Shown: positions 1 through 32,000 of the stretch, one piece after another
Layout: the number at the start of each line of letters is the position of its first letter
Numbering within the stretch: the stretch's first letter is position 1
Origin: Patescibacteria group bacterium
GTDB lineage: Bacteria; Patescibacteriota; Minisyncoccia; UBA6257; HR35
Direction of reading: 5' to 3'
DNA length: 32,000 nt
NCBI GenBank assembly: GCA_023480925.1
Contig: JAMCWY010000019.1
Location: 12,268 to 44,267 of the forward strand
Position numbers and translations under genes: made by a program
Notes under the pieces: model-generated
What the model saw: the letters and a program-made list of their open reading frames with translations, nothing else
What the model was told of the DNA's origin: nothing
Database searches by the model: none

Positions 1-2308
1 TTTTACCGATAAGTTTCTTTGGTTGGTTGACTCGTTTTAACAAGGGCAGATCTTTAACCGTTAAGGTTGAAATTTTGTCGTCAATAGCCAAAAGCTGATC
101 TTCTTTGGAAAGAACTTGACTAAATATAAGTTTACCAATTTTTTCACCCGGTTCAAAAACTTTTATACCAAGGCCGCCGCGACGTTGGAGTTTGATCTCG
201 TCTAAATCAATCTTTTTGACAAAGCCCTGATCGAAAACCAAAACCAGTTCTTTGTTGGTCCGAACGACTAAATCGAAAACTTCATCATCCTTTAATTTAA
301 TCATCTTAACGCCCGCGGCTGATCGCGTCTGACCGGTCAAATCGTCTTTAAAAGAAAGAGCGAAACCGGCTCGCGTCAGCAGAATTAAATCGCCTTGGTT
401 ATAAGTCGCGACCGCGGCAACCTCATCGTTCTTTTTTAACTTGATAATTTGCAAACCGGTTTTCTTTTGAGAGAGACAATCGGCGATGGCGATCTTCTTG
501 CCTAAACCGTTTTTCGTCGCTAAAAATAAAAATCTGTCTGACCGCTCGACTTTAAATGTTTTTAAGATCTGGTCGTTATGATTGAGACTGATTTCCGCTT
601 CAAGATACTTTTGGTTCTGATAAAAGTTATAAATTGGCACTTGGTAAATCCTACCCTTCTTCGTTAAAAGCCAAAGTTTTTCTGTTGTTCGAGCTAAAAT
701 AATCTGGCCAAAATTATCTTTTTCTTTGGTCAACTTTTCCACGGGCGTACCGATTGGAAAAGTTGAAACGTATTCCTTGGCGTCGATAAAAACAAGAACG
801 TCCTCGTCGGCGATCGATTCGGCTTCGGTTTCTTCTTCTAATTTTTCATTGACAATTTCGGTCCGACGCTCATCGCCGTATTTTGTTTTGATTTCTTCAA
901 TTTCTTTTTTTAAAACACCCTCGAGCTTTTTTCGGCTGGCCAAAATTTCTTCCAATTCTTTTTGAAGTTTTAATTTTTCTTTTAGCTCGGTTTCAATTTT
1001 TAGTTTTTCCAAATTGGTTAACGTCCGCAAGGGCATCTCTAAAATACTTTCGGCTTGCCGTTCGGATAAACTTAAATTCTTGATCAATTTCGATTTCGCC
1101 TCGTCTTTATCTTTTGAATTCCGAATTAACCGAATGACCAAATCAATTTTATCTAAGGCTTTTTTAAACCCCTCGAGGAGATGAATTCGATCTTTAACCT
1201 TTTCCAATTCGAATTTCGTCCGACGCGTGATCACTTCTTTCCGGTGATCGAGCCATTCCAACAAAATCGACTTCAAATCGTAAAGTTTCGGTTGAACGCC
1301 GTGTTCAAGCGCGACCAAGTTAATCGAAAAATTTTTTTGGAAATCGGTCAAACGGTAAAGTTTTTCCACCACGGCCGCGGCCTGATTTTCTCGCAACTCG
1401 ATCACGACCCGAACACCCTCCTTGTTCGACTCATCCCGAACATCTTTGATTTGAGGCAAAGTTTTAGCCAAAGAAAGTTCGGCAATTTGGCGAACCAACT
1501 CAGCCTTATTAACCTGATAGGGCAATTCAATCAGAACAACCCGCTCATCCCCGCGTTTGTTTTGTTCAATTTTATATCGACCCCGAATAACAATTCGACC
1601 GCGGCCGGTTTGATAAACTTCGGCCAAACGCTCGCGGTCGTAAATAATTCCGGCTGAAGGAAAATCCGGTCCTTGAATTAATTTCAAAATTTCTTTAAGC
1701 GAACCATTTTGATTGTCAACTAAAAAAGTCAGAGCCGAGCAAACTTCTTTTAAGTTATGAGGCGGAATGTTCGTCGTCATGCCAACGGCGATACCGAGGT
1801 TGCCGTTGACGATTAGATTGGGAATTTTCGCTGGCAGGACCTTTGGTTCCTTTTTAGTGTTATCGTAGTTGGGCATAAAATCAACCGTCTCTTTATCCAA
1901 CTCCGTAATCATCTCTTCGGCAATCTCGGTTAGACGCGCTTCGGTGTAGCGGTAAGCCGCGGCCGGATCGCCGTCAATCGAACCAAAATTGCCCTGGCCG
2001 TCAACGAGCGGGGAACGGAGAGAGAAATCTTGGGCTAAACGAACGAGAGTCTCATAAGTGGCCGCGTCGCCGTGGGGATGATACTTGCCTAAAACATCGC
2101 CGACGATCCGAGCGCACTTCATGTATTTGGCATTATGGTCCAGACCCAACTCTTTCATCACAAACAGAATTCGACGCTGGACCGGTTTGAGGCCGTCGCG
2201 AGCGTCGGGAATAGCCCGGCTGACAATAACGCTTAAAGCGTAATCAAGATAAGAAGTTTTTAATTCGTTTGTGATTTCCGATTGGATAATTTTTTCTTTC
2301 ATCGCCAT
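1..2308 (-). CDS. gyrA: DNA gyrase subunit A (C-terminus cut by window edge)
   Basis: It is absent from the ORF track because it runs off the window. Reverse-strand translation from the ATG at 2308 gives [49 protein letters not shown]...LGKYHPHGD...DGQGNFGS. An internal stretch reads [12 protein letters not shown]. The same frame is still open at position 2. Confidence 0.93.
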
Positions 2309-2379
2309 AAATTAAATAATCAAAATTTAATCTCGCTTCAAGTTTTAATCACGACCAAGACGTTACCACAATCGCTTCA

Positions 2380-2589
2380 TTAACGGCCGGAGCCGATACT
2401 TGAAACGATGTTAAAAATATTAGCCATTCCGCTCTTGAGGGCGTTGGCCGTGCCAACAACAATGACCTCAGCCGGTGATGGTTTGGGCGCCAGAAACGGC
2501 AACAAGTCACCGCCCTGAAACCACCAGAGAAAAACAATGATGGCAAAAAGGGCGAGACTGTAACGAAAGGCGGTATATTTGTTTTTCAT
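2380..2589 (-). CDS. small hypothetical membrane-anchored protein (69 aa)
   Basis: ORF with one hydrophobic N-terminal segment (LALFAIIVFLWWF). It sits 10 nt downstream of the preceding minus-strand gene. I recognised no family. Confidence 0.35.
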   Translation of the reverse strand: MKNKYTAFRYSLALFAIIVFLWWFQGGDLLPFLAPKPSPAEVIVVGTANALKSGMANIFNIVSSIGSGR

Positions 2590-2599
2590 TTTTTTTAAC

Positions 2600-3115
2600 T
2601 TAATGCATTAAATAAAATGCCGGCGCGATTTTTTTTGAATTAATTTTAACTTCATTTGTTTTTTCCCGTTTTAAATCCAAAGCCCTGCTTCTGTCGCTAA
2701 AGCCGATCCAAACAAGCGGCTTAAAGTACGATTTAATTTTACTGATCGAACCGGCCGATAGTTCCTTAAAAAGAACGACGTCGATTTTTTCAAACTCGAG
2801 ACTGATTTCTTTTAAAACCGCGTCGCTTATATCGGTCGGGCAATAAAGATAATTTAAACCCTCGTTGTCCCTGATGATGAAAAAAAGTTTTTTCGCTTCG
2901 GCTGATTTCAATTTGGATTGAAGAAAAGCTTGAAAATAAAAATTGCCCGCTTCGTACTGGCCGGTCAAGTTGAAAATCCTGCCATCGTTTATATTTCTTT
3001 CCCAGTCGGTCAGAATGTTCACGCCCGCTTCAACTCTGTTCGGATCGAGATAAACTTTGGCCGTCTTATCATAACTCAGGACAAATTTATTTTCGGGAGT
3101 TTTTTTAATTATCAT
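2600..3115 (-). CDS. hypothetical protein (171 aa from the ATG at 3115)
   Basis: The track ORF 2600..3154 starts at a TTG. A TGTTATAAT extended -10 (3138-3146, minus) lies inside that extension, so the ATG at 3115 is the more likely start. No recognisable motifs. Confidence 0.5.
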   Translation of the reverse strand: MIIKKTPENKFVLSYDKTAKVYLDPNRVEAGVNILTDWERNINDGRIFNLTGQYEAGNFYFQAFLQSKLKSAEAKKLFFIIRDNEGLNYLYCPTDISDAVLKEISLEFEKIDVVLFKELSAGSISKIKSYFKPLVWIGFSDRSRALDLKREKTNEVKINSKKIAPAFYLMH

Positions 3116-3302
3116 CTTGCCTTGATTGATTTTTAATATTATAACATAAATCAACTCTTGGTCGAATGAGACGAAACAGCCGTGGTCAAAACGGCTCGCC
3201 CGAACCGTTTATTGCCAGTTTAAGTTTGTTTCCAAAAAATAAATAAAAACAACGCGTCTTTCCGCGAACTGATTCAAATAGATTCGTTTACAATAGAAGT
3301 TA

Positions 3303-4010
3303 ATGGAGATAATTCCGATCAAGACAAGAATTTTCAAAGAAAGCGACGATTTGTTCGGTTTTCTCCGCGCCAATCTTCCGTTATTGAAATCGGGCGATAT
3401 CGTTGTCGTGACTTCAAAAATCGTGGCCCTGGCCCAAGGCCGAACCGTCCTATTTTCGCCTAAAGAAAAATATAAGTGGATAAAAAAAGAAAGCGACCAA
3501 ATTATTAAAACACCCTGGGCTTATCTGACTCTCAGAGAAAAACGTTGGTGCGTTAGCGCCGGTATCGATGAATCTAACGGCCGGGGCCGATTAATTTTTT
3601 TACCCAATGCCCCATTTAGCGTGGCCAAAAATCTTCAAAAGAAATTAAAAAAATTTTATGGCCTAAAAAAAATCGGCGTTCTGATCACGGACACTCGGAG
3701 CACGCCCTTGCGGGCGGGGGTGATCGGTTCAACTCTGGCCTACTTTGGTTTCTCGCCCATGAAAGACTACGTTGGTAAAAAAGATTTATTTGGCAGAAAG
3801 TTTAAATTTGTCAAAAGTAATATTGTTGATGCCTTAGCCGCGGCGGCGGGCGTAACGATGGGCGAAGGAGCGGAACGAAAACCAATTGCCGTTATCCGAA
3901 ATGCCAATGTTTATTTTACTCAAAAAAAACAATCTTTGGCAAAAGTTTTGATTAGACCCGAAAAAGATCTCTACCGATTTATTTACCGCCGAATTCGATC
4001 AACATCTTAA
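3303..4010 (+). CDS. CofE/FbiB-like gamma-glutamyl ligase family protein (F420-0:L-glutamate ligase fold)
   Basis: Motifs LKSGDIVVVTSKIVALAQGR, SAGIDESNG and VLITDTRSTPLRAGVIG are typical of the F420_ligase (CofE) family. Confidence 0.7.
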   Translation: MEIIPIKTRIFKESDDLFGFLRANLPLLKSGDIVVVTSKIVALAQGRTVLFSPKEKYKWIKKESDQIIKTPWAYLTLREKRWCVSAGIDESNGRGRLIFLPNAPFSVAKNLQKKLKKFYGLKKIGVLITDTRSTPLRAGVIGSTLAYFGFSPMKDYVGKKDLFGRKFKFVKSNIVDALAAAAGVTMGEGAERKPIAVIRNANVYFTQKKQSLAKVLIRPEKDLYRFIYRRIRSTS

Positions 4011-4065
4011 TCAGCCGTATTATTTTCGTCCAATCAATAAAATCCTATTTTAAAAAAGAAAAACA

Positions 4066-5061
4066 ATGAAACCGTGTTTCGTCAGCCCGTTGATCCAAAC
4101 AGTTGGCCGCGAGTTAGGAATTGAGGTCCGGTTGGAACCGAAGTATGGCTATGCCGGACAGTTAATTTTGCCGAACGGCCAAAAACGTTATTTCCGCAAC
4201 AATAGTTTCGATATCAATCTCCTGGGCGCTTCGGAAATTGCGAAAGACAAAATGTACGCGGCCTCCTTCCTCGCCAAGATGAACTACCCCGTCCCTGAAG
4301 GCGAAGAGTTTTTTTCCGACGCGTGGTGCGAAACTATCGCAAGTAAACGAGAGGCGCGAGCGGCCTATCGCTACGCCCAGTCAATTGGATTTCCCGTTAT
4401 AATTAAACCAAACAACAAAAGTCAAGGCGAAGGTGTTTTTAAAGTTGCGGGCAAAATTGATTTTTTCCGCTCGGTTGAAACAATCACTGCTTCCGACCGC
4501 GTCTTTTTAGTCCAACGGATAGTTGAAGGCGACGATTTTCGTTTCGTTGTTTTGGATCAAGAAGTTCTCGCCGCTTACCAAAGGATTCCACTTTCGGTCA
4601 CTGGCGATGGCCAATCTTCAATCCTGACACTATTGAAACAAAAACAAAAATCTTTTGATCGGTTAAAACGTTTTATTCGAATCTCGTTTGCCGACAATCG
4701 AATTACAAATCAGTTGAAACAATTAAAACTAACGCTCGATTCTATTTTGGGGATGGGTCAAATAATTCAGGTCCTGCCAATAGCCAATCTTTCTCTGGGC
4801 GGCGAGGCGATCGATCTGAGTGAAAAAATTCATCCCGATTGGAAACGTTTGGCTATTGAGATTACTCGGGCGATGGGACTACGTTTCTGCGGTTTAGACT
4901 TTATTATTCAAGGCAAAATTTGGGCTCAACCTTTTTCGTACGTGATTTTAGAATTAAATCCTTCACCCGGCCTTGAACACTTCGCCTCTTTGGGCAAAAA
5001 ACAGCGCGAGCGAGTTAAGATTATTTATCGAAAATTATTAGAAACGTTCTTGGAGAATTAA
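4066..5061 (+). CDS. ATP-grasp ligase (RimK / glutathione-synthetase / cyanophycin-synthetase-like)
   Basis: FPVIIKPNNKSQGEGVFKV and ILELNPSPGLEH resemble ATP-grasp nucleotide-binding and catalytic segments. It lies 55 nt downstream of the CofE-like gene. Confidence 0.65.
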   Translation: MKPCFVSPLIQTVGRELGIEVRLEPKYGYAGQLILPNGQKRYFRNNSFDINLLGASEIAKDKMYAASFLAKMNYPVPEGEEFFSDAWCETIASKREARAAYRYAQSIGFPVIIKPNNKSQGEGVFKVAGKIDFFRSVETITASDRVFLVQRIVEGDDFRFVVLDQEVLAAYQRIPLSVTGDGQSSILTLLKQKQKSFDRLKRFIRISFADNRITNQLKQLKLTLDSILGMGQIIQVLPIANLSLGGEAIDLSEKIHPDWKRLAIEITRAMGLRFCGLDFIIQGKIWAQPFSYVILELNPSPGLEHFASLGKKQRERVKIIYRKLLETFLEN

Positions 5062-5355
5062 GATAGGCTTTCGCCAACAGATTTATTTTTTGCCAATTTT
5101 TTTATTAACGATTTAAATTCACAACCGGGAAAGAATATATTTTTGGAAAACCGGCTTTCGCCACCCCTCATTATATGAATCGGAAAAATTCAAGTCAAAT
5201 TTTTGCCGCGTTGTCTTTGTCAATTTTCAGTTAAATATTTTCTAAATAAACCATATTAATGATAAAATGAAAAATCAAGCCAAAATAGAAAATTTCGACT
5301 CGAGCGCCAGCGCGAATTTTTTCGTTTCAGTTTAACCACCACCGTGGCGGAATTA

Positions 5356-5364
5356 TGTTATAAT
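5356..5364 (+). promoter_or_regulatory. extended -10 promoter TGTTATAAT, 8 nt before the S1 ATG (leaderless-type)
   Basis: TG at 5356-5357 and TATAAT at 5359-5364. The ATG is at 5373 and there is no Shine-Dalgarno sequence. Confidence 0.55.
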
Positions 5365-5372
5365 GTCAAATA

Positions 5373-6422
5373 ATGAATAGCATCATTAAAACTAGCCCGG
5401 AATTTAATTTAAATATATCCCGCGGCTTAAAAAAAATCACGATCGGATCGCTTATGAACGGTTTTGTTTTGGCGAAACGACCGAAAGAACTTTTAGTTGA
5501 CTTAAAAAATCTTGGTTTAGCCAGAATCTATGGTCAAGAATATAACCGGGCCAAAAGTCTCATTAACAAAATCAATCCGGGCGACGAAGTTATCGTTAAA
5601 ATCACAAAATTCGACGACGGCTACGGCAATTACGAAGGCTCCCTTCAAGACATTCAAGAAATCAACCAGTGGCAAAAAATCAAAAACTTTCTTAAAACCA
5701 AAAAAGTTCTTGAACTCAAAGTTATCGACGCGAACAAGGGCGGCTTGATCGTCGAAGTCGAAGGGGTTAAAGGTTTTGTTCCAGTTTCCCAGCTTTCGCC
5801 CGAACACTATCCCAGAATTTCAAACAACAACAAACAGGTGATTTTGAATCATTTAAAGAACTTCGTCGGTCAAAGTTTTCCTTTTCGGATTATTAACGCC
5901 GAACCAAGCAACCAAAAATTAATCTTATCCGAACGGTCGGCCTTGGAAGAAACTTCGGCTCAAGCGATCAACCAGTTTAACGTTGGTCAAATTGTCGACG
6001 TTAAAATTGTCGGCTTGGGCAAATTTGGCATCTTTGTCCGCTTTAACGACAACCCGCCCTTGGACGGCCTCGTCCACATCAGCGAGATACCGGAGAAAGA
6101 ACAGGAGTTGGAAACAAGGTTTGAAATCGGCAACAGTTTTAAGGCCAAAATCATCAAGATTGAAGGCGACCGGGCGAACTTCAGCCTAAAAGACTTAAAC
6201 GAAGATCCATGGTTAATATTTTCAAAAGATCACCAGGTCGGCTCAATCATCAAAGGCCGGGTCAGCCAAAAAACAAACGACATTTTCGCCACAGTTGACA
6301 TTGACAAGATCAAAGGCGCGATTTTTGAAAACCTGGACAAGATCAAAGAAAACGAAGATTACGAATTCAAAATCGAAGATTTAAACATTAAGGAAAAAAA
6401 ACTAATTTTAAAGTTGATTTAA
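5373..6422 (+). CDS. rpsA: S1 RNA-binding domain repeat protein (ribosomal protein S1-like)
   Basis: Repeated S1/OB modules, e.g. GGLIVEVEGVKGFVPVSQLS, GQIVDVKIVGLGKFGIFVRF...GLVHISEI and GSIIKGRVSQ. Confidence 0.75.
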   Translation: MNSIIKTSPEFNLNISRGLKKITIGSLMNGFVLAKRPKELLVDLKNLGLARIYGQEYNRAKSLINKINPGDEVIVKITKFDDGYGNYEGSLQDIQEINQWQKIKNFLKTKKVLELKVIDANKGGLIVEVEGVKGFVPVSQLSPEHYPRISNNNKQVILNHLKNFVGQSFPFRIINAEPSNQKLILSERSALEETSAQAINQFNVGQIVDVKIVGLGKFGIFVRFNDNPPLDGLVHISEIPEKEQELETRFEIGNSFKAKIIKIEGDRANFSLKDLNEDPWLIFSKDHQVGSIIKGRVSQKTNDIFATVDIDKIKGAIFENLDKIKENEDYEFKIEDLNIKEKKLILKLI

Positions 6423-6474
6423 GTTTAATTTAGCCCGGCCTGATTAAAATTGATCTAAGATTTAAAAATTTTTT

Positions 6475-8325
6475 ATGAAAAAAGGTTTATTATATATAAC
6501 CGTAACCGTTTTAATTATTGTCATCGTCGGCTTGGTTTTTACTTCGCTCAAAAATCACTTGGTTCAAAATGTTTCAATTTATGATGTCGTTAATTTAATC
6601 AAGACCGGCCAAGTTAAAAAAGTCTATGTCAGCTCAAACCAAATCCTGGTCCAACTAACCAACAACAGTCTTGTCAGCGCCGCCAAGGAGAGCCAAGTTT
6701 CTTTCTGGCAAATCGTCAAAGACTCAAAAATTCCTTCGACTCAGTTGGAAAATATCAAAATTCAAATTCAAGACACAAGCTATAGCGCTTTAATTCTTGG
6801 TTTTCTTTTTAATGTTTTGCCCTTTATCGTCATCGGCTGGCTCTTTTGGCGATTTTTTGTCCAAGCTCAAAAAGGCGCGGGCCAAATTTTTTCTTTTTCC
6901 AAATCTGGCGTCCGGATTTATAATCCCCAAAAAGATCGCATCACCTTTAAAGACATCGCCGGTTTAGTTGAAGCAAAAGAAGAGGTTCAAGAAATTATCG
7001 AATTCTTGAAAAACCAAGACCGTTTCGTCCGGCTTGGCGCTCAAATACCCAAAGGCGTCTTGCTTGTTGGCCCGCCCGGCAGCGGTAAAACTTTATTGGC
7101 CCGGGCGGTCGCTTGCGAAAGCAACGTTCCCTTTCTTCATATCTCCGGCTCGGAATTCGTCGAGATGTTCGTCGGCGTTGGCGCCGGCCGAGTCCGCGAC
7201 ACGTTCGCAATGGCGAAAAAATTAGCGCCGTCGATTCTTTTCGTTGACGAACTCGATGCCGTTGGCCGAGCCCGCGGCGTTGGTTTAGGCGGCACTCACG
7301 AAGAACGCGAGCAAACCTTAAACCAAATCTTGGTTGAGATGGACGGTTTGGAAAAAAATTCCGGCGTGATCGTTCTTTCTGCCACCAACCGACCAGACGT
7401 GCTTGATCAAGCTTTGCTCCGACCGGGCCGATTTGACCGAAAAATCGTTCTCGACCTGCCCGACATCAAAGGCCGAGAGGATATCTTAACAATCCATCTG
7501 CGCGATAAAAAAATCGGCAAAATTAATCTGCGCCAAGTGGCCGAGCGCACGCCCGGCTTTACCGGCGCCGATCTGGCCAATCTCGCCAACGAAGCAGCGA
7601 TCTTGGCCGCGCGAAAAAATAAAACCGAAATTGATCAAATTGAACTTTTGGAATCAATCGAAAAAGTTATTCTTGGGCCGGAACGCAAATCAAAAGTTTT
7701 TTCCAAAAAAGAAAAAGAGCTGGCGGCTTACCATGAATCCGGCCACGCCATTGTCGCTCATTATCTCGTCGGAGCCGCCCCCGTCCAAAAAATTTCAATT
7801 ATCAGCCGAGGCCAGGCGGGTGGCTATACAATCAAAGCGCCGTTCGAAGAAAAAAATTTCCACTTTAAAAAGGAATTTTTTGACGAACTGGCGGTTATGC
7901 TTGGTGGTTACGCCGCTGAACTAACTCAGTTCAACGATATTTCAACTGGGGCCGCGAGCGACCTTCAAATCGCGACCGATCTGACCCACCAACTTATCAC
8001 TCGCTACGGCATGTCCGAAACATTCGGACCGATGGCTTTGGGCAAAATCCAAGAACTTAATTATTTAAGCCGAGACGCGATCGTTGAAAAAGATTACTCG
8101 GAAAAAAGCGCTGAGCTAATCGACCTGGAAACGAAGCAAATTTTAGACAACGCCCTGAACCAAGCTAAAAATGTTATTCAAAATAAAATCGATAAATTTA
8201 AAAAACTCGCTTCGTATTTGATTAAAAAAGAAACGATCGAAAAAAAACAATTTGAAAAGTTAATCGGCGACAAAAAAGGTTCTTTTTCGACCGAGCCAAC
8301 GCTCGCGCCGAGACCAAACGTTTAA
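6475..8325 (+). CDS. ftsH: ATP-dependent zinc metalloprotease FtsH
   Basis: N-terminal TM segments, Walker [12 protein letters not shown]+ core ([19 protein letters not shown]) and the zinc site HESGHA. Confidence 0.96.
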
Positions 8326-8554
8326 CTTTTCCGCCGCGTTCGACTCAAACTTATTTTTATCTTCCGAATCTCCGCGTGCGGGTAAGCGTGGACGGTCAGA
8401 TTGAAACATTCGAACGAGGCGATTGGCCGGCGGCTAAAAAAGTTTAACCAAAAAATCAATCCAAGCCAAAAACTCCAAACCTGAAATTTACCGGCACCGG
8501 CCGGCTGACGTTAAATTGATAATAAAAATTAAGGCCGAGATTGAAATTTTGGTT

Positions 8555-9307
8555 TTATAATTTTATTTCTTTGCTCTTTTTCCCCCGCCAAAACTGAATT
8601 TTTTTATGATCGCCGGAAAGCAGAACCTTTGGCACCTTTAGCTCCTTGCCCTTGATTTTAAAAATTCTCGGTTTGGTCAAAACCGGCCAACTGGTCAACT
8701 TGCCCCCGCCTCTTTTTTCTTCAAGCGAATCGGGGTTATGCAAAAATCCGGGCAGATGACGGGAGACGCTATCAATAATCGCCATCGCCGCGATCTCGCC
8801 GCCGCTGAGAACATAAGGGCCAAGTGAAATTTCCATATCGATAAATTTTTTGATCCTTTCGTCTACGCCTTCATAATGACCGCAAATAATAATAAGTTGT
8901 TTTTCCAAACTTAACTTGTTAATCAATTTTTGGTTCAATTGTTGACCAGCCAAACTGGTTAAAATCACAAGTTTTTTTCTTTTGGGCGCGATCTTTTTCG
9001 CCTGAGTCAAAGCCCGATAAAGCGGTTCAACCTTTAAAACCATGCCTGGACCGCCGCCAAAAGGCCGATCGTCAATCGTCTTGCGCGCGTCTTGAGTAAA
9101 ATCGCGCAAAGACCAAATTTTAATCCGGATCAAACCGCGTTTAACCGCTCGCCCGATCAAAGAAGTTTTAAGATAATCAAAACTTTCGGGCAGGGCGGTG
9201 ATTATATCAAAACAAAATAAAGGCTTCGCCGATGAAGCCTTTATTTTCTTGATTGCTTTCTTGGTTTTAGTTATTTTTGAGATCTTCGATAATCTTTTCG
9301 CCATCAA
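8555..9307 (-). CDS. trmD: tRNA (guanine37-N1)-methyltransferase TrmD with a Lys-rich N-terminal extension
   Basis: FDIITALPESF...GRAVKRGLIRIKIWSLRDF...DDRPFGGGPGMVLKVEP...ICGHYEGVDERI aligns with TrmD. There is no canonical in-frame start downstream of the ATGATG at 9307. Confidence 0.88.
   Translation of the reverse strand: MMAKRLSKISKITKTKKAIKKIKASSAKPLFCFDIITALPESFDYLKTSLIGRAVKRGLIRIKIWSLRDFTQDARKTIDDRPFGGGPGMVLKVEPLYRALTQAKKIAPKRKKLVILTSLAGQQLNQKLINKLSLEKQLIIICGHYEGVDERIKKFIDMEISLGPYVLSGGEIAAMAIIDSVSRHLPGFLHNPDSLEEKRGGGKLTSWPVLTKPRIFKIKGKELKVPKVLLSGDHKKIQFWRGKKSKEIKL
9214..9247 (-). terminator. perfect 14-bp palindrome with a T-run, terminator-like, inside the trmD 5' extension
   Basis: AAAATAAAGGCTTC (9214-9227), a 6-nt loop, then GAAGCCTTTATTTT (9234-9247). 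On the minus strand it is followed by GTTTT. It lies 20 nt after the KH gene stop. Confidence 0.45.
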
Positions 9308-9578
9308 CTTTGGCCCGACTCAGGGCGGAAGGCTCTTCTAATTTAATATTGATTCGAGCGTGAGATTTTAAACCAATCGCCTTCATCACCATCTTTAAAG
9401 CTTTAATCAGTTCGCCGTTGCGACCAATGATCAAACCCATATCTTGAGGATTGGCCTTGACTCGCAACAACACGCCCATCTCGTCCAAACTCCGACTGAT
9501 TTTTAGATCTTCGGGGTGAGTAACCATATTTTTTAAAACTTTATCAAGAACTTCAACGTACTCGGTTTTATCGATCAT
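9267..9578 (-). CDS. KH-domain RNA-binding protein (YlqC/UPF0109-like)
   Basis: GLIIGRNGELIKALKMV is a KH GXXG-type motif. The size and the position upstream of trmD match the conserved rpsP-KH-rimM-trmD neighbourhood. Confidence 0.8.
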   Translation of the reverse strand: MIDKTEYVEVLDKVLKNMVTHPEDLKISRSLDEMGVLLRVKANPQDMGLIIGRNGELIKALKMVMKAIGLKSHARINIKLEEPSALSRAKVDGEKIIEDLKNN

Positions 9579-9680
9579 TTTTTCCTCTAACCTTCGGCCG
9601 AATTAAAACCGGACGAAGATTTAATCATTCAATTCACGACCAAACTTTTAAAGTTCGCTAATGACTAAACCACTATTAAA

Positions 9681-9689
9681 ATTATACCA
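9681..9689 (-). promoter_or_regulatory. extended -10 promoter (TGgTATAAT) for the KH-trmD unit
   Basis: The minus strand reads GTTGTGGTATAATTTT. It is followed by a roughly 100-nt leader containing a hairpin (CTTCGtCCG...CGGcCGAAG) and a GAGG site 6 nt before the ATG. Confidence 0.45.
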
Positions 9690-9723
9690 CAACTTTAGCT
9701 TAAACCAAACTGAGACAACCGAC

Positions 9724-11289
9724 TTAGTTTTGAATGTTAACCTTGATTTTGCTCGCGTCCAAAGGAAACGATTTCTGCCAAAATGGCCAAATTTCAATAT
9801 CGGCTTTTTCAACCTGGTCCAAGGATTTTAGATAATCGCGGATGTCGGTTAAAGACTTCCCCCTTAACTCCTGAACGATTTTTTGACTATCAAGAATTTC
9901 CTTGGTCGTAACCGTTCCTGTCGCCTCGATCGCCTCATTCTTAAAGTCCGGATCAAGTTGCTGAAGTTTGACCTTATCAATACTGATATTGGTAATCTCG
10001 ACATTATTTTTATTGGCTAGATTTTTTTTGGCGAAAATATCTTTGAGAAGTGAAATAAGCAATTCCTTTTTAACGCCAATCGCTTTCAGCTCGCCCGTGC
10101 CGCTTACCATAATTTTGGCCGCGGTCTGGCCAACCTGGTTGGAAACGTCGGTAACTTGAACGTTAATTTGGCCAATTTCTTCCGGAAAAACATAGTCCGG
10201 ATACTTCAAGGCAAGATCCTTGACCAAAAGATTGTTTAACTCGTTCTCCAACTTGACCCGACCATTATTAATATCGTCGATTAAAACCGTGTGGGAAACG
10301 TTGCCACCACCACCACCGCTAATCGTCCCTTTCGATTGAGCCGTAATTAACTTCTGCCAACTCGTTCCGGCTAAGCCCGGGATAGTGAAATTCGTCGTGG
10401 TCGAAAGATTATAGTCGCCACTTGAACCGTCGGCGGTGACTTGAACATCAACACTGCCTTGACCAGAAACATAAACCTGACTCAAAGAACGATAAATCTT
10501 ACCGGCGGGTGATTGAAAACGGGTGCCGGGAACCAAAGTCAAACTGTCGGCCGAAGAATCGGTTAAAACGATTACGCCCTGAGCGCGATTGTTCACGCCA
10601 AGACTTGGTCCGGTTGTCGTTTGAAAAACGCTATCGTTTTTAGTGATGTCAACGAAAGTCCCGGGCAAGGTGTGCGTGTCGATATTTTCCGAAGTGGCGT
10701 TACGGTCAAGAATAATAATCTCGTCAAACTTCTGGGTATCTTCCTTGGGCGTGATATCAACCTTGGCGCTGGTGCTGAAACCGCCCACGACAAATAAACC
10801 CAAACCGGTCAGGGCGATCGCGGCGGCGGTGACAAGAAAGATCTTTTTCAGTTTTTTTGTTTTTTTCGTTCGGCCGCGATCAAGAAAAATATCTTCGCCT
10901 TTCGACCGATGACGCTCGGCCTTGTGTTCGGCCGGATGATGAACCGGATTAAAATAATGAAATGGCTTCGGTTTAATCTTGGCCGGCGGCTTGATGTCTG
11001 TCACCAACTTCGCTCCTTCCGCCATCGCCTCGTACTCTTCCATAAATAAATCAAATCCGGCTTCTTTGACCAATTTGATAATCTCTTCGTCTTCCGTGCT
11101 TAAATAAATTTTTTTCTTCAAACGTTCGGTTTCTTTTTTAAGCAAGTCAAGATTGATTGGATGGAGGAAAACTTTTGTTTTGTCCGGGACAACCAAAATT
11201 AACTCTTTACTCTCGGAGTCACGAATCAACTCAATCACATCGCCCAACTCCTCTGTCCCTTTTAAATAAAAATAATCTTTTTCCATCAA
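9724..11289 (-). CDS. hypothetical single-pass membrane protein (521 aa)
   Basis: Long ORF with a basic stretch, then a TM segment (IFLVTAAAIALTGLGLFVVGGF), then a large Thr/Ser/Gly-rich region that is probably extracytoplasmic. No family recognised. Confidence 0.6.
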   Translation of the reverse strand: MMEKDYFYLKGTEELGDVIELIRDSESKELILVVPDKTKVFLHPINLDLLKKETERLKKKIYLSTEDEEIIKLVKEAGFDLFMEEYEAMAEGAKLVTDIKPPAKIKPKPFHYFNPVHHPAEHKAERHRSKGEDIFLDRGRTKKTKKLKKIFLVTAAAIALTGLGLFVVGGFSTSAKVDITPKEDTQKFDEIIILDRNATSENIDTHTLPGTFVDITKNDSVFQTTTGPSLGVNNRAQGVIVLTDSSADSLTLVPGTRFQSPAGKIYRSLSQVYVSGQGSVDVQVTADGSSGDYNLSTTTNFTIPGLAGTSWQKLITAQSKGTISGGGGGNVSHTVLIDDINNGRVKLENELNNLLVKDLALKYPDYVFPEEIGQINVQVTDVSNQVGQTAAKIMVSGTGELKAIGVKKELLISLLKDIFAKKNLANKNNVEITNISIDKVKLQQLDPDFKNEAIEATGTVTTKEILDSQKIVQELRGKSLTDIRDYLKSLDQVEKADIEIWPFWQKSFPLDASKIKVNIQN

Positions 11290-11303
11290 CAGTTTTTGGT
11301 TGA

Positions 11304-12578
11304 TTAAACCGCTTTCGAAATTTTTTGATGCTCTTTGAATCGTTCGTTAAAAATATCTTCGACTTTTGGCGAAATTTCCATTTTTTTTATCTGCGCCAGT
11401 TCTTTTGCCAACTCCAAAGGCAAACCGTAAGTGGCGTAAAGTTGAAAAAGTTTTCCAGCCAGTTCTTCGGCCGTCTCGACGCCGGTGATGTTTCGTTCAA
11501 ACCGCCTTAGAGCCTGACCCAATGTTTGTTCGAACGTTCCCAGTTCCGCCTTAATTACTTTTAATATTTTATCATAATTCTGCAACTCCGGATAAATTTG
11601 GCCAAACTTTTCTCTAACCGATTTAATCACCAGCTCGAGTTGAACCAACTCAATCTGATTCAAGCGCAGACGCAAAGCTAAACGACGCAAGATCCGACGC
11701 AAAACATAACCGCGCTCAAGATTGCTTGGCTGGACACCGGCGCCGGCCAAAAAAACCGCGGCCCGAACATGATCAAGAATAATTCGAAGATCAGATTGGA
11801 CTAAATCAGACTTGATTTCCAAAAGCCGCGTTCGGGTTGGCTCGAATAAATCCGTCTCGAATATCGTTTCCGTTTTTTGAATCACCTTCATCAATCGTTC
11901 AAAACCCATACCCGTGTCAATACCAACAAGATCAAGTTTCTTTAATTTTCCGTCTGAATCTTGATAATACTGGTTAAAAACTAAATTCCAAACCTCAAGA
12001 TCGTTAATGTAAATTTCCGTAGTCGGGCCACACGGTCCTTCTTCACCCGTCGGTCCCCAAAAATTATCCTCCCGGCCGCGCTTTTTAATTTTATCCCCGT
12101 AGCCAATCTCGTCCCAAACTCGTGCGCTGGCTTCGTCAAAAGGAATGTCGGCTTCGCCCTTAAAAACCGTAACGGAATCAAAATTTAAACCCAATTCTTT
12201 TTCCAAAAATTCCCTCGCCCAAATAATCGCCGATCTTTTAAAATAACCGGCCGGGCCGAAATCAGCCGGATCATCCGAACCAACCGGGCCGAAAGAAAAA
12301 TTACCAAGCATTTCAAAAAAAGTCAGGTGAGTCGTGTCGCCAATTTCATTAATATCGGTCGTCCGAAAACATTTTTGGATTGAAGCAGTTCTCTGGCCGC
12401 CAAAATCAACTCGGGCGTCTTTTTCGGCCGTGAAATATTTTTTAAACTGCTGCATTCCGGCCGTGGTCAACAAGACCGACTTGTCACCAAACGGTATCAA
12501 CGACGATGACTGAATAATTTTATGGCCGCGGTCGGAAAAAAAATTAAAAAATAATTTTCTGACTTCTTCCGAACTCAT
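11304..12578 (-). CDS. alaS: alanine--tRNA ligase, catalytic/tRNA-recognition core only (424 aa)
   Basis: FFSDRGHKIIQSSSLIP, LLTTAGMQQFK, HLTFFEMLGNFSFG, NFWGPTGEEGPCGPTTEIY, IDTGMGFERL and RGYVLRRILRR align with residues about 1-455 of E. coli AlaRS. The ORF then stops. Confidence 0.9.
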   Translation of the reverse strand: MSSEEVRKLFFNFFSDRGHKIIQSSSLIPFGDKSVLLTTAGMQQFKKYFTAEKDARVDFGGQRTASIQKCFRTTDINEIGDTTHLTFFEMLGNFSFGPVGSDDPADFGPAGYFKRSAIIWAREFLEKELGLNFDSVTVFKGEADIPFDEASARVWDEIGYGDKIKKRGREDNFWGPTGEEGPCGPTTEIYINDLEVWNLVFNQYYQDSDGKLKKLDLVGIDTGMGFERLMKVIQKTETIFETDLFEPTRTRLLEIKSDLVQSDLRIILDHVRAAVFLAGAGVQPSNLERGYVLRRILRRLALRLRLNQIELVQLELVIKSVREKFGQIYPELQNYDKILKVIKAELGTFEQTLGQALRRFERNITGVETAEELAGKLFQLYATYGLPLELAKELAQIKKMEISPKVEDIFNERFKEHQKISKAV

Positions 12579-12587
12579 TCTTAAAAA

Positions 12588-12596
12588 ATTATAACA
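12588..12596 (-). promoter_or_regulatory. extended -10 promoter TGTTATAAT, 9 nt before the alaS ATG (leaderless-type)
   Basis: The minus strand reads TTTTGTTATAATTTTTTAAGAATG. There is no Shine-Dalgarno sequence. Confidence 0.5.
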
Positions 12597-12688
12597 AAAA
12601 TTATTATTGGGAACAAATTTAAATTTTTTTTAAAAAAAATCGGTTCTAATTGAAAAACAACTTAAAAACAGAAAAACTTCAACTAAAT

Positions 12689-12964
12689 TTATTTGACTTT
12701 CGGACTAAAAGCCTTATTGACCTTTTTGCTCAAACGAGATTTCAAGCGGCTGGCTTTATTCTTATGAATAAATGACTTGGCCGCCTTGTCAAGTTTTTTA
12801 AACGTCTGACGTAAATTTTCTTTGGCCGCGGCCTGATCGCCGGAAAGAATTGACTTTTTCAACGCCTTGACCGTTTTTTTAATCTCGACCTTCTTTTTTA
12901 AATTTCTCTCTTTTCGACGCAACGATTGTCTCAAAGCTTTTTGACCCGAACTGGTGATTGGCAT
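12689..12964 (-). CDS. rpsT: 30S ribosomal protein S20
   Basis: A 91-aa, highly basic protein. The N-terminus MPITSSGQKALRQSLRRKERN is typical of S20. Confidence 0.85.
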   Translation of the reverse strand: MPITSSGQKALRQSLRRKERNLKKKVEIKKTVKALKKSILSGDQAAAKENLRQTFKKLDKAAKSFIHKNKASRLKSRLSKKVNKAFSPKVK

Positions 12965-12965
12965 T

Positions 12966-13997
12966 TTAATTTATTTCTTTTTTTAATTCTTCGATTAATT
13001 TTTTCGCTTTTTCGGAAATTTTTTTCGGCGTCCGGATTTGAACTTTAATCAAAAGCGAACCGGCCCTGATACCCTTGCCCGGAATTCGAATAACTTCACC
13101 CTGATTGATTCCGGCTGGAATTTTAATTTTAATCTCTTCGTCAAAAAATTTCAAATTCAACTCCGTTCCAACCAAGGCGTCGACTAAACCAATATCGATA
13201 TCAGTCAAAATATCTCGACCCTGGATTTTGAAACGCGAGTCCGGCCGCGGATGAATTCGAATAATAAGCTTACCCCCTTTTTTTGTCCGAGGATCTTCAT
13301 CGCCCAAACTTGGCACGATTAGATATTCGCGCGGATCAAAATGAGGCGGCAAATCAACCTCAAACGATTCGGACCGAACAACAACGCCTGTCCCTTGGCA
13401 AAAAGAACAAATTTTTTCCGGAACCGAACCGCGACCATGACAAATCTTACAAATATTTTCCGTTTCAAAGACAAAGCCGGTGAAAAAACTTGATTTCGAT
13501 CGAACTCGACCCTGACCTTGGCAGGCGGAACATTTTTTTAGAACTTTCGTCTGACTGCCCGTCCCTTGACATTCAAGACAAAGTTTTTTTCGCTTATAAC
13601 TAATCGATTTTTTTGAACCGCGAACGATTTCAGCGATATCAACATCCAAATCAATGACCAGGTCCAAATTTTGTTCGGATTTAGAACCAAAAAAATCGCC
13701 AAGAAGATCGGAAAGCAAATCGTCAAAATTCTGATTGCGAAAAAAAGAACCGAGATCGCTCGCCTGGCCAAAGTCGTTAAAATTAAACCCGGCTGAGCCG
13801 AATTTCTTTTTCTGATCGTATTCCCCTCTTAATTTTTGATCGGATAAGACTCGGTAAGCTTCGACTATTTTTTTAAACTTTTCCGCGTCGCCGCCAAGAT
13901 CGGGATGGTACTTCTTCGCCAAGACCCGAAAGGCCTTTTTGATTTCATCGTTCGAAGCGTTTTCCGAGACGCCTAAAATTTTATAGTAATCGTCCAT
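12966..13997 (-). CDS. dnaJ: molecular chaperone DnaJ
   Basis: J domain (DYYKILGV...KKYHPD) and four CxxCxGxG zinc-finger repeats ([32 protein letters not shown]). Confidence 0.95.
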
Positions 13998-14119
13998 TCG
14001 AAATAATAAGTTGTCTAAATTAACTCAAACTTGACTTTTGATTAAAAAAAGGCCGTGAGCCTTTAAATGACTTCATTTTAACACGTCTAAACTAAAATCC
14101 AATTTAAATATTATTCCAA

Positions 14120-15139
14120 CTAAAAACCGAGGCTGATTTTTTCGCGCTCGACCATTTCCTTTTCAATTCGATAAAGACCGAGCTTGCCTAAAATATAAAA
14201 ACAAAACCAAGCGATAAAACTCAGAACCCACCCATAAAACCACAAAATTGATTGGACAATAACGACGATTAGCAGCGCCAAAATAATCTTGACGGCGTAA
14301 AATTTTAGCTGGTCGCGGCTCGAGTTTAACCAAAACAAACTGAGATATTTGTAAACCGCTTGGCTTAAAGTATCGTTGGGGTTGATGTTGGTTTTGAGTT
14401 TGTTATTTAAATTACTTAGAGTTGGACTAACGGCCGCCGCCTCAATCGTTCCGGTTGAAACCTGAATCGGCTGGCTGGTTGAGCCGACCGGCAGACCAAG
14501 ATTGCTTAAATTAACCACACTACTCTCCGACATAATGTTACTTGAAATAATCTCGCTAACCTTGGTTTCGGGCGTAATTTGAACCTTAAGACTTTGGCTA
14601 ACTTGACTAAAAATCGGCGTGGTTAAGTTGGCCAAACGATTAAAATTCTGGGCCGAAATAAAATCTTGACCCGAACTAGTAAAAACCACAATAATCAAAA
14701 TTAAAATTAAAAACCAGTTTACGACCGTCCACTTCGCCCGAGTCAAACCAAGCCAGTTAATTTTTAACTTCGCCTGTTCAACGCTCATCATCCGCCAAAA
14801 GGCGTTCAGGCTGACGATAATAAAAATCAAAAAAGACCAGCTGGCCAAATTAACGTTCCCGGTCAAACGATAAAACCAAACTGACAAAAACACGGCCACG
14901 ATCACTTGGGCCAAAAAAGAAATAATAAAATCGCCGCCAAGCTCAAGGAGAATATCAAAAAGCAACCAGATGAGCGCACTTAAAATAAAAACATTAAATA
15001 AATTAAAGTTGAGCTGAAGAAAAACGATCAAGCCGAGATAGGCCGTACTTGAACCAAAAATGATCGTGGCTAAAAATATCAAGATTGTTTTTAAACCAAC
15101 CCTCTCAATCTTTGCCACTTCTTCGCTTTTAATCACCAT
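14120..15139 (-). CDS. hypothetical polytopic membrane protein inserted between dnaK and dnaJ
   Basis: A 339-aa ORF with several hydrophobic helices at both ends. It has its own TATAAT (15148-15153, minus) 8 nt before the ATG. Confidence 0.6.
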   Translation of the reverse strand: MVIKSEEVAKIERVGLKTILIFLATIIFGSSTAYLGLIVFLQLNFNLFNVFILSALIWLLFDILLELGGDFIISFLAQVIVAVFLSVWFYRLTGNVNLASWSFLIFIIVSLNAFWRMMSVEQAKLKINWLGLTRAKWTVVNWFLILILIIVVFTSSGQDFISAQNFNRLANLTTPIFSQVSQSLKVQITPETKVSEIISSNIMSESSVVNLSNLGLPVGSTSQPIQVSTGTIEAAAVSPTLSNLNNKLKTNINPNDTLSQAVYKYLSLFWLNSSRDQLKFYAVKIILALLIVVIVQSILWFYGWVLSFIAWFCFYILGKLGLYRIEKEMVEREKISLGF

Positions 15140-15200
15140 TAAATTAAATTATATAATAATAATCTCGCTTTTGTTAAGGTCAAAACGATCGGATCAAAAA

Positions 15201-17111
15201 TTAGTTTTCCGGTTCTGATTCAGATTGGTTGGAATCGGTCGAGTTGTCCGAATCAGCCGAATTGCCAGAATCGGCCTGATTATCCGAATCAGCCGAACCG
15301 GTCTGACCGTCGGCTTGATAAAAATTCTTGCCAATTTCGGCCATTATTTCAGAAACTTCTTTTATTTTCGCGTCGATGATATCGCTGTCAACACCGTCTT
15401 TAACCGCCTCCAACTCTTTTATTTTCGCCTCGATCCGATCGCTTAAATCAGCCGGAACTTTATCTTTATACTCGGCTAAAATTTTTCTCGATTGATAAAT
15501 AATATTTTCCGCCTGATTTTTCGCCTCAACTGTTTTTTTCTTTTTAACATCCTCCGCCTCGTGCTCTTCCGCTTCTCGTCTCAACTTTTCGACCTCGTCT
15601 TTGGACAAGTTGGCCGAACCCTGAACCTTAACCGACTGAGACTTTCCTGTCGCCTTGTCTTTGGCTATGACCGTTAAGATGCCGTTAACGTCAATATCAA
15701 AATTAACTTCGACCTGAGGCACGCCTCGAGGCGACGGCGGCAAGCCGTCTAAAATAAATCTGGCCAAACTTTTATTGTCTCCGGCCATCGGCCGCTCGCC
15801 CTGGACAACGTTAACTTCGACCGAAGTTTGGCTGTCGGCCGCGGTCGTAAAAATTTCCGTTTTTGAAAATGGAATCGGCGTATTTTTTGAAATCATCGGA
15901 TGAGCGACGCCGCCCATTGTTTCAATCGCCAAAGTCAAAGGAATAACGTCAAGCAAAAGAATTTCGCGAATGTCGCCCTGGATAATACCGGCTTGGATGG
16001 ACGCGCCAACCGCGACAACCTCGTCCGGATTAATGTCTTTTTTCGCCGGCTGGCCAAAATAATCAGCGACCAATTTTTGGATCAATGGCATTCGCGTTTG
16101 ACCGCCAACTAAGATTATCTCGTTGATTTCTTTTGGATTAAAATTAACGTCTTTTAAAGTTTGATCGACTAACTTAATTGATTTTTCAATCAAATCCCGA
16201 GTTAAGTTTTCCAATTCCGTTCGAGTCAACTTAAAATAAAGATGTTTCGGTCCGGACTCGCCTGAAGTAATAAAAGGCAGGTTGATCTCTGTCTCAAATA
16301 AAGTCGAAAGTTCCTGTTTGGCTTTTTCCGCCCCTTCCTTTAGACGCTGAAGCGCGAGCGGGTCCTTACTTAAATCAATTCCCTCTTGTTTTTTAAACTC
16401 ACTCATTAAGAAACTAATCACGCGTTGGTCAAGGTCGTCGCCGCCTAAAAACGAATCACCGCCAATCGCCTTCGTCTCGATGACGTTGTCGCCAACTTCT
16501 AAAATCGAAATATCGAAAGTGCCGCCGCCGAAATCATAAACCAAAATCTTGGTGTTGTTTCTTTTGTCTAAACCGTAAGAAAGAGCCGCGGCCGTTGGTT
16601 CGGGCAAAAGCCGCTTGACGTTCAAACCGGCAATCTCGGCCGACGCCTTAGTCGCCGCTCGCTGAGAATCGTTAAAATAAGCCGGGACAGTCACGACAAC
16701 CTCATCGATCTTCTCGCCCAACTTCGCCTCGACGTCGGATTTAATTTTTTGCAAAACCATCGCTGAAATTTCTTCCGGTCGATACCACTTCTCGCCCATC
16801 TTGACCTCAATCCCACCATTGACCGATTCTTTGATTTCGTAGGGTAAAACGCTTTTTGATTTTTGAACCTCTTCGTCTTTATAACGCCGGCCGATGACAC
16901 GCTTAATCGAATAAATCGTGTTAGTCGGATTGGTAATCGACTGCCGTTTGGCCAAAACACCAACCAGACGTTCGCCCGCTTTTGAAACCGCCACGACTGA
17001 CGGCGTCAAACGCGAACCCTCGCTATTTTCTAAAACTTTTGGCACGCCCGCTTCAACAATCGCCGCGACCGAATTGGTTGTGCCTAAATCAATACCTAAA
17101 ATTTTTGCCAT
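15201..17111 (-). CDS. dnaK: molecular chaperone DnaK (Hsp70)
   Basis: [17 protein letters not shown]-like ([10 protein letters not shown]) and [11 protein letters not shown] motifs. The C-terminal tail is acidic and Ser/Asp/Asn-rich. Confidence 0.97.
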
Positions 17112-17126
17112 CTTTATTTTTTAATA

Positions 17127-17717
17127 TTAAATTAAATTTGACTTAGATTTAATCTGGTCAGGATGAACGATAACCTTGACCTTAGCCGGCCGAATGATCC
17201 GGCCCTGAAACCGATAACCGCGACTAAAAACTTCAGTGATTAAGCCATCATCATCGCCGGAACAATCTTTTTTATCACAAGTTTTAGTTGAAATCGCCTC
17301 GTGGAAATTTGGATCAAATTTTTCCTGGCCAATCTCAACCGACTCAAAACCGCATCGTTTCAAAATATCAAAAAGCTGAGCCTGGATTAAATAATAACCC
17401 TTACCCAACTGCTTCTCTTTATCCGCCTCGGTCAACGAACCAATGGCCAGGTCAAAACTATCGAGGACCGGCACGAGATCATGAACGAGAATTTCATTTG
17501 CCCGAAACTGAAACTCTTTCGCCTCAATCTCCATTTCTTTTTTCGCCCGAAGCAAATCCGCCTTGGCCCGTTGGAGGCCGTTAAAATATTCAATCTTTTC
17601 CTGTTCGAGCTGTTTTATCTGTTCGCTTAATTCCCTAATTGTTTCCGACTCGGTCGGCAATTTTTCTTCAGCCTCGTTTTGATTTTGTTCGTTCTGACTT
17701 TCGTCTAAGTTTGTCAT
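17127..17717 (-). CDS. grpE: nucleotide exchange factor GrpE
   Basis: Coiled-coil N-terminus, then the core NFHEAI...V.SRGYRFQGRIIRPAKVKV. It is located between hrcA and dnaK. Confidence 0.9.
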   Translation of the reverse strand: MTNLDESQNEQNQNEAEEKLPTESETIRELSEQIKQLEQEKIEYFNGLQRAKADLLRAKKEMEIEAKEFQFRANEILVHDLVPVLDSFDLAIGSLTEADKEKQLGKGYYLIQAQLFDILKRCGFESVEIGQEKFDPNFHEAISTKTCDKKDCSGDDDGLITEVFSRGYRFQGRIIRPAKVKVIVHPDQIKSKSNLI

Positions 17718-17741
17718 TTTTAATTTTGATTAATTTAAAAT

Positions 17742-18380
17742 TTAGTCAATTAAATCCAAAAAAGAATAATTCTTAAGATAATCCGTTCGTTTAACGCCGC
17801 TCATAATCAAACCCTGATTGTTATTTTTCCTAATCATCAGAAAAAACTGTTCAGCCCGACTAATCGGCGTTTCGCTGCCAATAAAAATTTTATTCTCGCC
17901 TTCGGCTAAATTCAAAAAAATTTGGTCAAGATCAATTTTTAGCTTCTCCACGAACGCCAAAAAATCAACAATCATCCGCCGTTCTTTAAATTCCGGCTCG
18001 GCCAAAACATAGACAAAGCTGCACTCTTTTATGACCGGACCAGCTTTAACCAAACAGTAAGTTTTTGTTTGCTTAGCCACATCGGCCAAAAACTCTTCCG
18101 CCGAAAATTTCGTTCGATTTGATTTATTTTTAACTCTTTTAAGCTTGCGATAAAAATACAACCGCCAACCCCGATCTGTTGGCCGGCGGCCGGCGGAAAA
18201 GTTAACATTTTCAAGCAAACGCCGGTTGACCAAACGACTCAAAATCAATCTCAAGTTCGACGATGAAACATCGGGGAAAAAATTTTTAGATAAAATTTTC
18301 GATCCGACCGGTTTGGCTGTTTTTTGATAAATCCGAACGACTCGATCAAAAACTTTTGTTTCAAGATCAACTTCAACCAT
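17742..18380 (-). CDS. hrcA: heat-inducible repressor HrcA, short form (about 212 aa)
   Basis: The N-terminal winged helix (KPVGSKILSK...SSSNLRLILSRL...GRRPTDRGWRLY) resembles HrcA. The ATG at 18380 lies 8 nt after the hsp20 stop. Typical HrcA is about 340 aa. Confidence 0.7.
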   Translation of the reverse strand: MVEVDLETKVFDRVVRIYQKTAKPVGSKILSKNFFPDVSSSNLRLILSRLVNRRLLENVNFSAGRRPTDRGWRLYFYRKLKRVKNKSNRTKFSAEEFLADVAKQTKTYCLVKAGPVIKECSFVYVLAEPEFKERRMIVDFLAFVEKLKIDLDQIFLNLAEGENKIFIGSETPISRAEQFFLMIRKNNNQGLIMSGVKRTDYLKNYSFLDLID

Positions 18381-18387
18381 GACGCGA

Positions 18388-18807
18388 TTATGACTCGATC
18401 TTAATTTCCCGGCCTTGATCAACCTTGGCCGTCTTGGGCAAATTTATTTTCAAAATGCCGTTTTCGTACTTCGCCTTCGACTCGGCCGCGTTAACTTCTT
18501 GAGGCAAAACGATTGTTCGGTTAAACTCGCCTCGTTTAATTTCTTTCCGCCAATAATTTTCCGCCTTCGTTTCTTTTTTTTCATCAAACCGGCCCGAAAT
18601 TTTCAATCGATTCTCTTCAATTTTTAAACTGGCATTTTTCGGATCAACTCCGGTCAAACCAACCTCAACGACGATGTTGTTATCATCTTCGTAAATATCA
18701 ACCGGCAGATCATTTAAACGGAAAATCGGAACAAAAGCCGGAGCAAAATCTTCGGAAAAAAATTTTTCAATGTCTTTAAACGGATCCCACTTAATTAAGC
18801 CCGCCAT
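18388..18807 (-). CDS. Hsp20/alpha-crystallin small heat-shock protein
   Basis: Alpha-crystallin domain pattern (VDIYEDDNNIVVEVGLTGV...FNRTIVLPQEVN...KAKYENGILKINLPK). The start is taken at MAGLIKWDPF. Confidence 0.88.
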   Translation of the reverse strand: MAGLIKWDPFKDIEKFFSEDFAPAFVPIFRLNDLPVDIYEDDNNIVVEVGLTGVDPKNASLKIEENRLKISGRFDEKKETKAENYWRKEIKRGEFNRTIVLPQEVNAAESKAKYENGILKINLPKTAKVDQGREIKIES

Positions 18808-18890
18808 TTTATTTTTTGGCCGCAACCAGACCGCGCGGCGGCGACCAAGAAAAAAATTAATAAAAATGACCGCTGGATTAATTTCTTGCC

Positions 18891-18919
18891 ATTATAACAA
18901 ATTGGCACGCCTTAGTCAA
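18891..18919 (-). promoter_or_regulatory. sigma70-type promoter TTGACT-N17-TATAAT for the hsp20-hrcA-grpE-dnaK operon
   Basis: On the minus strand the -35 TTGACT is at 18914-18919 and the -10 TATAAT at 18891-18896, with a 17-nt spacer. Confidence 0.7.
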
Positions 18920-18928
18920 GGGTGCTAA
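18902..18928 (-). promoter_or_regulatory. CIRCE operator (HrcA binding site)
   Basis: The minus strand reads TTAGCACCC-N9-GCGTGCCAA, compared with the consensus TTAGCACTC-N9-GAGTGCTAA. It overlaps the promoter -35 and spacer. Confidence 0.75.
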
Positions 18929-19138
18929 ATTTTCGGCCTTGTTTATTATCGCCTGTTCGGACAACCTTTAATTTAAAAAAACGCGGCTTATTTTAAACTT
19001 TTTCGAATAACAAGGTTCTTAAAACGCGGCCGCTTAATTTATTGCCGCCAATCGTAATTTCGCTAATTTTTAAATCGGCCTGTTTGATTTCCGCAAAAGA
19101 ATGATAATATTTATTAATAAGCTATAGCCAACGACAAA

Positions 19139-20488
19139 ATGTTTTATTCGAACGACTCGAAAAAAAATAAATTGTTTTACCGCCGCTTGCTTTTAAGGCG
19201 GCAAAAAGGCAACCGGTCTTTCACTTTGATTGAACTTTTGATTGTCTTTTCGATCTTGGCCGTTTTAGCCACGGTCTTAATCATCTTAATCAAACCGGCT
19301 CAAATCTTCGCCAAAGTCAGAGACGGCCAAAGAGTTCAAAATATTAAAAATCTCAACACCGCCGTTGAAATTTTTAATTCGACTAACCCCACCGCCTTCA
19401 TCGGCACGAGCTCAATCGTTTATATCTCTTTGCCCGACGCGGCCGGAAATTGCGGCAACTGGTTAGACCGACTTCCGCCCCTGCCTAATAGCGGTTGGTC
19501 TTACCATTGCGCCACTACTCAAAACTATAAAAATGTTAACGGCACGGGCTGGTTGCCGATCAATTTTACGGCCGACCCAATGATTAATCTCTCTCAATTG
19601 CCAACCGACCCGATCAACAACACAACCTACTTTTATTCTTACACGACCGACCCGCAATGGCATTTGACCACTCCTTTGGAATTGGCCGCGAATCGAAGCG
19701 ACAAAGCTTTGGCTGGCACCGACGGCGGTTCTTCTGCCAACGCTTATGAACAAGGAACTAACCTAACCCTGATCCCGTTCAATGTTTTAAACTGGGTTGA
19801 GAGCGCGAGCGATCCAACTTTAATTGGCTGGTGGCCCCTAACCGAAGGCAGCGGCTTGACTATCTATGATCTTTCAACCTATAAACATCCCGGTTCTTTT
19901 CAAACAAACTCAGAACTTTGTGGCTCAGCCTGCATGCCAACTTGGTCTAACCAAAATAATGGCCATTACGCCATCAAGATGAACACTCAAGCCTATGTCA
20001 GTATTATTTCAAGCGCCGGCATTCACGGCTCAAACTCATCGCCGAATTTCACCATCAGCGCTTGGATCAAAACCGCTCAACCCAACTTCATTGGTCTTTG
20101 GGCCAACACTGCCGTTGACACCGCGGCGATTTTTTACCCTCAAGACAACTACGGCTGTTGGGCCAGCAGTGCAGCTGTTTTTAAATATCCAAACGCGACC
20201 TACCCACTTAACAACTCGCTGGCCGACAACAGCTGGCATCTTTGGACCGCGACCTATGACGGCAACAAAGAGATAGATTATGTTGATGGTCAAATTGTTG
20301 CCAACGCCAGTCGAACACCAAACCCCAGCCAATTTAATCTCACTAAAATCACTCTTCACACCGACAATGGCACTTGCAACGACCTTTCAACTCGGGGTTA
20401 TATCGGCGAAGTCAGAATTTATAGCCGCGCCTTATCGAACCAAGCGGTTCAAGATCTTTACACCAATGGCAAAAATAATTATCTTTAA
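19139..20488 (+). CDS. type IV pilin-like protein fused to a C-terminal LamG (laminin-G/concanavalin-like) domain
   Basis: Prepilin N-terminus (RSFTLIELLIVFSILAVLA). LamG signatures are NFTISAWIK, NSWHLWTATYDGNKEIDYVDG and IGEVRIYSRALS. Confidence 0.75.
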   Translation: MFYSNDSKKNKLFYRRLLLRRQKGNRSFTLIELLIVFSILAVLATVLIILIKPAQIFAKVRDGQRVQNIKNLNTAVEIFNSTNPTAFIGTSSIVYISLPDAAGNCGNWLDRLPPLPNSGWSYHCATTQNYKNVNGTGWLPINFTADPMINLSQLPTDPINNTTYFYSYTTDPQWHLTTPLELAANRSDKALAGTDGGSSANAYEQGTNLTLIPFNVLNWVESASDPTLIGWWPLTEGSGLTIYDLSTYKHPGSFQTNSELCGSACMPTWSNQNNGHYAIKMNTQAYVSIISSAGIHGSNSSPNFTISAWIKTAQPNFIGLWANTAVDTAAIFYPQDNYGCWASSAAVFKYPNATYPLNNSLADNSWHLWTATYDGNKEIDYVDGQIVANASRTPNPSQFNLTKITLHTDNGTCNDLSTRGYIGEVRIYSRALSNQAVQDLYTNGKNNYL

Positions 20489-20606
20489 TTTTTTTGCCAA
20501 CCGGTTGTTCCAATCGTGATTTAAATTTTTTTACGAATAACGTCTTTTGCTCACAAGAGCAATAACCGAAAATTTTATTTTTAGACGGCTAAGCGATCAG
20601 ATTATT

Positions 20607-21764
20607 TTAAGCTAATTCTTTTTCGATCGCGATCACCCGTTCATACTTGGCCAAGCGTTCTTTCTGGATAGGCGAACCGGCTTTAAGAAAGTCGGCGCCG
20701 GCACCAACGGCCAGATCGGCGATAAAATCATCCATTGTCTCGCCGCTCCGGTGACTAATAATGATTTTTAAATTATTTTTTCGGGCCGCCTCGATTGCCG
20801 CGAAAGTTTCAAGCAGACCGCCGGCTTGGGTTGTCTTAATAATAACGGCGTTCAAACATCTCTCGGCGAACTTGACAATCAGCTCGGCCTTGGTTGAAGT
20901 CAGATCATCGCCAACAACCATGATTTTTTCAAAAAACTCGTAGCAAACTCGCTGCCAGCCAAGAAGATCGTCCTCGCAAAGCGGATCCTCCATGTAAATA
21001 ATGGGAAAATCTTTAAGCAAGGCGGCGTAGTAATTAGTCATCTCGACCGCGGTCATAGTCTTGTTATTAAAGGTGTACTTTTGATCCAGACAAAAATAAT
21101 TGGCGGCCAAGTCCAAGCCCAGTTTCGTCTCGTCTCTCAAAACCGAACTTAAAACCTCAAGACCGTAACGCGGATCAATCGACTGAAAAGCAAATCCGCC
21201 CTCGTCGCCAAAAACGTTAAGATGGTACTTAAGACTAATCCGCTCGATTAAGTTAAAAGCTTCTTTTAAATTAGCCGCCGCCGTTGACTTGAGCGGGATA
21301 GCGAGATATTCCTGAAAAGTTAAACCGGCTTTAACGTGAGCGCCGCCGTTAATCAGGTTAAAAAGAAACTTCGGAATTTTTAATTCGGTCAAATTGAGAT
21401 AGTGATTAATCAGTCGGTAAAGCGGCTCAGTCGCGGCCAGGCTTTCAAGTCTTAACCAAGCAATCTCGATCGCCAAATGAAGATTCGAACCAAAATTATT
21501 TTTGTCCGGATCAAGCTGATTAAGAAAATTAGCCAAGTCATAAAGATCGGTGAACACCTTATTCTTCAGGGCCGATTGAAGTTGGGGGAAAATTTCCGCG
21601 ACTTTTTTTGGTTCAAGGGTAAAAGCTTCTTTCGAACTTTTGCTCTTGCCCGAAGGAATACTCGCCTTTGCCTCGAAACCGTCAGCGGCGCTTAAATTAA
21701 CTTCAATCGTTTCTTCTTGACGCGAATCAAGAATGATCTTTAGGTTTAAATCGTTTAACTTCAT
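20607..21764 (-). CDS. eno: enolase (short, divergent, 385 aa)
   Basis: N-terminus ILDSRQEETIEVNL...ASIPSGKSKSSKEA and C-terminus IIKTTQAGGLLET...ISHRSGETMDDFIADLAVG match enolase signatures. Confidence 0.85.
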   Translation of the reverse strand: MKLNDLNLKIILDSRQEETIEVNLSAADGFEAKASIPSGKSKSSKEAFTLEPKKVAEIFPQLQSALKNKVFTDLYDLANFLNQLDPDKNNFGSNLHLAIEIAWLRLESLAATEPLYRLINHYLNLTELKIPKFLFNLINGGAHVKAGLTFQEYLAIPLKSTAAANLKEAFNLIERISLKYHLNVFGDEGGFAFQSIDPRYGLEVLSSVLRDETKLGLDLAANYFCLDQKYTFNNKTMTAVEMTNYYAALLKDFPIIYMEDPLCEDDLLGWQRVCYEFFEKIMVVGDDLTSTKAELIVKFAERCLNAVIIKTTQAGGLLETFAAIEAARKNNLKIIISHRSGETMDDFIADLAVGAGADFLKAGSPIQKERLAKYERVIAIEKELA

Positions 21765-24130
21765 CTTTGGTTTCGAACGCTCTTTTCCAACTTGGCCACG
21801 GCCAGCAACGTTTTGACGACGCTATCAGGATTCAAAGAAATACTATCAATGCCGTTTTTAACCAAAAAGAGAGCGAAATCAAGATAGTCCGACGGCGCCT
21901 GACCGCAAATACCAATGTACTTTTTCAGCCGCTTGGCCGTTTTAATCAAATCGGCCAAAAACAGCCTCATCGCTTTTTGATTTTCATTGGCGATTCCGGC
22001 CAAACTTTGATTATCCCGATCCAAACCAAAAACCAACTGAGTTAAATCGTTTGAACCGATTGAAAAGCCGTCAAAAATTTTCAAGAACGCCTGAGCGACA
22101 ATAATGTTACTGGGGATTTCGGCCATGGCGTAAATTTTAATTCGGCGCCGAGGAATAAATTTCGTGATCGACTCGATCACTTTTTTCCCTTCTTCAACCG
22201 TCCGGCAAAACGGCACCAAGACCGAGATATTTTTTAAACCAAAATCGTCTCGGGCTCGTCTAATCGCTTCAACTTCAAGATCAAAGGCGGCCTTAAAGTT
22301 TGGATCGTAATAACGGCTCGCCCCGCGCCAACCTAACATCGGATTTTCTTCCTTTGGTTCGTAAAGTTCGCCGCCGATTAAATTTTTATATTCGTTTGTT
22401 TTAAAGTCGGAAAAACGAATAATAACTTCGTTTGGATAAAAAGCGGCGGCAATCTGACCAATACCAAACGCCAATTTTTCAACGTAAAATTCTTTTTTAT
22501 TTTTATAGGTTGAAGTCAATGCTTCGACTTTTTTCTTAATCGCCAAAGGCAGGTTTGGATAATCAAGTAAGGCCCGGGGATGAATACCGATCGAAGCGGC
22601 GATAATAAACTCTTCCCGAGCCAAACCAACGCCCTGAACGGGCAAAAATGATTGTTTGAAAGCCTCGCTCGGCATACCGACATTAACCATTATCTTCGTC
22701 TTGGTTCTGGGTAAACGCTCGAGCGGACTAACTTTTGTTTTAATCTCAGCCGAACCGGCGTAAATCCGGCCCTGTTCGCTCGAACAATCAATCGTGACCA
22801 GCTGGCCGGTTTTGATTAATTTTGTCGCCTTGAAAGAACCGACGATTGCGGCGATACCGAGTTCGCGCGAAACGATCGCGGCGTGAGAGGTCCGGCCGCC
22901 CAAATCGGTGATAATGCCGCGAGCGATTTTCATAATCGGTTCCCAGTCCGGATCGGTAATAGTTGTGATTAAAATTTCACCCGGCTTAAATTTATCGATC
23001 TGTTTGATATCGGTGATAACCCGAGCCCGGCCGCTGACTGATTTCGAACCAACGCTGATGCCTTCAAGAATTAGACGGCCCTTAGGCTCAACTGTTTGTT
23101 CGATTAGAACATTTTGCTTTTTAACCGAGTGAATCGTTTCGGGCCGAGCTTGAACGATATAAAGTTTATTTTCCAAACCATCTTTCGCCCACTCGATATC
23201 CATGGCCTGATAACGACCGTGGGAACGGGAATAATGTTTTTCAATCAACTCGGCCGATTTGGCCAAACTCAAAACTTCTTTGTCGTTTAAAGAAAAAACG
23301 TTTTGTTTCGACCGACTCACCGACGCCAACTTCGTTCTTTTTTTTGAATCGTAAATTAAAGCTCGATTTTTCTGACCGAGTTTTTTAAAAATAATTTTAT
23401 TCGTCGGTTTAAAAACCTGAAACTCATCCGGGATGACCTCACCCTGGACAATAAGCTCGCCCAAACCGTAGATTGAATTGATCACAACAACATTGCGAAA
23501 GCCGCTGTCCGGATCAAGGGTGAAAATAACGCCCGAAGCGGCTCGATCCGACCGAACCATTTTTTGAACGCCGACCGAGAGAAAAATTTTTAGGTGATCA
23601 AAGTGCCGATCTTGCCGATAACTGATCGCCCGATTGGTAAAAAGCGAGGCGAAACAACTTCTGATTGATTTTAAAAGTTCGTCTTCGCCGCGAACATTAA
23701 GAAAACTCTCCTGTTCGCCGGCGAAAGAAGCGGTCGGCAAGTCTTCGGCCGTGGCCGATGACCGAACCGCGACATCAAGTCGAGGATTGCCGTACTCCCG
23801 GCCAAGTTTTTCGTAAGCCAATTTGATTTCTTTCGCCAAGGCCGGCGAAAAATCGCTCGTCCGAATTAAAGTCCGGATAGCCAAACCAATTTTTCGAAGT
23901 TTAACGATATTTTTACCGTCCCAGTTTTTCAAAAGTATTTTGATTTTTCTCGCCAAAGAGTTGAATTCGATAAAATCTTTATAGCCGGTCGCGGTTACGG
24001 CAAAGCCGTCGGGAATACTGACGCCTTGGCCCGACAAACTTCTAACCATCTCGCCCAGCGAAGCGTTCTTGCCACCGACTAAAGGAACATCCTTGTAACT
24101 GATTTCTTTAAAAAATTTTATAAATTTCAT
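21761..24130 (-). CDS. ppsA: phosphoenolpyruvate synthase (pyruvate, water dikinase)
   Basis: VGGKNASLGEM, the phosphohistidine region GGRTSHAAIVSRELGI, and a C-terminal PEP-utilising domain (FFSIGSNDLTQ-like FSIGSNDLTQL). Confidence 0.93.
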   Translation of the reverse strand: MKFIKFFKEISYKDVPLVGGKNASLGEMVRSLSGQGVSIPDGFAVTATGYKDFIEFNSLARKIKILLKNWDGKNIVKLRKIGLAIRTLIRTSDFSPALAKEIKLAYEKLGREYGNPRLDVAVRSSATAEDLPTASFAGEQESFLNVRGEDELLKSIRSCFASLFTNRAISYRQDRHFDHLKIFLSVGVQKMVRSDRAASGVIFTLDPDSGFRNVVVINSIYGLGELIVQGEVIPDEFQVFKPTNKIIFKKLGQKNRALIYDSKKRTKLASVSRSKQNVFSLNDKEVLSLAKSAELIEKHYSRSHGRYQAMDIEWAKDGLENKLYIVQARPETIHSVKKQNVLIEQTVEPKGRLILEGISVGSKSVSGRARVITDIKQIDKFKPGEILITTITDPDWEPIMKIARGIITDLGGRTSHAAIVSRELGIAAIVGSFKATKLIKTGQLVTIDCSSEQGRIYAGSAEIKTKVSPLERLPRTKTKIMVNVGMPSEAFKQSFLPVQGVGLAREEFIIAASIGIHPRALLDYPNLPLAIKKKVEALTSTYKNKKEFYVEKLAFGIGQIAAAFYPNEVIIRFSDFKTNEYKNLIGGELYEPKEENPMLGWRGASRYYDPNFKAAFDLEVEAIRRARDDFGLKNISVLVPFCRTVEEGKKVIESITKFIPRRRIKIYAMAEIPSNIIVAQAFLKIFDGFSIGSNDLTQLVFGLDRDNQSLAGIANENQKAMRLFLADLIKTAKRLKKYIGICGQAPSDYLDFALFLVKNGIDSISLNPDSVVKTLLAVAKLEKSVRNQR

Positions 24131-24187
24131 TTTATTTTGATCGCTCTAAATTTAATTTCGCTCGACAAAAATTTAATCGCGAAAAGT

Positions 24188-24469
24188 TTAATTTTTTTGA
24201 GAATAACCTGACTGAATTAATTCTATTTTTTGCCGGCGCGAAAAATTTTTAACCGCCGCCTCGCGCCGAAGAGCAAGCGACCGGCTCGGATGCTTTTCAA
24301 AATAAACCAACTCGGCGGGCCAACGACTTTTGACATAGGCACTGCCACGACCAGAGCGATGATCCTGAAAACGTTTTTTAAGATCGATGGCGATACCAGC
24401 GTAAAAACTTTGGTCCCGGCAACGCAAAAGATAAAAATAATACGGTTTACTCAACTGCACCCGTTTCAT
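24188..24469 (-). CDS. GIY-YIG nuclease superfamily protein (UPF0213-like)
   Basis: YYFYLLRCRDQSFYAGIAIDLKKRFQDHRSG...E.A.K matches the GIY-YIG pattern. The start is taken at MKRVQLSK. Confidence 0.75.
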   Translation of the reverse strand: MKRVQLSKPYYFYLLRCRDQSFYAGIAIDLKKRFQDHRSGRGSAYVKSRWPAELVYFEKHPSRSLALRREAAVKNFSRRQKIELIQSGYSQKN

Positions 24470-24662
24470 CGGCAAGCTCAGCCTTGACGGTCTTGAATTC
24501 ATTCTCGACCTCCTTCAACCTGACTTTCAAATCCTTAATCAAAACCACCCCTTCTTTAACTTTTTTTAAACCGGCCTCAACGTCAACTTCTTCTTGGCTT
24601 TCAAACCAACTAATAATCTGTTCCAATTTTTTTAATGACTCGCTGATTTTTTCTTTCTCCAT
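24447..24662 (-). CDS. xseB: exodeoxyribonuclease VII small subunit
   Basis: A 71-aa helical protein (LKKLEQIISWFE...). It lies immediately downstream of xseA. Confidence 0.8.
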   Translation of the reverse strand: MEKEKISESLKKLEQIISWFESQEEVDVEAGLKKVKEGVVLIKDLKVRLKEVENEFKTVKAELADETGAVE

Positions 24663-24679
24663 TATTTTTAATTCAATCT

Positions 24680-26089
24680 TTAATCGTTTAACTCGCCGCT
24701 GTTTTCAACCCGATTGACTTCCTCGACTCGGGCTTTAAATTCGCCTTTATAAATTTTCGCTTTAATCTGATCGCCCGAGACGACTTGATCAATGTCTTTA
24801 ACGACCGCGCCAATCTGATTAATTATAATACTATAACCCAGTTTTAAATTACGACTCGGATTAAAACCGGCCAAGCGCGATCGGCTCAACTCCAACTCTT
24901 TGGTCAAGCGGTTGATTAATTTTTCAAATAAAATCGGCAGACGCGAACCGAACTCTTCGACCGCCTTTTCTTTTTTCGCCCGCATCGATTCAAACTGCCT
25001 GAGATTAAGAATAAATTGGTTGAAAACGTTTTTTGAGCGAAAACTAATTTGGTTTAACTGATTTAAAAGTCGAACGTTTGCCTGATCAAACTCGGCCTGG
25101 CTTGTCTGCAAACCAAACTCAAAAAGATGAGTAATGTTGGTTTCAAATCGGGGTAAGACTTCAATTAAATTTCGCCAAGAATCGTTTATGGCGATCGCGG
25201 CCGCGGTTGGCGTTGACGGAGCCAAGTCGGCAACCAAGTTGGCAATTGGCAGATCGCGCTCGTGGCCGATCCCAGCGATGGTCGGTATCTTTGAGCCAAA
25301 AATCGATCGGCAAACCAGTTCATGATTAAACGGCTGAAGATCTTCAAGACTGCCGCCGCCGCGAATTATAACCAAAACATTCAAACCCGGGCTGGTTTGA
25401 TTAAACCAATCGATCGCTTTAATAATATTGTCAACCGCTTGCCGGCCCTCAACCCGAACATCACGGAAAAAAATTTTATAACCGCGCCGGTCCAAGTTGC
25501 GGCGAAAATCATCGATAACCGCGCCGGTCTTCGACGTGATTAAACCAATCGTTTGGATAAACTCGGGCAGTGGCCGTTTCCGTTCGAACAAACCCTCAAG
25601 TTCCAGTTTTCGCTTAAGTAGATCATAAGCTTTTTTTAAGGCGCCCTCGCCGACCAATTCCAAACCTTCGACCAAAAAACTCAGCCGGCCCTTGGCTTTA
25701 TAAATCTCGGCCCGACCGCTTACCTTAATCGCCATGCCTTCAGCTAAGGTCAAACCAAGACTGCGATAAAGACCGGGGCGGATATAGCAGTTTAAAACCG
25801 CCGTTTCTTTTTGGTCCTTTAAAGCGAAATAAACGCCGGTTTGATGATGATTAAGTTCGGTAATCTCGCCCAATATAGAAACAATTTGAATCGCCAAAAC
25901 TTCGTTAAGTTGGTCGATAAAATCAGCGACGCCAAACAGACGCTCGGTTGAAATCGAAGATTCGGCCGAATCGAAACCGGCCAATCTTTTTTTCTTCTCG
26001 TCGTCGCTCAAAACCAACTTAAGGCGGCTTGATTGAAATAAATCACTCTCGGCGCCGCTATTTTTTCTTCGATTGATTCGCTTAGCCAT
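24680..26089 (-). CDS. xseA: exodeoxyribonuclease VII large subunit
   Basis: N-terminal OB fold (ILGEITELNHHQTGVYFALKD), then the catalytic region (IGLITSKTGAVIDDF...IIRGGGSLEDL...GIGHERD). Confidence 0.88.
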   Translation of the reverse strand: MAKRINRRKNSGAESDLFQSSRLKLVLSDDEKKKRLAGFDSAESSISTERLFGVADFIDQLNEVLAIQIVSILGEITELNHHQTGVYFALKDQKETAVLNCYIRPGLYRSLGLTLAEGMAIKVSGRAEIYKAKGRLSFLVEGLELVGEGALKKAYDLLKRKLELEGLFERKRPLPEFIQTIGLITSKTGAVIDDFRRNLDRRGYKIFFRDVRVEGRQAVDNIIKAIDWFNQTSPGLNVLVIIRGGGSLEDLQPFNHELVCRSIFGSKIPTIAGIGHERDLPIANLVADLAPSTPTAAAIAINDSWRNLIEVLPRFETNITHLFEFGLQTSQAEFDQANVRLLNQLNQISFRSKNVFNQFILNLRQFESMRAKKEKAVEEFGSRLPILFEKLINRLTKELELSRSRLAGFNPSRNLKLGYSIIINQIGAVVKDIDQVVSGDQIKAKIYKGEFKARVEEVNRVENSGELND

Positions 26090-26774
26090 TGGCTTCTTCC
26101 GGTTCAGATTGGCCTAATCGACTAAATAACTCGATCATCTCTTCTTTCGAATAAATATCGAAGTCGCGCAGCTCACCCAAATAATTTTGTTCATAAGTTT
26201 TTAAGTACTGGTTGACGTAATCCACGATCGCGTCGGTTCGGCTAAAATTTTTCTTAAAAAGATCGAAACCATATTGAAGCTCAAGCAGATGCGCCTGGCG
26301 AATGGCGAAAAGCCAAGCTGAACGTTCCGCCAATAAAACTTCTTCGTATTCTTTTTTAATCGCTTTTAACCTTGACTCCGGATAAATATTAGCCTTGTCC
26401 AATGCTCTCGATTTCTGATTAGCTTTTATCGCCGACCAGATGAATTCCGTCTCAGTCGAATCAACAACATGACCAATTTCGTGAAGGAGGTTGAACAAAT
26501 CCTTAATCTCGTCAAATCGCCCGACCAAAACTTCCGGTTTTTGACCATGATGATTAGGCATAACCGCTGACCAATCATTCTTCCGACTTAACCTAAATTT
26601 CGTTCCGGCCGGTACAAACCAGTTAAAATCGAGAACGATCAGATTATCCTTTTTGAAACCGATAAACAAATCGTCATTTTCTTTTCTTTTAATCGTCAAC
26701 TTTAAACCCTGACCCAACTCGATTGATTTTTCTTTTTTCAACCAACCCAATCCCTCTTTTAATTGATTGAACAT
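26082..26774 (-). CDS. hypothetical HExxH (HEIGH) putative metallopeptidase-like protein
   Basis: LLHEIGHVVD motif. The start is moved to the ATG at 26774 because TTGGCG-N17-TATAAT (the -10 at 26782-26787, minus) sits 7 nt upstream of it. The 3' end overlaps the xseA start by 8 nt. Confidence 0.55.
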   Translation of the reverse strand: MFNQLKEGLGWLKKEKSIELGQGLKLTIKRKENDDLFIGFKKDNLIVLDFNWFVPAGTKFRLSRKNDWSAVMPNHHGQKPEVLVGRFDEIKDLFNLLHEIGHVVDSTETEFIWSAIKANQKSRALDKANIYPESRLKAIKKEYEEVLLAERSAWLFAIRQAHLLELQYGFDLFKKNFSRTDAIVDYVNQYLKTYEQNYLGELRDFDIYSKEEMIELFSRLGQSEPEEANG

Positions 26775-26883
26775 TACTAATATTATAAAACTAGAAATAA
26801 AAACTCGCCAACTCGACAATCAGAACAGTTGATTTAAAACAACCATGAAAATAACTCGACCAAAAAGCAACGAGAGAACGAAT

Positions 26884-27438
26884 TTAACTCAAACCCAAAA
26901 CCTCGTTGATTGAAATCATCGCGTCAAGGGCGAGTTGAATCAGTTCGTTTAACCCCAACTTCAAATACTCTTCCGACTTCAAAATAATATTTCGGTCAAC
27001 GCCGGCAGCAAACGATTTTTCCTTGAACTTTTTTAAAACCGAGTCAACGGTCACGTCCTTTAATTTTTTTGAGGGCTGAACCAAAGCGCAAGCGACGATC
27101 AAACCGGTAATCTCTTCGGTCGAGTAAAGCGCTTTTTCCAAAAGCGATTCCGGTTCAAAACCGTGAATGTGATTGTGAACTTTGACCGCCTGAATGATCT
27201 CTTTGGGGAAACCTTCCTTTTCCAAAACCGCCGCCGCGATTAAACTATGTTCTTCCGGCGTCTCTTTTGTTTCTTCCCAATCAAGATCGTGAACTAAACC
27301 GGCCAGGCCCCAAATTTCTTCGTCTTGGTTAAATTTTCTGGCTAAAGCCCGCATCAACGCCTCAACCGCGAAAAGATGCTTTTTTAAATTCTCGTTTTGA
27401 ATATGTTCGTCCAAAAGACACAAGGCTTTTTCCCGCAT
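26884..27438 (-). CDS. HD-domain phosphohydrolase
   Basis: H...HD motif (LAGLVHDLDW) plus downstream His residues (VKVHNHIH). Confidence 0.75.
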   Translation of the reverse strand: MREKALCLLDEHIQNENLKKHLFAVEALMRALARKFNQDEEIWGLAGLVHDLDWEETKETPEEHSLIAAAVLEKEGFPKEIIQAVKVHNHIHGFEPESLLEKALYSTEEITGLIVACALVQPSKKLKDVTVDSVLKKFKEKSFAAGVDRNIILKSEEYLKLGLNELIQLALDAMISINEVLGLS

Positions 27439-27474
27439 AATTTTTAGTTTAAATATTTAATCCTCGACGAGTCT

Positions 27475-27483
27475 TGTTATAAT
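27475..27483 (+). promoter_or_regulatory. extended -10 promoter TGTTATAAT upstream of tRNA-Gln
   Basis: TG at 27475-27476 and TATAAT at 27478-27483, about 70 nt before the tRNA 5' end. Confidence 0.45.
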
Positions 27484-27552
27484 ACAAACATAAGTAATTA
27501 TTATAAATGATTCCGTTGAAGTTTAAATGAAAAATAAAATCAACGGGAAAAT

Positions 27553-27626
27553 TGCGGGGTCGTCTAATGGTAGGACCGTGGACTCTGGATCCATGTATCT
27601 AGGTTCGAATCCTAGCCCCGCAGCCA
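27553..27626 (+). tRNA. tRNA-Gln (anticodon CUG), CCA encoded
   Basis: I folded it by hand. The acceptor is TGCGGGG/CCCCGCA (U1-A72) with discriminator G73 and CCA. The D stem is GTCT/GGAC. The anticodon stem is GTGGA/TCCAT with loop CT-CTG-GA. The T arm is CTAGG-TTCGAAT-CCTAG. Total length is 74 nt. Confidence 0.93.
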
Positions 27627-27637
27627 AATTTGACGCA

Positions 27638-27839
27638 ACAAACTTTTGACATTATTTTGCCGAATTTAATCCACAAATCTAAGAAACGAGACCTTACCTG
27701 ATAGTTGCCCGCCGCCTGCGGCGGCGGGTAGGAAAACCCGTCGGCTCTCGCGGGCAAAAATTTTTCCCCTCAAACTCCCCCAATTTTTGGCCGCGAGACA
27801 ACCACAAAAGATTTACAAAATCAGTGAGATAGTGTATAA
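27638..27839. repeat. left copy of the 202-bp inverted repeat (IR-L)
   Basis: It matches the reverse complement of 30423-30624 at 194/202 positions with no gaps (hand alignment). Confidence 0.95.
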
Positions 27840-27840
27840 A
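27812..27840 (+). promoter_or_regulatory. inward-facing promoter TTTACA-N17-TATAAA at the inner end of IR-L
   Basis: -35 at 27812-27817, -10 at 27835-27840, and an exact 17-nt spacer. Confidence 0.6.
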
Positions 27841-27845
27841 GTTAA

Positions 27846-28238
27846 TCAGTACATTCAAATTCCAAACGAAAAGAGAAGAGGTGTAACTGTGTTTATTTAT
27901 ATCGGTGGCGTACCCGGGAACAGATGCTTACGATAACGCTCATTGTCGCGACCCCCATACCATCTGCGTCGCCGTCTCAAAGACGCGGACGATCGGCATG
28001 ACCGTAAGCGTAATATTGATTTTCTGATTCACGAACAGAAAATAGAAGTCAATATTGCCGTTTCTCAAGCCGCAGAACTCGGCATTCCTCTTTGCTGCGT
28101 GAGTAATAAGGGTGGCGAGAATCCGATAGCTTCGGAAGTACTTTTCTCTTTCTGTGTCCACCAAGCGCTATGCCGCAAAATACTGCGGCGCATCTTTCCC
28201 TGACCCACCGTACATTTCCCTACGGTGGGTTTTTATTT
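27846..28238 (+). ncRNA. candidate structured non-coding transcript (~390 nt), family unknown
   Basis: It is bounded by the IR-L promoter and a strong intrinsic terminator, and it is locally GC-enriched. It contains several helices, including 27926-27932/28003-28009, a 15-bp bulged hairpin at 28012-28056, and 28172-28189. The only ORFs are TTG-initiated, lack an RBS and mutually overlap. Confidence 0.45.
28203..28238 (+). terminator. rho-independent terminator (plus-strand orientation)
   Basis: ACCCACCGTA (28203-28212), an 8-nt loop, then TACGGTGGGT (28221-28230), followed by TTTTTATTT. On the minus strand no T-run follows the stem. Confidence 0.8.
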
Positions 28239-28781
28239 GAATACGCAATTTTCTTTAGTAATACCGTGGTTTTTTTTATAATCTTCCCATAGACCAAGGT
28301 ATGCCCTGGTAATCCTTGGCCGATCTAAAAGATTAAATTCGTTGAGATACCGATCTATTGTTTTCGGTTCACCCTCAAACTCAACAAAAAAACCGAAAGG
28401 TAATTTGTCAAATGAGATAGCAATATCATTTTTGAAAACATTTTTTCGTTTTTTCTCAAAAATAATTTCTTTGCTAAAACCCAAAGACCTCAATATCTCC
28501 CTCAAATTTTCAATATTTTCACCCTCTTTCATTTTTATCTCCAGTTCTTCTCGCTCAAAAAACTGGGCGTTTTCTCTTGTTTTTCTTTTCACAGTTAAAA
28601 TAATCTCTTTTTTCTCTCCTTCTACATATTTAATTCTTGGGAAAATGCCATCTTTGATGTTTGAAAAATCCTCTTTGAAATAGCCAAAGGTTCTTTCCAG
28701 GTGGAAATTATCAAAACCATCGGTAAAACGGCTAAATTCTTCAGGCGTTAATTCAATTTTTACTTCTATTTCTTTTTTCAT
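28233..28781 (-). CDS. CYTH-domain protein (triphosphate tunnel metalloenzyme; CyaB/ThTPase-like)
   Basis: N-terminal ExExK motif (EIEVKIE), plus further acidic strand motifs (REELEIK, FVEFEGE). It is 182 aa. It overlaps the upstream gene by 29 nt. Confidence 0.7.
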   Translation of the reverse strand: MKKEIEVKIELTPEEFSRFTDGFDNFHLERTFGYFKEDFSNIKDGIFPRIKYVEGEKKEIILTVKRKTRENAQFFEREELEIKMKEGENIENLREILRSLGFSKEIIFEKKRKNVFKNDIAISFDKLPFGFFVEFEGEPKTIDRYLNEFNLLDRPRITRAYLGLWEDYKKNHGITKENCVFK

Positions 28782-29664
28782 ATTTTTCTTCTTTTTCGTG
28801 GTCGTAATACGTTGGATATTTTTCAGACATTGGGAATCTGTATTTTGTTTGGTCTTTCACTCCCGCTTCTTTATATCCCCTCCGTCGGTCCCAACAAGTG
28901 GGACAATCGCCGCATTCGATATCAAATGATTTAACACAGGTTCTTGCTTTGTGCAGGGGTATTCCGTTTTCGAAAGACCATTTTATAAAAACATCTTTAT
29001 CAAAATAATTTCCAAACTCCGTTTCTATGGGGAGTGATATAAACTGCCAAGACCAATCGTTCAGTATTTGACAAAATAATATGTTCATTAACCTAACCCA
29101 AGTTTGAGAACAGTGATAGGAAAAATCCGAACTCATATTAGAGGCGAATACTGTTTTTGTTTCAACCCCCAGTGCTTTTAAAGAATAGCCGTACTCCATT
29201 CCGGTTAAAAATACTATTGGTCCTCTTGCCGGATAAGATATGTTATGACTTAACGGAATATCATCCATTATTCTTTTTGTTTTTCTCAATAAATCCTTGT
29301 ATTCCATCCCCGGCGTCATAATAGTTATCTCTTTATAATTGTGATAAAGTTTTGGGAATTTTCTCTTGTAAAATCGGTCAAAATAATCTACTGACTTCTT
29401 CTCATATTTGTAGTTTGACTGGCCCCTGTTTATGAAAAATGGATAAACATTCAAACTAAATTCTTTTAACAGTATTTCTATATTGGCAACGGAATCTTGG
29501 CCGCCAGACAAACAAGCAACAACGCTATCACCCCCTTTTGGCATTTTAACAACATACCCTCTTTTACTTTTCAGGATACCATCATATATCTTGAGTAGAG
29601 TAATATCCTCATTCTCTTTATTTTCGAATTTTACTTCTCCTTGTTTATTCAGTATTTTGGTCAT
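28753..29664 (-). CDS. QueC-like PP-loop ATPase (7-cyano-7-deazaguanine synthase family)
   Basis: PP-loop ACLSGGQDS and a C-terminal Cys cluster C-x7-C-x2-C-x2-C (CVKSFDIECGDCPTC), followed by RRRGYKEAGVKDQTKY, as in QueC. It has a roughly 45-aa N-terminal extension. Confidence 0.72.
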   Translation of the reverse strand: MTKILNKQGEVKFENKENEDITLLKIYDGILKSKRGYVVKMPKGGDSVVACLSGGQDSVANIEILLKEFSLNVYPFFINRGQSNYKYEKKSVDYFDRFYKRKFPKLYHNYKEITIMTPGMEYKDLLRKTKRIMDDIPLSHNISYPARGPIVFLTGMEYGYSLKALGVETKTVFASNMSSDFSYHCSQTWVRLMNILFCQILNDWSWQFISLPIETEFGNYFDKDVFIKWSFENGIPLHKARTCVKSFDIECGDCPTCWDRRRGYKEAGVKDQTKYRFPMSEKYPTYYDHEKEEKYEKRNRSKN

Positions 29665-30388
29665 AGTGCTTGTATGATTTGATTATTTCTTTTGCTTCCC
29701 CAACGGTTTCTTGATAAATATGTGCATCAGTTATAAAACCATCCAATGGCCCAACCCAAACATTGGTGTTCAATTTTTCTTTTAATCGTTCTACTACTTC
29801 CTTGGACAAAAGAGAGATTGCGACAAAATTTCCTCCAGCTTTTTGATACGCATCTATCGATCTTGCGTTAAATAATGTATTCATGTGATACCCCCTTTCC
29901 CCATTCATTTTAATAAGTCGGAATTGGACAGTTGTAATGCAGGGCAAATAATCATCTTTGGGCCTATCCAAAACTCTTTGATAATCCTCGTGTCTTATAA
30001 AACTCATAATTGCTTTTTTGGATTCTGGAATTTCGGCTAATCTCGCAACCACAAAATCTAACATTCCCCAATCTTTTATTCTTGCATAATAACTTTTACT
30101 ACCGGGACTAAACGAAGGCACGACATCAAAATCGTGCATTATATCCTTGGTGAATGTGAGTTCTATTATCTGGTCTATGTTTTTTTTATCCCCATACTTT
30201 TCAATAAGAACATCGGGGAGAGATTGCGTTGCTGATTTCATACGGATATTCTGCAGACTAACTCTTTTTCTCCCATCATCTTCAGTGAGCACTCCATTTT
30301 TAATAATCGCTTCAACTAAGCTCAACCAGACGCTTCCTATTGTTTCACCGAAAATGTTATAACCGAATGGTTCTAGTTTGACATACAT
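29645..30388 (-). CDS. thymidylate synthase (ThyA) fold enzyme, archaeal-like short form
   Basis: It carries LPCITTVQF (catalytic Cys with Q at +5), ARSID followed by N at D+8 (GGNFVAISLL), and TDAHIY (D-x-H-x-Y). These match the ThyA active-site layout. Confidence 0.72.
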   Translation of the reverse strand: MYVKLEPFGYNIFGETIGSVWLSLVEAIIKNGVLTEDDGRKRVSLQNIRMKSATQSLPDVLIEKYGDKKNIDQIIELTFTKDIMHDFDVVPSFSPGSKSYYARIKDWGMLDFVVARLAEIPESKKAIMSFIRHEDYQRVLDRPKDDYLPCITTVQFRLIKMNGERGYHMNTLFNARSIDAYQKAGGNFVAISLLSKEVVERLKEKLNTNVWVGPLDGFITDAHIYQETVGEAKEIIKSYKHYDQNTE

Positions 30389-30421
30389 AAGTTTAAATTA
30401 TTCACAAAAACGATGGTTTAA

Positions 30422-30450
30422 ATTATACACTATCTCACTGATTTTGTAAA
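30422..30450 (-). promoter_or_regulatory. inward-facing promoter TTTACA-N17-TATAAT at the inner end of IR-R, driving the ThyA-like/QueC-like/CYTH operon
   Basis: On the minus strand the -35 is at 30445-30450 and the -10 at 30422-30427, with a 17-nt spacer. The ATG at 30388 implies a leader of about 27 nt with no Shine-Dalgarno sequence. Confidence 0.65.
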
Positions 30451-30624
30451 TCTTTTGTGTTTATCTCGCGGCCAAAAATTGGGGGAGTTTGAGGGGGAAA
30501 ATTTTTGCCCGCGAGAGCCGACGGGTTTTCCTACCCGCCGCCGCAGGCGGCGGGCAACTATCAGGTAAGGTTTCGTTTCTTAGATTTGTGGATTAGGTTT
30601 GGTAAAATAATGTCAAAAGTTTGT
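30423..30624. repeat. right copy of the 202-bp inverted repeat (IR-R)
   Basis: Reverse complement of IR-L, with 8 substitutions and no indels. Confidence 0.95.
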
Positions 30625-30625
30625 G

Positions 30626-30647
30626 GGTGTTCTAATTCCGCAGCCAA
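30626..30647 (+). repeat. degenerate copy of the tRNA-Gln T-arm/3' acceptor end (putative att remnant)
   Basis: GGTGTTCTAATTCCGCAGCCAA compares with the tRNA's AGGTTCGAATCC[TAGCC]CCGCAGCCAA. The exact 10-mer CCGCAGCCAA occurs at 27618-27627 and 30638-30647 in the same orientation. Confidence 0.5.
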
Positions 30648-30907
30648 GCTGTAAAGTTTCTGTTTCCCGCCCGAGCGAAAATTATCAAAAGTCAGTGTCC
30701 GGATTTCCTTTGAAAAAAGTTCGGATTTTGTTCAGGAAGGACAGCCAATTTAGTTTGTAAAGTTTGGTGTGTTTGTTAGAGAAATACCAAAAAAAGTCAA
30801 ATTCCTGCCCATGATCAGTACAAATTGCGGTTGCGGCCAAGACGTACTGCTGTCACGATACGTTAAAAAAGAGACCGCAGTCAAACGGAAAAACTTAAAA
30901 TAATATT

Positions 30908-30916
30908 TGTTATAAT
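30908..30916 (+). promoter_or_regulatory. extended -10 promoter TGTTATAAT for tmk
   Basis: TG at 30908-30909 and TATAAT at 30911-30916. The leader carries AAGGAGG (30938-30944) 9 nt before the ATG. Confidence 0.5.
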
Positions 30917-30953
30917 ATTATTGGCATTTTATTATTTAAGGAGGAAAGAAAAA

Positions 30954-31586
30954 ATGGGTTTATTCATCGTGTTTGAAGGAGTCGACGGTTCAGGCAAGAC
31001 GCAGCAGAGCCGACTACTGAGCGACCATCTCAAAAGAAAGGGGTATAAGGTTCTTTTAACCAAAGAACCGGGCGGCGACGATTCAATCTCTTATATGATC
31101 AGATTGATCTTGCTTAACCCCGACCATAAAAACAAAATAGCGACCAAAACCGAGCTGATGCTTTTCGAAGCTGACCGAGCTCAGCATATTGATCGTACCA
31201 TCATGCCTGCTCTTAGAAACGACGAGATCGTCATATCCGACCGGTTTGACGCCGCCACTTACGCTTATCAAGTTTACGCGAGAAATGTTTGTTCCGCTGA
31301 AGAATTCTTTCACTTGAATGAATTCGTAACAAACGCTTTGTCGCCGGATTTTACTTTCTGGCTCGATTTGGACCCAACTATCGGCTTAAAACGCAACGCT
31401 AACGCCGGGAAAAAAGATCGATTCGAACTCGAAGGGATTGAATTCCACCGAAACGTTCGAGAAGGATATATAGAATATTTTCAAAATATCCCGGAGGAAA
31501 AGTACGCCAAGATCACCACCAATCGGCCGATTAAAAAAATCCACGAAGAAATTCTTCAGATTTTGGATAAAAAATTCAAAATCTAA
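30954..31586 (+). CDS. tmk: thymidylate kinase
   Basis: MGLFIVFEGVDGSGKTQQ P-loop, LTKEPGG, and a DRF/D-R motif region. The start is set at the ATG behind a strong SD rather than the track's upstream TTG. Confidence 0.88.
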   Translation: MGLFIVFEGVDGSGKTQQSRLLSDHLKRKGYKVLLTKEPGGDDSISYMIRLILLNPDHKNKIATKTELMLFEADRAQHIDRTIMPALRNDEIVISDRFDAATYAYQVYARNVCSAEEFFHLNEFVTNALSPDFTFWLDLDPTIGLKRNANAGKKDRFELEGIEFHRNVREGYIEYFQNIPEEKYAKITTNRPIKKIHEEILQILDKKFKI

Positions 31587-31685
31587 CGATAAAACCTAAT
31601 ACCAAATATAGGGCTTCATTTTAAATTATTTATTTTTCAACTTCGACAAAAACATTTTCTCTCCCAAAATATTGTTTTTTAAAAA

Positions 31686-31715
31686 AAGGGCGAATTATTA
31701 AATTAATCCGCCCTT
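31686..31715. terminator. possible bidirectional terminator hairpin between convergent genes
   Basis: AAGGGCG (31686-31692), a 16-nt AT loop, then CGCCCTT (31709-31715). It is flanked by an A-run upstream and a T-rich sequence downstream. Confidence 0.35.
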
Positions 31716-31723
31716 ATTGTTGC

Positions 31724-31933
31724 CTATTTTTTCTGATCCTGGCCCAATCGAATTTTTTTTCTTTCGATCTTCGCCACAACAAGAAAAAAATATCCAACCG
31801 GGACGAGCAACAGATTTTGAGGTCCGTCGCCAACTCCTCTCGAAAAAAGAAGAACTAACGGCGTGACCGTGAACAAAATGCCCATAGCCGAAAAAAGAAC
31901 GACTACTATCTCAGCCACGATTCGTTCCGTCAT
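31724..31933 (-). CDS. small hypothetical two-TM membrane protein (69 aa)
   Basis: The start is set at the ATG (31933) preceded by AAGGAGG (31942-31948, minus) with an 8-nt spacer. It has two hydrophobic segments. Confidence 0.5.
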   Translation of the reverse strand: MTERIVAEIVVVLFSAMGILFTVTPLVLLFSRGVGDGPQNLLLVPVGYFFLVVAKIERKKIRLGQDQKK

Positions 31934-32000
31934 TGTCTCTTCCTCCTTTCTCCCTATCATCGAAATCAGGGAAAAATTTCTCCGGTTCAAGAAGAACCAA

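What the first reader, a model, noticed from the sequence alone, without database searches (positions are those of the whole stretch)
27638..30624. Pair of 202-bp inverted repeats (194/202 identical, no gaps) bracketing the cassette
IR-L (27638-27839) equals the reverse complement of IR-R (30423-30624) except for 8 substitutions. Six of the eight cluster near the outer end and just before the -35 element. The hairpin stems and promoter hexamers are untouched.

The similarity ends exactly at the -10 hexamers, so the duplicated unit is a structured region plus a promoter rather than coding sequence. At 202 bp the repeats are far longer than typical IS terminal repeats. There is no matching target-site duplication directly outside them (TGACGCA versus GGGTGTT).

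Possibilities include a duplicated regulatory module that co-regulates two divergent-origin, convergent transcripts, ends of a novel non-autonomous element, or two copies of a dispersed MITE-like repeat.
Basis: seen in the sequence. Interest (0 to 1): 0.72.

Follow-up and report, generated by a model that had tools for sequence, protein, structure and literature searches.

The report
Duplicated inverted promoter regions flanking gene cassette
The two 202-bp inverted repeats are real: they are two copies of one promoter plus its upstream control region, pointing inward at a small strain-variable gene cassette beside a tRNA gene in an uncultivated (CPR) bacterium, and they are kept alike by copying between the copies rather than being transposon ends.

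Summary
Arms 27638-27839 and 30423-30624 match at 194/202 with no gaps, and weaker similarity runs to 211 nt.

Each arm ends at a sigma-70-like promoter (TTTACA-17-TATAAA/T) that fires inward. The right arm drives a thymidylate-synthase-like / QueC-like / CYTH-like operon. The left arm drives what the sequence alone suggested was a non-coding transcript. It is in fact a dead P-loop kinase gene, with a ~298-nt deletion and a frameshift.

About ten related CPR (Nealsonbacteria/Paceibacteria) loci show the same layout, with arms from 17 to at least 363 nt. Arms within a genome are 96-100% alike, while equivalent arms between genomes are 72-88% alike. That pattern indicates concerted evolution by gene conversion. 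A conserved upstream palindrome ("hairpin 2") is almost confined to these promoters.

The whole block (27625-30750) is missing from a sister strain with 95-98% identical flanks. It sits at the 3' end of tRNA-Gln and is followed by a displaced copy of the tRNA end.

It is therefore not an IS or MITE end, a dispersed repeat, an RNA family or an assembly artefact. It is a duplicated regulatory module on an integrase-less, tRNA-linked islet. Co-regulation and inversion are inferred, not shown. Interest is moderate.

The parts
27553..27626 (+). tRNA-Gln(CTG). Its 3' end is the left breakpoint of the strain-variable block.
   Evidence: ARAGORN and Rfam tRNA at 59.4 bits. Homology with sister strains L105/L106 and with contig L107 stops at 27624-27625.
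27618..27627 (+). Left copy of the 10-nt direct repeat CCGCAGCCAA (acceptor end plus CCA of tRNA-Gln). attL-like.
27638..27848 (+). IR-L: the left copy of the promoter-plus-upstream module. The 194/202 core is 27638-27839.
27638..27700 (+). Outer block of the module (..TTTTGCCGAATTTAATCCAC..). It is conserved in L090, L094, L081, L049 and L028, and five of the eight arm differences lie here.
27708..27728 (+). Hairpin 1, CCCGCCGCC-TGC-GGCGGCGGG. It is invariant in six related copies. Its mirror copy is at 30534-30554.
27746..27798 (+). Hairpin 2: inverted arms (core GGGCAAAAATT / AATTTTTGGCC, 27752-27792) around a polypyrimidine spacer, CCCCTCAAACTCCCCC. It ends 7 bp before the AAAAGA that precedes the -35 hexamer (13 bp before TTTACA itself). 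Its mirror copy is at 30470-30510.
27812..27840 (+). Left promoter, TTTACA-17-TATAAA, firing rightwards into the kinase remnant.
   Evidence: Sequence. The same core lies upstream of intact kinase genes in relatives. The scan did not list it, but it did list its right-hand twin.
27889..28203 (+). Pseudogene of an AAA_17 / adenylate-kinase-like P-loop kinase. The first 15 codons (VFIYIGGVPG...) run into a stop at 27934-27936. A ~298-nt deletion removes the Walker A motif. The C-terminal 82 residues survive as the ORF 27943-28203.
   Evidence: BLAST to intact genes in L002, L008 and L013. BLASTP 67% over 82 aa, E = 5e-41. Alignment and translation. Pfam/NCBIfam matches of the intact homologue.
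28202..28231 (+). Intrinsic-terminator-like hairpin with a T-run at the point where the two transcription units converge. It is conserved in L002.
28233..28781 (-). CYTH-like gene (182 aa), third gene of the operon.
   Evidence: Pfam CYTH E = 1.7e-4 (21.9 bits, below the 23.2-bit curated cutoff). NCBIfam class IV adenylate cyclase at 23.7 bits, below cutoff.
28753..29664 (-). QueC-like PP-loop ATPase gene (303 aa).
   Evidence: Pfam QueC E = 4e-9. PADLOC QueC E = 5.6e-14. 131 homologues in CPR metagenomes.
29645..30388 (-). Thymidylate-synthase-like gene (247 aa), first gene of the operon.
   Evidence: Pfam Thymidylat_synt E = 3.2e-7. NCBIfam hits far below cutoff. No PDB sequence match.
30414..30624 (-). 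IR-R: the right copy of the module. Its promoter, TTTACA-17-TATAAT (30450..30422 on the minus strand), fires leftwards into the operon.
   Evidence: Promoter scan scores 11/12.
30638..30647 (+). Right copy of CCGCAGCCAA. Together with the next 12 nt (22 nt in all) it matches the tRNA-Gln end and its downstream flank in sister strain L105 at 17 of 22 positions, counting a 2-nt gap. attR-like displaced tRNA fragment.
27625..30750 (.). Strain-variable block (3.1 kb) that is absent from sister strains. L105 carries 3.97 kb of unrelated genes in the same place.

Best explanation
The repeat is an inverted duplication of one promoter together with about 165 bp of its upstream control region. The two copies face inward and bracket a small convergent gene cassette.

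The right copy transcribes the TS-like / QueC-like / CYTH-like operon. The left copy transcribes a partner kinase gene, which in this genome has been inactivated by a deletion. Because both units carry the same -35/-10 and the same upstream palindrome (hairpin 2, 6-13 bp upstream of the AAAAGA that precedes the -35), they should respond to the same RNA polymerase holoenzyme and the same unknown DNA-binding factor. That would make them co-regulated (inferred).

The copies stay nearly identical because they recombine with each other. Gene conversion between the inverted arms repeatedly overwrites one arm with the other. The inner limit is always the -10, where the gene-specific 5' UTRs begin. 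The outer limit varies. This is shown by comparison between genomes; the mechanism itself is inferred.

The whole block is accessory DNA lodged at the 3' end of tRNA-Gln, with a displaced copy of the tRNA end on its far side and no integrase of its own. It is probably the remnant of site-specific integration (inferred).

Because each arm carries a promoter, an inversion of the cassette by arm-to-arm crossover would leave both units expressed. One cross-genome comparison hints that such a flip has happened.
For: Anatomy:
- Identity ends at the -10 hexamers and both promoters point inward.
- The left unit is a kinase remnant homologous to intact 193-203-aa genes in relatives.
- A terminator lies at the point of convergence.

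Conservation of the layout:
- [arm->TS-QueC-CYTH(-DUF2103)][kinase<-arm] recurs in L002, L008, L039, L045, L047, L052, L053, L054, L060 and L061.
- The core AAAGATTTACAAAAT occurs at both sites and essentially nowhere else in those loci.

Concerted evolution:
- Within a genome, arm identity is 96% over 202 nt (window), 100% over at least 121 nt (L053), 100% over at least 99 nt (L054), 98.8% over 255 nt (L060/61) and 100% over at least 51 nt (L008).
- Equivalent arms between genomes are 72-88% identical over shorter spans.
- L052 and L053 are 97.3% identical strains. L053's kinase-side arm equals L052's TS-side arm at 100% over 363 nt, whereas L052's own kinase-side arm is only 76-93% like it.
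- The inner boundary recurs at -35/-39 (TS) and -51/-55 (kinase) from the start codons, and lies 14 nt further in for L008.

Cassette specificity:
- 25 of 28 hairpin-2 matches in 506 kb lie just upstream of a TS or kinase start.
- Hairpin 2 keeps 11-bp arms, and its position 10 covaries: T-A 9, A-T 6, G-C 2.

Islet:
- Sister strain L105/L106 has flanks 94.6-98.2% identical, but homology breaks at 27624 and resumes at 30751.
- The direct repeat CCGCAGCCAA is present, and its right copy plus flank matches L105's tRNA end plus flank at 17 of 22 positions.
- Logan contigs end exactly at the tRNA 3' end.
- L090 carries a pseudo-tRNA-Gln 3' half outside its kinase-side arm, whereas the window has the fragment outside the TS-side arm.
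Against: - No transcription data exist. Promoter and terminator calls are consensus matches only, and the left promoter was not listed by the scan.
- Co-regulation is untested, and the left target is a pseudogene here, so any selective benefit of the duplicate in this genome is doubtful.
- The factor that would bind hairpin 2 is unknown. The spacer is flipped relative to the promoter in 7 of 24 copies, which argues against an orientation-dependent site.
- Parts of the module occur away from the cassette promoters: L028 next to a serine recombinase, L094 flanking a peptidase gene, and L105 in the alternative islet.
- Simple gene conversion cannot by itself extend homology outward, so some arms must have arisen by fresh duplication or template switching.
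- The 10-nt direct repeat alone is only weakly significant: 1.6% of shuffles and 6% of random window pairs reach it.
- Several long 'arms' in relatives reach contig ends and may be exaggerated by assembly fold-back. L045's 571 nt at 100% is the clearest case.
Confidence: 0.72

Rival explanations
1. Flip-flop segment. The arms are substrates for homologous recombination that inverts the 2.6-kb cassette, and arm identity is a by-product of frequent inversion. This can coexist with the best explanation.
For: A 202-bp repeat at 96% identity is well above the length needed for RecA-type recombination (general knowledge). The concerted evolution documented fits. The displaced tRNA-Gln fragment lies outside the TS-side arm in the window but outside the kinase-side arm in L090. 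Many assemblies break at the arms.
Against: No pair of contigs with the same outer flanks shows both orientations. The apparent case, L052 versus L053, turned out to be a long shared arm. All six L002-type contigs have one orientation. No invertase gene lies in the window. Inversion would change nothing in expression, so it is not a switch. L090's other end is not on the contig.
Confidence: 0.25
2. Terminal inverted repeats of a non-autonomous transposable element, IS-, foldback- or MITE-like, that carries the cassette as cargo.
For: The block is absent from a sister strain. The flanking genes of the cassette differ in nearly every related locus. No transposase lies inside, as expected for a non-autonomous element.
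Against: There is no target-site duplication abutting the arms. The outer ends of the arms differ between genomes, and arm length runs from 17 to at least 363 nt, while the inner end is fixed at the -10. Homology with relatives continues beyond the outer end of IR-R. The arm content is a promoter that relatives also have in single, non-repeated form, as in L009, L044 and L057. No transposase family was found in 32 kb.
Confidence: 0.08
3. Two copies of a generic dispersed repeat (REP- or MITE-like palindromic unit) that happen to flank the cassette.
For: The hairpin module or parts of it occur elsewhere. L028 has one full and two partial copies in 8 kb, next to a large serine recombinase. L094 has a pair around a peptidase gene. 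L105 has one copy in the alternative islet. Hairpin spacers flip as in palindromic repeat units.
Against: There are only two copies in the 32-kb window. 25 of 28 hairpin-2 copies in 506 kb lie at cassette promoters. The hairpin-1 pattern appears in one CPR genome among 185,579 species representatives and in none of 2.9 million viral contigs. The distance from hairpin 2 to the AAAAGA before the -35 is constant at 6-13 bp.
Confidence: 0.08
4. A structured RNA (leader, riboswitch or small RNA) duplicated in front of two genes.
For: The plus-sense strand folds well, at -67.8 kcal/mol with z = -6.3. Hairpin 1 is very stable. One arm position of hairpin 2 covaries.
Against: The segment lies upstream of the promoter, not downstream. 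There is no Rfam match even at E = 10. Hairpin 1 never varies, so there is no covariation to support it. Hairpin-2 mismatches show no G-U bias. The spacer works in both orientations. The opposite strand gives z = -1.9.
Confidence: 0.05
5. Assembly artefact: a collapsed or folded-back repeat.
For: Fold-back contig ends do occur in related metagenome contigs (L045, L008).
Against: The arms show eight differences and run into unique flanks on both sides, with tRNA-Gln/HD on the left and tmk on the right. Independent Logan contigs from SRR10252151 reproduce the inner junction and the tRNA junction. The same architecture appears in many studies.
Confidence: 0.03

Closest known systems
Concerted evolution of inverted duplicates by gene conversion (bacterial tufA/tufB and rRNA operons, from general knowledge; mammalian X-chromosome palindromes, PMC8981503)
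   Same: Two inverted copies in one genome stay far more alike than the equivalent copies in related genomes. Conversion tracts have variable ends.
   Different: Here the converted unit is purely regulatory DNA, a promoter plus its upstream region, and it stops at the -10. The genes behind the two copies are unrelated. The arms are only 50-400 bp.
Saccharomyces chromosome XIV 'flip/flop' region bounded by inverted repeats that are recurrently homogenised (PMC9731477)
   Same: A gene block sits between inverted repeats that are repeatedly homogenised. Both orientations are viable.
   Different: That case is eukaryotic, spans 24 kb and has arms that are coding paralogues. Inversion polymorphism is demonstrated there, whereas here it is only hinted at.
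tRNA-gene-targeted genomic islands (Islander logic, PMC4383910) and cargo-only satellites in tRNA-linked arrays (tycheposons, bioRxiv 10.1101/2020.12.28.424599)
   Same: An intact tRNA lies at one end and a displaced 3' fragment in direct orientation at the other. The block is absent or replaced in a sister strain. There are signs of successive insertions at one site (the second repeat, TGTAAAGTTT, and the tandem tRNA-end motifs in L090).
   Different: There is no integrase in the block or the window. The repeat is only 10 nt. The block is 3 kb. The sister strain has a different insert rather than an empty site. The long inverted repeats are not part of that model.
Small inversions of hairpin loops between short inverted repeats, as described for chloroplast non-coding DNA (general knowledge)
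   Same: The ~20-nt spacer of hairpin 2, and the 3-nt loop of hairpin 1 in L043, is found in either orientation between unchanged arms in related genomes.
   Different: The element sits at a fixed distance from a promoter and keeps a strongly polypyrimidine spacer, which suggests a constraint beyond a neutral hairpin.
Invertible promoter switches (fimS, hin-type phase variation)
   Same: Inverted repeats and promoters occur in the same few hundred base pairs.
   Different: In those switches the promoter lies between short repeats of 9-30 bp and a site-specific invertase is encoded alongside. Here the promoters lie inside long arms, no invertase is present, and inversion would not switch anything.

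Membership tests
IS element / transposon terminal inverted repeats | Transposase encoded between the repeats, or a known autonomous partner | tested here: not met
   The genes between the arms are TS-like, QueC-like, CYTH-like and a kinase remnant. No transposase family was found in any of the 25 larger ORFs of the window.
IS element / transposon terminal inverted repeats | Fixed-length target-site duplication directly abutting the repeats | tested here: not met
   The flanks are TGACGCA and GGGTGTT. The only flank repeat lies 11-14 nt away from the arms.
IS element / transposon terminal inverted repeats | Element termini conserved between copies or genomes | tested here: not met
   The outer ends of the arms differ, with arm lengths from 17 to at least 363 nt. 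The inner ends are fixed at the -10.
MITE / dispersed palindromic repeat | Many copies at unrelated sites in one genome | tested here: inconclusive
   There are two copies in 32 kb. 25 of 28 hairpin-2 copies in 506 kb of related DNA lie at cassette promoters. One CPR hit was found among 185,579 species representatives. The source genome itself could not be scanned, and L028 has partial extra copies.
tRNA-integrated genomic island | Intact tRNA gene at one boundary | tested here: met
   tRNA-Gln lies at 27553-27626 and the strain breakpoint is at 27624-27625.
tRNA-integrated genomic island | Displaced tRNA 3' fragment in direct orientation at the other boundary | tested here: inconclusive
   CCGCAGCCAA occurs at 30638-30647. 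Shuffle p is about 0.016 and the random-pair rate is 0.06. It is strengthened by a 17-of-22 match (counting a 2-nt gap) to L105's tRNA end plus flank and by a longer pseudo-tRNA-Gln fragment in L090.
tRNA-integrated genomic island | Integrase (tyrosine or serine recombinase) encoded in the island | tested here: not met
   None in the block or the window. A large serine recombinase lies next to a module copy only in L028.
tRNA-integrated genomic island | Presence/absence polymorphism between close relatives | tested here: met
   L105/L106 lack the block. Their flanks are 94.6-98.2% identical, but a different 3.97-kb insert occupies the site, so no empty site was seen.
Site-specific invertible switch | Adjacent invertase, and short inverted repeats enclosing the promoter | tested here: not met
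   There is no recombinase. The promoters lie inside 202-bp arms.
Integron cassette / attC | attC core sites (RYYYAAC ... GTTRRRY) and an intI integrase | tested here: not met
   The arms of hairpin 2 are GGGCAAAAAnT / AnTTTTTGCCC. No integrase was found. The consensus is recalled from general knowledge.
Curated RNA family (Rfam 15) | Covariance-model match | tested here: not met
   Only tRNA-Gln reaches threshold. Nothing meaningful appears at E up to 10 in 27400-30900.
Intrinsic terminator | GC-rich hairpin followed by a T-run | tested here: not met
   Hairpins 1 and 2 are not in the terminator scan. Only 28202-28231 qualifies near the cassette.
Sigma-70-type promoter | -35 and -10 hexamers with 16-18 bp spacing, upstream of a gene | tested here: met
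   The right arm, TTTACA-17-TATAAT, scores 11/12. The left arm is TTTACA-17-TATAAA. The motif is conserved in front of TS and kinase genes in relatives. Activity is not testable with these tools.

The most novel reading that the evidence does not exclude
The arms make the cassette a self-sufficient, orientation-proof expression unit: a promoter-capped gene block. On this reading it is moved between tRNA 3' ends by a recombinase acting in trans, such as the large serine recombinase next to a module copy in L028. It can also flip by arm-to-arm recombination without losing expression.

Hairpin 2 (11-bp inverted arms around a ~20-nt polypyrimidine spacer, found in either orientation) would then be a new kind of DNA-level control or recombination site. 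It could be cruciform- or triplex-prone, and would be specific to an uncharacterised nucleotide-modifying or signalling pathway of CPR bacteria.
Probability: 0.15. Interest if true: 0.65.

Novelty: new variant of a known kind. Interest (0 to 1): 0.38.

Why it matters
Very little is known about how CPR/Patescibacteria regulate genes or shuffle their accessory DNA, and they cannot be grown alone. This locus gives a clean natural example of a promoter with a conserved upstream element that is duplicated, kept identical by recombination, and tied to one conserved but uncharacterised gene set: TS-like, QueC-like, CYTH-like and kinase, sometimes with DUF2103.

It supplies a concrete promoter consensus and a candidate operator for these organisms. 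It shows that gene conversion acts on short regulatory repeats in tiny genomes. It also marks tRNA-Gln as an insertion hotspot.

Practically, it explains why assemblies of this cassette so often break into contigs of about 3 kb. It does not open a long-standing question, and each component process is already known elsewhere.

Tried and rejected
- **Non-coding RNA after IR-L.** The fold had z = -4.7 and Rfam was negative. I rejected this once BLAST showed the region is a kinase-gene remnant.
- **Defence-system assignment.** PADLOC hits only QueC. NCBIfam QatC scores 17 bits against a 280-bit cutoff. Not supported.
- **Pattern scans.** Hairpin 1 and the hairpin-2 spacer gave 0 hits in viral contigs. 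Hairpin 1 gave 20 hits in genome contigs, 19 of them chance matches in GC-rich genomes.
- **Spurious ORF across the unit.** I searched it against the protein database to find other copies. It had no candidates, which is uninformative.
- **L052/L053 as inversion isomers.** I rejected this because the shared 363 nt is the arm itself.
- **L105's 219-aa ORF as a truncated CYTH.** BLASTP gave E = 0.12 and there was no Pfam hit. Dropped.
- **Second promoter copy in L006.** I tested whether it precedes a known RNA. There was no Rfam match.
- **Source contig.** The look-up via P0121 found no record.
- **Literature.** The search for this gene combination returned only phage papers with unrelated co-mentions.
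- **L045's 571-nt arm at 100%.** I did not use it as evidence of arm length, because it reaches the contig end and the contig has a second fold-back at its other end.

Full report
**1. The observation.**
The window holds an inverted repeat with arms 27638-27848 and 30414-30624, 211 nt at 94%. Aligned without gaps, the first 202 positions differ at eight sites: unit positions 22, 25, 28, 29, 53, 128, 162 and 165. After position 202 the arms diverge inside the -10 hexamer, which reads TATAAA on the left and TATAAT on the right.

None of the eight differences touches the 9-bp stem of hairpin 1 (27708-27728), the arms of hairpin 2 (27746-27762 / 27782-27798) or the -35 hexamer. The hairpin-1 motif never occurs in shuffled sequence.

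**2. What lies between and around the arms.**
On the minus strand, behind the right arm, three overlapping genes form an operon. They are a thymidylate-synthase-like protein (29645-30388), a QueC-like PP-loop ATPase (28753-29664) and a CYTH-like protein (28233-28781). All are remote members of their families.

Behind the left arm there is no long ORF, and the region folds well. It is nevertheless not an RNA gene. It aligns at 77-80% DNA identity with an AAA_17 / adenylate-kinase-like gene that is intact (193-203 aa) in relatives.

In the window the first 10 codons (VFIYIGGVPG) are followed by a ~298-nt deletion that removes the Walker A lysine and shifts the frame. A stop follows at 27934-27936. 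The last 82 residues survive as an ORF with 67% identity to the intact protein. A terminator-like hairpin with a T-run (28202-28231) sits where the two units converge.

Left of the repeat is tRNA-Gln(CTG), 27553-27626. Right of it is thymidylate kinase. The rest of the window is housekeeping DNA of a CPR bacterium, with no recombinase or transposase. Source annotations of close protein relatives name Nealsonbacteria, Paceibacteria and the Patescibacteria group.

**3. The arms are promoter regions.**
Each arm ends with TTTACA-17-TATAAA/T pointing inward. The scan scores the right one 11/12.

I mapped the four proteins and the unit onto about 90 related loci, fetched through the QueC-like protein. 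The layout [arm -> TS-QueC-CYTH (sometimes + DUF2103)] [kinase <- arm] appears in L002, L008, L039, L045, L047, L052, L053, L054, L060 and L061.

The core AAAGATTTACAAAAT occurs upstream of both units and almost nowhere else in those loci. Where the kinase is co-directional (L006, L048), a different promoter (TTGACA-17-TATAAT) is instead present as a direct repeat.

Duplication of the promoter is therefore a conserved property of this gene set.

**4. Concerted evolution.**
Arm length and identity within genomes are:
- 202 nt at 96% (window)
- 52 nt at 92% (L002)
- at least 51 nt at 100% (L008, contig-limited)
- at least 121 nt and at least 99 nt at 100% (L053 and L054, contig-limited)
- 255 nt at 98.8% (L060/61)
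- 17 nt (L039)
- none (L041, L051)

Equivalent arms in different genomes are only 72-88% identical over shorter stretches.

The inner limit of identity is the same in independent lineages. It lies at -35/-39 from the TS start and -51/-55 from the kinase start, that is, at the -10. In L008 it lies 14 nt further in.

The clearest single case is L052 versus L053, two strains that are 97.3% identical across the cassette. L053's kinase-side arm is 100% identical over 363 nt to L052's TS-side arm. L052's own kinase-side arm is only 76-93% like it. One arm has recently been overwritten by the other.

I infer gene conversion between the inverted arms, with occasional fresh duplication or template switching to explain arms that grew outward. 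In the window, the left arm looks like such an overwrite. Relatives have ...GACGCA directly joined to AAAAGATTTACA (L002, L044, L051), whereas the window has the 167-bp module inserted exactly between them.

**5. The upstream module.**
Two module types exist. Type A is found in the window, L090, L028, L094, L081 and L049. It has an outer block (..TTTTRCCGAATTTAATCCAC..), hairpin 1 and hairpin 2. Type B (L045-47, L052-54, L060/61, L104, L002) has a different outer part but the same hairpin 2.

Hairpin 1 plus AGGAAAA is invariant in six type-A copies whose surroundings are about 80% identical. It is therefore conserved, but offers no covariation.

Hairpin 2 has 11-bp arms, GGGCAAAAAnT / AnTTTTTGCCC. 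Positions 1-9 are nearly fixed and position 10 covaries (T-A 9, A-T 6, G-C 2). Because the paired arms of one genome are not independent, this represents few separate events.

Its 17-25-nt spacer is 76-86% pyrimidine, often as two C-runs around AAA. It ends 6-13 bp before the AAAAGA that precedes the -35.

In 506 kb of related DNA, 25 of 28 matches lie directly upstream of a TS or kinase start, counting the window's pseudogene copy. In 7 of 24 the spacer is inverted relative to the promoter while the arms and flanks stay collinear.

I read hairpin 2 as a DNA-level upstream element of this promoter, either an operator or activator site or a structural element. It is prone to the small hairpin inversions known from other genomes. 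Its function is inferred. An RNA role is unlikely because the element lies upstream of the promoter, has no Rfam match and tolerates flipping.

**6. Is it a generic repeat?**
The window has two copies only. The hairpin-1 pattern gave 0 hits in viral contigs. It gave 20 in 185,579 species-representative genomes, of which 19 are chance hits in GC-rich organisms and one is a Nealsonbacteria MAG, L028.

In L028 a module without the cassette promoter lies beside a large serine recombinase. Its outer block recurs at the ends of a separate ~370-bp inverted repeat that brackets another inward-transcribed gene block. In L094 a pair of hairpin-2 copies brackets a peptidase gene in the position where the kinase normally sits.

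The module is therefore not strictly confined to the cassette, but it is far from a dispersed repeat. The window's own genome was not in the scanned collection, so a whole-genome copy number is still missing.

**7. The block is accessory DNA at a tRNA gene.**
The HD-domain neighbour led to a sister strain (L105, a 226-kb contig, and L106) whose flanks are 94.6-98.2% identical to the window. Homology stops at 27624, the 3' end of tRNA-Gln, and resumes at 30751. In between, L105 carries 3.97 kb of unrelated genes plus one hairpin-2 copy with a degenerate promoter.

A Logan contig from the same run as the cassette contig ends exactly at 27625. A contig from a 74%-identical relative also ends at its tRNA-Gln 3' end. 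Both suggest a branch point in the assembly graph.

The last 10 nt of the tRNA, CCGCAGCCAA (27618-27627), recur in direct orientation at 30638-30647, 13 nt outside the right arm. Alone this is weak: 1.6% of shuffles and 6% of random window pairs reach it. However, the right copy plus its flank, CCGCAGCCAAGCTGTAAAGTTT, matches L105's tRNA end plus flank, CCGCAGC--AGCTATAAAACTT, at 17 of 22 positions counting the 2-nt gap.

L090 has a longer pseudo-tRNA-Gln 3' half in the same position relative to its arm. A second 10-nt repeat, TGTAAAGTTT (30650-30659 and 30756-30765), brackets the remaining ~96 nt.

This is the geometry of site-specific integration at a tRNA 3' end (PMC4383910). The site has been used more than once and no integrase remains. 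The flanking genes of the cassette differ in almost every related locus, and its kinase side abuts different tRNA genes: Gln, Arg, Gly/Pro and Ala.

**8. Inversion.**
In the window the displaced tRNA fragment lies outside the TS-side arm. In L090 it lies outside the kinase-side arm. If both reflect the same kind of integration, the cassette has flipped between its arms at least once. Because each arm carries a promoter, both orientations would be expressed.

This is a single indirect comparison. I found no contig pair with shared flanks and opposite orientation.

**9. Verdict.**
The repeat is real and non-random. It is best explained as an inverted duplication of a promoter and its upstream control region. 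It flanks a convergent four-gene cassette (three genes plus a pseudogene here), is homogenised by gene conversion, and lies on an integrase-less tRNA-Gln-linked islet.

It is not an IS or MITE terminus, an integron site, a phase-variation switch, a known RNA or an artefact. Co-regulation, the role of hairpin 2, the mode of mobility and the occurrence of inversion remain inferences.

Each process involved is known elsewhere. The combination is new as a variant and of moderate interest: regulatory-only arms with a fixed inner boundary at the -10, conserved across many CPR lineages.

Noticed in passing
window 27889-28203: The kinase gene paired with the cassette is a pseudogene here, with a ~298-nt deletion of the P-loop region plus a frameshift. 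Its promoter copy is nevertheless still 96% identical to the operon's.
   Followed up: yes
window 28233-30388 and about 90 related loci (L001-L104): The gene set TS-like + QueC-like + CYTH-like + AAA_17 kinase (sometimes + DUF2103) is conserved in more than 100 CPR contigs. All members are far below family cutoffs and none has a PDB sequence match. It may be an uncharacterised nucleotide-modification or signalling pathway. A histidine kinase and a receiver-only response regulator lie nearby in 7 loci.
   Followed up: partly
window 26138-26848: A 711-bp segment carrying a 245-aa ORF with no Pfam family is absent from sister strains L105/L106. The junction shows a 14-nt overlap. This is a second strain-specific indel, 800 bp from the islet.
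   Followed up: partly
window 30650-30659 and 30756-30765: A second 10-nt direct repeat, TGTAAAGTTT, brackets ~96 nt between the attR-like site and the point where homology with L105 resumes. L105's 3.97-kb insert sits between the equivalent motifs. This suggests repeated insertions at one site.
   Followed up: partly
L028 1-8000 (Nealsonbacteria MAG JAUWMZ010000001.1): A large serine recombinase (694-2187) has a 246-nt inverted duplicate of its own 3' end (301-546 versus 1913-2158). A tRNA-3'-half-like stretch lies at the end of the gene. Elsewhere in the locus a ~370-bp inverted repeat (3322-3668 / 7013-7343) with inward promoters brackets a 3.3-kb gene block next to tRNA-Asn. All three sites begin with the outer block of the window's module.
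   Followed up: partly
L094 1400-3131: In the position where the kinase normally sits, an M16-type peptidase-like gene with its own TTGACA/TATAAT promoter is bracketed by an inverted pair of hairpin-2 copies plus 20 shared nt. It looks as if the kinase had been swapped out at the hairpins.
   Followed up: no
L052 329-370, L053 37-78 and 2953-2994, L054 3153-3195 and 6616-6658, L039 3150-3192, L081 about 113-156; L043 about 3100-3125: The spacer of hairpin 2, and the 3-nt loop of hairpin 1 in L043, is inverted in place between unchanged arms in several lineages. These are recurrent small hairpin inversions.
   Followed up: partly
L006 2463-2504 and 5443-5484 (also L048): In the variant with a co-directional kinase, a different promoter plus about 40 nt of leader is duplicated as a direct repeat. 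The second copy precedes about 550 nt with no ORF call and no Rfam match.
   Followed up: partly
L045 1-571 / 3475-4045 and 3849-3938 / 5372-5461; L008 1-51 / 2912-2962: Perfect inverted repeats reach the contig ends in these metagenome contigs. They are probably assembly fold-backs or repeat-limited contigs. Many contigs carrying this cassette are only 2-3.6 kb long because assemblies break at the arms.
   Followed up: partly
L009-L012, flanks of the cassette: A 90%-identical copy of the AT-rich operon (about 35% GC) sits between markedly GC-rich flanks, with a tRNA gene right after CYTH and no kinase or second arm. This points either to horizontal transfer into a different genomic background or to a chimeric contig.
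   Followed up: no

What the first reader, a model, noticed from the sequence alone, without database searches (positions are those of the whole stretch)
28233..30450. Unrecognised three-gene operon: ThyA-fold enzyme, orphan QueC-like PP-loop ATPase and CYTH triphosphatase
Three minus-strand ORFs overlap by 20 and 29 nt, so they are probably translationally coupled. They are driven by one near-consensus promoter. Each acts on nucleotides:
- The ThyA fold transfers a C1 unit to pyrimidine C5.
- QueC-type PP-loop enzymes adenylate a carboxyl or carbonyl group for amidation.
- CYTH tunnel enzymes cleave or cyclise triphosphates.

I do not know a described pathway or defence system with this trio.

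Hypothesis A is a modified-pyrimidine pathway built like the T4/SPO1 logic: a dNMP hydroxymethylase or methylase, a dNMP kinase (tmk is adjacent) and a triphosphatase that removes the canonical dNTP. The QueC-like enzyme would add a further amidation or decoration step.

Hypothesis B is an anti-phage module. QueC-like proteins occur in type IV CBASS (Cap9) and in QatABCD (QatC), and the CYTH protein could make or degrade a nucleotide signal.
Basis: partly seen in the sequence, partly recalled or inferred. Interest (0 to 1): 0.88.

Follow-up and report, generated by a model that had tools for sequence, protein, structure and literature searches.

The report
Unrecognised pyrimidine-nucleotide modification gene cluster
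Three overlapping genes in this tiny-celled (CPR) bacterium are the core of a mobile, undescribed gene cluster that most likely builds an unusual pyrimidine DNA building block, which hints at a new kind of modified DNA in these organisms.

Summary
Three intact minus-strand ORFs overlap by 20 and 29 nt and sit behind an 11/12-match promoter: a ThyA-like gene (29645-30388), a QueC-like PP-loop gene (28753-29664) and a CYTH gene (28233-28781).

The trio is not a coincidence.
- In about 40 related loci, ThyA-like and QueC-like are adjacent wherever the DNA is complete. One locus, L027, is a decayed remnant without the ThyA-like gene.
- These loci come from scattered CPR bacteria, two DPANN archaea and one phage contig.
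- The pair is joined by an NTP pyrophosphatase: CYTH, or Ham1, which is sometimes fused to QueC.
- It is usually also joined by a dedicated NMP kinase, and sometimes by NDK, a dCTP-deaminase-fold protein, or HD and NUDIX hydrolases.

None of the three is the ordinary enzyme.
- All fall far below the equivalog cut-offs.
- No queD, queE or folE lies nearby.
- ThyA-like keeps the catalytic Cys and the uracil-reading Asn, but by alignment it lacks the folate-pocket residues.
- QueC-like has His where QueC and Cap9 use Asp to read deazaguanine.

In this window the dedicated kinase is a pseudogene (27880-28203), and the neighbouring tmk is the ordinary housekeeping gene.

Best reading (confidence about 0.55): a T4-style pathway that works on free nucleotides and makes a non-canonical pyrimidine (d)NTP. 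The QueC-like step is new chemistry that I could not identify. The defence-signalling reading is not supported.

The parts
29645..30388 (-). ThyA-fold enzyme (247 aa). It keeps the catalytic Cys150 (PC motif), R176/S177/D179, Asn187 (uracil-type), and H223/Y225. The residues that would form the folate pocket are not conserved.
   Evidence: Family hits. AF2 model pLDDT 87.9. Foldseek matches ThyA, MilA and the phage flavin-dependent dCMP 5-hydroxylase. hhalign to E. coli ThyA. Conservation map. dN/dS 0.04-0.07.
28753..29664 (-). QueC-family PP-loop ATPase (303 aa). It has SGGQDS, a C(x)7CxxCxxC zinc motif and YPARG (the VPxRN equivalent). SYHC replaces QueC's YPDC, and R80 replaces QueC's Y35. 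Its start overlaps the ThyA-like stop by 20 nt.
   Evidence: Family hits. AF2 pLDDT 93.5. Best structural matches are Cap9 (9nto_B) and QueC (2pg3). Profile search against the PDB gives Cap9 at E=9e-10. Motifs were compared with PMC13329287. dN/dS 0.05-0.08.
28233..28781 (-). CYTH / triphosphate-tunnel metalloenzyme (182 aa). E4-x-E6-x-K8 and the basic and acidic tunnel residues are invariant. I predict it is a (d)NTP pyrophosphatase or triphosphatase.
   Evidence: It is replaced by Ham1 in other versions of the cluster. dN/dS 0.05-0.12.
30422..30450 (-). Operon promoter, TTTACA-17-TATAAT (11/12 match).
   Evidence: The -35 block AAAAGATTTACAAAA is conserved upstream of ThyA-like in L010-L012, L014, L016 and L030.
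27880..28203 (+). Pseudogene of the cluster's own adenylate-kinase-like NMP kinase ('K3', about 200 aa when intact). What remains is an N-terminal fragment whose P-loop breaks off after GGVPG (27880-27918), a stop codon, and then residues 121-202 (27943-28203). About 100 codons are missing.
   Evidence: tblastn against intact K3 of L013 (78% identity), L022 and L030. K3 sits in 14 related loci right after CYTH or Ham1. Its family matches are AAA_17 and archaeal-type adenylate kinase.
30414..30624 (-). Right arm of a 211-nt inverted repeat. It is the promoter and upstream region of ThyA-like, with two strong hairpins: CCCGCCGCC/GGCGGCGGG and a 16-bp palindrome, CTCGCGGGCAAAAATT..AATTTTTGGCCGCGAG.
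   Evidence: Folding gives a z-score of -4.1. It is partly conserved in L012, L016 and L030.
27638..27848 (+). Left arm of the same inverted repeat (94-96% identical). It reads into the K3 pseudogene and begins 12 nt after tRNA-Gln.
28202..28231 (.). GC-rich hairpin between the convergent CYTH gene and the K3 remnant, a likely terminator shared by both. Only the + strand copy was scored as terminator-like.
30921..31586 (+). Canonical thymidylate kinase, transcribed divergently. It is a neighbour rather than a proven member of the cluster, but it could phosphorylate the product now that K3 is dead.
   Evidence: PF02223, E=8e-44. The canonical LMLFEADRAQH motif contrasts with the altered motif in the in-operon Tmk-like kinases, to which it is only 26-31% identical.

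Best explanation
The trio is the core of a horizontally mobile pathway of 3-7 genes. It works on free nucleotides and makes a non-canonical pyrimidine (deoxy)nucleoside triphosphate.

Proposed order of steps:
1. CYTH (Ham1 in other versions) hydrolyses a pyrimidine (d)NTP, most likely dUTP, to the monophosphate. In one variant a DCD-fold dCTP deaminase feeds this step.
2. The ThyA-fold enzyme attacks C6 of dUMP with Cys150 and adds a group at C5. Asn187 indicates a uracil substrate. The bulky Tyr147 at the E. coli L143 position suggests a methyl-type rather than a hydroxymethyl product. The altered cofactor pocket means the carbon donor may not be folate.
3. The QueC-like PP-loop enzyme is always encoded next to ThyA-like and is translationally coupled to it. 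It adenylates an oxygen of that nucleotide (a ring carbonyl or a carboxyl) and replaces it with nitrogen, or possibly sulfur.
4. A dedicated NMP kinase (K3, a Tmk-like variant or a dNK-like enzyme) and then NDK raise the product to the triphosphate for incorporation into nucleic acid, probably DNA.

In this window the dedicated kinase has decayed, and the housekeeping Tmk next door or another kinase would have to substitute.

What is shown: folds, catalytic motifs, gene order, co-occurrence, purifying selection and patchy distribution. What is inferred: every substrate, the order of steps, the chemistry of the QueC-like step and the fate of the product.
For: **Co-occurrence.** ThyA-like and QueC-like are adjacent in all loci with both flanks, whichever of the two anchored the search. 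The 20-nt overlap is conserved.

**Third component.** It is either CYTH (27 loci) or Ham1. Ham1 is free-standing in L024, L028, L035 and L036, and fused to QueC-like in L005 and L025. These are two unrelated folds whose common activity is NTP hydrolysis.

**Fourth component.** It is a P-loop NMP kinase of three different kinds. The Tmk-like kind has lost the Arg and Phe that read thymine in canonical Tmk. That points to a non-thymine product.

**Other nucleotide enzymes in the cluster.**
- NDK follows the kinase in L026 and L037.
- A DCD-fold protein sits between the kinase and QueC-like in L041.
- HD/YfbR-like and NUDIX hydrolases recur nearby.

**Phage occurrence.** A phage contig with terminase, exonuclease and endolysin genes carries the trio within its replication genes.

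**ThyA-like residues.** It keeps Cys146, R166, S167, D169, N177, H207 and Y209 (E. coli numbering). The rules for N177 and L143 come from PMC13326640.

**QueC-like residues.** It keeps the PP-loop, the zinc motif and the stacking Tyr and Arg, but has His184 where QueC and Cap9 use Asp to bind deazaguanine. This fits a different planar base.

**Not housekeeping.**
- Only 28 of 185,579 species representatives carry it, spread over many CPR classes and two DPANN archaea.
- The window's QueC-like is 72% identical to the Amesbacteria copy (L018), a different CPR class.
- GC content in the operon is 0.35-0.37, against about 0.42 in the flanks.
- Transposases and conjugation genes lie nearby.
- Several loci have decayed.
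Against: - No step has been tested biochemically.
- I could not state what the QueC-like enzyme does.
- The folate-pocket argument rests on sequence alignment in a region where the model is least confident (pLDDT about 65 for residues 81-100).
- Many loci, including this window and the phage contig, have no intact dedicated kinase.
- The cluster is almost absent from viral collections: 1 contig in IMG/VR and none in 50,697 sequenced phages. A cell that changes its own dNTP pool would be unusual.
- I could not check whether these genomes also encode a normal ThyA or ThyX.
- The closest sister clade of the QueC-like protein is fused to PqqD-type peptide-recognition domains. A protein or peptide substrate is therefore not excluded.
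Confidence: 0.55

Rival explanations
1. The pathway makes a free modified pyrimidine base, a nucleoside-type secondary metabolite or a cofactor precursor. This would follow the MilA/MilB, BcmA/BcmB logic, in which a ThyA homologue acts on a nucleotide and an N-glycosidase then releases the base. The product would not be a DNA building block.
For: ThyA-like gives one of its best structural matches to MilA (TMq 0.69). In two Paceibacterota lineages (L001/L002/L021 and L009/L023) the gene directly upstream, transcribed divergently, resembles Rcl/DNPH1 dNMP N-glycosidases. The twelve best PDB hits are all that family, and the catalytic-Glu motif aligns. Methyltransferase and acetyltransferase genes lie nearby in L001, L015 and L047.
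Against: The Rcl-like similarity is weak (E=0.015-0.24) and found in only two lineages. Kinases and NDK that rebuild the triphosphate are much more common partners. A phage carries the trio among its replication genes. DNPH1-type enzymes can also act simply as sanitisers.
Confidence: 0.12
2. Ordinary pyrimidine housekeeping or salvage in nucleotide-auxotrophic symbionts. ThyA-like is simply the cell's thymidylate synthase and CYTH/Ham1 is its dUTPase substitute. QueC-like would supply a canonical nucleotide (for example by aminating dUMP to dCMP) or serve an unusual one-carbon cofactor.
For: ThyA-like has the dUMP-type Asn and a bulky residue at the L143 position, both typical of methyl-forming enzymes. 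The ThyA-like sequence is very conserved, with 68% mean column identity. A DCD-fold protein, ThyA and a kinase together form the classic dCTP to dTMP route. A canonical tmk is adjacent in this window.
Against: - The cluster is rare and patchy among CPR genomes (28 species) and shows cross-class and cross-domain identities that indicate transfer.
- Genes are frequently pseudogenised.
- The dedicated kinases have an altered thymine pocket.
- Scores are far below the equivalog cut-offs (37.8 against 174.6, and 27.3 against 327).
- The folate-pocket residues are not conserved.
- A dCTP deaminase followed by re-amination would be a futile cycle.
Confidence: 0.1
3. An anti-phage defence module. In one version the enzymes make an antiviral nucleotide analogue (viperin-like logic, with kinases to reach the triphosphate) or deplete a dNTP on infection. 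In the other version the QueC-like enzyme works like Cap9 or QatC and CYTH makes a nucleotide signal.
For: - QueC-like is structurally closest to Cap9 and hits the PADLOC QueC model at 5.6e-14.
- The distribution is patchy and mobile, with frequent decay.
- HEPN/NTase, AbiEii and transposase genes lie near some loci.
- CYTH includes class IV cyclases; the cyaB model hits at 3.6e-5.
Against: - No sensor, effector, CD-NTase, Cap10/TGT-like protein or QatA/B/D is present in any locus.
- QatC and cyaB scores are far below their cut-offs.
- No PADLOC hit for ThyA-like or CYTH.
- No partner protein has the Gly2 N-terminus used for deazaguanylation.
- Ham1, a plain pyrophosphatase, can replace CYTH, which argues against a cyclase role.
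- The trio also occurs in a phage.
Confidence: 0.08
4. The QueC-like enzyme modifies a protein or peptide, for example ThyA-like itself or an unrecognised small ORF. It would act as Cap9 and QatC do and as the PqqD-fused sister clade presumably does. The nucleotide enzymes would only supply the group that gets attached.
For: The nearest solved relative is Cap9, a protein N-terminus ligase. The next clade in the exhaustive search is QueC-like fused to PqqD/RRE or to a peptidase S24 domain. Translational coupling with ThyA-like could reflect a physical complex.
Against: Our clade has no RRE domain. No conserved small ORF accompanies it. The N-termini of ThyA-like (MYVKL), CYTH (MKKEI) and K3 (MKMFF) do not expose Gly. 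The constant partners are all nucleotide-pool enzymes.
Confidence: 0.05

Closest known systems
Phage pre-replicative pyrimidine modification pathways. Examples are T4 (gp56 dCTPase/dUTPase, gp42 dCMP hydroxymethylase, gp1 dNMP kinase), SPO1 dUMP hydroxymethylase, XP12 dCMP methylase, and RB69/DLP3 (5-hydroxy-dCMP synthase plus dNMP kinase; PMC13326640).
   Same: Both combine an NTP pyrophosphatase, a ThyA-fold enzyme acting on a pyrimidine dNMP and a dedicated NMP kinase (plus NDK). The genes are clustered, mobile and present in at least one phage.
   Different: An obligatory QueC-family PP-loop ATPase is coupled to the ThyA homologue, which no described pathway has. The pyrophosphatase is CYTH or Ham1 instead of a MazG/Dut type. 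The hosts are mostly cellular CPR/DPANN genomes. The ThyA-like cofactor pocket has diverged. No product is known.
QueC (7-cyano-7-deazaguanine synthase) and its defence paralogues Cap9 (type IV CBASS) and QatC (QatABCD).
   Same: The fold, the SGGxDS PP-loop, the C-terminal four-Cys zinc motif, and the stacking Tyr and Arg of the substrate site are shared.
   Different: His replaces the Asp that binds deazaguanine, and Arg replaces QueC's essential Tyr35. There is an extra N-terminal helix and an insertion at residues 115-141. No queD/queE/folE, Cap10/CD-NTase or QatA/B/D partners are present. The partner is always a ThyA-fold enzyme.
LarB/LarE, the lactate racemase cofactor pathway.
   Same: This is an analogy only. 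In that pathway a Cys-addition enzyme functionalises C5 of a six-membered-ring mononucleotide, and a PP-loop enzyme of the wider QueC superfamily then adenylates the new carboxyl and swaps O for S. LarE is cluster 3 of PF06508 in PMC13329287.
   Different: ThyA-like has no homology to LarB. There is no evidence that ThyA-like carboxylates anything. LarE lacks the QueC zinc motif that our protein keeps.
MilA/MilB and BcmA/BcmB, from nucleoside-antibiotic biosynthesis.
   Same: A ThyA-fold enzyme works on a pyrimidine mononucleotide outside DNA precursor synthesis. A possible Rcl/MilB-like N-glycosidase lies next to the cluster in two lineages.
   Different: MilA and BcmA use CMP and have Asp at the N177 position, whereas ours has Asn. 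Those pathways have no PP-loop enzyme, and our cluster carries kinases and NDK.

Membership tests
Thymidylate synthase ThyA (EC 2.1.1.45) | ThyA fold | tested here: met
   AF2 model pLDDT 87.9. Foldseek E=3e-11 to E. faecalis ThyA, with 396 PDB hits at E<=1e-3.
Thymidylate synthase ThyA (EC 2.1.1.45) | Catalytic Cys in the P-C motif, plus the dUMP-binding residues R166/S167/D169/N177/H207/Y209 | tested here: met
   C150, R176, S177, D179, N187, H223 and Y225 are invariant and align to the E. coli residues. R126/R127 are replaced by K124/K125.
Thymidylate synthase ThyA (EC 2.1.1.45) | Folate-binding residues (E58, W80, W83, L172, G173, F176) | tested here: not met
   L172, G173 and F176 are replaced by invariant Q182, K183 and G186. 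The W80-W83 region reads D86-F-D88, and the E58 position is not conserved. The N-terminal part of this comparison is by eye, in a low-pLDDT loop, so it carries moderate weight only.
Thymidylate synthase ThyA (EC 2.1.1.45) | Score above curated family cut-offs | tested here: not met
   The Pfam domain model is passed (30.2 against 24.3). Both NCBIfam equivalogs fail badly: TIGR03283 37.8 against 174.55, and NF002495 27.3 against 327.
QueC (7-cyano-7-deazaguanine synthase) | SGGxDS PP-loop and C-terminal Cys4 zinc motif | tested here: met
   S53-G-G-Q-D57-S, and C243(x7)C251xxC254xxC257, all invariant. Canonical spacing is C(x)8.
QueC (7-cyano-7-deazaguanine synthase) | Substrate motifs YxQxHxxE, VPxRN and YPDC (Y35, R99 and Y131 are essential; Asp binds the deazaguanine) | tested here: not met
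   R80-G-Q82 replaces Y-G-Q. YPAR147(N/G) keeps the Arg. S-Y183-H184-C replaces Y-P-D-C, so the base-reading Asp is His. This motif alignment was done by eye.
QueC (7-cyano-7-deazaguanine synthase) | Equivalog score, and a queD/queE/folE (or tgt/dpdA) gene context | tested here: not met
   TIGR00364 scores 17.4 against 150.3. None of about 40 loci has queD, queE, folE or tgt within 5-10 kb. The radical SAM protein in L003 matches the AhbD/NirJ type, not QueE.
Cap9 / type IV CBASS | Operon with a CD-NTase (Gly2 N-terminus), a Cap10 TGT-like protein and an effector | tested here: not met
   None is present in any locus. Partner N-termini lack Gly2. The structural similarity to Cap9 is real.
QatC / QatABCD | QatA ATPase, QatB and QatD TatD-nuclease neighbours, and a score above the NF041925 cut-off | tested here: not met
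   17.2 bits against 280. No such neighbours.
CYTH / triphosphate tunnel metalloenzymes | N-terminal ExExK motif plus the charged tunnel residues | tested here: met
   E4xE6xK8, R49, K65, R77, E79, E109, K110, R112, D125, E134 and E136 are at least 90% conserved in 14 family members. The window protein's Pfam score is just under the cut-off (21.9 against 23.2). Homologues score 38.8 and 39.9.
CYTH / triphosphate tunnel metalloenzymes | Class IV adenylate cyclase (CyaB) equivalog | tested here: not met
   TIGR00318 scores 23.7 against 57.95. Its replacement by Ham1 pyrophosphatase argues for hydrolysis, not cyclisation.
T4-type pre-replicative nucleotide modification pathway | NTP pyrophosphatase, ThyA homologue and dedicated dNMP kinase encoded together | tested here: met
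   Met across the family. In this window the dedicated kinase is a pseudogene.
T4-type pre-replicative nucleotide modification pathway | A modified base replaces a canonical base in the DNA of the carrier | not testable with these tools
   This needs LC-MS of nucleosides or raw nanopore signal.

The most novel reading that the evidence does not exclude
Some CPR bacteria, DPANN archaea and at least one of their phages make a previously unknown pyrimidine deoxynucleotide and put it into DNA. A ThyA-fold enzyme without a folate pocket functionalises C5 of dUMP. A QueC-type PP-loop enzyme then exchanges a ring or side-chain oxygen for nitrogen or sulfur at the mononucleotide level. Possible products include a 5-methylcytosine-type base made from dTMP, a thio-thymidine, or a 5-carboxamido- or 5-cyano-uracil. 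This would be the first QueC-family enzyme known to act on a pyrimidine nucleotide, and the first cellular pathway (rather than a phage one) that replaces a base before replication.
Probability: 0.35. Interest if true: 0.9.

Novelty: new variant of a known kind. Interest (0 to 1): 0.8.

Why it matters
**New chemistry.** Known pathways to modified DNA pyrimidines start with a ThyA homologue and a dedicated kinase. None uses a QueC-type ATP-dependent amidotransferase. A conserved, selected ThyA-like/QueC-like pair therefore points to a base or nucleotide that has not been described.

**New range for the QueC family.** It would extend the family beyond 7-deazaguanines and protein deazaguanylation.

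**Unusual carriers.** Most carriers are ultra-small symbionts that cannot make nucleotides de novo (background knowledge, not tested here) and presumably live on their hosts' nucleic acids. A private nucleotide might let them tell their own DNA from the DNA they consume, or escape host and phage nucleases.

**Testable.** The cluster is small (about 2.2 kb for the core), so it can be synthesised and expressed, followed by nucleoside LC-MS.

Tried and rejected
- **Riboswitch.** Rfam at gathering and at permissive thresholds found no riboswitch or known RNA in the leader or flanks. The hairpins lie upstream of the conserved promoter, so I treat them as DNA-level or insulator elements, not a riboswitch.
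- **Window tmk as cluster kinase.** I first took the window's tmk to be an orthologue of the in-operon Tmk-like kinases. The alignment showed 26-31% identity and different base-binding motifs, so I rejected this.
- **DCD-fold protein in L041.** I considered that it replaces ThyA-like. The partial ORF upstream ends in a ThyA-like C-terminus (..SLHIYTED..), so it is an addition, not a replacement.
- **Sequenced phages.** Protein searches against 50,697 phage genomes found only Dp-1 QueC at 23% identity and nothing for ThyA-like.
- **Literature.** Full-text searches for QueC-like, thymidylate synthase, CYTH, Ham1 and PP-loop combinations found no description of this cluster. The 2026 survey of the QueC family (PMC13329287) does not mention a ThyA-linked group.
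- **Sulfur transfer.** ThiF/MoeB-like genes (L016, L027, L035) and cysteine-synthase-like genes (L019, L028) lie nearby. This is too sporadic to build on, and these family names were assigned by eye from sequence motifs.
- **Active-site geometry.** I could not inspect it because model coordinates are not returned.

Full report
**1. The observation**

They overlap by 20 and 29 nt. Their family matches are weak but specific.
- ThyA-like: Thymidylat_synt, E=3e-7.
- QueC-like: QueC, E=4e-9.
- CYTH: E=1.7e-4, just under Pfam's cut-off.
- All three are far below the NCBIfam equivalog cut-offs for thymidylate synthase, QueC, QatC and CyaB.

A TTTACA-17-TATAAT promoter (11 of 12 positions) lies 34 nt before the first ATG. 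tmk is adjacent and divergent.

The window is chromosomal DNA of a CPR/Patescibacteria bacterium. It encodes DnaK, DnaJ, GrpE, FtsH, TrmD, AlaRS, enolase, PPDK and XseA, and the homologues of the three ORFs are annotated as Nealsonbacteria or Paceibacterota.

**2. The trio is a conserved unit**

Homologues of the QueC-like protein (131 hits) and of the ThyA-like protein (499 hits) come almost entirely from CPR-type metagenomes. I collected about 40 loci and scored them with profiles built from the window's proteins. The loci came from contig look-ups, a scan of one genome per GTDB species and IMG/VR.
- ThyA-like and QueC-like are adjacent in every locus where both flanks exist. This includes all five look-ups anchored on ThyA-like.
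- The 20-nt overlap recurs.
- CYTH follows in 27 loci.
- Where CYTH is missing, a Ham1/RdgB-family pyrophosphatase stands in its place (L024, L028, L035, L036) or is fused to QueC-like (L005, L025).
- All three window genes have dN/dS of 0.04-0.12 against five relatives, at near-saturated synonymous divergence.

**3.

Most loci add a P-loop nucleoside-monophosphate kinase of one of three kinds.
- 'K3', an adenylate-kinase-like protein of about 200 aa, in 14 loci (AAA_17; archaeal adenylate kinase PRK04040).
- A Tmk-like protein inside the operon (L001, L003, L009, L019, L048).
- A dNK/Tmk-like protein (Amesbacteria; the Woesearchaeota locus L034).

The in-operon Tmk-like kinases are only 26-31% identical to the window's tmk. 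Canonical Tmk, including the window's, reads LFxADRxxH, where Phe and Arg stack on thymine and hydrogen-bond to it (my knowledge of TMPK structures). The in-operon kinases read LLTASDFxxQ at that position. I conclude they are specialised kinases and the window's tmk is the ordinary one.

Further partners appear in some loci.
- NDK follows K3 in L026 and L037.
- A second CYTH and an HD/YfbR-like phosphohydrolase flank L026 and L039/L047.
- NUDIX genes recur.
- In a sister clade (L041) the order is ThyA-like, K3, a dCTP-deaminase-fold protein (PF22769, 1.9e-13), QueC-like, Ham1.
- A more distant pair (L042) keeps a 36%-identical ThyA-like gene overlapping its QueC-like gene.

**4. This window's own kinase is dead**

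Between tRNA-Gln (27553-27626) and the CYTH stop lies a remnant of K3 on the plus strand, convergent with the operon as in L013, L022 and L030. It consists of:
- an N-terminal fragment whose P-loop breaks off after GGVPG (27880-27918);
- a stop codon;
- residues 121-202 (27943-28203), 78% identical to L013 K3.

About 100 codons are missing. K3 is also truncated in the closest long relative, L012.

**5. What the proteins look like**

ThyA-like:
- The model (pLDDT 87.9) matches ThyA, MilA and the recently solved flavin-dependent phage dCMP 5-hydroxylase about equally well.
- Alignment to E. coli ThyA puts invariant C150 on Cys146. R176, S177 and D179 fall on R166, S167 and D169. N187 falls on N177, and H223 and Y225 on H207 and Y209.
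- By the rules summarised in PMC13326640, Asn at this position means a uracil substrate. A bulky residue at L143 (here invariant Tyr147) goes with a methyl-type rather than a hydroxymethyl product.
- The hydrophobic folate contacts L172, G173 and F176 are invariant Gln, Lys and Gly instead. The Trp80/Trp83 stretch and Glu58 have no conserved counterpart.
- I read this as a changed cofactor site. The caveat is that this part of the alignment lies in the least confident loop.

QueC-like:
- The model (pLDDT 93.5) is closest to Cap9 and QueC. A family profile finds Cap9 at E=9e-10.
- It keeps SGGxDS, the four-Cys zinc motif and the stacking Arg (YPAR) and Tyr.
- Arg80 replaces QueC's essential Tyr35. 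His184 replaces the Asp of YPDC, which in Cap9 hydrogen-bonds the deazaguanine.
- Only the two ends of the protein align to QueC and Cap9 by sequence. The substrate-binding middle has diverged.

CYTH has the ExExK motif and the full set of charged tunnel residues.

**6. Distribution**

The species-level scan found the cluster in only 28 of 185,579 species representatives. They are spread over Nealson-, Brenner-, Ames-, Uhr-, Levyi-, Berkel-, Shapiro- and Staskawiczbacteria and Paceibacterota. Two DPANN archaea also carry it, at 49-58% identity. This is a lower bound because the scan used two peptide patterns.

Several features mark an accessory, horizontally moving module rather than core metabolism.
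- The window's QueC-like protein (whose closest hits are Nealsonbacteria/Paceibacterota) is 72% identical to that of an Amesbacteria genome, a different CPR class.
- GC content falls to 0.35-0.37 in the operon, against about 0.42 around it.
- A tRNA gene sits at the left border of the cluster.
- Transposases, a recombinase and conjugation genes lie near several loci.
- Genes are frameshifted or truncated in L016, L027, L030, L038 and L039.

One IMG/VR contig with terminase, exonuclease, endolysin, YopX and NinB genes carries ThyA-like, QueC-like and CYTH among its replication genes. No sequenced phage genome has them.

**7. Interpretation**

Two unrelated NTP hydrolases substitute for each other. 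Three kinds of NMP kinase appear, and NDK is sometimes present. A DCD-fold protein can feed the pathway. At the centre is a ThyA-fold enzyme with a uracil-type pocket.

The simplest reading is a pathway that takes a pyrimidine (d)NTP down to the monophosphate, modifies the base, and rebuilds the triphosphate. T-even phages use the same logic.

The new element is the QueC-type enzyme. PP-loop enzymes adenylate a carboxyl or a ring carbonyl and replace the oxygen with N or S (established for QueC, GuaA, NadE, ThiI, MnmA, TtuA, TilS and LarE). I see three candidate reactions and could not discriminate between them.
- Amination of C4 of the ThyA product, giving a 5-substituted cytosine.
- Thiolation at C2 or C4.
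- Amidation or nitrile formation on a C5 carboxyl. The LarB/LarE pathway offers an analogy for this.

The loss of the O4-reading Arg in the Tmk-like kinases hints that the product no longer presents thymine's O4.

I put 0.55 on the general pathway reading and much less on any one reaction.

**8. Rivals**

- **Housekeeping dTMP synthesis** is disfavoured by rarity, horizontal transfer, gene decay, the specialised kinases and the sub-threshold scores.
- **A CBASS/Qat-like defence role** is disfavoured because no sensor, effector or defining partner gene is present in any locus, and because a plain pyrophosphatase can replace CYTH.
- **A free-base or antibiotic-type product** stays open. An Rcl/DNPH1-like gene lies upstream in two lineages.
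- **A protein or peptide substrate** stays possible at low probability. The next QueC-like clade is fused to PqqD-type recognition domains.

**9. Novelty**

Full-text searches and the 2026 survey of the QueC family give no description of a ThyA-linked QueC clade. The architecture is a new variant of a known kind of system, the nucleotide-level base-modification pathway. It contains one step for which I found no precedent.

Noticed in passing
window 27638-27848 (+) and 30414-30624 (-): A 211-nt inverted repeat, 94-96% identical, brackets the cluster (K3 remnant, CYTH, QueC-like, ThyA-like). Each arm reads into the adjacent gene and ends about 25-30 nt before its start. Each arm carries two strong hairpins (fold z = -4.1) followed by the near-consensus promoter. 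Parts of it are conserved upstream of ThyA-like in L012, L016 and L030. It is either a duplicated promoter/operator region or the ends of a mobile cassette. No Rfam match.
   Followed up: partly
window 27553-27626 (+); GC profile 28001-30000: tRNA-Gln(CTG) ends 12 nt before the left repeat arm. GC drops to 0.35-0.37 inside the cluster against about 0.42 around it. This looks like an island inserted next to a tRNA gene.
   Followed up: partly
window 3303-4010 (+) and 4066-5061 (+): A CofE-like F420-0:gamma-glutamyl ligase domain protein (PF01996, 1e-36) sits next to a RimK-type ATP-grasp ligase. This pair looks like cofactor glutamylation, which I did not expect in a CPR genome. In Amesbacteria loci a luciferase-like (F420/flavin-type) oxidoreductase lies two genes upstream of ThyA-like.
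   Followed up: no
P0285, P0291, P0305, P0276, P0312: The sister clade of the QueC-like protein (E about 1e-50 to our profile, 405-465 aa) is fused at its C-terminus to a PqqD/RRE peptide-recognition domain, or in one case to a peptidase S24 domain. This suggests an undescribed group of QueC-family enzymes that modify peptides.
   Followed up: partly
L001 3920-4657 (-), L009 5255-5872 (-): The gene upstream of ThyA-like, transcribed divergently, weakly resembles Rcl/DNPH1 (5-hydroxymethyl-dUMP N-hydrolase). The catalytic Glu motif aligns, and the twelve best PDB hits are all that family (E=0.015-0.24).
   Followed up: partly
L001, L003, L012, L016, L038: A HisKA_7TM sensor histidine kinase lies within a few genes of the cluster in five differently arranged loci. 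This may be regulation or chance.
   Followed up: no
L016, L027, L035 (ThiF/MoeB-like); L019, L028 (cysteine-synthase-like): Genes that look like sulfur-activation and PLP sulfur-chemistry enzymes lie near the cluster in a few lineages. These family names were assigned by eye from sequence motifs, not by a family search. This is a weak hint that the PP-loop step could be a thiolation.
   Followed up: no
L036 3409-4152; L037 4554-8515: Some loci carry a second, shorter QueC paralogue (247-273 aa; PF06508, 3e-18) and up to three extra Ham1 copies plus NDK. This suggests an expanded or branched version of the pathway.
   Followed up: partly
L016, L027, L030, L033, L038, L039: Cluster genes are truncated, frameshifted, contain an internal stop or are partly duplicated in 6 of 28 species loci. 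This is either frequent decay or MAG assembly error.
   Followed up: partly
window 9724-11289 (-), 14120-15139 (-), 26082-26819 (-): Three sizeable ORFs (521, 339 and 245 aa) have no Pfam match. The 245-aa ORF overlaps the xseA start by 8 nt.
   Followed up: no
L012 11555-11854, L030 8853-9215: A small DUF2103 predicted metal-binding protein sits between CYTH and K3 in the two closest long relatives. It is absent from the window.
   Followed up: no

What the first reader, a model, noticed from the sequence alone, without database searches (positions are those of the whole stretch)
28233..30450. Unrecognised three-gene operon: ThyA-fold enzyme, orphan QueC-like PP-loop ATPase and CYTH triphosphatase
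Three minus-strand ORFs overlap by 20 and 29 nt, so they are probably translationally coupled. They are driven by one near-consensus promoter. Each acts on nucleotides:
- The ThyA fold transfers a C1 unit to pyrimidine C5.
- QueC-type PP-loop enzymes adenylate a carboxyl or carbonyl group for amidation.
- CYTH tunnel enzymes cleave or cyclise triphosphates.

I do not know a described pathway or defence system with this trio.

Hypothesis A is a modified-pyrimidine pathway built like the T4/SPO1 logic: a dNMP hydroxymethylase or methylase, a dNMP kinase (tmk is adjacent) and a triphosphatase that removes the canonical dNTP. The QueC-like enzyme would add a further amidation or decoration step.

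Hypothesis B is an anti-phage module. QueC-like proteins occur in type IV CBASS (Cap9) and in QatABCD (QatC), and the CYTH protein could make or degrade a nucleotide signal.
Basis: partly seen in the sequence, partly recalled or inferred. Interest (0 to 1): 0.88.

Follow-up and report, generated by a model that had tools for sequence, protein, structure and literature searches.

The report
Conserved ThyA-like/QueC-like pyrimidine nucleotide cassette
The three overlapping genes are real and belong to a conserved, mobile and apparently undescribed cassette of ultra-small bacteria, archaea and one phage-like contig, which most likely turns dUTP into a thymidine-like, probably modified, DNA building block.

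Summary
Three intact minus-strand genes overlap by 20 and 29 nt behind an 11/12 promoter and are under strong purifying selection.

The real unit is larger. In 31 loci from other assemblies, a compact ThyA-like gene sits directly upstream of an N-extended QueC-like gene wherever the contig allows. Two further slots are filled by unrelated proteins:
- an NTP pyrophosphatase: CYTH, Ham1 or fused NUDIX;
- a (d)NMP kinase: Tmk/dNK-like or adenylate-kinase-like, sometimes with NDK.

In the window the dedicated kinase is a deletion remnant, and the genome's only tmk lies beside the operon.

The ThyA-like protein keeps the catalytic Cys, the nucleotide-binding residues and the uracil-selecting Asn. 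It lacks ThyA's folate-binding elements. The QueC-like protein keeps the PP-loop and the Zn-Cys4 site but not QueC's substrate motifs, and the genome shows no QueD or FolE.

The cassette is rare (5 of 401 sampled Patescibacteria), low in GC, often decayed, and once lies among phage recombination genes.

Best reading (confidence 0.5): dUTP to dUMP, then a C5-modified and QueC-processed dUMP, then the dNTP for DNA. Main rival: an unusual route to ordinary dTTP. A defence role has no support. The product is unknown.

The parts
30420..30650 (-). Copy A of a ~205-230 nt repeated upstream element. It holds two strong hairpins or palindromes, followed by the operon promoter.
   Evidence: It is 96% identical to the inverted copy at 27638-27839. 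It folds at -49.6 kcal/mol with z = -4.2. Parts of it are conserved upstream of the ThyA-like gene in L009, L011, L013 and L027.
30422..30450 (-). Sigma-70-like promoter TTTACA-17-TATAAT of the three-gene operon.
   Evidence: It matches 11 of 12 consensus positions. The -35 and -10 boxes are conserved in the relatives' upstream regions.
29645..30388 (-). Compact ThyA-like enzyme (247 aa). It keeps the catalytic Cys150, R176/S177, D179, N187 (which selects uracil), H223/Y225 and K124/K125. It has no folate loop, no E58 equivalent and no C-terminal lid.
   Evidence: Family scores. Alignments. AF2 model pLDDT 93.2. Structural neighbours: AfhB Z 21.7, MilA Z 19.6, ThyA Z about 17. The nearest sequence family is TIGR03283-like.
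28753..29664 (-). QueC-like PP-loop ATPase (303 aa). It has SGGxDS, YPxRN and the Zn-Cys4 site (C243/C251/C254/C257), plus a ~45-aa N-terminal extension. QueC's YxQxHxxE and YPDC motifs are not kept.
   Evidence: Family scores. Homologues and alignments. AF2 model pLDDT 93.9. Nearest solved structures are QueC 3bl5/2pg3 and Cap9 9nto. QueC motifs are taken from PMC13329287.
28233..28781 (-). CYTH / triphosphate-tunnel metalloenzyme (182 aa), the presumed NTP pyrophosphatase slot.
   Evidence: Family scores. Solved-structure match to Saci_0718 TTM. ExExK and the tunnel Arg/Lys/Glu residues are conserved. The slot is filled by Ham1 or NUDIX in other loci.
28202..28231 (.). GC-rich hairpin between the two convergent transcription units. 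It looks like a terminator on the + strand, just after the kinase remnant and just beyond the CYTH stop codon.
   Evidence: Found by the terminator scan.
27889..28188 (+). Remnant of the cassette's dedicated NMP kinase (AAA_17 / archaeal adenylate-kinase-like). Codons 1-10 are followed by a stop, then by codons ~121-202. About 110 codons, including the Walker A lysine, are deleted.
   Evidence: tblastn with the intact kinases of L010, L019, L027, L008 and L021. The same short remnant occurs in L009. Independent Logan contigs from two runs are identical across the site. Kinase family assignment.
27638..27839 (+). Copy B of the repeated upstream element, with the same promoter (TTTACA-17-TATAAA), facing the kinase remnant.
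30921..31586 (+). tmk (dTMP kinase), divergent from the operon. It is the only Tmk in the genome and the likely stand-in for the lost dedicated kinase.
   Evidence: TIGR00041 at 168 bits. It is the sole PF02223 hit in the genome. Divergent dNK/Tmk-like kinases occupy the same position in L014 and L015.

Best explanation
The three genes are the core of a horizontally mobile cassette that works on free pyrimidine deoxynucleotides.

Proposed route (inferred):
1. The CYTH enzyme (Ham1 or NUDIX in other versions) cleaves a (d)NTP, most likely dUTP, to the monophosphate.
2. The compact ThyA-like enzyme attacks C6 of the uracil ring with Cys150 and places a one-carbon or similar substituent on C5. 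Its co-substrate is not bound the way ThyA binds folate.
3. The QueC-like PP-loop enzyme spends ATP to adenylate an oxygen function of that intermediate, or of the incoming acid, and replaces it with nitrogen. This would be QueC-type chemistry moved from 7-deazaguanine C7 to pyrimidine C5.
4. A dNMP kinase (here tmk, because the dedicated kinase is deleted) and NDK raise the product to the triphosphate for DNA synthesis.

Shown: gene content, conservation, catalytic residues, mobility, and that the genes are under selection.
Inferred: substrate order, deoxy specificity, the identity of the product and its incorporation into DNA.
For: 1. Strict pairing. ThyA-like lies directly upstream of QueC-like, often with overlapping start and stop codons, in 29 of 31 loci. 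The same pairing occurs in far relatives of the compact ThyA superfamily (P0256, P0270, P0297). The partner QueC-like of P0270 is a full-length homologue of the window's (hhalign probability 99.9).

2. Non-orthologous displacement in two slots.
- Pyrophosphatase: CYTH in 21 loci, Ham1 in 6 (three times fused to QueC-like), and NUDIX fused to ThyA-like in P0243.
- Kinase: adenylate-kinase-like in 14 loci, Tmk/dNK-like in 9. NDK is added in L034 and L051.
Kinases of the Tmk/dNK type point to thymidylate-like deoxynucleotides.

3. Residues of the ThyA-like protein. It keeps Cys150, R176/S177, D179, H223/Y225 and Asn187 (Asn = uracil, Asp = cytosine; PMC13326640). It has acidic D145/D146 next to the L143-equivalent, as non-methylating homologues do. 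It lacks E58, the IWDEW loop, L172/F176 and the C-terminal lid.

4. Not a genuine QueC. TIGR00364 scores 17 bits against a cut-off of 150. The YPDC and YxQxHxxE motifs are absent. No QueD or FolE was found in the genome.

5. Accessory and mobile.
- Present in 5 of 401 sampled Patescibacteria, scattered over different families.
- 3 of the 4 other carriers have ThyX and 1 has canonical ThyA.
- GC is 0.35-0.37 against roughly 0.39-0.46 in the neighbouring windows.
- Copies are broken in L013, L024, L027, L030, L036 and G125.
- In IMG/VR contig L037 the trio sits between a phage exonuclease, NinB and a DNA methyltransferase.

6. Function is retained here: dN/dS is 0.05-0.13.
Against: No product is known. 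Nothing shows that the base ends up in DNA.

The four slots are also exactly Dut, ThyA, Tmk and Ndk of ordinary dTTP synthesis. The window's genome shows no ThyX, canonical ThyA, dUTPase, TK or dCMP deaminase, so here the cassette may simply supply thymidylate.

Loss of the folate loop is shared with the whole compact (methanogen-type) ThyA superfamily. A genuine member of that superfamily carries a fused pterin-binding domain. The loss therefore does not prove non-pterin chemistry.

Only one of 2.9 million viral contigs carries the cassette, and most copies lie in cellular contexts.

The dedicated kinase is deleted in this genome.
Confidence: 0.5

Rival explanations
1. The cassette is an unusual but ordinary-purpose thymidylate pathway. 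CYTH/Ham1 acts as a dUTPase, the compact ThyA-like enzyme is the thymidylate synthase, and Tmk and NDK finish dTTP. The QueC-like protein would be an accessory subunit that supplies or activates the one-carbon donor, standing in for the pterin-binding domain of methanogen-type enzymes.
For: The slots match Dut/ThyA/Tmk/Ndk exactly.

The own genome has RNR, SHMT, Tmk and PyrG. No ThyX, ThyA, DHFR, dUTPase, TK or dCMP deaminase was found.

Two same-order genomes without the cassette have canonical ThyA (G161, G311).

The nearest sequence family is the methanogen-type thymidylate synthase TIGR03283.

Asn187 and Tyr100 (equivalents of Ec N177 and Y94) are kept.
Against: No known thymidylate synthase needs an ATP-dependent PP-loop partner, yet the pairing here is obligatory.

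Four of the five carriers in the sample already have ThyX or ThyA. That is similar to the background, where 162 of 401 genomes have ThyX and 156 of 401 have ThyA over cut-off. The ThyA count includes one unpublished genome, G154. There is therefore no sign of complementarity.

About one fifth of sampled genomes have neither synthase, so the absence in G000 (94% complete) is not unusual.

The cassette is rare, patchy, often decayed and present on a phage-like contig.

Scores lie far below the TIGR03283 cut-off (37.8 against 174.55).
Confidence: 0.22
2. The cassette is an antiviral or antagonistic module. It makes a toxic or chain-terminating nucleotide analogue, or remodels the dNTP pool, in the manner of prokaryotic viperins with their neighbouring kinases. 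The QueC-like enzyme would be the analogue-forming step.
For: The distribution is patchy, consistent with horizontal transfer, and copies often decay. GC is low. QueC-family proteins do work in the CBASS type IV and Qat defence systems. In L008 a HEPN/nucleotidyltransferase pair lies directly downstream of the cassette.
Against: PADLOC has no match for the ThyA-like or CYTH proteins and only a generic QueC match. There is no CD-NTase, Cap10, or QatA/B/D nearby. The QatC model scores 17 bits against a cut-off of 280. Contexts are mostly housekeeping genes, not defence islands. The one viral copy sits in a replication/recombination module, which suits a phage's own DNA metabolism.
Confidence: 0.15
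3. The QueC-like enzyme still works on 7-deazaguanine (salvaged CDG/preQ0 for the genome's TGT) or conjugates a base to a protein as Cap9 and QatC do. Its neighbours would then be only loosely related to it.
For: TGT is present in the genome. Cap9 is the best sequence match among solved structures (E = 1.4e-9). The PP-loop, YPxRN and Zn site are retained.
Against: No QueD or FolE was found. QueC's substrate motifs are replaced. The strict pairing with ThyA-like, pyrophosphatase and kinase across distant lineages, including fusions to Ham1, is not explained.
Confidence: 0.05

Closest known systems
T-even phage pre-replicative cytosine modification (T4 gp56 dCTPase/dUTPase, gp42 dCMP hydroxymethylase, gp1 dNMP kinase), and the analogous 5-hydroxymethyl-dUMP and 5-hydroxy-dCMP routes of other phages
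   Same: The logic is the same: an NTP pyrophosphatase supplies the monophosphate, a ThyA-fold enzyme with a catalytic Cys modifies C5, and a dNMP kinase returns the product to the pool. One copy lies in a phage replication/recombination module.
   Different: An obligatory QueC-like ATP-dependent enzyme is added. The ThyA-like protein has Asn (uracil) rather than Asp, and it lacks the folate loop that T4 gp42 keeps. It also lacks the D169N signature of the flavin-dependent 5-hydroxy-dCMP synthases. Most carriers are cells, not phages.
Methanogen-type compact thymidylate synthase (NCBIfam TIGR03283)
   Same: It is the best full-length sequence relative. It shares the compact size and the motifs W21, SY..R, PESK, PC, RSxD, K183 and AHIY.
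   Different: The score is 37.8 bits against a cut-off of 174.55. The window's clade has its own invariant MxDxDxxPSF loop, plus K125 and Q182. It is paired with a QueC-like gene rather than fused to a pterin-binding domain (DUF4346), as in P0296.
QueC (7-cyano-7-deazaguanine synthase) and its defence paralogues Cap9 and QatC (PF06508)
   Same: The fold matches (Foldseek TM 0.69-0.76 normalised to the target). The SGGxDS loop, the Arg of VPxRN and the C(x)7-8CxxCxxC Zn site are kept.
   Different: It is about 90 residues longer, with an N-terminal extension. The YxQxHxxE and YPDC substrate motifs are replaced. The genome has no CDG-producing genes, and no Cap10/CD-NTase or QatABD partners. The 2026 survey of the family lists no cluster linked to ThyA, CYTH or kinases.
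LarB/LarE steps of lactate-racemase cofactor synthesis
   Same: This is an analogy only. A ring carbon of a mononucleotide is derivatised (carboxylated by LarB), and a QueC-related PP-loop enzyme then adenylates that carboxylate and swaps the oxygen for another atom.
   Different: The ring and the enzymes differ, and there is no homology to LarB. Carboxylation by the ThyA-like enzyme is a speculation, not a result.

Membership tests
Thymidylate synthase ThyA (PF00303 / TIGR03284) | ThyA fold | tested here: met
   AF2 model pLDDT 93.2. VIA Z is 17.4 to ThyA chains (rmsd 2.5-3.1 over 195-204 residues), 19.6 to MilA and 21.7 to AfhB.
Thymidylate synthase ThyA (PF00303 / TIGR03284) | Catalytic Cys and dUMP-binding residues (Ec C146, R166, S167, D169, N177, H207, Y209) | tested here: met
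   C150, R176, S177, D179, N187, H223 and Y225 are invariant in 56 sequences. R126/R127 are replaced by K124/K125.
Thymidylate synthase ThyA (PF00303 / TIGR03284) | Folate-binding elements (E58, I79-W80-x-x-W83, L172, F176, C-terminal lid) | tested here: not met
   No conserved Glu at the E58 position. The loop is replaced by MxDxDxxPSF. L172 becomes Q182 and F176 becomes G186. The protein ends after helix K. This rests on sequence alignment at about 15-19% identity, so single positions are approximate.
Thymidylate synthase ThyA (PF00303 / TIGR03284) | Score over the curated equivalog cut-off | tested here: not met
   TIGR03283 scores 37.8 against 174.55, and NF002495 scores 27.3 against 327. 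TIGR03284 gives no match in G000.
QueC, 7-cyano-7-deazaguanine synthase (TIGR00364) | SGGxDS PP-loop and C(x)8CxxCxxC zinc site | tested here: met
   S53-G-G-x-D57-S58 and C243, C251, C254, C257 are invariant. The first spacer is 7 residues.
QueC, 7-cyano-7-deazaguanine synthase (TIGR00364) | Substrate motifs YxQxHxxE and YPDC (PMC13329287) | tested here: not met
   They are replaced by R80-G-Q82-(x)5-E88 and S-D180-x-S-Y-H184-C/S. The Arg of VPxRN is kept, as YPxRN.
QueC, 7-cyano-7-deazaguanine synthase (TIGR00364) | Equivalog score and pathway context (FolE, QueD, QueE) | tested here: not met
   17.4 bits against a cut-off of 150.3. PF01242 and PF01227 were not found in the 94%-complete genome. 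QueE was not searched.
Cap9 (CBASS type IV) / QatC (QatABCD) | Partner genes (CD-NTase + Cap10, or QatA/QatB/QatD) and family score | tested here: not met
   No such genes occur in the window or in the 31 loci. NF041925 scores 17.2 against 280.
CYTH / triphosphate tunnel metalloenzyme (PF01928) | N-terminal ExExK and conserved tunnel Arg/Lys/Glu | tested here: met
   E4, E6, K8, R49, K65, R77, E79, E109, K110, R112, D125, E134 and E136 are invariant or nearly so. The protein matches Saci_0718 TTM at E = 5.5e-5.
CYTH / triphosphate tunnel metalloenzyme (PF01928) | Pfam gathering score | tested here: inconclusive
   The window copy scores 21.9 against 23.2. Orthologues in L005 and L016 score 43.5 and 38.7.
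Pre-replicative pyrimidine hypermodification pathway (T4/SPO1 type) | Gene set: dNTP pyrophosphatase + ThyA homologue + dNMP kinase | tested here: met
   Shown by the slot census over 31 loci. In the window the dedicated kinase is a remnant and tmk is adjacent.
Pre-replicative pyrimidine hypermodification pathway (T4/SPO1 type) | A non-canonical base present in the DNA | not testable with these tools
   This needs nucleoside LC-MS/MS or single-molecule kinetics on carrier DNA or on an expression host.

The most novel reading that the evidence does not exclude
CPR bacteria, DPANN archaea and at least one of their phages make a so far unknown thymidine replacement. An example would be a 5-carboxamido- or 5-cyano-deoxyuridine nucleotide, made by QueC chemistry on a pyrimidine. 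The compact ThyA core would couple C5 to an electrophile delivered or finished by its QueC-like partner instead of folate. The product would be incorporated into cellular DNA.
Probability: 0.2. Interest if true: 0.93.

Novelty: new variant of a known kind. Interest (0 to 1): 0.78.

Why it matters
If the product is a new base, three things follow. It would add a new chemistry (a PP-loop amidoligase acting on a pyrimidine nucleotide) to the short list of pre-replicative DNA modifications. It would extend the QueC family to a function missing from its latest survey. It would also be a case where cells, not only phages, carry such a pathway. That bears on how ultra-small symbionts protect or mark their DNA, and on sequencing and restriction behaviour of their DNA.

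If instead the product is plain dTMP, the cassette would be a third, ATP-dependent way to make thymidylate. That would help explain how some genomes without ThyA or ThyX obtain it.

Either outcome can be tested directly with two to four small genes in E. coli.

Tried and rejected
- **Complex prediction.** The ThyA-like/QueC-like job gave no verdict (score 0.00). It is not used as evidence either way.
- **RNA families.** Rfam at gathering and at permissive thresholds found only tRNA-Gln. No riboswitch lies upstream.
- **Expression.** No RNA holder was listed among public runs, so expression could not be examined. The DNA holders come from one study of mine tailings.
- **Isolated phages.** tblastn found only distant matches: 25% identity to the Pootjesviridae 5-hydroxy-dCMP-type enzyme, and 23% to Dp-1 QueC.
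- **Viral contigs.** Scans found a single contig.
- **PHROGs.** No match for the adenylate-kinase-like kinase, Ham1 or CYTH members.
- **Direct phmmer against PDB.** It found no thymidylate synthase for the ThyA-like protein. The profile search reached only E = 0.008.
- **U-to-C aminase idea.** I considered that the QueC-like enzyme compensates for a missing CTP synthase. PyrG is present.
- **Flavin-dependent C5 hydroxylase like AfhB.** AfhB is the best structural match, but the diagnostic D169N change is absent. This remains possible but is not favoured.
- **Horizontal-transfer test by comparing XseA identity.** It failed because XseA was found in only one of four carrier genomes.
- **Literature.** Searches found no paper linking QueC-like, ThyA-like and CYTH or Ham1.


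Full report
**Observation**

The window carries three intact minus-strand ORFs: 29645-30388 (247 aa), 28753-29664 (303 aa) and 28233-28781 (182 aa). They overlap by 20 and 29 nt. Pfam assigns them to Thymidylat_synt (30.2 bits, C-terminal half only), QueC (36.7 bits) and CYTH (21.9 bits, just under the cut-off). All curated equivalog models are missed by a wide margin:
- methanogen-type thymidylate synthase, 37.8 against 174.55;
- QueC, 17.4 against 150.3;
- QatC, 17.2 against 280;
- CyaB, 23.7 against 57.95.

An 11/12 promoter, TTTACA-17-TATAAT, lies at 30450-30422. Against the closest relatives, dN/dS is 0.05-0.13 for each gene. These are working genes, not chance ORFs.

**Host**

The window belongs to a 507-kb genome in 23 contigs, 94% complete. 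It is of the Patescibacteria (CPR) type. Homologues are named Nealsonbacteria, Paceibacterota and similar. Public runs that hold the stretch come from one mine-tailings study.

**The real unit**

I collected 31 loci from other assemblies and typed their ORFs with phmmer and Pfam.

- **ThyA-like + QueC-like.** The ThyA-like gene lies directly upstream of the QueC-like gene in 29 loci. The other two are cut by a contig end (L019) or rearranged (L024).
- **Pyrophosphatase slot.** CYTH fills it in 21 loci. Ham1/ITPase fills it in 6, and in L008, L022 and P0081 Ham1 is fused to the QueC-like protein. One family member (P0243) is a ThyA-like/NUDIX fusion. Four loci show none within the flank.
- **Kinase slot.** An AAA_17 protein of about 200 aa fills it in 14 loci. 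Its best named relative is archaeal adenylate kinase. Tmk/dNK-like kinases fill it in 9 loci, at varying positions in the operon.
- **NDK.** It is added in L034 and L051.

An all-against-all clustering of flanking ORFs found no other recurrent neighbour. Three unrelated pyrophosphatases and at least two unrelated kinase families occupy the same places. This defines the cassette functionally: NTP to NMP, two modification steps, then NMP back to NDP/NTP.

Between tRNA-Gln (27553-27626) and the CYTH gene lies the remnant of the dedicated kinase on the + strand. Codons 1-10 (27889-27918) are followed by a stop. Codons ~121-202 follow (27943-28188), 78% identical to the intact L010 protein. About 110 codons, including the Walker A lysine, are gone. 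The closest relative, L009, has the same remnant. Logan contigs from two runs are identical across it, so this is not a MAG assembly artefact.

A ~205-nt element, 96% identical, stands in inverted orientation in front of both convergent units: 30650-30420 on the minus strand and 27638-27839 on the plus strand. It contains a 10-12 bp GC hairpin and a 16-bp A/T-rich palindrome with a C-rich loop (RNA fold z = -4.2), followed by the promoter. Parts of it are conserved upstream of the ThyA-like gene in L009, L011, L013 and L027. Whether it acts as DNA (an operator) or as RNA is open. Rfam has no match.

The tmk gene, divergent from the operon, is the only Tmk in the genome. Divergent Tmk/dNK-like kinases sit at the same place in L014 and L015. 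The tmk adjacency is absent in L009.

**The ThyA-like protein**

The AF2 model is confident (pLDDT 93.2). Its best structural neighbours are:
- the flavin-dependent dCMP hydroxylase AfhB (Z 21.7, rmsd 2.9, 207 residues aligned);
- the CMP hydroxymethylase MilA (Z 19.6);
- classical ThyA and T4 dCMP hydroxymethylase (Z about 17).

I aligned it with E. coli ThyA and T4 gp42, fetched. Identity is only 15-19%, so single positions are approximate.

| Kept (E. coli numbering) | Changed or missing |
|---|---|
| C150 (C146) | R126/R127 become K124/K125 |
| R176/S177 (R166/S167) | No conserved E58 equivalent |
| D179 (D169) | No IWDEW folate loop; an invariant MxDxDxxPSF loop stands there |
| N187 (N177) | L172 and F176 become Q182 and G186 |
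| H223/Y225 (H207/Y209) | No C-terminal lid |
| Y100 (Y94) | |

The diagnostics in PMC13326640 read as follows:
- Asn at position 177 means a uracil substrate.
- An acidic residue at or near the L143 position (here D145/D146) goes with non-methyl products.
- D169N marks the flavin 5-hydroxy-dCMP synthases, and it is absent here.

An exhaustive profile search and NCBIfam place the family as a separate clade inside the compact, about 205-250 aa, TIGR03283-like superfamily. A genuine member of that family (P0296, 194 bits) is fused to a pterin-binding DUF4346 domain. This suggests that the compact core relies on a partner for its co-substrate.

The pairing with a QueC-like gene extends to distant members of the superfamily:
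- P0256: NDK, Ham1, ThyA, QueC.
- P0270: Ham1, ThyA, QueC.
- P0297: ThyA followed by a QueC-like N-terminus.

The P0270 partner is a full-length homologue of the window's QueC-like protein. Other compact members pair with a HAD phosphatase or an FGE-sulfatase-like protein instead.

**The QueC-like protein**

The AF2 model has pLDDT 93.9. QueC (3bl5, 2pg3) and Cap9 (9nto) are the best structural and profile matches. The protein keeps SGGxDS, the Arg of VPxRN and four Zn cysteines. It does not keep the YxQxHxxE and YPDC motifs shown to be essential in E. coli QueC (PMC13329287). It carries a ~45-residue N-terminal extension with invariant E19/D20. The 2026 survey of PF06508 describes no cluster associated with ThyA, CYTH, Ham1 or kinases. 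The genome has TGT, but no QueD or FolE was found.

**Distribution and mobility**

The QueC-like profile hits 5 of 401 evenly sampled Patescibacteria genomes, in different families. Of the four other carriers, three have ThyX and one has a canonical ThyA. In the same sample, 162 of 401 genomes have ThyX and 156 of 401 have canonical ThyA over cut-off. The ThyA count includes one unpublished genome, G154. There is therefore no visible complementarity, although five carriers are too few for a test.

Protein identity to the window does not follow taxonomy labels. For example, two Uhrbacteria-labelled copies are 80% and 45% identical, and two DPANN-labelled archaeal copies are 58% and 49% identical. 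The cassette region has GC 0.35-0.37 against roughly 0.39-0.46 in the neighbouring windows. Several copies are broken (L013, L024, L027, L030, L036, G125).

In IMG/VR contig L037 the full trio lies on one strand among a phage-type exonuclease, NinB/Orf, phrog_98, a DNA methyltransferase and an endolysin-like peptidase. It is the only viral contig found.

**Metabolic setting of this genome**

Found:
- RNR, SHMT, PyrG, Tmk and TGT.

Not found, with the genome 94% complete:
- ThyX, canonical ThyA, DHFR, trimeric dUTPase, dCMP/cytidine deaminase and thymidine kinase.

Two same-order genomes without the cassette have canonical ThyA. In this genome the cassette is thus the only detected route from dUTP to a thymidylate-like nucleotide.

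**Interpretation**

The slot structure, the deoxynucleotide-type kinases, the retained uracil-specific catalytic core and the phage context support a pathway on free deoxyuridine nucleotides, built like the T4 and SPO1 systems. The obligatory ATP-dependent QueC-like partner has no counterpart in any known thymidylate synthase. Together with the accessory, mobile distribution, this makes a product other than plain dTMP the more likely outcome (confidence 0.5).

One attractive but unproven chemistry is that C5 receives a carboxyl or acyl function, which the QueC-like enzyme converts to an amide or nitrile. This would mirror QueC at C7 of 7-deazaguanine, and LarB/LarE on a pyridinium mononucleotide. 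Amination of an activated ring or side-chain oxygen is an alternative.

The main rival (0.22) is that the cassette is a non-canonical dUTP to dTTP route. This fits the gaps in this genome and the kinship to methanogen-type synthases. A defence or toxic-analogue role (0.15) has only circumstantial support. A residual 7-deazaguanine or protein-conjugation role (0.05) does not explain the conserved partners. A chance juxtaposition is excluded for practical purposes.

**Novelty**

The logic is that of known pre-replicative DNA modification pathways. The new elements are:
- the compact ThyA clade;
- the recruitment of a QueC-family enzyme to pyrimidine nucleotides;
- the CYTH/Ham1/NUDIX and kinase displacement pattern;
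- the mainly cellular (CPR/DPANN) carriers.

No description was found in the held literature. I rate it a new variant of a known kind, with a one-in-five chance that it hides a truly new base and a new type of C5 chemistry.

Noticed in passing
window 27889-28188 (+): Internal-deletion remnant of the cassette's adenylate-kinase-like NMP kinase. The same remnant occurs in the closest relative, L009, and the site is reproduced in independent Logan contigs.
   Followed up: yes
window 27638-27839 (+) and 30420-30650 (-); partial copies at G000:C6:164-248 and G000:C16:5450-5511: A ~205-nt element, 96% identical, stands in inverted orientation and gives both convergent units the same promoter. It carries two strong hairpins or palindromes upstream of the -35 box. 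Logan contigs break at it. Whether it is an operator, an sRNA or leader, or a mobile-element end is unknown. The two partial copies elsewhere in the genome were not examined.
   Followed up: partly
whole genome G000: No ThyX, canonical ThyA, DHFR, dUTPase (PF00692), dCMP deaminase or thymidine kinase was found, although RNR, SHMT, PyrG and Tmk are present (94% complete). About a fifth of 401 sampled Patescibacteria show neither ThyX nor canonical ThyA.
   Followed up: partly
L034:554-7419: An Uhrbacteria locus holds an extended same-strand cluster: Ham1, a second QueC paralogue, Ham1, NDK, a TPR protein, Ham1, kinase, ThyA-like, QueC-like and a CYTH-like protein. L033 also carries a second QueC paralogue. 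These paralogues score 33-48 bits on TIGR00364, so they are not canonical QueC either.
   Followed up: partly
P0243; P0074, P0081 and L022:4949-6424; P0296 (L056:2821-4230); P0292: Domain fusions occur in the family and its relatives: ThyA-like+NUDIX, QueC-like+Ham1, compact ThyA+pterin-binding DUF4346/MtrA-like, and compact ThyA+SAM methyltransferase.
   Followed up: partly
L013, L022, L024, L027, L030, L036; G125:C3:3847-4985: Many copies of the cassette in MAGs have split or truncated genes or in-frame stops. This may be decay of an accessory module or assembly error.
   Followed up: no
window 28001-31000: GC drops to 0.35-0.38 over the cassette, against roughly 0.39-0.46 in the neighbouring windows. 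The cassette is bounded on one side by tRNA-Gln(CTG) at 27553-27626.
   Followed up: partly
window 29412-29903 (run X1 contigs): Logan contigs with about 10% nucleotide divergence over the ThyA-like/QueC-like junction show a second, related strain carrying the cassette in the same sample.
   Followed up: no
window 26082-26819 (-): A 245-aa ORF between xseA and an HDIG-domain protein has no Pfam or NCBIfam family.
   Followed up: no
L053:3278-5123; L055:508-2711: Other compact ThyA-like proteins pair with Ham1 plus a HAD-type phosphatase, or with an FGE-sulfatase-like protein, instead of a QueC-like gene. The compact core seems to be a module combined with varied partners.
   Followed up: no

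What the first reader, a model, noticed from the sequence alone, without database searches (positions are those of the whole stretch)
28233..30450. Unrecognised three-gene operon: ThyA-fold enzyme, orphan QueC-like PP-loop ATPase and CYTH triphosphatase
Three minus-strand ORFs overlap by 20 and 29 nt, so they are probably translationally coupled. They are driven by one near-consensus promoter. Each acts on nucleotides:
- The ThyA fold transfers a C1 unit to pyrimidine C5.
- QueC-type PP-loop enzymes adenylate a carboxyl or carbonyl group for amidation.
- CYTH tunnel enzymes cleave or cyclise triphosphates.

I do not know a described pathway or defence system with this trio.

Hypothesis A is a modified-pyrimidine pathway built like the T4/SPO1 logic: a dNMP hydroxymethylase or methylase, a dNMP kinase (tmk is adjacent) and a triphosphatase that removes the canonical dNTP. 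The QueC-like enzyme would add a further amidation or decoration step.

Hypothesis B is an anti-phage module. QueC-like proteins occur in type IV CBASS (Cap9) and in QatABCD (QatC), and the CYTH protein could make or degrade a nucleotide signal.
Basis: partly seen in the sequence, partly recalled or inferred. Interest (0 to 1): 0.88.

Follow-up and report, generated by a model that had tools for sequence, protein, structure and literature searches.

The report
Conserved thymidylate-synthase-like nucleotide module in CPR bacteria
In several lineages of tiny, host-dependent bacteria (Patescibacteria/CPR), a divergent thymidylate-synthase-like enzyme is always encoded together with a QueC-family ATP-using enzyme, a nucleoside-triphosphate-splitting enzyme and a nucleotide kinase; this points to an uncharacterised pathway that probably makes or handles an unusual DNA building block, and it can be tested directly in the lab.

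Summary
Three minus-strand genes sit at exactly the stated place: a ThyA-fold enzyme (29645-30388), a QueC-family PP-loop ATPase (28753-29664) and a CYTH protein (28233-28781). They overlap by 20 and 29 nt. A TTTACA-17-TATAAT promoter-like site lies upstream, a hairpin lies downstream, and tmk runs divergently. The window is part of a 507-kb Patescibacteria (CPR) genome from a mine-tailings metagenome.

The ThyA-like→QueC-like pair is conserved, adjacent and on the same strand in every genome and metagenome contig where I found the ThyA-like family: 4 of 4 GTDB genomes and at least 5 other lineages. The third slot always holds a nucleoside-triphosphate pyrophosphatase. That is CYTH, or a Ham1/ITPase, or a Ham1 fused to the QueC-like protein. 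A dNMP kinase is usually nearby.

In 3 of 4 genomes a separate housekeeping thymidylate synthase (ThyX, or canonical ThyA) is also present. So the ThyA-like protein is usually an extra, specialised paralog. Its active site is remodelled relative to thymidylate synthase, and structurally it is closest to AfhB/MilA-type pyrimidine C5 hydroxylase/hydroxymethylase enzymes.

Best reading: a lineage-restricted pathway that modifies a dUMP-derived nucleotide, with an ATP-dependent QueC-family ligase step and triphosphate-pool control. The specific chemistry is unknown. There is no support for an anti-phage (Cap9/Qat-type) system.

The parts
30422..30450 (-). sigma70-like promoter (TTTACA-17-TATAAT) upstream of ThyA-like start
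   Evidence: 11/12 match; such sites are common in shuffles
29645..30388 (-). ThyA-fold enzyme, 247 aa; divergent thymidylate-synthase-like protein, predicted dUMP C5-modifying enzyme
   Evidence: active-site alignment; AF2 model; VIA-align: nearest AfhB (Z 21.3) and MilA (Z 18.8), ahead of TS (Z ~17)
28753..29664 (-). QueC-family PP-loop ATP-dependent ligase, 303 aa (SGGQDS, Q(x)5E, YPAR(N), C(x)7CxxCxxCxD zinc motif)
   Evidence: profile hit only to Cap9 9nto; Foldseek: QueC 3bl5/2pg3, Cap9, QatC
28233..28781 (-). CYTH (triphosphate tunnel) protein, 182 aa; predicted nucleoside-triphosphate pyrophosphatase of the module
   Evidence: PF01928 1.7e-4; Patescibacteria-specific homolog family; syntenic CYTH in L022
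28202..28231 (.). GC-rich hairpin just past the CYTH stop (U-tract on + strand)
30921..31586 (+). thymidylate kinase (tmk), divergent from the module; probable kinase partner
   Evidence: PF02223 7.6e-44
30534..30554 (.). GC palindrome CCCGCCGCC-GCA-GGCGGCGGG; one of only two copies in the genome
27708..27728 (.). second copy of the same GC palindrome, on the other side of the module

Best explanation
The three genes form a transcriptional unit. It belongs to a conserved, horizontally spread Patescibacteria module for nucleotide metabolism, made of four parts:
- A specialised ThyA-fold enzyme that transfers a C1 unit (or oxygen) to C5 of dUMP.
- A QueC-family zinc-dependent ligase that uses ATP to adenylate an acyl or hydroxyl group and then lets an amine nucleophile attack it.
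- A nucleoside-triphosphate pyrophosphatase (CYTH here; Ham1 in other lineages) that cleans or clears the triphosphate pool.
- A dNMP kinase (the divergent tmk here).

Together they most likely make a non-canonical deoxypyrimidine nucleotide, derived from dUMP and further decorated by the QueC-like step. They probably also remove the competing canonical or modified triphosphate. This is the logic of phage modified-base pathways, but it is encoded on a cellular chromosome.

What is shown: the conserved synteny, the fusion, the distribution of the other thymidylate synthases, and the active-site and structural similarities. What is inferred: the chemistry, the product and its fate (DNA, signalling or another metabolite). 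In G000, which lacks ThyX, canonical ThyA and DHFR, the ThyA-like protein may also supply dTMP.
For: 1) Conserved co-location:
- ThyA-like is immediately followed by QueC-like (overlapping or adjacent, same strand) in G000, G125, G128 and G345 (all 4 genomes with the ThyA-like family in a sample of 401).
- Same pair in Amesbacteria-type loci L006-L009, Nealsonbacteria L010-L013 (ThyA-QueC-Tmk-CYTH), L021 and L022/L023.

2) Slot 3 is always an NTP pyrophosphatase, and one form is fused to the ligase:
- CYTH in G000, L010 and L022.
- Ham1 in G125 (L018:5000-5581) and G345 (L019:6385-6957).
- QueC-like fused to Ham1 in P0194/P0201 (QueC 44-263 + Ham1 288-455), followed by an AAA_17 kinase in L021.

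3) The ThyA-like protein is usually not the housekeeping thymidylate synthase:
- G125 and G128 carry ThyX; G345 carries canonical ThyA (E 2.4e-102) plus DHFR.
- Canonical ThyA occurs in 195/401 and ThyX in 164/401 Patescibacteria genomes, but the ThyA-like family in only 4/401.

4) The active site is remodelled relative to thymidylate synthase:
- Catalytic Cys150, N187 (=N177, uracil-type) and D179 (=D169) are kept.
- A142→D146 (acidic), H147→I151, Q165→A175 and C168→I178 are changed (positions taken from PMC13326640).
- The C-terminal segment is shorter than in TS.
- Structurally closest to the AfhB flavin-dependent dCMP hydroxylases (Z 21.3) and MilA CMP hydroxymethylase (Z 18.8), ahead of TS (Z ~16-17).

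5) The QueC-like protein has the QueC-family P-loop and zinc motif, so carboxylate/ATP ligase chemistry is likely (PMC13329287). G000 has no CDG source (no PTPS/QueD or QueF), so its substrate is not canonical.
Against: - No product, substrate or downstream enzyme (DNA glycosyltransferase, 5-HMUDK, aGPT-Pplase) was found in the module.
- QueC-family chemistry normally activates a carboxylate, and no carboxylate-bearing pyrimidine intermediate is evident.
- In G000 the ThyA-like protein is the only thymidylate synthase found (no ThyX, no canonical ThyA, no TK; genome 94% complete). It could therefore simply be the housekeeping TS, with tmk adjacency reflecting that.
- The identity of slot 3 varies (CYTH vs Ham1), which could mean loose rather than obligate coupling.
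- The family is rare (about 1% of sampled Patescibacteria).
Confidence: 0.4

Rival explanations
1. Housekeeping dTMP operon with incidental partners. The ThyA-like protein is simply this lineage's (divergent, compact) thymidylate synthase. tmk completes dTMP→dTDP. The QueC-like and CYTH proteins have unrelated functions (for example tRNA or cofactor chemistry) and are co-transcribed only because of genome compaction.
For: - G000 has no other thymidylate synthase and no TK.
- tmk is divergent and adjacent.
- The N187 and D179 pattern fits a dUMP methylase.
- The closest NCBIfam model is a thymidylate synthase family.
Against: - In 3 of 4 genomes a separate ThyX or canonical ThyA coexists.
- The same partners recur across distant lineages, and the QueC-like protein is even fused to Ham1, which argues for a functional unit.
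- G000 and G128 lack DHFR, which is awkward for a DHF-producing TS that is their only TS.
Confidence: 0.25
2. Anti-phage or signalling module of the Cap9/QatC type. The QueC-like ligase conjugates a nucleotide-derived group onto a partner protein (possibly the ThyA-like N-terminus) or builds a nucleotide signal, and the CYTH/Ham1 protein makes or degrades the signal.
For: - The only PDB profile hit of the QueC-like alignment is Cap9 (9nto, E 6.6e-9).
- Foldseek also finds Cap9 and QatC.
- The QueC-like gene is translationally coupled to the ThyA-like gene, as Cap9 and QatC genes are to their substrate proteins.
Against: - No CD-NTase, QatA/QatB/QatD, nuclease or effector is present.
- The ThyA-like N-terminus (conserved MYxKxEPFGY) forms a beta-strand in the model and is not the flexible Gly-rich M(G/S)G(G/S)GG tail that Cap9 modifies (bioRxiv 10.1101/2025.04.06.647259).
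- G000 has no CDG source.
- The flanks are housekeeping genes, not a defence island.
Confidence: 0.12
3. Flavin-dependent variant. The ThyA-like protein is an AfhB-like flavin/O2-dependent pyrimidine C5 hydroxylase acting on dUMP (giving 5-hydroxy-dUMP), or a flavin-dependent ThyA-fold thymidylate synthase. Either would release no DHF, which would explain the absence of DHFR in G000 and G128.
For: - The highest structural Z-scores are to AfhB and the FAD-dependent dCMP monooxygenase (21.3 and 21.2 vs ~17 for TS).
- The protein is compact, like AfhB.
- DHFR is absent from G000 and G128.
Against: - The diagnostic D169N of 5hodCMP synthases is absent (D179 kept; PMC13326640).
- The substrate signature is uracil-type, whereas the AfhB enzymes act on dCMP.
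Confidence: 0.15

Closest known systems
Thymidylate synthase ThyA (PF00303) and the ThyA-fold modifying enzymes: T4-type dCMP hydroxymethylase, SPO1-type dUMP hydroxymethylase, MilA CMP hydroxymethylase, AfhB and 5hodCMP-synthase dCMP hydroxylases
   Same: ThyA fold. Catalytic Cys (C150). dUMP-type N177 (N187) and D169 (D179). The pyrimidine C5-modifying active-site architecture.
   Different: Several substitutions around C5: A142D, H147I, Q165A, C168I. Shorter C-terminus. The N-terminal ~100 residues fall outside the Pfam model. The sequence profile finds no PDB match at E≤1e-3. Structurally nearest to AfhB and MilA rather than TS. It lacks the D169N of 5hodCMP synthases and the L143D/E of hydroxymethylases.
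QueC (7-cyano-7-deazaguanine synthase) and the QueC-family repurposed ligases Cap9 (type IV CBASS) and QatC (QatABCD)
   Same: PP-loop SGGxDS. Zinc motif (C(x)7CxxCxxCxD like Cap9). Q(x)5E and PxR elements of the canonical active site. Fold matches to QueC 3bl5/2pg3, Cap9 9nto and QatC 9y01.
   Different: A 47-aa N-terminal extension and a charged C-terminal tail. It partners a ThyA-fold enzyme and an NTPase, not a CD-NTase/Cap10 or QatB/QatD. No CDG source in G000. Only partial canonical substrate motifs (Y→R before Q(x)5E; YPARG instead of VPxRN in G000).
Phage pre-replicative modified-pyrimidine pathways (SPO1 hmU: dUMP hydroxymethylase + dNMP kinase + dTTPase/dTMPase; T4 hmC; RB69/DLP3 5hodC; Z-genome PurZ/MazZ/DatZ logic)
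   Same: The combination of a ThyA-fold nucleotide C5-modifier, a dNMP kinase and a (d)NTP pyrophosphatase that controls the triphosphate pool.
   Different: Chromosomal, in Patescibacteria, not phage-encoded. It adds a QueC-family ATP ligase. No DNA glycosyltransferase, 5-HMUDK or aGPT-Pplase was found. The product is unknown.
CYTH/triphosphate tunnel metalloenzymes (class IV adenylate cyclase CyaB, inorganic triphosphatase) and Ham1/ITPase
   Same: Hydrolyse or cyclise nucleoside triphosphates. Here the two families appear interchangeable in slot 3 of the module.
   Different: This CYTH belongs to a Patescibacteria-specific subfamily and is tied to the module by synteny; its substrate is unknown.

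Membership tests
Canonical thymidylate synthase ThyA (housekeeping) | Strong PF00303 full-length match (E ~1e-100 in Patescibacteria ThyA) | tested here: not met
   Only E 3.2e-7 over residues 108-237; genome hit 2.3e-7 vs ~1e-100 for canonical ThyA in the same phylum
Canonical thymidylate synthase ThyA (housekeeping) | Conserved active site: C146, H147, Q165, S167, C168, D169, N177, L143 | tested here: inconclusive
   C, S, D and N are kept; H147I, Q165A and C168I are changed; L143 position is Y147 and A142 is D146
Canonical thymidylate synthase ThyA (housekeeping) | Sole thymidylate synthase of the genome | tested here: inconclusive
   Sole TS in G000, but coexists with ThyX in G125/G128 and with canonical ThyA in G345
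5hodCMP synthase / AfhB dCMP hydroxylase | D169N diagnostic substitution and dCMP-type N177D | tested here: not met
   D179 and N187 are kept (criterion from PMC13326640); structure is nonetheless closest to AfhB
T4-type dCMP/dUMP hydroxymethylase | Acidic residue at the L143 position | tested here: inconclusive
   L143 position is Y147, but the adjacent A142 position is D146
Canonical QueC (queuosine pathway) | Pathway partners QueD/QueE/QueF/FolE present to supply CDG and use preQ0 | tested here: not met
   G000 has no PTPS/QueD and no QueF; QueE and FolE not tested; TGT present
Canonical QueC (queuosine pathway) | Canonical motifs YxQxHxxE, VPxRN, YPDC and C(x)8CxxCxxC | tested here: not met
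   Only partly: Q(x)5E with R in place of Y; YPARG in G000 (consensus YPARN); zinc motif spacing C(x)7CxxCxxC (and sequence)
Type IV CBASS Cap9 | Adjacent CD-NTase with an N-terminal M(G/S)G(G/S)GG motif and a Cap10 TGT-like partner | tested here: not met
   Partners are ThyA-like, CYTH/Ham1 and a kinase; no CD-NTase in the locus; ThyA-like N-terminus is MYVKLEPFGY
QatABCD (QatC) | QatA ATPase, QatB and QatD TatD nuclease in the operon | tested here: not met
   None present; QatC NCBIfam match far below cut-off
Phage-type pre-replicative modified-base pathway | C5-modifying ThyA-fold enzyme plus dNMP kinase plus NTP hydrolase plus evidence the base enters DNA | tested here: inconclusive
   The first three are present; incorporation into DNA is not testable with these tools

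The most novel reading that the evidence does not exclude
These CPR bacteria make a hypermodified deoxypyrimidine (a dUMP-derived C5-substituted base further amidated or aminated by the QueC-family ligase) and put it into their own chromosomal DNA. The CYTH/Ham1 enzyme removes the competing triphosphate. This would be a cellular, phage-like base-substitution or protection system in episymbiotic bacteria.
Probability: 0.12. Interest if true: 0.85.

Novelty: new variant of a known kind. Interest (0 to 1): 0.6.

Why it matters
If the module makes a non-canonical nucleotide, it would add a cellular member, found in reduced-genome episymbionts, to the set of pathways known from phages that replace or decorate DNA bases. 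It would also give the QueC ligase family a new, pyrimidine-linked job, beyond queuosine, cofactor and protein-conjugation roles, and show CYTH and Ham1 standing in for each other as pool-cleaning enzymes. Even the modest reading, that a specialised ThyA-fold paralog sits beside housekeeping thymidylate synthases in these lineages, raises the testable question of what it makes. A few enzyme assays with LC-MS can answer it.

Tried and rejected
There is no CD-NTase, Qat or nuclease partner, there is no defence-island context, and PADLOC gave only a generic QueC hit.
- Queuosine-pathway QueC: rejected. There is no PTPS/QueD or QueF in G000, and the canonical motifs are only partly kept.
- TilS substitute for the QueC-like protein: rejected. 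The genome encodes tRNA-Ile(UAU), so lysidine is not needed.
- GMP-synthase-like role for the QueC-like protein: considered and judged unlikely. The GMPS-cluster motifs are absent and the zinc motif is present (PMC13329287).
- Riboswitch in the flanks: none found at gathering or E≤1.
- The GC palindromes bracketing the module: they occur only in G000 and not in the other module loci, so they are not a conserved module element.
- tRNA-adjacent insertion: tRNAs lie within a few kb in several module loci, but that is expected by chance in these genomes, so it is not taken as evidence of mobility.
- Sequence-profile searches of PDB with the ThyA-like alignment found no match at E≤1e-3; at E≤10 only E. 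faecalis TS was found.
- RNA evidence: no RNA holder was listed.
- Ham1 in G000: a motif scan found none. This is tentative and was not tested with an HMM.
- A complex prediction (ThyA-like with QueC-like) was considered and not run. A pass would not identify the modification, and no support would not count against binding.
Full report
Observation. The three minus-strand ORFs are exactly as described: ThyA-like 29645-30388 (247 aa), QueC-like 28753-29664 (303 aa) and CYTH 28233-28781 (182 aa). They overlap by 20 and 29 nt, which fits translational coupling. Pfam confirms the ThyA fold and QueC. The CYTH Pfam score is just under the gathering cut-off, but the ExExK motif, close homologs carrying PF01928 and a syntenic CYTH at E 3e-14 secure it. 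A TTTACA-17-TATAAT site lies at 30450-30422; such sites are common in shuffles, so it is plausible, not proven. A strong hairpin follows the CYTH stop. tmk runs divergently at 30921-31586. The window belongs to G000, a 507-kb, 94%-complete Patescibacteria genome from a mine-tailings metagenome. Its other genes are chaperones, enolase, PPDK, AlaRS, TrmD, FtsH and ExoVII-L.

Is the ThyA-like protein the housekeeping thymidylate synthase? In G000 it is the only thymidylate synthase-fold protein found: no ThyX, no TK and no DHFR, though SHMT is present.

Across a sample of 401 Patescibacteria genomes, canonical ThyA (195) and ThyX (164) are the usual thymidylate synthases. The ThyA-like family occurs in only 4 genomes. 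In three of those a housekeeping thymidylate synthase coexists: ThyX in G125 and G128, canonical ThyA plus DHFR in G345. The family is therefore mostly an extra, specialised paralog.

Its active site, aligned to E. faecalis thymidylate synthase, keeps:
- catalytic C150;
- N187 (= N177, the uracil-type residue);
- D179 (= D169);
- S177 and the DxHxY motif.

It changes A142→D146, H147→I151, Q165→A175 and C168→I178, all positions within 6 Å of dUMP C5 according to PMC13326640. The C-terminus is short.

In structure (AF2 with MSA, pLDDT 84) it is closest to phage AfhB flavin-dependent dCMP hydroxylases (Z 21.3), then MilA CMP hydroxymethylase (Z 18.8), then canonical thymidylate synthases (Z ~16-17). 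It does not carry the D169N signature of 5hodCMP synthases. My reading is a divergent dUMP C5-modifying enzyme of unknown product. In G000 it may double as the dTMP source.

The QueC-like protein. In G000 the only PP-loop ATPases are this protein and MnmA. No PTPS/QueD or QueF is present, so there is no CDG supply, although TGT exists. The protein keeps SGGQDS, Q(x)5E, YPAR(N) and a Cap9-like C(x)7CxxCxxCxD zinc motif, with a 47-aa N-terminal extension. The only PDB hit of its alignment profile is Cap9. Its AF2 model (pLDDT 90) matches QueC 3bl5/2pg3, Cap9 and QatC about equally. The QueC superfamily is described in PMC13329287 and in the Cap9 NDG paper.

Conserved module. The ThyA-like gene is followed by the QueC-like gene in:
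- all 4 genomes with the family;
- Amesbacteria-type loci, where a dNK is divergent;
- Nealsonbacteria: ThyA-QueC-Tmk-CYTH;
- L021: ThyA then a QueC-like–Ham1 fusion, then an AAA_17 kinase;
- L022: ThyA-QueC, with a divergent second QueC paralog followed by CYTH.

G125 and G345 carry Ham1 in slot 3. G255 has a CYTH with a decayed QueC-like remnant.

Thus a nucleoside-triphosphate pyrophosphatase always accompanies the pair: CYTH, or Ham1, or Ham1 fused to the QueC-like protein. A dNMP kinase (tmk, dNK or AAA_17) is usually nearby.

Mechanism (inferred). A C5-modifying enzyme acts on a dUMP-type nucleotide. A QueC-family zinc ligase then performs an ATP-dependent activation and amidation or amination step. 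A kinase and an NTP pyrophosphatase govern the triphosphate pool. This parallels phage pre-replicative base-substitution pathways (PMC8989533; PMC13326640), but is chromosomal and includes a QueC-family step. The product, and whether it enters DNA, are not shown.

The anti-phage reading lacks every defining partner. The housekeeping-operon reading explains G000 alone but not the recurrent partners, the fusion or the coexisting thymidylate synthases elsewhere.

Noticed in passing: a GC palindrome present only twice in the genome, at 27708 and 30534, brackets the module. tRNA-Gln sits at 27553-27623. The genome uses tRNA-Ile(UAU). A CofE-like ligase and a RimK-like ATP-grasp sit at 3303-5061.

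Noticed in passing
window 27708-27728 and 30534-30554: A perfect GC palindrome (CCCGCCGCC-TGC/GCA-GGCGGCGGG) occurs only twice in the whole genome, once on each side of the module. Further weak paired repeats lie nearby (D2, D5, D10). It is absent from the other module loci.
   Followed up: partly
window 27553-27623 (+): tRNA-Gln(CTG) lies next to the module.
   Followed up: partly
G000 genome: The genome encodes tRNA-Ile with a UAU anticodon and has no TilS-like PP-loop ATPase, i.e. a Mycoplasma-like AUA decoding strategy.
   Followed up: yes
window 3303-5061 (+): An F420-0:gamma-glutamyl ligase (CofE-like, E 1e-36) sits next to a RimK-like ATP-grasp protein. This is unusual for a CPR genome; it could be a folate or pterin glutamate ligase (MptN-like).
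   Followed up: no
G000 contig C8:8283-9410: A strong TGT (tRNA-guanine transglycosylase, E 1e-119) is present although there is no QueD/QueF, implying salvage of queuine or preQ1.
   Followed up: partly
L017:2114-4417 and L006 6618-8921: In Amesbacteria-type module loci a conserved 767-aa protein lies convergent to the ThyA-QueC pair, with weak B12-binding and radical SAM hits. A radical SAM/Fer4_12 protein lies upstream of ThyA in Nealsonbacteria (L010). These could be further module enzymes.
   Followed up: partly
L022 (GCA_003557645 contig): Two QueC-like paralogs: one follows ThyA-like, the other (P0239) is divergent and followed by CYTH.
   Followed up: partly
G255 C16 ~14000-14800 (L015): An intact CYTH follows only a C-terminal remnant of the QueC-like gene, and there is no ThyA-like gene: an apparently decaying module.
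   Followed up: partly
window 24188-24502 (-): A small GIY-YIG nuclease ORF (104 aa) sits between ExoVII-L and enolase-region genes.
   Followed up: no

What the first reader, a model, noticed from the sequence alone, without database searches (positions are those of the whole stretch)
28233..30450. Unrecognised three-gene operon: ThyA-fold enzyme, orphan QueC-like PP-loop ATPase and CYTH triphosphatase
Three minus-strand ORFs overlap by 20 and 29 nt, so they are probably translationally coupled. They are driven by one near-consensus promoter. Each acts on nucleotides:
- The ThyA fold transfers a C1 unit to pyrimidine C5.
- QueC-type PP-loop enzymes adenylate a carboxyl or carbonyl group for amidation.
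- CYTH tunnel enzymes cleave or cyclise triphosphates.

I do not know a described pathway or defence system with this trio.

Hypothesis A is a modified-pyrimidine pathway built like the T4/SPO1 logic: a dNMP hydroxymethylase or methylase, a dNMP kinase (tmk is adjacent) and a triphosphatase that removes the canonical dNTP. The QueC-like enzyme would add a further amidation or decoration step.

Hypothesis B is an anti-phage module. QueC-like proteins occur in type IV CBASS (Cap9) and in QatABCD (QatC), and the CYTH protein could make or degrade a nucleotide signal.
Basis: partly seen in the sequence, partly recalled or inferred. Interest (0 to 1): 0.88.

Follow-up and report, generated by a model that had tools for sequence, protein, structure and literature searches.

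The report
Mobile pyrimidine-nucleotide modification cassette in CPR bacteria
The three overlapping genes are real. They form the core of a rare, horizontally moving gene cassette, found in ultra-small CPR bacteria and one phage contig, that most likely makes an unusual pyrimidine nucleotide alongside the normal thymidine pathway; its product is unknown.

Summary
Three minus-strand ORFs overlap by 20 and 29 nt behind an 11/12 promoter: ThyA-like 29645-30388, QueC-like 28753-29664 and CYTH 28233-28781.

The trio is not a coincidence. In 33 of 36 related loci a ThyA-like gene directly precedes and overlaps the QueC-like gene. The third gene is either CYTH or a Ham1-type NTP pyrophosphatase, sometimes fused to QueC-like. 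A small P-loop NMP kinase (AAA_17 or Tmk type) also belongs to the set. In the window that kinase is a deleted pseudogene.

The cassette is rare (3 of 301 sampled Patescibacteria), low in GC, sits in varied contexts and is sometimes eroded. It also occurs on one viral contig among replication genes.

Carrier genomes mostly keep canonical ThyA/ThyX, dut/dcd and PyrG, and none has queD. The cassette is therefore an add-on, not ordinary ThyA or QueC.

The best reading is a nucleotide-pool pathway with T4/SPO1/RB69 logic that makes a non-canonical pyrimidine deoxynucleotide, with a QueC/Cap9-like ATP-dependent step as the new element. The chemistry and the fate of the product are inferred. An anti-phage role is not excluded. 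Membership of CBASS IV or Qat is not met. I found no published description.

The parts
29645..30388 (-). ThyA-fold enzyme (247 aa) and first gene of the operon. It is predicted to bind dUMP. The nucleotide-binding residues are conserved but the folate-contacting residues are not.
   Evidence: PF00303 E 3.2e-7. Model pLDDT 92.8. Structural matches: VIA Z 21.6 to phage HY126 AfhB, 19.6 to MilA and about 17 to ThyA. The family alignment has invariant C150, R176, S177, D179, N187, H223, Y225 and K124/K125.
28753..29664 (-). QueC/Cap9-like PP-loop ATPase (303 aa). It overlaps the ThyA-like gene by 20 nt.
   Evidence: PF06508 E 4e-9. TIGR00364 scores 17 bits against a cut-off of 150. The closest solved sequence to the family profile is Cap9 (9nto), E 6.4e-10. 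The fold matches QueC 3bl5/2pg3 and Cap9. The SGGxDS loop and the Zn motif C243/C251/C254/C257 are invariant.
28233..28781 (-). CYTH / triphosphate tunnel metalloenzyme (182 aa). It overlaps the QueC-like gene by 29 nt. Its predicted role is (d)NTP or triphosphate hydrolase.
   Evidence: PF01928 E 1.7e-4 and TIGR00318 E 3.6e-5. Saci_0718 tunnel metalloenzyme E 5.5e-5. The protein starts with an N-terminal E-x-E-x-K motif. A CYTH gene holds this slot in 25 of 36 loci and a Ham1-like gene replaces it in the others.
30422..30450 (-). Sigma-70-type promoter TTTACA-17-TATAAT, about 30 nt upstream of the ThyA-like start codon.
   Evidence: It matches 11 of 12 positions and is the best site in 27500-31000. 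The same promoter is kept upstream of ThyA-like in close relatives L011, L013, L015 and L030.
28202..28231 (.). GC-rich hairpin between the convergent CYTH gene and the kinase remnant. It is a likely bidirectional terminator.
   Evidence: The stem has 11 pairs and is followed by a T-run. The sequence was read.
27889..28203 (+). Pseudogene of the cassette's P-loop (AAA_17-type) NMP kinase, convergent with the operon. It has an internal deletion of about residues 13-120 and a premature stop.
   Evidence: tblastn with the intact 203-aa orthologue from L012 matches only residues 3-12 and 121-202, at 78% identity. The translation shows a stop after the GGVPG remnant. Intact orthologues occur in 14 other loci and score as AAA_17.
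27638..27848 (+). Left arm of a 211-nt inverted repeat, upstream of the kinase remnant and just after tRNA-Gln. It carries the same promoter and the same GC hairpins as the right arm.
   Evidence: The arms are 94% complementary to 30414-30624, and blastn gives 96% identity over 202 nt.
30414..30624 (-). Right arm of the inverted repeat, upstream of the ThyA-like gene. It contains the operon promoter.
   Evidence: The fold z-score is -4.6. Partial copies follow another tRNA on contig C6 and lie on C16.
30921..31586 (+). Thymidylate kinase (tmk), divergent from the operon. It is the genome's only Tmk and may stand in for the lost cassette kinase.
   Evidence: PF02223 E 7.6e-44. It is the only PF02223 match in G000. 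Tmk-type genes lie inside the operon in L004-L007, L019-L023 and L029.
27553..27626 (+). tRNA-Gln(CTG) flanking the cassette. It may mark the insertion site.
   Evidence: A tRNA also abuts the cassette in L030 and L019.

Best explanation
The three genes are the core of a four- to five-gene accessory cassette that works on free pyrimidine deoxynucleotides.

**Proposed steps**
1. A triphosphate or NTP hydrolase (CYTH here, Ham1 elsewhere) supplies the monophosphate or clears a competing triphosphate.
2. The ThyA-fold enzyme attacks C6 of dUMP with Cys150 and puts a one-carbon or other group on C5.
3. The QueC/Cap9-like PP-loop enzyme uses ATP to adenylate a carbonyl or carboxyl oxygen of that nucleotide and replaces it with nitrogen (amide or amine) or possibly sulfur.
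4. A dedicated small NMP kinase returns the product towards the triphosphate for use by a polymerase. That kinase is lost in the window, where tmk lies next door.

This is the logic of phage T4, SPO1 and RB69 pathways. Here it is carried by CPR bacteria, and by at least one phage contig, as a horizontally moving add-on to the normal dTTP pathway.

**Shown versus inferred**
- Shown: the gene set, its conservation, the swaps of analogous parts, the add-on status and the conserved active-site residues.
- Inferred: the order of steps, the chemistry of both modifying enzymes and the fate of the product (DNA).
For: **Conserved linkage**
- A ThyA-like gene directly precedes and overlaps the QueC-like gene in 33 of 36 loci. 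CYTH follows in 25 of them.
- Further examples lie in unrelated chromosomal contexts.
- The pair persists in divergent members, with hhalign probability 99.9%.

**Analogous parts swap in the same slots**
- Ham1-like replaces CYTH in L024, L028, L034, L036 and L040. It is fused to QueC-like in P0077 and P0084.
- The kinase slot holds AAA_17-type or Tmk-type kinases.
- NDK is added in L135.
- A dCTP-deaminase-like gene takes the ThyA-like slot in L048 and L132. This points to the uracil ring or the nucleotide, not the C5 group, as the QueC-like substrate.

**ThyA-like active site**
- The catalytic Cys is kept, as are the equivalents of E. coli R166, S167, D169, N177 (which reads uracil), H207 and Y209, plus a basic pair at R126/R127.
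- These positions were read against the diagnostic residues listed in PMC13326640.

**QueC-like motifs in the nucleotide-linked clade**
- It keeps SGGxDS, G-Q-x5-E, P-x-R-N and the Zn Cys4 motif. An Arg stands where QueC and Cap9 have the essential Tyr/Phe (motifs from PMC13329287).

**Add-on status**
- Of 30 other carrier genomes, 7 have ThyX and 18 have a canonical ThyA.
- Counting G000 as well (31 genomes), 21 have dut/dcd and 28 have PyrG.
- None of the 31 has queD.

**Mobility**
- The QueC-like gene is found in 3 of 301 sampled Patescibacteria.
- Cassette GC is 34.8% against 41.2% for the genome, in the lowest 1.3% of windows.
- A tRNA flanks the cassette, and several copies are eroded.

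**Phage link**
- The trio lies on viral contig L043 between an exonuclease, NinB, YopX and a DNA methyltransferase.
Against: - No chemistry was measured, so no modified base is known for any carrier.
- The residues that contact folate in ThyA (W80, W83, L172, G173, F176) are replaced by H/Y, D, Q, K and G. The C5 donor is therefore unknown, and the enzyme may not transfer a C1 unit at all.
- The closest solved sequence to the QueC-like profile is Cap9, which modifies a protein. The next clades in the profile search include PqqD-fused forms that look like peptide-modifying enzymes.
- A cell that keeps dTTP synthesis would have a mixed nucleotide pool, and the benefit of that is unclear.
- G000 itself shows no other thymidylate synthase, thymidine kinase or dUTPase. 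In this one genome the ThyA-like enzyme may have to supply T or a stand-in for it.
- Only one viral contig carries the trio, and no cultured phage does.
Confidence: 0.55

Rival explanations
1. The cassette is a new kind of anti-phage defence. On infection it makes a toxic or chain-terminating pyrimidine nucleotide analogue, or it drains dUMP/dTTP, in the way viperins or dCTP deaminase defences act.
For: - The distribution is patchy, at about 1% of sampled genomes.
- The cassette has low GC and sits in varied contexts.
- Several copies are eroded or carry stop codons.
- The closest solved sequence to the QueC-like profile is the defence protein Cap9, and a PADLOC QueC model scores 5.6e-14.
- Some loci sit beside HEPN/nucleotidyltransferase genes.
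- Carrier genomes keep their normal pathway, so the product is not needed for growth.
Against: - The ThyA-like and CYTH proteins have no PADLOC match.
- No sensor, effector, CD-NTase, Cap10 or QatA/B/D gene appears in any locus listed.
- The trio also sits inside a viral contig's replication and recombination block, which fits a pro-phage DNA function better.
- The promoter is near consensus, which suggests constitutive expression.
Confidence: 0.2
2. The cassette does housekeeping or salvage work on canonical nucleotides. The ThyA-like enzyme is a minimal true thymidylate synthase. The QueC-like enzyme is a U-to-C (or similar) aminase. CYTH is a dUTPase stand-in that feeds dUMP.
For: - G000 has no ThyX, no other ThyA, no thymidine kinase, no dUTPase-family gene and no DHFR in a 94%-complete assembly.
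- Its only tmk is next door.
- The ThyA-like enzyme has the uracil-reading Asn and a bulky residue at the L143 position.
- NDK, PfkB and NDT-like genes accompany relatives.
Against: - 25 of 30 other carriers have canonical ThyA or ThyX. Of the 31 carriers including G000, 21 have dut/dcd and 28 have PyrG, G000 among them.
- These rates resemble the phylum background, where ThyX is in 123 and PF00303 in 145 of 301 genomes.
- The canonical roles are therefore already filled.
- The NCBIfam equivalog scores are far below their cut-offs.
Confidence: 0.08
3. The cassette makes a small-molecule nucleoside or pyrimidine natural product, in the manner of MilA/MilB or the bacimethrin pathway, not a nucleic-acid building block.
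For: - The ThyA-like model is closer to the CMP hydroxymethylase MilA (Z 19.6) than to ThyA (about 17).
- Larger relatives add an NDT-like protein (PF05014), a PfkB kinase, an aminotransferase, a glycosyltransferase and a PLP decarboxylase.
Against: - The window's cassette and most relatives have no N-glycosidase, transporter or tailoring genes.
- Instead they carry NMP kinases, and once NDK, which push the product back to the triphosphate.
- The trio sits among phage replication genes in L043.
Confidence: 0.08
4. The QueC-like enzyme is a protein or peptide ligase like Cap9 and QatC. It modifies the ThyA-like protein (or another protein) to switch its activity.
For: - Cap9 is the closest solved sequence, and the Zn-motif spacing C-x7-C-x2-C-x2-C-x-D is of the Cap9 type.
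- Known QueC-like ligases are encoded next to their protein substrate.
- The next clades in the profile search carry PqqD peptide-recognition domains.
Against: - No carrier genome has queD, so the known donor 7-carboxy-7-deazaguanine is not made.
- The upstream partner can be a dCTP-deaminase-like protein instead of ThyA-like, so there is no single conserved protein target.
- The second residue of the ThyA-like protein is a bulky Tyr, Trp or Phe, not the N-terminal glycine reported for the Qat substrate QatB.
- The nucleotide-linked clade keeps the small-molecule catalytic motifs that most of the non-nucleotide-linked relatives aligned have lost, including the PqqD-fused forms.
Confidence: 0.07

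Closest known systems
Phage nucleotide-pool base-replacement pathways: T4 (dCMP hydroxymethylase gp42, dNMP kinase gp1, dCTPase gp56), SPO1 (dUMP hydroxymethylase) and RB69/HY126 (5-hydroxy-dCMP synthase plus dNMP kinase; PMC13326640)
   Same: All combine a ThyA-fold enzyme that keeps the catalytic Cys, a dedicated dNMP kinase and an NTP pyrophosphatase encoded together. All act on free nucleotides. One viral contig carries this trio among replication genes.
   Different: An obligatory QueC-like PP-loop enzyme is inserted, which I did not find described for any such pathway. The pyrophosphatase is CYTH or Ham1, not a MazG or dUTPase type. The carriers are mostly CPR bacterial chromosomes. The ThyA-like enzyme reads uracil (Asn), lacks the D169N mark of the flavin hydroxylases and lacks ThyA's folate contacts.
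QueC (7-cyano-7-deazaguanine synthase)
   Same: It shares the PP-loop SGGxDS, a Q...E motif, P-x-R-N, a C-terminal Zn Cys4 site and the overall fold.
   Different: TIGR00364 scores 17 bits against a cut-off of 150. An Arg replaces the essential Tyr35. The protein has about 100 extra residues. No carrier genome has queD. It is always paired with a pyrimidine-nucleotide enzyme.
Cap9 (type IV CBASS) and QatC (QatABCD), the QueC-family protein deazaguanylation ligases
   Same: Cap9 is the closest solved sequence (E 6.4e-10) and has the same Zn-motif spacing. The gene is encoded next to a partner enzyme.
   Different: No CD-NTase, Cap10 or QatA/B/D gene is nearby. The QatC model scores 17 bits against a cut-off of 280. 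The deazaguanine donor pathway is absent. The neighbours are nucleotide enzymes.
PP-loop enzymes that adenylate a nucleobase carbonyl: GMP synthase, and the tRNA thiolases MnmA and TtuA (established knowledge)
   Same: They use ATP-dependent activation of a ring oxygen followed by attack of N or S. This is the chemistry I propose for a uracil nucleotide. TtuA and GMP synthase appear as weaker fold matches.
   Different: They are only remote relatives. Those enzymes act on XMP or on tRNA. No sulfur carrier or glutaminase partner is encoded in the cassette.
MilA/MilB and related nucleoside-antibiotic starters
   Same: MilA is the second-best structural match, at Z 19.6. Larger CPR relatives carry an NDT-like (PF05014) protein and a ThyA-like enzyme with Asp at the base-reading position.
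   Different: The window's enzyme has Asn (uracil). The cassette has no N-glycosidase gene, and kinases are present instead.

Membership tests
Canonical thymidylate synthase ThyA (EC 2.1.1.45) | Catalytic Cys and dUMP-binding residues (E. coli C146, R166, S167, D169, N177, H207, Y209, R126'/R127') | tested here: met
   C150, R176, S177, D179, N187, H223 and Y225 are invariant, and K124/K125 stand at the RR position.
Canonical thymidylate synthase ThyA (EC 2.1.1.45) | Folate-contacting residues (W80, W83, L172, G173, F176) and a score above the family equivalog cut-off | tested here: not met
   The aligned positions are H/Y85, D88, Q182, K183 and G186. NF002495 scores 27 bits against 327, and TIGR03283 scores 38 against 175. 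The residue mapping rests on sequence alignment only.
Canonical thymidylate synthase ThyA (EC 2.1.1.45) | Serves as the genome's thymidylate synthase | tested here: inconclusive
   25 of 30 other carrier genomes have a canonical ThyA or ThyX as well. G000 shows none at 94% completeness.
Flavin-dependent 5-hydroxy-dCMP synthase (AfhB / RB69 gp48 type) | Asp at the base-reading position (N177D) and the D169N signature | tested here: not met
   It is the best structural match, at Z 21.6. However, the family has Asn187 and Asp179, and the signature comes from PMC13326640.
QueC (preQ0 synthase) | SGGxDS loop and C-terminal Zn Cys4 motif | tested here: met
   S53-G-G-x-D57-S and C243/C251/C254/C257 are invariant.
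QueC (preQ0 synthase) | YxQxHxxE with the essential Tyr, the YPDC motif and a score above the equivalog cut-off | tested here: not met
   The motif reads R80-G-Q82-x5-E88, and Y-H-C stands in place of YPDC. TIGR00364 scores 17.4 bits against 150.3.
QueC (preQ0 synthase) | Co-occurrence with queD/queE/folE, which supply 7-carboxy-7-deazaguanine | tested here: not met
   PF01242 (QueD) is found in none of the 30 carrier genomes and not in G000. queE and folE were not searched. TGT is present in G000.
Type IV CBASS (Cap9/Cap10/CD-NTase) | QueC-like gene next to a CD-NTase and a TGT-like Cap10 | tested here: not met
   No such Pfam family appears among the neighbours in any locus listed or in the window. 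Cap9 is only the closest solved sequence.
QatABCD | QatC equivalog together with QatA ATPase, QatB and QatD TatD nuclease | tested here: not met
   NF041925 scores 17.2 bits against 280. No PF07693 or PF01026 neighbours are listed.
CYTH / triphosphate tunnel metalloenzymes | N-terminal ExExK motif, the fold and a family score | tested here: met
   The E-I-E-V-K motif lies at residues 4-8. The Pfam score of 21.9 is just under the 23.2 cut-off. Saci_0718 scores E 5.5e-5, and orthologues pass the cut-off. No model was made, and the substrate was not tested.
Phage-type nucleotide-pool base-modification pathway | ThyA homologue, dedicated dNMP kinase and dNTP pyrophosphatase encoded together | tested here: met
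   In the window the kinase is a pseudogene.
Phage-type nucleotide-pool base-modification pathway | A modified base is present in the carrier's DNA | not testable with these tools
   This needs LC-MS/MS of nucleosides or raw long-read signal. Only short-read metagenome contigs hold the locus.

The most novel reading that the evidence does not exclude
Some CPR bacteria and their phages make a pyrimidine deoxynucleotide that has not been described and put it into DNA. It would be a 5-substituted uracil whose ring or side-chain oxygen has been swapped for nitrogen or sulfur by a QueC-family enzyme. This would be the first QueC-family enzyme known to act on a pyrimidine nucleotide. It would also be the first nucleotide-pool DNA hypermodification pathway carried by cells, not only by phages.
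Probability: 0.3. Interest if true: 0.9.

Novelty: new variant of a known kind. Interest (0 to 1): 0.72.

Why it matters
- If the product is a new DNA or RNA base, the known chemistry of natural nucleic acids grows, and the QueC family gains a new substrate class.
- It would also show that base-replacement pathways known from phages circulate in the very small genomes of CPR bacteria.
- The enzymes (a ThyA fold with an altered cofactor pocket, plus an ATP-dependent pyrimidine amidoligase or thiolase) could serve as tools for making modified nucleotides.
- If the cassette is instead a defence, it would be a new nucleotide-based one.
- Either way the cassette is small, has intact versions, and can be tested directly by expression and mass spectrometry.

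Tried and rejected
- **Complex prediction.** Complex prediction on ThyA-like plus QueC-like gave no verdict (score 0.00). I do not use it as evidence either way.
- **Expression.** No RNA holder was listed for the locus. Only DNA runs from a mine-tailings study, plus small shares in groundwater runs, hold it.
- **Upstream RNA.** The Rfam gathering scan of the window found only tRNA-Gln. A permissive scan of 30300-31000 gave only chance-level hits, so no known riboswitch lies upstream.
- **Wasted scan.** The metagenome scan with P0245 returned only distant canonical QueC genes at about 27% identity.
- **Cultured phages.** There was no ThyA-like match. The only QueC-like match was the ordinary QueC of Streptococcus phage Dp-1, at 23% identity.
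- **Viral ThyA-like scan.** The viral scan with the ThyA-like alignment found nothing, although L043 does carry a ThyA-like gene. The pattern step missed it.
- **Literature.** Searches for the trio or the pair found no description. The 2026 survey of PF06508 does not mention a thymidylate-synthase-linked clade.
- **Ideas considered and dropped:**
  - CYTH as the missing dUTPase: 21 of 31 carriers have dut/dcd.
  - QueC-like as a CTP synthase substitute: PyrG is in 28 of 31 carriers.
  - ThyA-like as the ThyX replacement: argue against it.
  - Cys198 as a universal persulfide carrier: it is Ala in P0394.

Full report
**The observation**

The window holds three minus-strand ORFs: 29645-30388 (247 aa), 28753-29664 (303 aa) and 28233-28781 (182 aa). 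They overlap by 20 and 29 nt. The best promoter-like site of the region is TTTACA-17-TATAAT at 30450-30422, matching 11 of 12 positions, about 30 nt before the first ATG. A strong hairpin at 28202-28231 follows the last stop codon.

Pfam places the proteins in these families:
- Thymidylat_synt: E 3.2e-7, above the cut-off.
- QueC: E 4e-9, above the cut-off.
- CYTH: E 1.7e-4, 1.3 bits under the cut-off.

The CYTH call is backed by TIGR00318, by the solved tunnel metalloenzyme Saci_0718, by the N-terminal E-x-E-x-K motif, and by clear CYTH scores in orthologues. NCBIfam equivalog scores for ThyA and QueC are far below their cut-offs. AlphaFold models built on family alignments are confident, at pLDDT 92.8 and 92.3. 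They confirm a ThyA fold and a QueC fold.

**The surroundings**

The genome is a 507-kb, 94%-complete assembly whose relatives are Patescibacteria (CPR). The neighbouring genes are housekeeping: exonuclease VII, an HD protein, tRNA-Gln, tmk, PEP synthase and enolase.

Two features were missed.
- **Kinase pseudogene.** Between tRNA-Gln and the CYTH stop lies the remnant of a convergent P-loop kinase gene (27889-28203, +). Compared with the intact 203-aa orthologue in L012, it keeps residues 3-12 and 121-202, lacks the P-loop core, and has a stop after the first stretch.
- **Inverted repeat.** A 211-nt inverted repeat brackets the whole cassette (27638-27848 and 30414-30624; 94-96% identity). 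Each arm lies upstream of one of the two convergent units and carries the same promoter. Partial copies of this element follow another tRNA on contig C6 and lie on C16. It therefore looks like a repeated tRNA-trailing intergenic element and not a riboswitch. Rfam finds nothing there.

Cassette GC is 34.8% against 41.2% for the genome, in the lowest 1.3% of windows of equal length.

**Is the trio a unit?**

Yes. Homologues of the QueC-like protein were traced to 36 loci. Profile searches of their ORFs give these results:
- A ThyA-like gene lies directly upstream of, and overlaps, the QueC-like gene in 33 loci. The three exceptions are a contig end (L022) and two loci with a 5'-truncated QueC-like match (L016, L027).
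- A CYTH gene follows in 25 loci.
- Where CYTH is missing, a Ham1-type NTP pyrophosphatase takes its place (L024, L028, L034, L036, L040). In L008, P0077 and P0084 it is fused to the QueC-like protein.
- A small kinase belongs to the set. It is Tmk-type inside the operon in some loci. It is AAA_17-type in 14 other loci, and the window's remnant clusters with these.

Two further ThyA-like homologues picked at random again showed ThyA-like, QueC-like and CYTH in a row. One sits beside rpoC, dnaG and rpoD; the other sits beside large surface proteins. The cassette is thus a conserved set of four or five genes that lands in unrelated places.

**Wider variants**

A profile search of 1.84 billion representative proteins found 211 clusters at E below 1e-30. 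The nearest ones are still linked to pyrimidine-nucleotide enzymes:
- L049 and L050 pair a QueC-like gene with a divergent ThyA-like gene (hhalign probability 99.9%).
- L048 reads AAA_17 kinase, dCTP-deaminase-like, QueC-like, Ham1.
- A Collierbacteria cluster reads Ham1, QueC-like, aminotransferase, ThyA-like, AAA_17 kinase, dCTP-deaminase-like, QueC-like, Ham1, NDT-like, PfkB. Its ThyA-like protein has Asp at the base-reading position.
- L135 adds NDK.

More distant clades are fused to PqqD peptide-recognition domains or lie beside ABC exporters or sugar genes. In an alignment across these clades, only the nucleotide-linked ones consistently keep the full set of R-G-Q, P-x-R-N and His184 motifs.

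**Add-on or replacement?**

In a sample of 301 Patescibacteria genomes, the QueC-like gene occurs in 3. Background rates in the same sample are ThyX in 123 and PF00303 in 145, mostly canonical ThyA. The PF00303 count includes one unpublished genome, G154; no other claim rests on it.

The carrier set is 30 other genomes plus G000.

| Gene searched | Carriers with it |
|---|---|
| ThyX | 7 of 30 |
| Canonical ThyA (E below 1e-50) | 18 of 30 |
| A roughly 470-540-aa protein with a ThyA-like domain | 3 more of 30 |
| dut/dcd family | 21 of 31 |
| PyrG | 28 of 31 |
| QueD | 0 of 31 |

Carriers therefore keep the normal pathway at about the background rate. The cassette does not replace thymidylate synthase, dUTPase or CTP synthase, and the QueC-like enzyme has no deazaguanine supply.

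G000 is an exception. No ThyX, other ThyA, thymidine kinase, dUTPase-family gene or DHFR was found, while SHMT, TGT, PyrG and a single Tmk are present.

Several cassette copies carry in-frame stops (G305, G314, G318, G328), as expected for an accessory trait.

**What the proteins can do**

*ThyA-like family.* It keeps the nucleophilic Cys150. It also keeps the equivalents of E. coli R166, S167, D169, N177, H207 and Y209, and a basic pair at R126/R127. The diagnostic positions summarised in PMC13326640 give this reading:
- Asn at the N177 position reads uracil.
- Asp at the D169 position argues against the flavin-dependent hydroxylase type, even though that type is the best structural match (AfhB Z 21.6, MilA 19.6, ThyA about 17).
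- Tyr at the L143 position is bulky, like the methyl-forming enzymes.
- The residues that contact folate in ThyA are replaced by invariant polar or charged residues (H/Y85, D88, Q182, K183, G186). The second substrate is therefore uncertain.

*QueC-like clade.* It keeps SGGxDS, G-Q-x5-E, P-x-R-N and a Cap9-type Zn motif. An Arg stands where QueC and Cap9 have an essential aromatic residue. That fits a phosphate-bearing substrate.

*Inference.* A dCTP-deaminase-like enzyme can take the ThyA-like slot. I therefore infer that the QueC-like enzyme acts on the uracil nucleotide itself (a ring carbonyl, as GMP synthase and the tRNA thiolases do), not on the C5 group. This is inference, not a result.

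**Phage link**

One IMG/VR contig of 41.8 kb carries the same overlapping trio between an exonuclease, NinB, YopX and a DNA methyltransferase, with GroEL and an M23 peptidase nearby. No cultured phage has it.

**Verdict**

The best reading (0.55) is an accessory, mobile pathway that makes a non-canonical pyrimidine deoxynucleotide in the free pool. It follows the T4/SPO1/RB69 logic of pyrophosphatase, ThyA homologue and dNMP kinase, and adds a QueC-family ATP-dependent step as a new element.

The rivals are:
- a new nucleotide-based defence (0.2);
- canonical salvage (0.08);
- a nucleoside natural product (0.08);
- a Cap9-like protein ligase (0.07).

Membership of canonical ThyA, QueC, type IV CBASS and QatABCD fails on defining features that I tested. 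I found no published description. I rate it a new variant of a known kind, with high interest because the chemistry is open and easy to test.

Noticed in passing
window 27889-28203 (+): This is a pseudogene of the cassette's AAA_17-type kinase. It has an internal in-frame deletion of about 108 residues, including the P-loop core, and a premature stop. Intact copies exist in L012, L016, L022 and L030.
   Followed up: yes
window 27638-27848 and 30414-30624; G000 C6:164-248 and C16:5450-5511: A structured repeat of about 200 nt (fold z-score -4.6) with GC hairpins lies downstream of tRNA genes. It is duplicated in inverted orientation around the cassette. It may be a tRNA-trailing repeat family, an insertion scar or a shared regulatory region.
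   Followed up: partly
G000 whole genome: No ThyX, canonical ThyA, thymidine kinase, dUTPase/dCTP-deaminase family gene, DHFR or QueD was found in a 94%-complete, 507-kb genome. SHMT, TGT, PyrG and one Tmk are present. How this organism gets dTMP, if not from the ThyA-like enzyme, is open.
   Followed up: partly
Patescibacteria genomes (for example G016, G076, G288, G100) and G303, G310, G311: Open frames of about 470-600 aa match only positions 90-230 of the ThyA profile (E 1e-13 to 1e-22). They may be a separate fused ThyA-domain family in CPR. They were not examined.
   Followed up: no
P0278, P0279, P0289, P0350, P0366, P0388; L046: QueC-like proteins of about 410-465 aa carry a C-terminal PqqD domain, the peptide-recognition element of RiPP pathways. 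In L046 the gene lies beside a 38-aa ORF and a methyltransferase. This looks like an undescribed peptide-modifying branch of the QueC family.
   Followed up: partly
L132-L134 (Collierbacteria contig), about 768-7911: A ten-gene, same-strand cluster reads Ham1, QueC-like, aminotransferase, ThyA-like (with Asp at the base-reading site), AAA_17 kinase, dCTP-deaminase-like, QueC-like, Ham1, NDT-like, PfkB. It is a larger relative of the cassette, probably with cytosine chemistry.
   Followed up: partly
L004-L007, L011, L015, L021, L024, L029, L034, L038: A HisKA_7TM sensor histidine kinase of about 530 aa lies within a few kb of the cassette in 11 loci (about 7 independent ones). The link may be chance or regulatory.
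   Followed up: no
window 26082-26819 (-) and 26884-27438 (-): A 245-aa ORF has no family match. Next to it is a 184-aa HD-domain phosphohydrolase, of a size that fits YfbR-like dNMP nucleotidases. Neither is conserved next to the cassette elsewhere.
   Followed up: partly

What the first reader, a model, noticed from the sequence alone, without database searches (positions are those of the whole stretch)
28233..30450. Unrecognised three-gene operon: ThyA-fold enzyme, orphan QueC-like PP-loop ATPase and CYTH triphosphatase
Three minus-strand ORFs overlap by 20 and 29 nt, so they are probably translationally coupled. They are driven by one near-consensus promoter. Each acts on nucleotides:
- The ThyA fold transfers a C1 unit to pyrimidine C5.
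- QueC-type PP-loop enzymes adenylate a carboxyl or carbonyl group for amidation.
- CYTH tunnel enzymes cleave or cyclise triphosphates.

I do not know a described pathway or defence system with this trio.

Hypothesis A is a modified-pyrimidine pathway built like the T4/SPO1 logic: a dNMP hydroxymethylase or methylase, a dNMP kinase (tmk is adjacent) and a triphosphatase that removes the canonical dNTP. The QueC-like enzyme would add a further amidation or decoration step.

Hypothesis B is an anti-phage module. QueC-like proteins occur in type IV CBASS (Cap9) and in QatABCD (QatC), and the CYTH protein could make or degrade a nucleotide signal.
Basis: partly seen in the sequence, partly recalled or inferred. 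Interest (0 to 1): 0.88.

Follow-up and report, generated by a model that had tools for sequence, protein, structure and literature searches.

The report
Candidate modified-pyrimidine nucleotide gene module
Three overlapping genes in a tiny Patescibacteria genome form a conserved, horizontally spread module, also found on a phage contig, that most likely makes an unusual DNA building block from dUMP; the chemistry of its QueC-like enzyme and the product are unknown.

Summary
Three intact minus-strand ORFs encode a ThyA-fold enzyme (29645-30388), a QueC-family PP-loop ATPase (28753-29664) and a CYTH enzyme (28233-28781). They overlap by 20 and 29 nt behind a TTTACA-17-TATAAT promoter.

The trio is not coincidental. 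ThyA-like and QueC-like are adjacent in about 30 Patescibacteria/DPANN loci: 12/12 and 18/18 in the top census bands in the two directions, 0 at random places.

The third gene is either CYTH or a Ham1 NTP pyrophosphatase, sometimes fused to QueC-like. A Tmk-like kinase is nearly always nearby, and NDK sometimes.

One IMG/VR phage contig carries the trio among replication and recombination genes. dN/dS is 0.04-0.13.

The module is not ordinary thymidylate or queuosine synthesis. Of 27 carriers, 22 also have a canonical ThyA, a canonical ThyX or a fused ThyX-like gene. No FolE or QueD was found in this genome. The ThyA-like model is closest to base-modifying ThyA-fold enzymes.

No CBASS or Qat partner genes were seen.

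Best reading: a T4/SPO1/S-2L-style dNTP-level pathway for a non-canonical 5-substituted or aminated pyrimidine. The chemistry is inferred, not shown.

In this window the module sits on a ~3 kb islet beside tRNA-Gln, flanked by 211-nt inverted repeats, and its own kinase gene is decayed.

The parts
29645..30388 (-). ThyA-fold enzyme (247 aa), first gene of the operon. Predicted dUMP-specific, acting at C5. Not a canonical thymidylate synthase.
   Evidence: PF00303 3.2e-7. TIGR03283 37.8 bits against a cut-off of 174.55. Invariant C150, R176, S177, D179, N187, D221, H223 and Y225 align with E. coli C146, R166, S167, D169, N177, D205, H207 and Y209 (E. coli numbering from memory). AF2 pLDDT 91.2. 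Best structural matches are AfhB 9iqu Z 21.7 and MilA Z 19.4, against canonical TS at Z 17.4 or less.
28753..29664 (-). QueC-family PP-loop ATPase (303 aa) with a remodelled substrate pocket. It overlaps the ThyA-like gene by 20 nt.
   Evidence: PF06508 4e-9. phrog_1550 1.6e-18. A profile search of PDB finds Cap9 9nto at 7.9e-10. Foldseek finds QueC 3bl5 at 2e-7. SGGxDS and the Cys4 site (C243, C251, C254, C257) are invariant. TIGR00364 scores 17.4 against a cut-off of 150.3.
28233..28781 (-). CYTH / triphosphate-tunnel metalloenzyme (182 aa). It overlaps the QueC-like gene by 29 nt. Inferred nucleotide triphosphate hydrolase.
   Evidence: PF01928 1.7e-4. PDB Saci_0718 TTM 5.5e-5. E4, E6, K8, R49, K65, R77, E79, K110, R112, D125, E134 and E136 are invariant in 13 orthologues. 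Ham1 takes its position in other loci.
30422..30450 (-). Sigma-70-like promoter TTTACA-17-TATAAT upstream of the ThyA-like gene.
   Evidence: 11/12 match. It lies inside the right repeat arm.
30414..30624 (.). Right arm of a 211-nt inverted repeat. It carries the operon promoter and GC-rich hairpins.
   Evidence: Arms are 94% complementary. The fold gives z = -4.75. There is no Rfam match. One low-depth contig variant skips 30400-30634.
27638..27848 (.). Left arm of the inverted repeat, reading towards the kinase pseudogene.
   Evidence: Partial copies lie on two other contigs of the genome.
27880..28203 (+). Remnant of the module's AAA_17/Tmk-like kinase ('K200'). The P-loop start lies at 27880-27918, followed by a stop. 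The C-terminal 82 residues lie at 27943-28188. About 105 residues are deleted.
   Evidence: tblastn with intact orthologues from L009 and L027. The sequence was read directly. Intact orthologues match AAA_17 and phrog_761 thymidylate kinase.
28202..28231 (.). Terminator-like hairpin between the convergent kinase remnant and the CYTH gene.
   Evidence: 11-bp stem followed by a T-run.
30921..31586 (+). dTMP kinase (tmk), divergent neighbour outside the repeat-bounded islet. It is the only Tmk in the genome and a candidate kinase for the module now that K200 is lost.
   Evidence: TIGR00041 168.3 bits, above the cut-off of 83.25. Single PF02223 hit in the genome.
27553..27626 (+). tRNA-Gln(CTG) abutting the left arm. 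Possible insertion site of the islet.
   Evidence: A degenerate copy of its 3' end lies at 30628-30647 just outside the right arm. GC is 0.35-0.37 over 28-30 kb, against mostly about 0.39-0.46 elsewhere in the window.

Best explanation
The operon is a horizontally mobile module, shared between ultra-small prokaryotes (Patescibacteria, a few DPANN archaea) and at least one phage. It most likely builds a non-canonical pyrimidine deoxynucleotide at the free-nucleotide level, in the manner of the T4, SPO1 and S-2L pathways.

Proposed flow (all steps inferred from family membership and gene context; none measured):
1. The CYTH enzyme, or Ham1 in other lineages, hydrolyses a pyrimidine dNTP. This supplies the dNMP substrate, removes the competing canonical dNTP, or both.
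2. The ThyA-fold enzyme attacks C6 of dUMP with Cys150 and installs a substituent at C5. Asn187 and Asp179 point to a uracil substrate. The short C-terminus, the absence of the folate-stacking tryptophans and the closest structural kin all point away from plain methylation.
3. The translationally coupled QueC-like PP-loop ATPase adenylates an oxygen function of that nucleotide and replaces it with nitrogen from ammonia or another amine. One option is a C5-borne carboxyl, by analogy with carboxy-deazaguanine to amide to nitrile. The other is a ring carbonyl, as in GMP synthase or ThiI.
4. A Tmk-like kinase and then NDK bring the product to the triphosphate for use by a DNA polymerase. In this genome the module's own kinase has decayed, so the step would fall to the adjacent housekeeping Tmk.

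The identity of the product is unknown.
For: - Obligate pairing. ThyA-like immediately precedes QueC-like, usually overlapping it, in nearly all of about 30 loci. In the census, ThyA-like lies within 3 kb of QueC-like in 12/12 top-band carriers. The reverse count is 18/18. Random places give 0. The pairing persists down to 33-38% QueC-like identity.
- Displacement and fusion. The third gene is CYTH in 24 of the 35 loci fetched (some duplicate contigs). In 6-7 it is Ham1, and never both. Ham1 is fused to the QueC-like C-terminus in P0074 and L022. So the CYTH role is an NTP hydrolase role tied to the QueC-like substrate.
- Kinases. A divergent Tmk lies inside the module (L003, L005, L016, L020), or an AAA_17/phrog_761 kinase lies beside it in 14 loci. 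NDK is adjacent in L102 and L104. A dCTP-deaminase-family gene lies directly before QueC-like in Collierbacteria.
- Phage link. The 41.8-kb IMG/VR contig L088 has the trio between HNH, exonuclease, NinB and YopX genes on one side and a DNA methyltransferase and GroEL on the other.
- Not housekeeping. 15 of 27 carrier genomes also have a canonical ThyA, 1 has a canonical ThyX and 6 have a fused ThyX-like gene. 19 of 27 have a dUTPase-family gene.
- Not queuosine. PF01227 (FolE) and PF01242 (QueD) were not found in the genome. TGT also occurs in non-carrier relatives.
- ThyA-like structure is nearest to phage dCMP hydroxylase AfhB (Z 21.7) and CMP hydroxymethylase MilA (Z 19.4), above canonical TS at Z 17.4. 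Diagnostic residues follow PMC13326640.
- Purifying selection: dN/dS 0.04-0.13.
- Patchy distribution: 2 of 201 genomes of the same order and 33 of 36,145 genera.
Against: - No activity, product or modified base has been observed. Every chemical step is inference.
- QueC-family chemistry needs a carboxyl or carbonyl oxygen. A ThyA-type methyl or hydroxymethyl product offers none at C5, so one of the two enzymes must do unprecedented chemistry.
- Tmk-like kinases argue against a cytosine-like product but do not identify one.
- CYTH enzymes usually release the gamma-phosphate, whereas Ham1 releases pyrophosphate. Their equivalence is positional, not demonstrated.
- Cells that also keep a canonical ThyA would have mixed pools, and it is unclear what a cell would do with the product.
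- This genome lacks any other ThyA or ThyX, which would fit a plain dTMP role here.
- Only one viral contig was found.
Confidence: 0.5

Rival explanations
1. Alternative or auxiliary thymidylate supply. The flow would be dUTP to dUMP (CYTH/Ham1 acting as a dUTPase), then dUMP to dTMP (ThyA-like), then dTMP to dTDP (Tmk). QueC-like would be an accessory, for example helping a folate-poor organism with the C1 or redox side of the reaction.
For: - The ThyA-like gene is the only ThyA/ThyX-family gene in this 94%-complete genome.
- No dUTPase, dCMP deaminase or DHFR was found, while SHMT, RNR and PyrG are present.
- tmk is adjacent.
- The uracil-specifying Asn and the catalytic Cys, Asp, His and Tyr are retained.
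- Phages often carry thymidylate synthases.
Against: - 22 of 27 carriers have another ThyA or ThyX-type gene, and 19 of 27 have a dUTPase-family gene.
- About a third of non-carrier genomes in the order have neither a canonical ThyA nor a ThyX match, so salvage is common.
- An obligately coupled PP-loop ATPase has no role in any known thymidylate synthesis.
- The ThyA-like scores far below the equivalog cut-offs and is structurally nearer to modifying enzymes.
- The folate-contact tryptophans and the C-terminal tail are absent (comparison with E. coli ThyA from memory).
Confidence: 0.15
2. Anti-phage defence. Either QueC-like acts as Cap9 and QatC do, conjugating a nucleobase to a protein. Or the module makes a nucleotide analogue that poisons phage replication, with kinases boosting the pool as in prokaryotic viperin systems.
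For: - The best sequence match among solved structures is Cap9 (7.9e-10).
- The PADLOC QueC model matches at 5.6e-14.
- The distribution is patchy and HGT-like.
- Toxin-antitoxin or Abi genes lie beside some relatives (L007 HEPN/NTase; L094 AbiEii).
- Close relatives carry PqqD peptide-binding domains, so peptide substrates occur in the wider clade.
Against: - No CD-NTase, Cap10/TGT-like, QatA, QatB or QatD lies next to the module in any locus examined.
- NF041925 QatC scores 17.2 against a cut-off of 280.
- No source of carboxy-deazaguanine was found.
- The ThyA-like and CYTH proteins have no PADLOC match.
- The module is carried by a phage contig.
- Its constant partners are nucleotide enzymes.
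Confidence: 0.12
3. Biosynthesis of a free modified pyrimidine base or nucleoside (an antimetabolite or cofactor-like compound), as in the mildiomycin (MilA/MilB) or bacimethrin (BcmA-D) pathways, rather than a DNA precursor.
For: - The ThyA-like model matches MilA at Z 19.4.
- Related QueC-like genes sit with Nuc_deoxyrib_tr-like genes. From memory, this is the fold of the MilB and BcmB N-glycosidases.
- Those clusters also hold PfkB, a glycosyltransferase, a PLP decarboxylase, a methyltransferase and an aminotransferase.
Against: - The window's module and most orthologous loci have no glycosidase or tailoring genes.
- Instead they have Tmk-like kinases, NDK and NTP hydrolases, which point to a triphosphate end product.
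- The module lies among phage replication genes in L088.
Confidence: 0.1

Closest known systems
T4 / SPO1-type pre-replicative pyrimidine modification (dCTPase-dUTPase gp56, dCMP or dUMP hydroxymethylase, dNMP kinase gp1); from memory, and as summarised in PMC13326640
   Same: - A ThyA-fold enzyme acts on a pyrimidine dNMP.
- A dNTP hydrolase and a dedicated dNMP kinase sit in one gene neighbourhood.
- The module occurs on a phage contig.
   Different: - It adds an obligately coupled QueC-family PP-loop ATPase.
- The hydrolase is CYTH or Ham1 rather than a dUTPase or MazG type.
- Most copies lie in cellular genomes of Patescibacteria and DPANN, under purifying selection.
- The product is unknown.
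S-2L Z-genome cluster (PurZ, MazZ, DatZ); from memory
   Same: The logic is an NTP pyrophosphatase making the dNMP substrate, followed by an ATP-dependent amination-type synthetase, with host kinases finishing the job.
   Different: - The base class differs (pyrimidine, not purine).
- The enzyme families differ (QueC-like instead of a PurA homologue).
- A ThyA-fold step is included.
Canonical QueC (7-cyano-7-deazaguanine synthase), motifs as defined in PMC13329287
   Same: - The fold is shared.
- The SGGxDS loop, the xPxRN motif and the C-terminal Cys4 zinc motif are present.
- There is no glutaminase partner, so free ammonia is the likely nitrogen source.
   Different: - YxQxHxxE becomes RGQx5E, YPDC becomes YHC, and the Tyr after the first zinc Cys becomes Val-Lys.
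- The protein has about 45 extra N-terminal and about 35 extra C-terminal residues.
- No FolE or QueD was found in the genome.
- TIGR00364 scores 17.4 against a cut-off of 150.3.
Cap9 (type IV CBASS) and QatC (QatABCD)
   Same: They are QueC-family proteins repurposed away from queuosine. Cap9 is the best sequence match among solved structures.
   Different: - No CD-NTase, Cap10 or QatA/B/D partners are present.
- The partners here are nucleotide-metabolism enzymes.
- The module is also phage-borne.
Non-methylating ThyA-fold enzymes: phage dCMP hydroxylase AfhB (9iqu/9iqc), MilA CMP hydroxymethylase, T4 dCMP hydroxymethylase
   Same: - They are short ThyA-fold proteins of about 220-250 core residues.
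- They give the best structural matches (Z 21.7, 19.4 and 16.9).
- The catalytic Cys is kept.
   Different: - Asn, not Asp, sits at the N177 position, so dUMP rather than dCMP or CMP is expected.
- Asp, not Asn, sits at D169, so this is not the flavin hydroxylase signature.
- Tyr147 sits at the L143 position, preceded by an invariant Asp-Asp, which matches neither the methylase nor the hydroxymethylase signature.

Membership tests
Thymidylate synthase ThyA (PF00303 / NCBIfam equivalogs) | ThyA fold | tested here: met
   AF2 pLDDT 91.2. Z 17-22 to ThyA-fold chains over about 200 residues.
Thymidylate synthase ThyA (PF00303 / NCBIfam equivalogs) | Catalytic Cys and the dUMP-contact residues (E. 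coli C146, R166, S167, D169, N177, H207, Y209) | tested here: met
   C150, R176, S177, D179, N187, H223 and Y225 are invariant in 21 sequences and aligned by the profile to ThyA.
Thymidylate synthase ThyA (PF00303 / NCBIfam equivalogs) | Arg-Arg pair from the partner subunit (R126, R127) and the folate-closing C-terminal tail with the W80/W83 contacts | tested here: not met
   PESKKA replaces PDSRR. Only 22 residues follow Tyr225. No conserved Trp lies in the corresponding segment. The comparison with the E. coli sequence is from memory.
Thymidylate synthase ThyA (PF00303 / NCBIfam equivalogs) | Score above the equivalog cut-off | tested here: not met
   TIGR03283 scores 37.8 against 174.55. 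NF002495 scores 27.3 against 327.
Thymidylate synthase ThyA (PF00303 / NCBIfam equivalogs) | Acts as the organism's thymidylate synthase | tested here: inconclusive
   It is the sole ThyA/ThyX-family gene in this genome. However, 22 of 27 other carriers have an additional ThyA or ThyX-type gene.
QueC, 7-cyano-7-deazaguanine synthase (PF06508 / TIGR00364) | PP-loop SGGxDS and the C-terminal Cys4 zinc motif | tested here: met
   S53-G-G-x-D57-S58 and C243, C251, C254, C257 are invariant, with Cx7C spacing instead of Cx8C.
QueC, 7-cyano-7-deazaguanine synthase (PF06508 / TIGR00364) | Substrate-pocket motifs YxQxHxxE, VPxRN and YPDC (PMC13329287) | tested here: not met
   The motifs are RGQx5E, YPxRN (kept) and YHC. 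The Tyr after the first zinc Cys is replaced (compared).
QueC, 7-cyano-7-deazaguanine synthase (PF06508 / TIGR00364) | Genomic presence of the preQ0 pathway (FolE, QueD) that supplies carboxy-deazaguanine | tested here: not met
   PF01227 and PF01242 were not found in this 94%-complete genome or in 6 relatives. QueE was not tested.
QueC, 7-cyano-7-deazaguanine synthase (PF06508 / TIGR00364) | Score above the equivalog cut-off | tested here: not met
   TIGR00364 scores 17.4 against 150.3.
Type IV CBASS (Cap9/Cap10) and QatABCD | Partner genes adjacent (CD-NTase and TGT-like Cap10, or QatA, QatB and QatD) | tested here: not met
   Neighbours here are HD, tmk and a kinase remnant. None of these partners was seen in the roughly 35 related loci. 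QatC NF041925 scores 17.2 against 280.
CYTH / triphosphate tunnel metalloenzymes (PF01928) | N-terminal ExExK and the conserved basic and acidic tunnel residues | tested here: met
   E4, E6, K8, R49, K65, R77, E79, K110, R112, D125, E134 and E136 are invariant in 13 orthologues. PDB Saci_0718 matches at 5.5e-5.
CYTH / triphosphate tunnel metalloenzymes (PF01928) | Pfam gathering score | tested here: inconclusive
   The window protein scores 21.9 against 23.2. The L088 orthologue scores 38.8.
Phage-type dNTP-level base-modification pathway (T4/SPO1/S-2L logic) | A ThyA-fold or synthetase step, a dNTP hydrolase and a dNMP kinase encoded together | tested here: met
   In the window itself the dedicated kinase is a pseudogene and tmk is adjacent.
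Phage-type dNTP-level base-modification pathway (T4/SPO1/S-2L logic) | Carried by a phage genome | tested here: met
   One IMG/VR contig, L088, with phage hallmark PHROG matches. It is the only viral contig found.
Phage-type dNTP-level base-modification pathway (T4/SPO1/S-2L logic) | A non-canonical base present in nucleotide pools or DNA | not testable with these tools
   Only assembled DNA contigs of a mine-tailings metagenome hold the locus. No raw long reads and no RNA runs were listed.

The most novel reading that the evidence does not exclude
Cellular organisms (Patescibacteria and DPANN archaea), not only their phages, may synthesise a so far undescribed pyrimidine deoxynucleotide and incorporate it into DNA. 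It would be made by a ThyA-fold enzyme working in tandem with a QueC-family ATPase that has been recruited from 7-deazapurine to pyrimidine chemistry. Candidate products are a 5-carboxamido- or 5-cyano-deoxyuridine, or a ring-aminated thymidine analogue.
Probability: 0.25. Interest if true: 0.9.

Novelty: new variant of a known kind. Interest (0 to 1): 0.72.

Why it matters
If the module makes a new DNA base, three things follow:
- The catalogue of natural DNA chemistries would extend into the candidate phyla radiation and DPANN, where almost nothing is known about DNA modification or phage-host conflict.
- It would assign a first pyrimidine-directed function to the QueC family. A 2026 family-wide survey (PMC13329287) lists tRNA, defence, cofactor and purine-salvage roles, but no ThyA-linked clade.
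- It would add another cofactor or chemistry switch to the ThyA fold, after the flavin-dependent dCMP hydroxylases.

On the practical side, the module is small (three or four genes). It is testable by the same E. coli co-expression and LC-MS assay already used for phage ThyA homologues. It could also yield new modified dNTPs for biotechnology.

Even if the product turns out to be dTMP, an obligate ThyA/PP-loop pair would still be a new way of making thymidylate.

Tried and rejected
- **Complex prediction.** ThyA-like with QueC-like gave no verdict (ipSAE 0.00). It counts neither for nor against binding.
- **Single-sequence PDB searches.** These were uninformative for ThyA-like. Profiles were needed.
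- **Phage GenBank collection.** It holds only a 23%-identical QueC of phage Dp-1 and no ThyA-like match.
- **Viral scan with the ThyA-like profile.** It found nothing, although L088 carries an orthologue. This was a limit of the search patterns.
- **Metagenome-contig scans.** The scans with the wider QueC-like alignments could not run because no conserved stretch was available.
- **Rfam.** No family other than the tRNA matched at gathering or at E <= 1. The 'upstream RNA' is therefore not a known riboswitch. It is a repeated element.
- **Sequencing runs.** No RNA holder was listed. Only Logan DNA contigs from one mine-tailings study hold the locus. Laying them showed contig breaks at the repeat arms and one low-depth variant without the right arm. 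It gave nothing on expression or base modification.
- **Literature.** Searches for the trio, for QueC-like plus thymidylate synthase, and for PP-loop plus hypermodification found no description of this module.
- **ESM Atlas.** It returned only generic QueC-annotated clusters, several of them viral.
- **Rejected: coincidental adjacency.** Rejected.
- **Rejected: decaying, non-functional genes.** Rejected.
- **Rejected: canonical queuosine synthesis.** Rejected.
- **Considered but untestable here.**
  - A 2-thio or 4-thio product. No sulfur-carrier genes were seen, and the Cys4 site looks like the QueC zinc site.
  - C4 amination to a 5-methylcytosine nucleotide. This is disfavoured because the associated kinases are Tmk-like.

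Full report
**1. Observation**

- ThyA-like: 29645-30388, 247 aa.
- QueC-like: 28753-29664, 303 aa.
- CYTH: 28233-28781, 182 aa.

They overlap by 20 and 29 nt. A TTTACA-17-TATAAT site (11/12) lies at 30450-30422.

The family calls hold, but all are remote:
- ThyA-like: PF00303 3.2e-7.
- QueC-like: PF06508 4e-9.
- CYTH: PF01928 1.7e-4, just under the gathering score.
- The NCBIfam equivalog models for thymidylate synthase, QueC, QatC and CyaB all score far below their cut-offs.

The folds were confirmed for two proteins:
- The QueC-like model (pLDDT 91.4) matches QueC 3bl5, 2pg3 and Cap9 9nto.
- The ThyA-like model (pLDDT 91.2) matches ThyA-fold enzymes at Z 17-22.
- The CYTH protein keeps ExExK and eleven further tunnel residues, invariant in 13 orthologues.

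**2. The genome**

The window lies in a 507-kb, 94%-complete genome in 23 contigs. Homologues carry Nealsonbacteria, Paceibacteria and other Patescibacteria names.

| Searched for | Result |
|---|---|
| Other ThyA (PF00303) | not found |
| ThyX | not found |
| PF00692 dUTPase | not found |
| PF00383 deaminase | not found |
| DHFR | not found |
| FolE | not found |
| QueD | not found |
| CTP synthase | present |
| SHMT | present |
| Class I/II ribonucleotide reductase | present |
| TGT | present |
| Tmk | one copy, the divergent neighbour at 30921-31586 |

The QueC-like protein is therefore an orphan with respect to queuosine synthesis. TGT also occurs in relatives that lack the module.

**3. 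Conservation of the module**

A homologue search, eleven contig look-ups and a scan of one genome per species gave about 35 loci.

- *Pairing.* In nearly all of them ThyA-like directly precedes QueC-like, usually overlapping it.
- *Census of 36,145 genera.*
  - 33 genera carry the QueC-like family. These are Patescibacteriota plus a few Nanobdellota.
  - ThyA-like lies within 3 kb in 12/12 of the top band, 3/9 of the 20-39% band and 0/6 of the lowest band. Random places gave 0.
  - In the reverse count, QueC-like lies beside ThyA-like in 18/18 of the top band.
- *Third gene.* It is CYTH in 24 loci and Ham1 in 6-7, never both. In two proteins Ham1 is fused to the C-terminus of QueC-like.
- *Kinase.* One is almost always present. 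It is either a divergent Tmk inside the module or a ~200-aa AAA_17 protein, here called K200 (phrog_761 'thymidylate kinase'), in 14 loci.
- *Wider relatives (33-42% QueC-like identity).* The same ThyA-like/QueC-like/Ham1 core sits next to NDK, HD and dNK-like genes.
- *Collierbacteria.* Here the core lies in a ten-gene array: Ham1, a second QueC-like, an aminotransferase, a short ThyA-like, an AAA_17 kinase, a dCTP-deaminase-family gene, QueC-like, Ham1, a Nuc_deoxyrib_tr-like gene and PfkB.
- *Selection.* dN/dS against four orthologues is 0.04-0.13 for all three genes, with synonymous sites near saturation.

**4. Mobility and phage link**

- The module is rare and patchy. It is in 2 of 201 genomes of the same order and in none of 11 others in the same family.
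- One 41.8-kb IMG/VR contig (L088) carries ThyA-like (45% identity), QueC-like (56%) and CYTH (37%). They sit in a unidirectional block with an HNH endonuclease, a phrog_298 exonuclease, NinB, YopX, a DNA methyltransferase, GroEL and an M23 peptidase.
- In the window the module sits on a low-GC stretch (0.35-0.37), between tRNA-Gln (27553-27626) and a degenerate copy of that tRNA's 3' end (30628-30647).
- It is bracketed by a 211-nt inverted repeat, with arms at 27638-27848 and 30414-30624 that are 94% complementary.
- Each arm carries the promoter-like site and reads inward.
  - The right arm drives the operon.
  - The left arm faces the K200 gene.
- The K200 gene is a pseudogene here. Its P-loop codons lie at 27880-27918 and are followed by a stop. 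The last 82 codons lie at 27943-28188. About 105 codons are missing.

**5. What the module is not**

- *Not the usual thymidylate synthase.*
  - Of 27 other carrier genomes, 15 also have a canonical ThyA (E <= 1e-54), one has a canonical ThyX and six have a fused double ThyX-like gene.
  - 19 of the 27 have a dUTPase-family match.
  - In the order at large, 41 of 101 sampled genomes have a ThyX match and about 24 a canonical ThyA. The rest presumably rely on salvage.
- *Not queuosine synthesis*.
- *Not type IV CBASS or Qat.* No partner genes occur in any locus, and two of the three proteins have no PADLOC match.

**6. Residue-level reading**

The ThyA-like family keeps Cys150 and the uracil/dUMP contacts R176, S177, D179, N187, H223 and Y225. 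Using the diagnostics compiled in PMC13326640:
- Asn at the N177 position predicts dUMP rather than dCMP.
- Asp at D169 argues against the flavin-dependent 5-hydroxylase type.
- The L143 position is an invariant Tyr preceded by Asp-Asp. This fits neither the methylase (Leu) nor the hydroxymethylase (Asp/Glu) signature.

Other ThyA-like features (the comparison with E. coli ThyA is from memory):
- The Arg-Arg phosphate clamp is Lys-Lys.
- The folate-stacking tryptophans are not conserved.
- The chain ends 22 residues after Tyr225.
- Structurally it is nearest to AfhB (Z 21.7) and MilA (Z 19.4), above canonical synthases (Z <= 17.4).

The QueC-like family keeps SGGxDS, xPxRN and the Cys4 site. 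It changes the pocket motifs defined in PMC13329287:
- Tyr35 becomes Arg80.
- YPDC becomes YHC.
- Tyr189 becomes Val-Lys.

These changes introduce basic residues. That would suit a phosphorylated substrate, but this is inference.

**7. Mechanism proposed**

The constant gene set is an NTP hydrolase, a ThyA-fold dUMP enzyme, a PP-loop adenylating/aminating enzyme, a Tmk-like kinase and sometimes NDK. This reproduces the logic of pre-replicative base-modification pathways such as T4, SPO1 and S-2L (those pathways recalled from memory).

I therefore propose this flow:
1. A dNTP is hydrolysed to the dNMP by CYTH or Ham1.
2. ThyA-like functionalises C5 of the dNMP.
3. QueC-like carries out an ATP-dependent O-to-N replacement.
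4. The product is re-phosphorylated.

Two variants remain open for step 3:
- QueC-like acts on a carboxyl-bearing C5 substituent, which would require non-canonical ThyA-fold chemistry.
- QueC-like acts on a ring carbonyl, which would be new for the QueC family but is ordinary for PP-loop enzymes.

The Tmk-like kinases favour a product that keeps a thymine-like face. Nothing here shows activity, product or incorporation.

**8. Wider QueC-like clade**

An exhaustive profile search found 210 clusters at E <= 1e-30. Many are ~410-aa fusions to a PqqD peptide-recognition domain, next to ScmC-like genes, small ORFs and ABC exporters. Others sit with a glycosyltransferase, a PLP decarboxylase, a methyltransferase and a Nuc_deoxyrib_tr-like gene. 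The scaffold is thus used for several amide-forming tasks. This keeps the defence, peptide and natural-product rivals alive at low probability.

**9. Verdict**

- Hypothesis B is not supported.

The module appears undescribed. A 2026 survey of the QueC family does not mention a thymidylate-synthase-linked clade. I rate it a new variant of a known kind of system, of high interest. The product and the QueC-like reaction are the open questions.

Noticed in passing
window 27638-27848 and 30414-30624: A 211-nt inverted repeat (94% complementary) brackets the module. Each arm holds a GC-rich 9-bp hairpin, a long second hairpin and a promoter-like site. The fold gives z = -4.75 and there is no Rfam match. 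Partial copies lie on two other contigs of the genome (G000:C6:164-248 and C16:5450-5511). One low-depth metagenome contig lacks the right arm (it skips 30400-30634). It may be a MITE-like or regulatory repeat.
   Followed up: partly
window 27880-28203 (+): Pseudogene of an AAA_17/Tmk-like kinase that is intact beside the module in 14 related loci. An internal deletion removes about 105 codons, with a stop after the P-loop. The C-terminal part survives as an 86-aa ORF.
   Followed up: yes
window 27553-27626 and 30628-30647: tRNA-Gln(CTG) abuts the left repeat arm. A degenerate direct copy of its 3' end (GTTCTAAT..CCGCAGCCAA) lies just outside the right arm. This suggests a ~3-kb islet inserted at the tRNA. 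No integrase is present.
   Followed up: partly
whole genome G000: No match was found for a canonical ThyA, ThyX, PF00692 dUTPase, PF00383 deaminase or DHFR, although RNR, SHMT, PyrG and Tmk are present. How this organism obtains dUMP and dTMP is unclear if the module does not supply them. The genome is 94% complete.
   Followed up: partly
G001:C62:19360-20613; G201, G213, G216, G221, G227: Many genomes of this order, and several carriers, encode a ~540-570-aa protein made of two tandem, weakly scoring ThyX (PF02511) domains.
   Followed up: no
G010, G066, G075, G077, G202, G208, G209: Other divergent ThyA-like domains sit inside long open frames of about 470-540 aa. In G030 a ThyA-like domain lies next to ThyX. 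These are further uncharacterised ThyA-fold variants in Patescibacteria.
   Followed up: no
L093 996-2243; L095 1005-2231 (P0162, P0153 and about 40 more): A sister clade of ~410-aa QueC-like proteins is fused to a C-terminal PqqD (RiPP recognition) domain. They lie beside ScmC-like genes, a 38-aa ORF and methyltransferases. This looks like an undescribed peptide-modifying use of the QueC scaffold.
   Followed up: partly
L100 1768-8911 (Collierbacteria): A ten-gene same-strand array: Ham1, QueC-like-2, a class I/II aminotransferase, a 204-aa ThyA-like, an AAA_17 kinase, a DCD-family gene, QueC-like, Ham1, a Nuc_deoxyrib_tr-like gene and PfkB. It appears to be an expanded version of the module.
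   Followed up: partly
L096 3382-8451: A related QueC-like gene (P0128) overlaps a 501-aa glycosyltransferase. It follows a methyltransferase and a PLP decarboxylase and precedes a Nuc_deoxyrib_tr-like gene. This is reminiscent of nucleoside tailoring clusters.
   Followed up: no
window 26082-26819 (-): A 245-aa ORF between xseA-like and HD-domain genes has no significant Pfam match.
   Followed up: no
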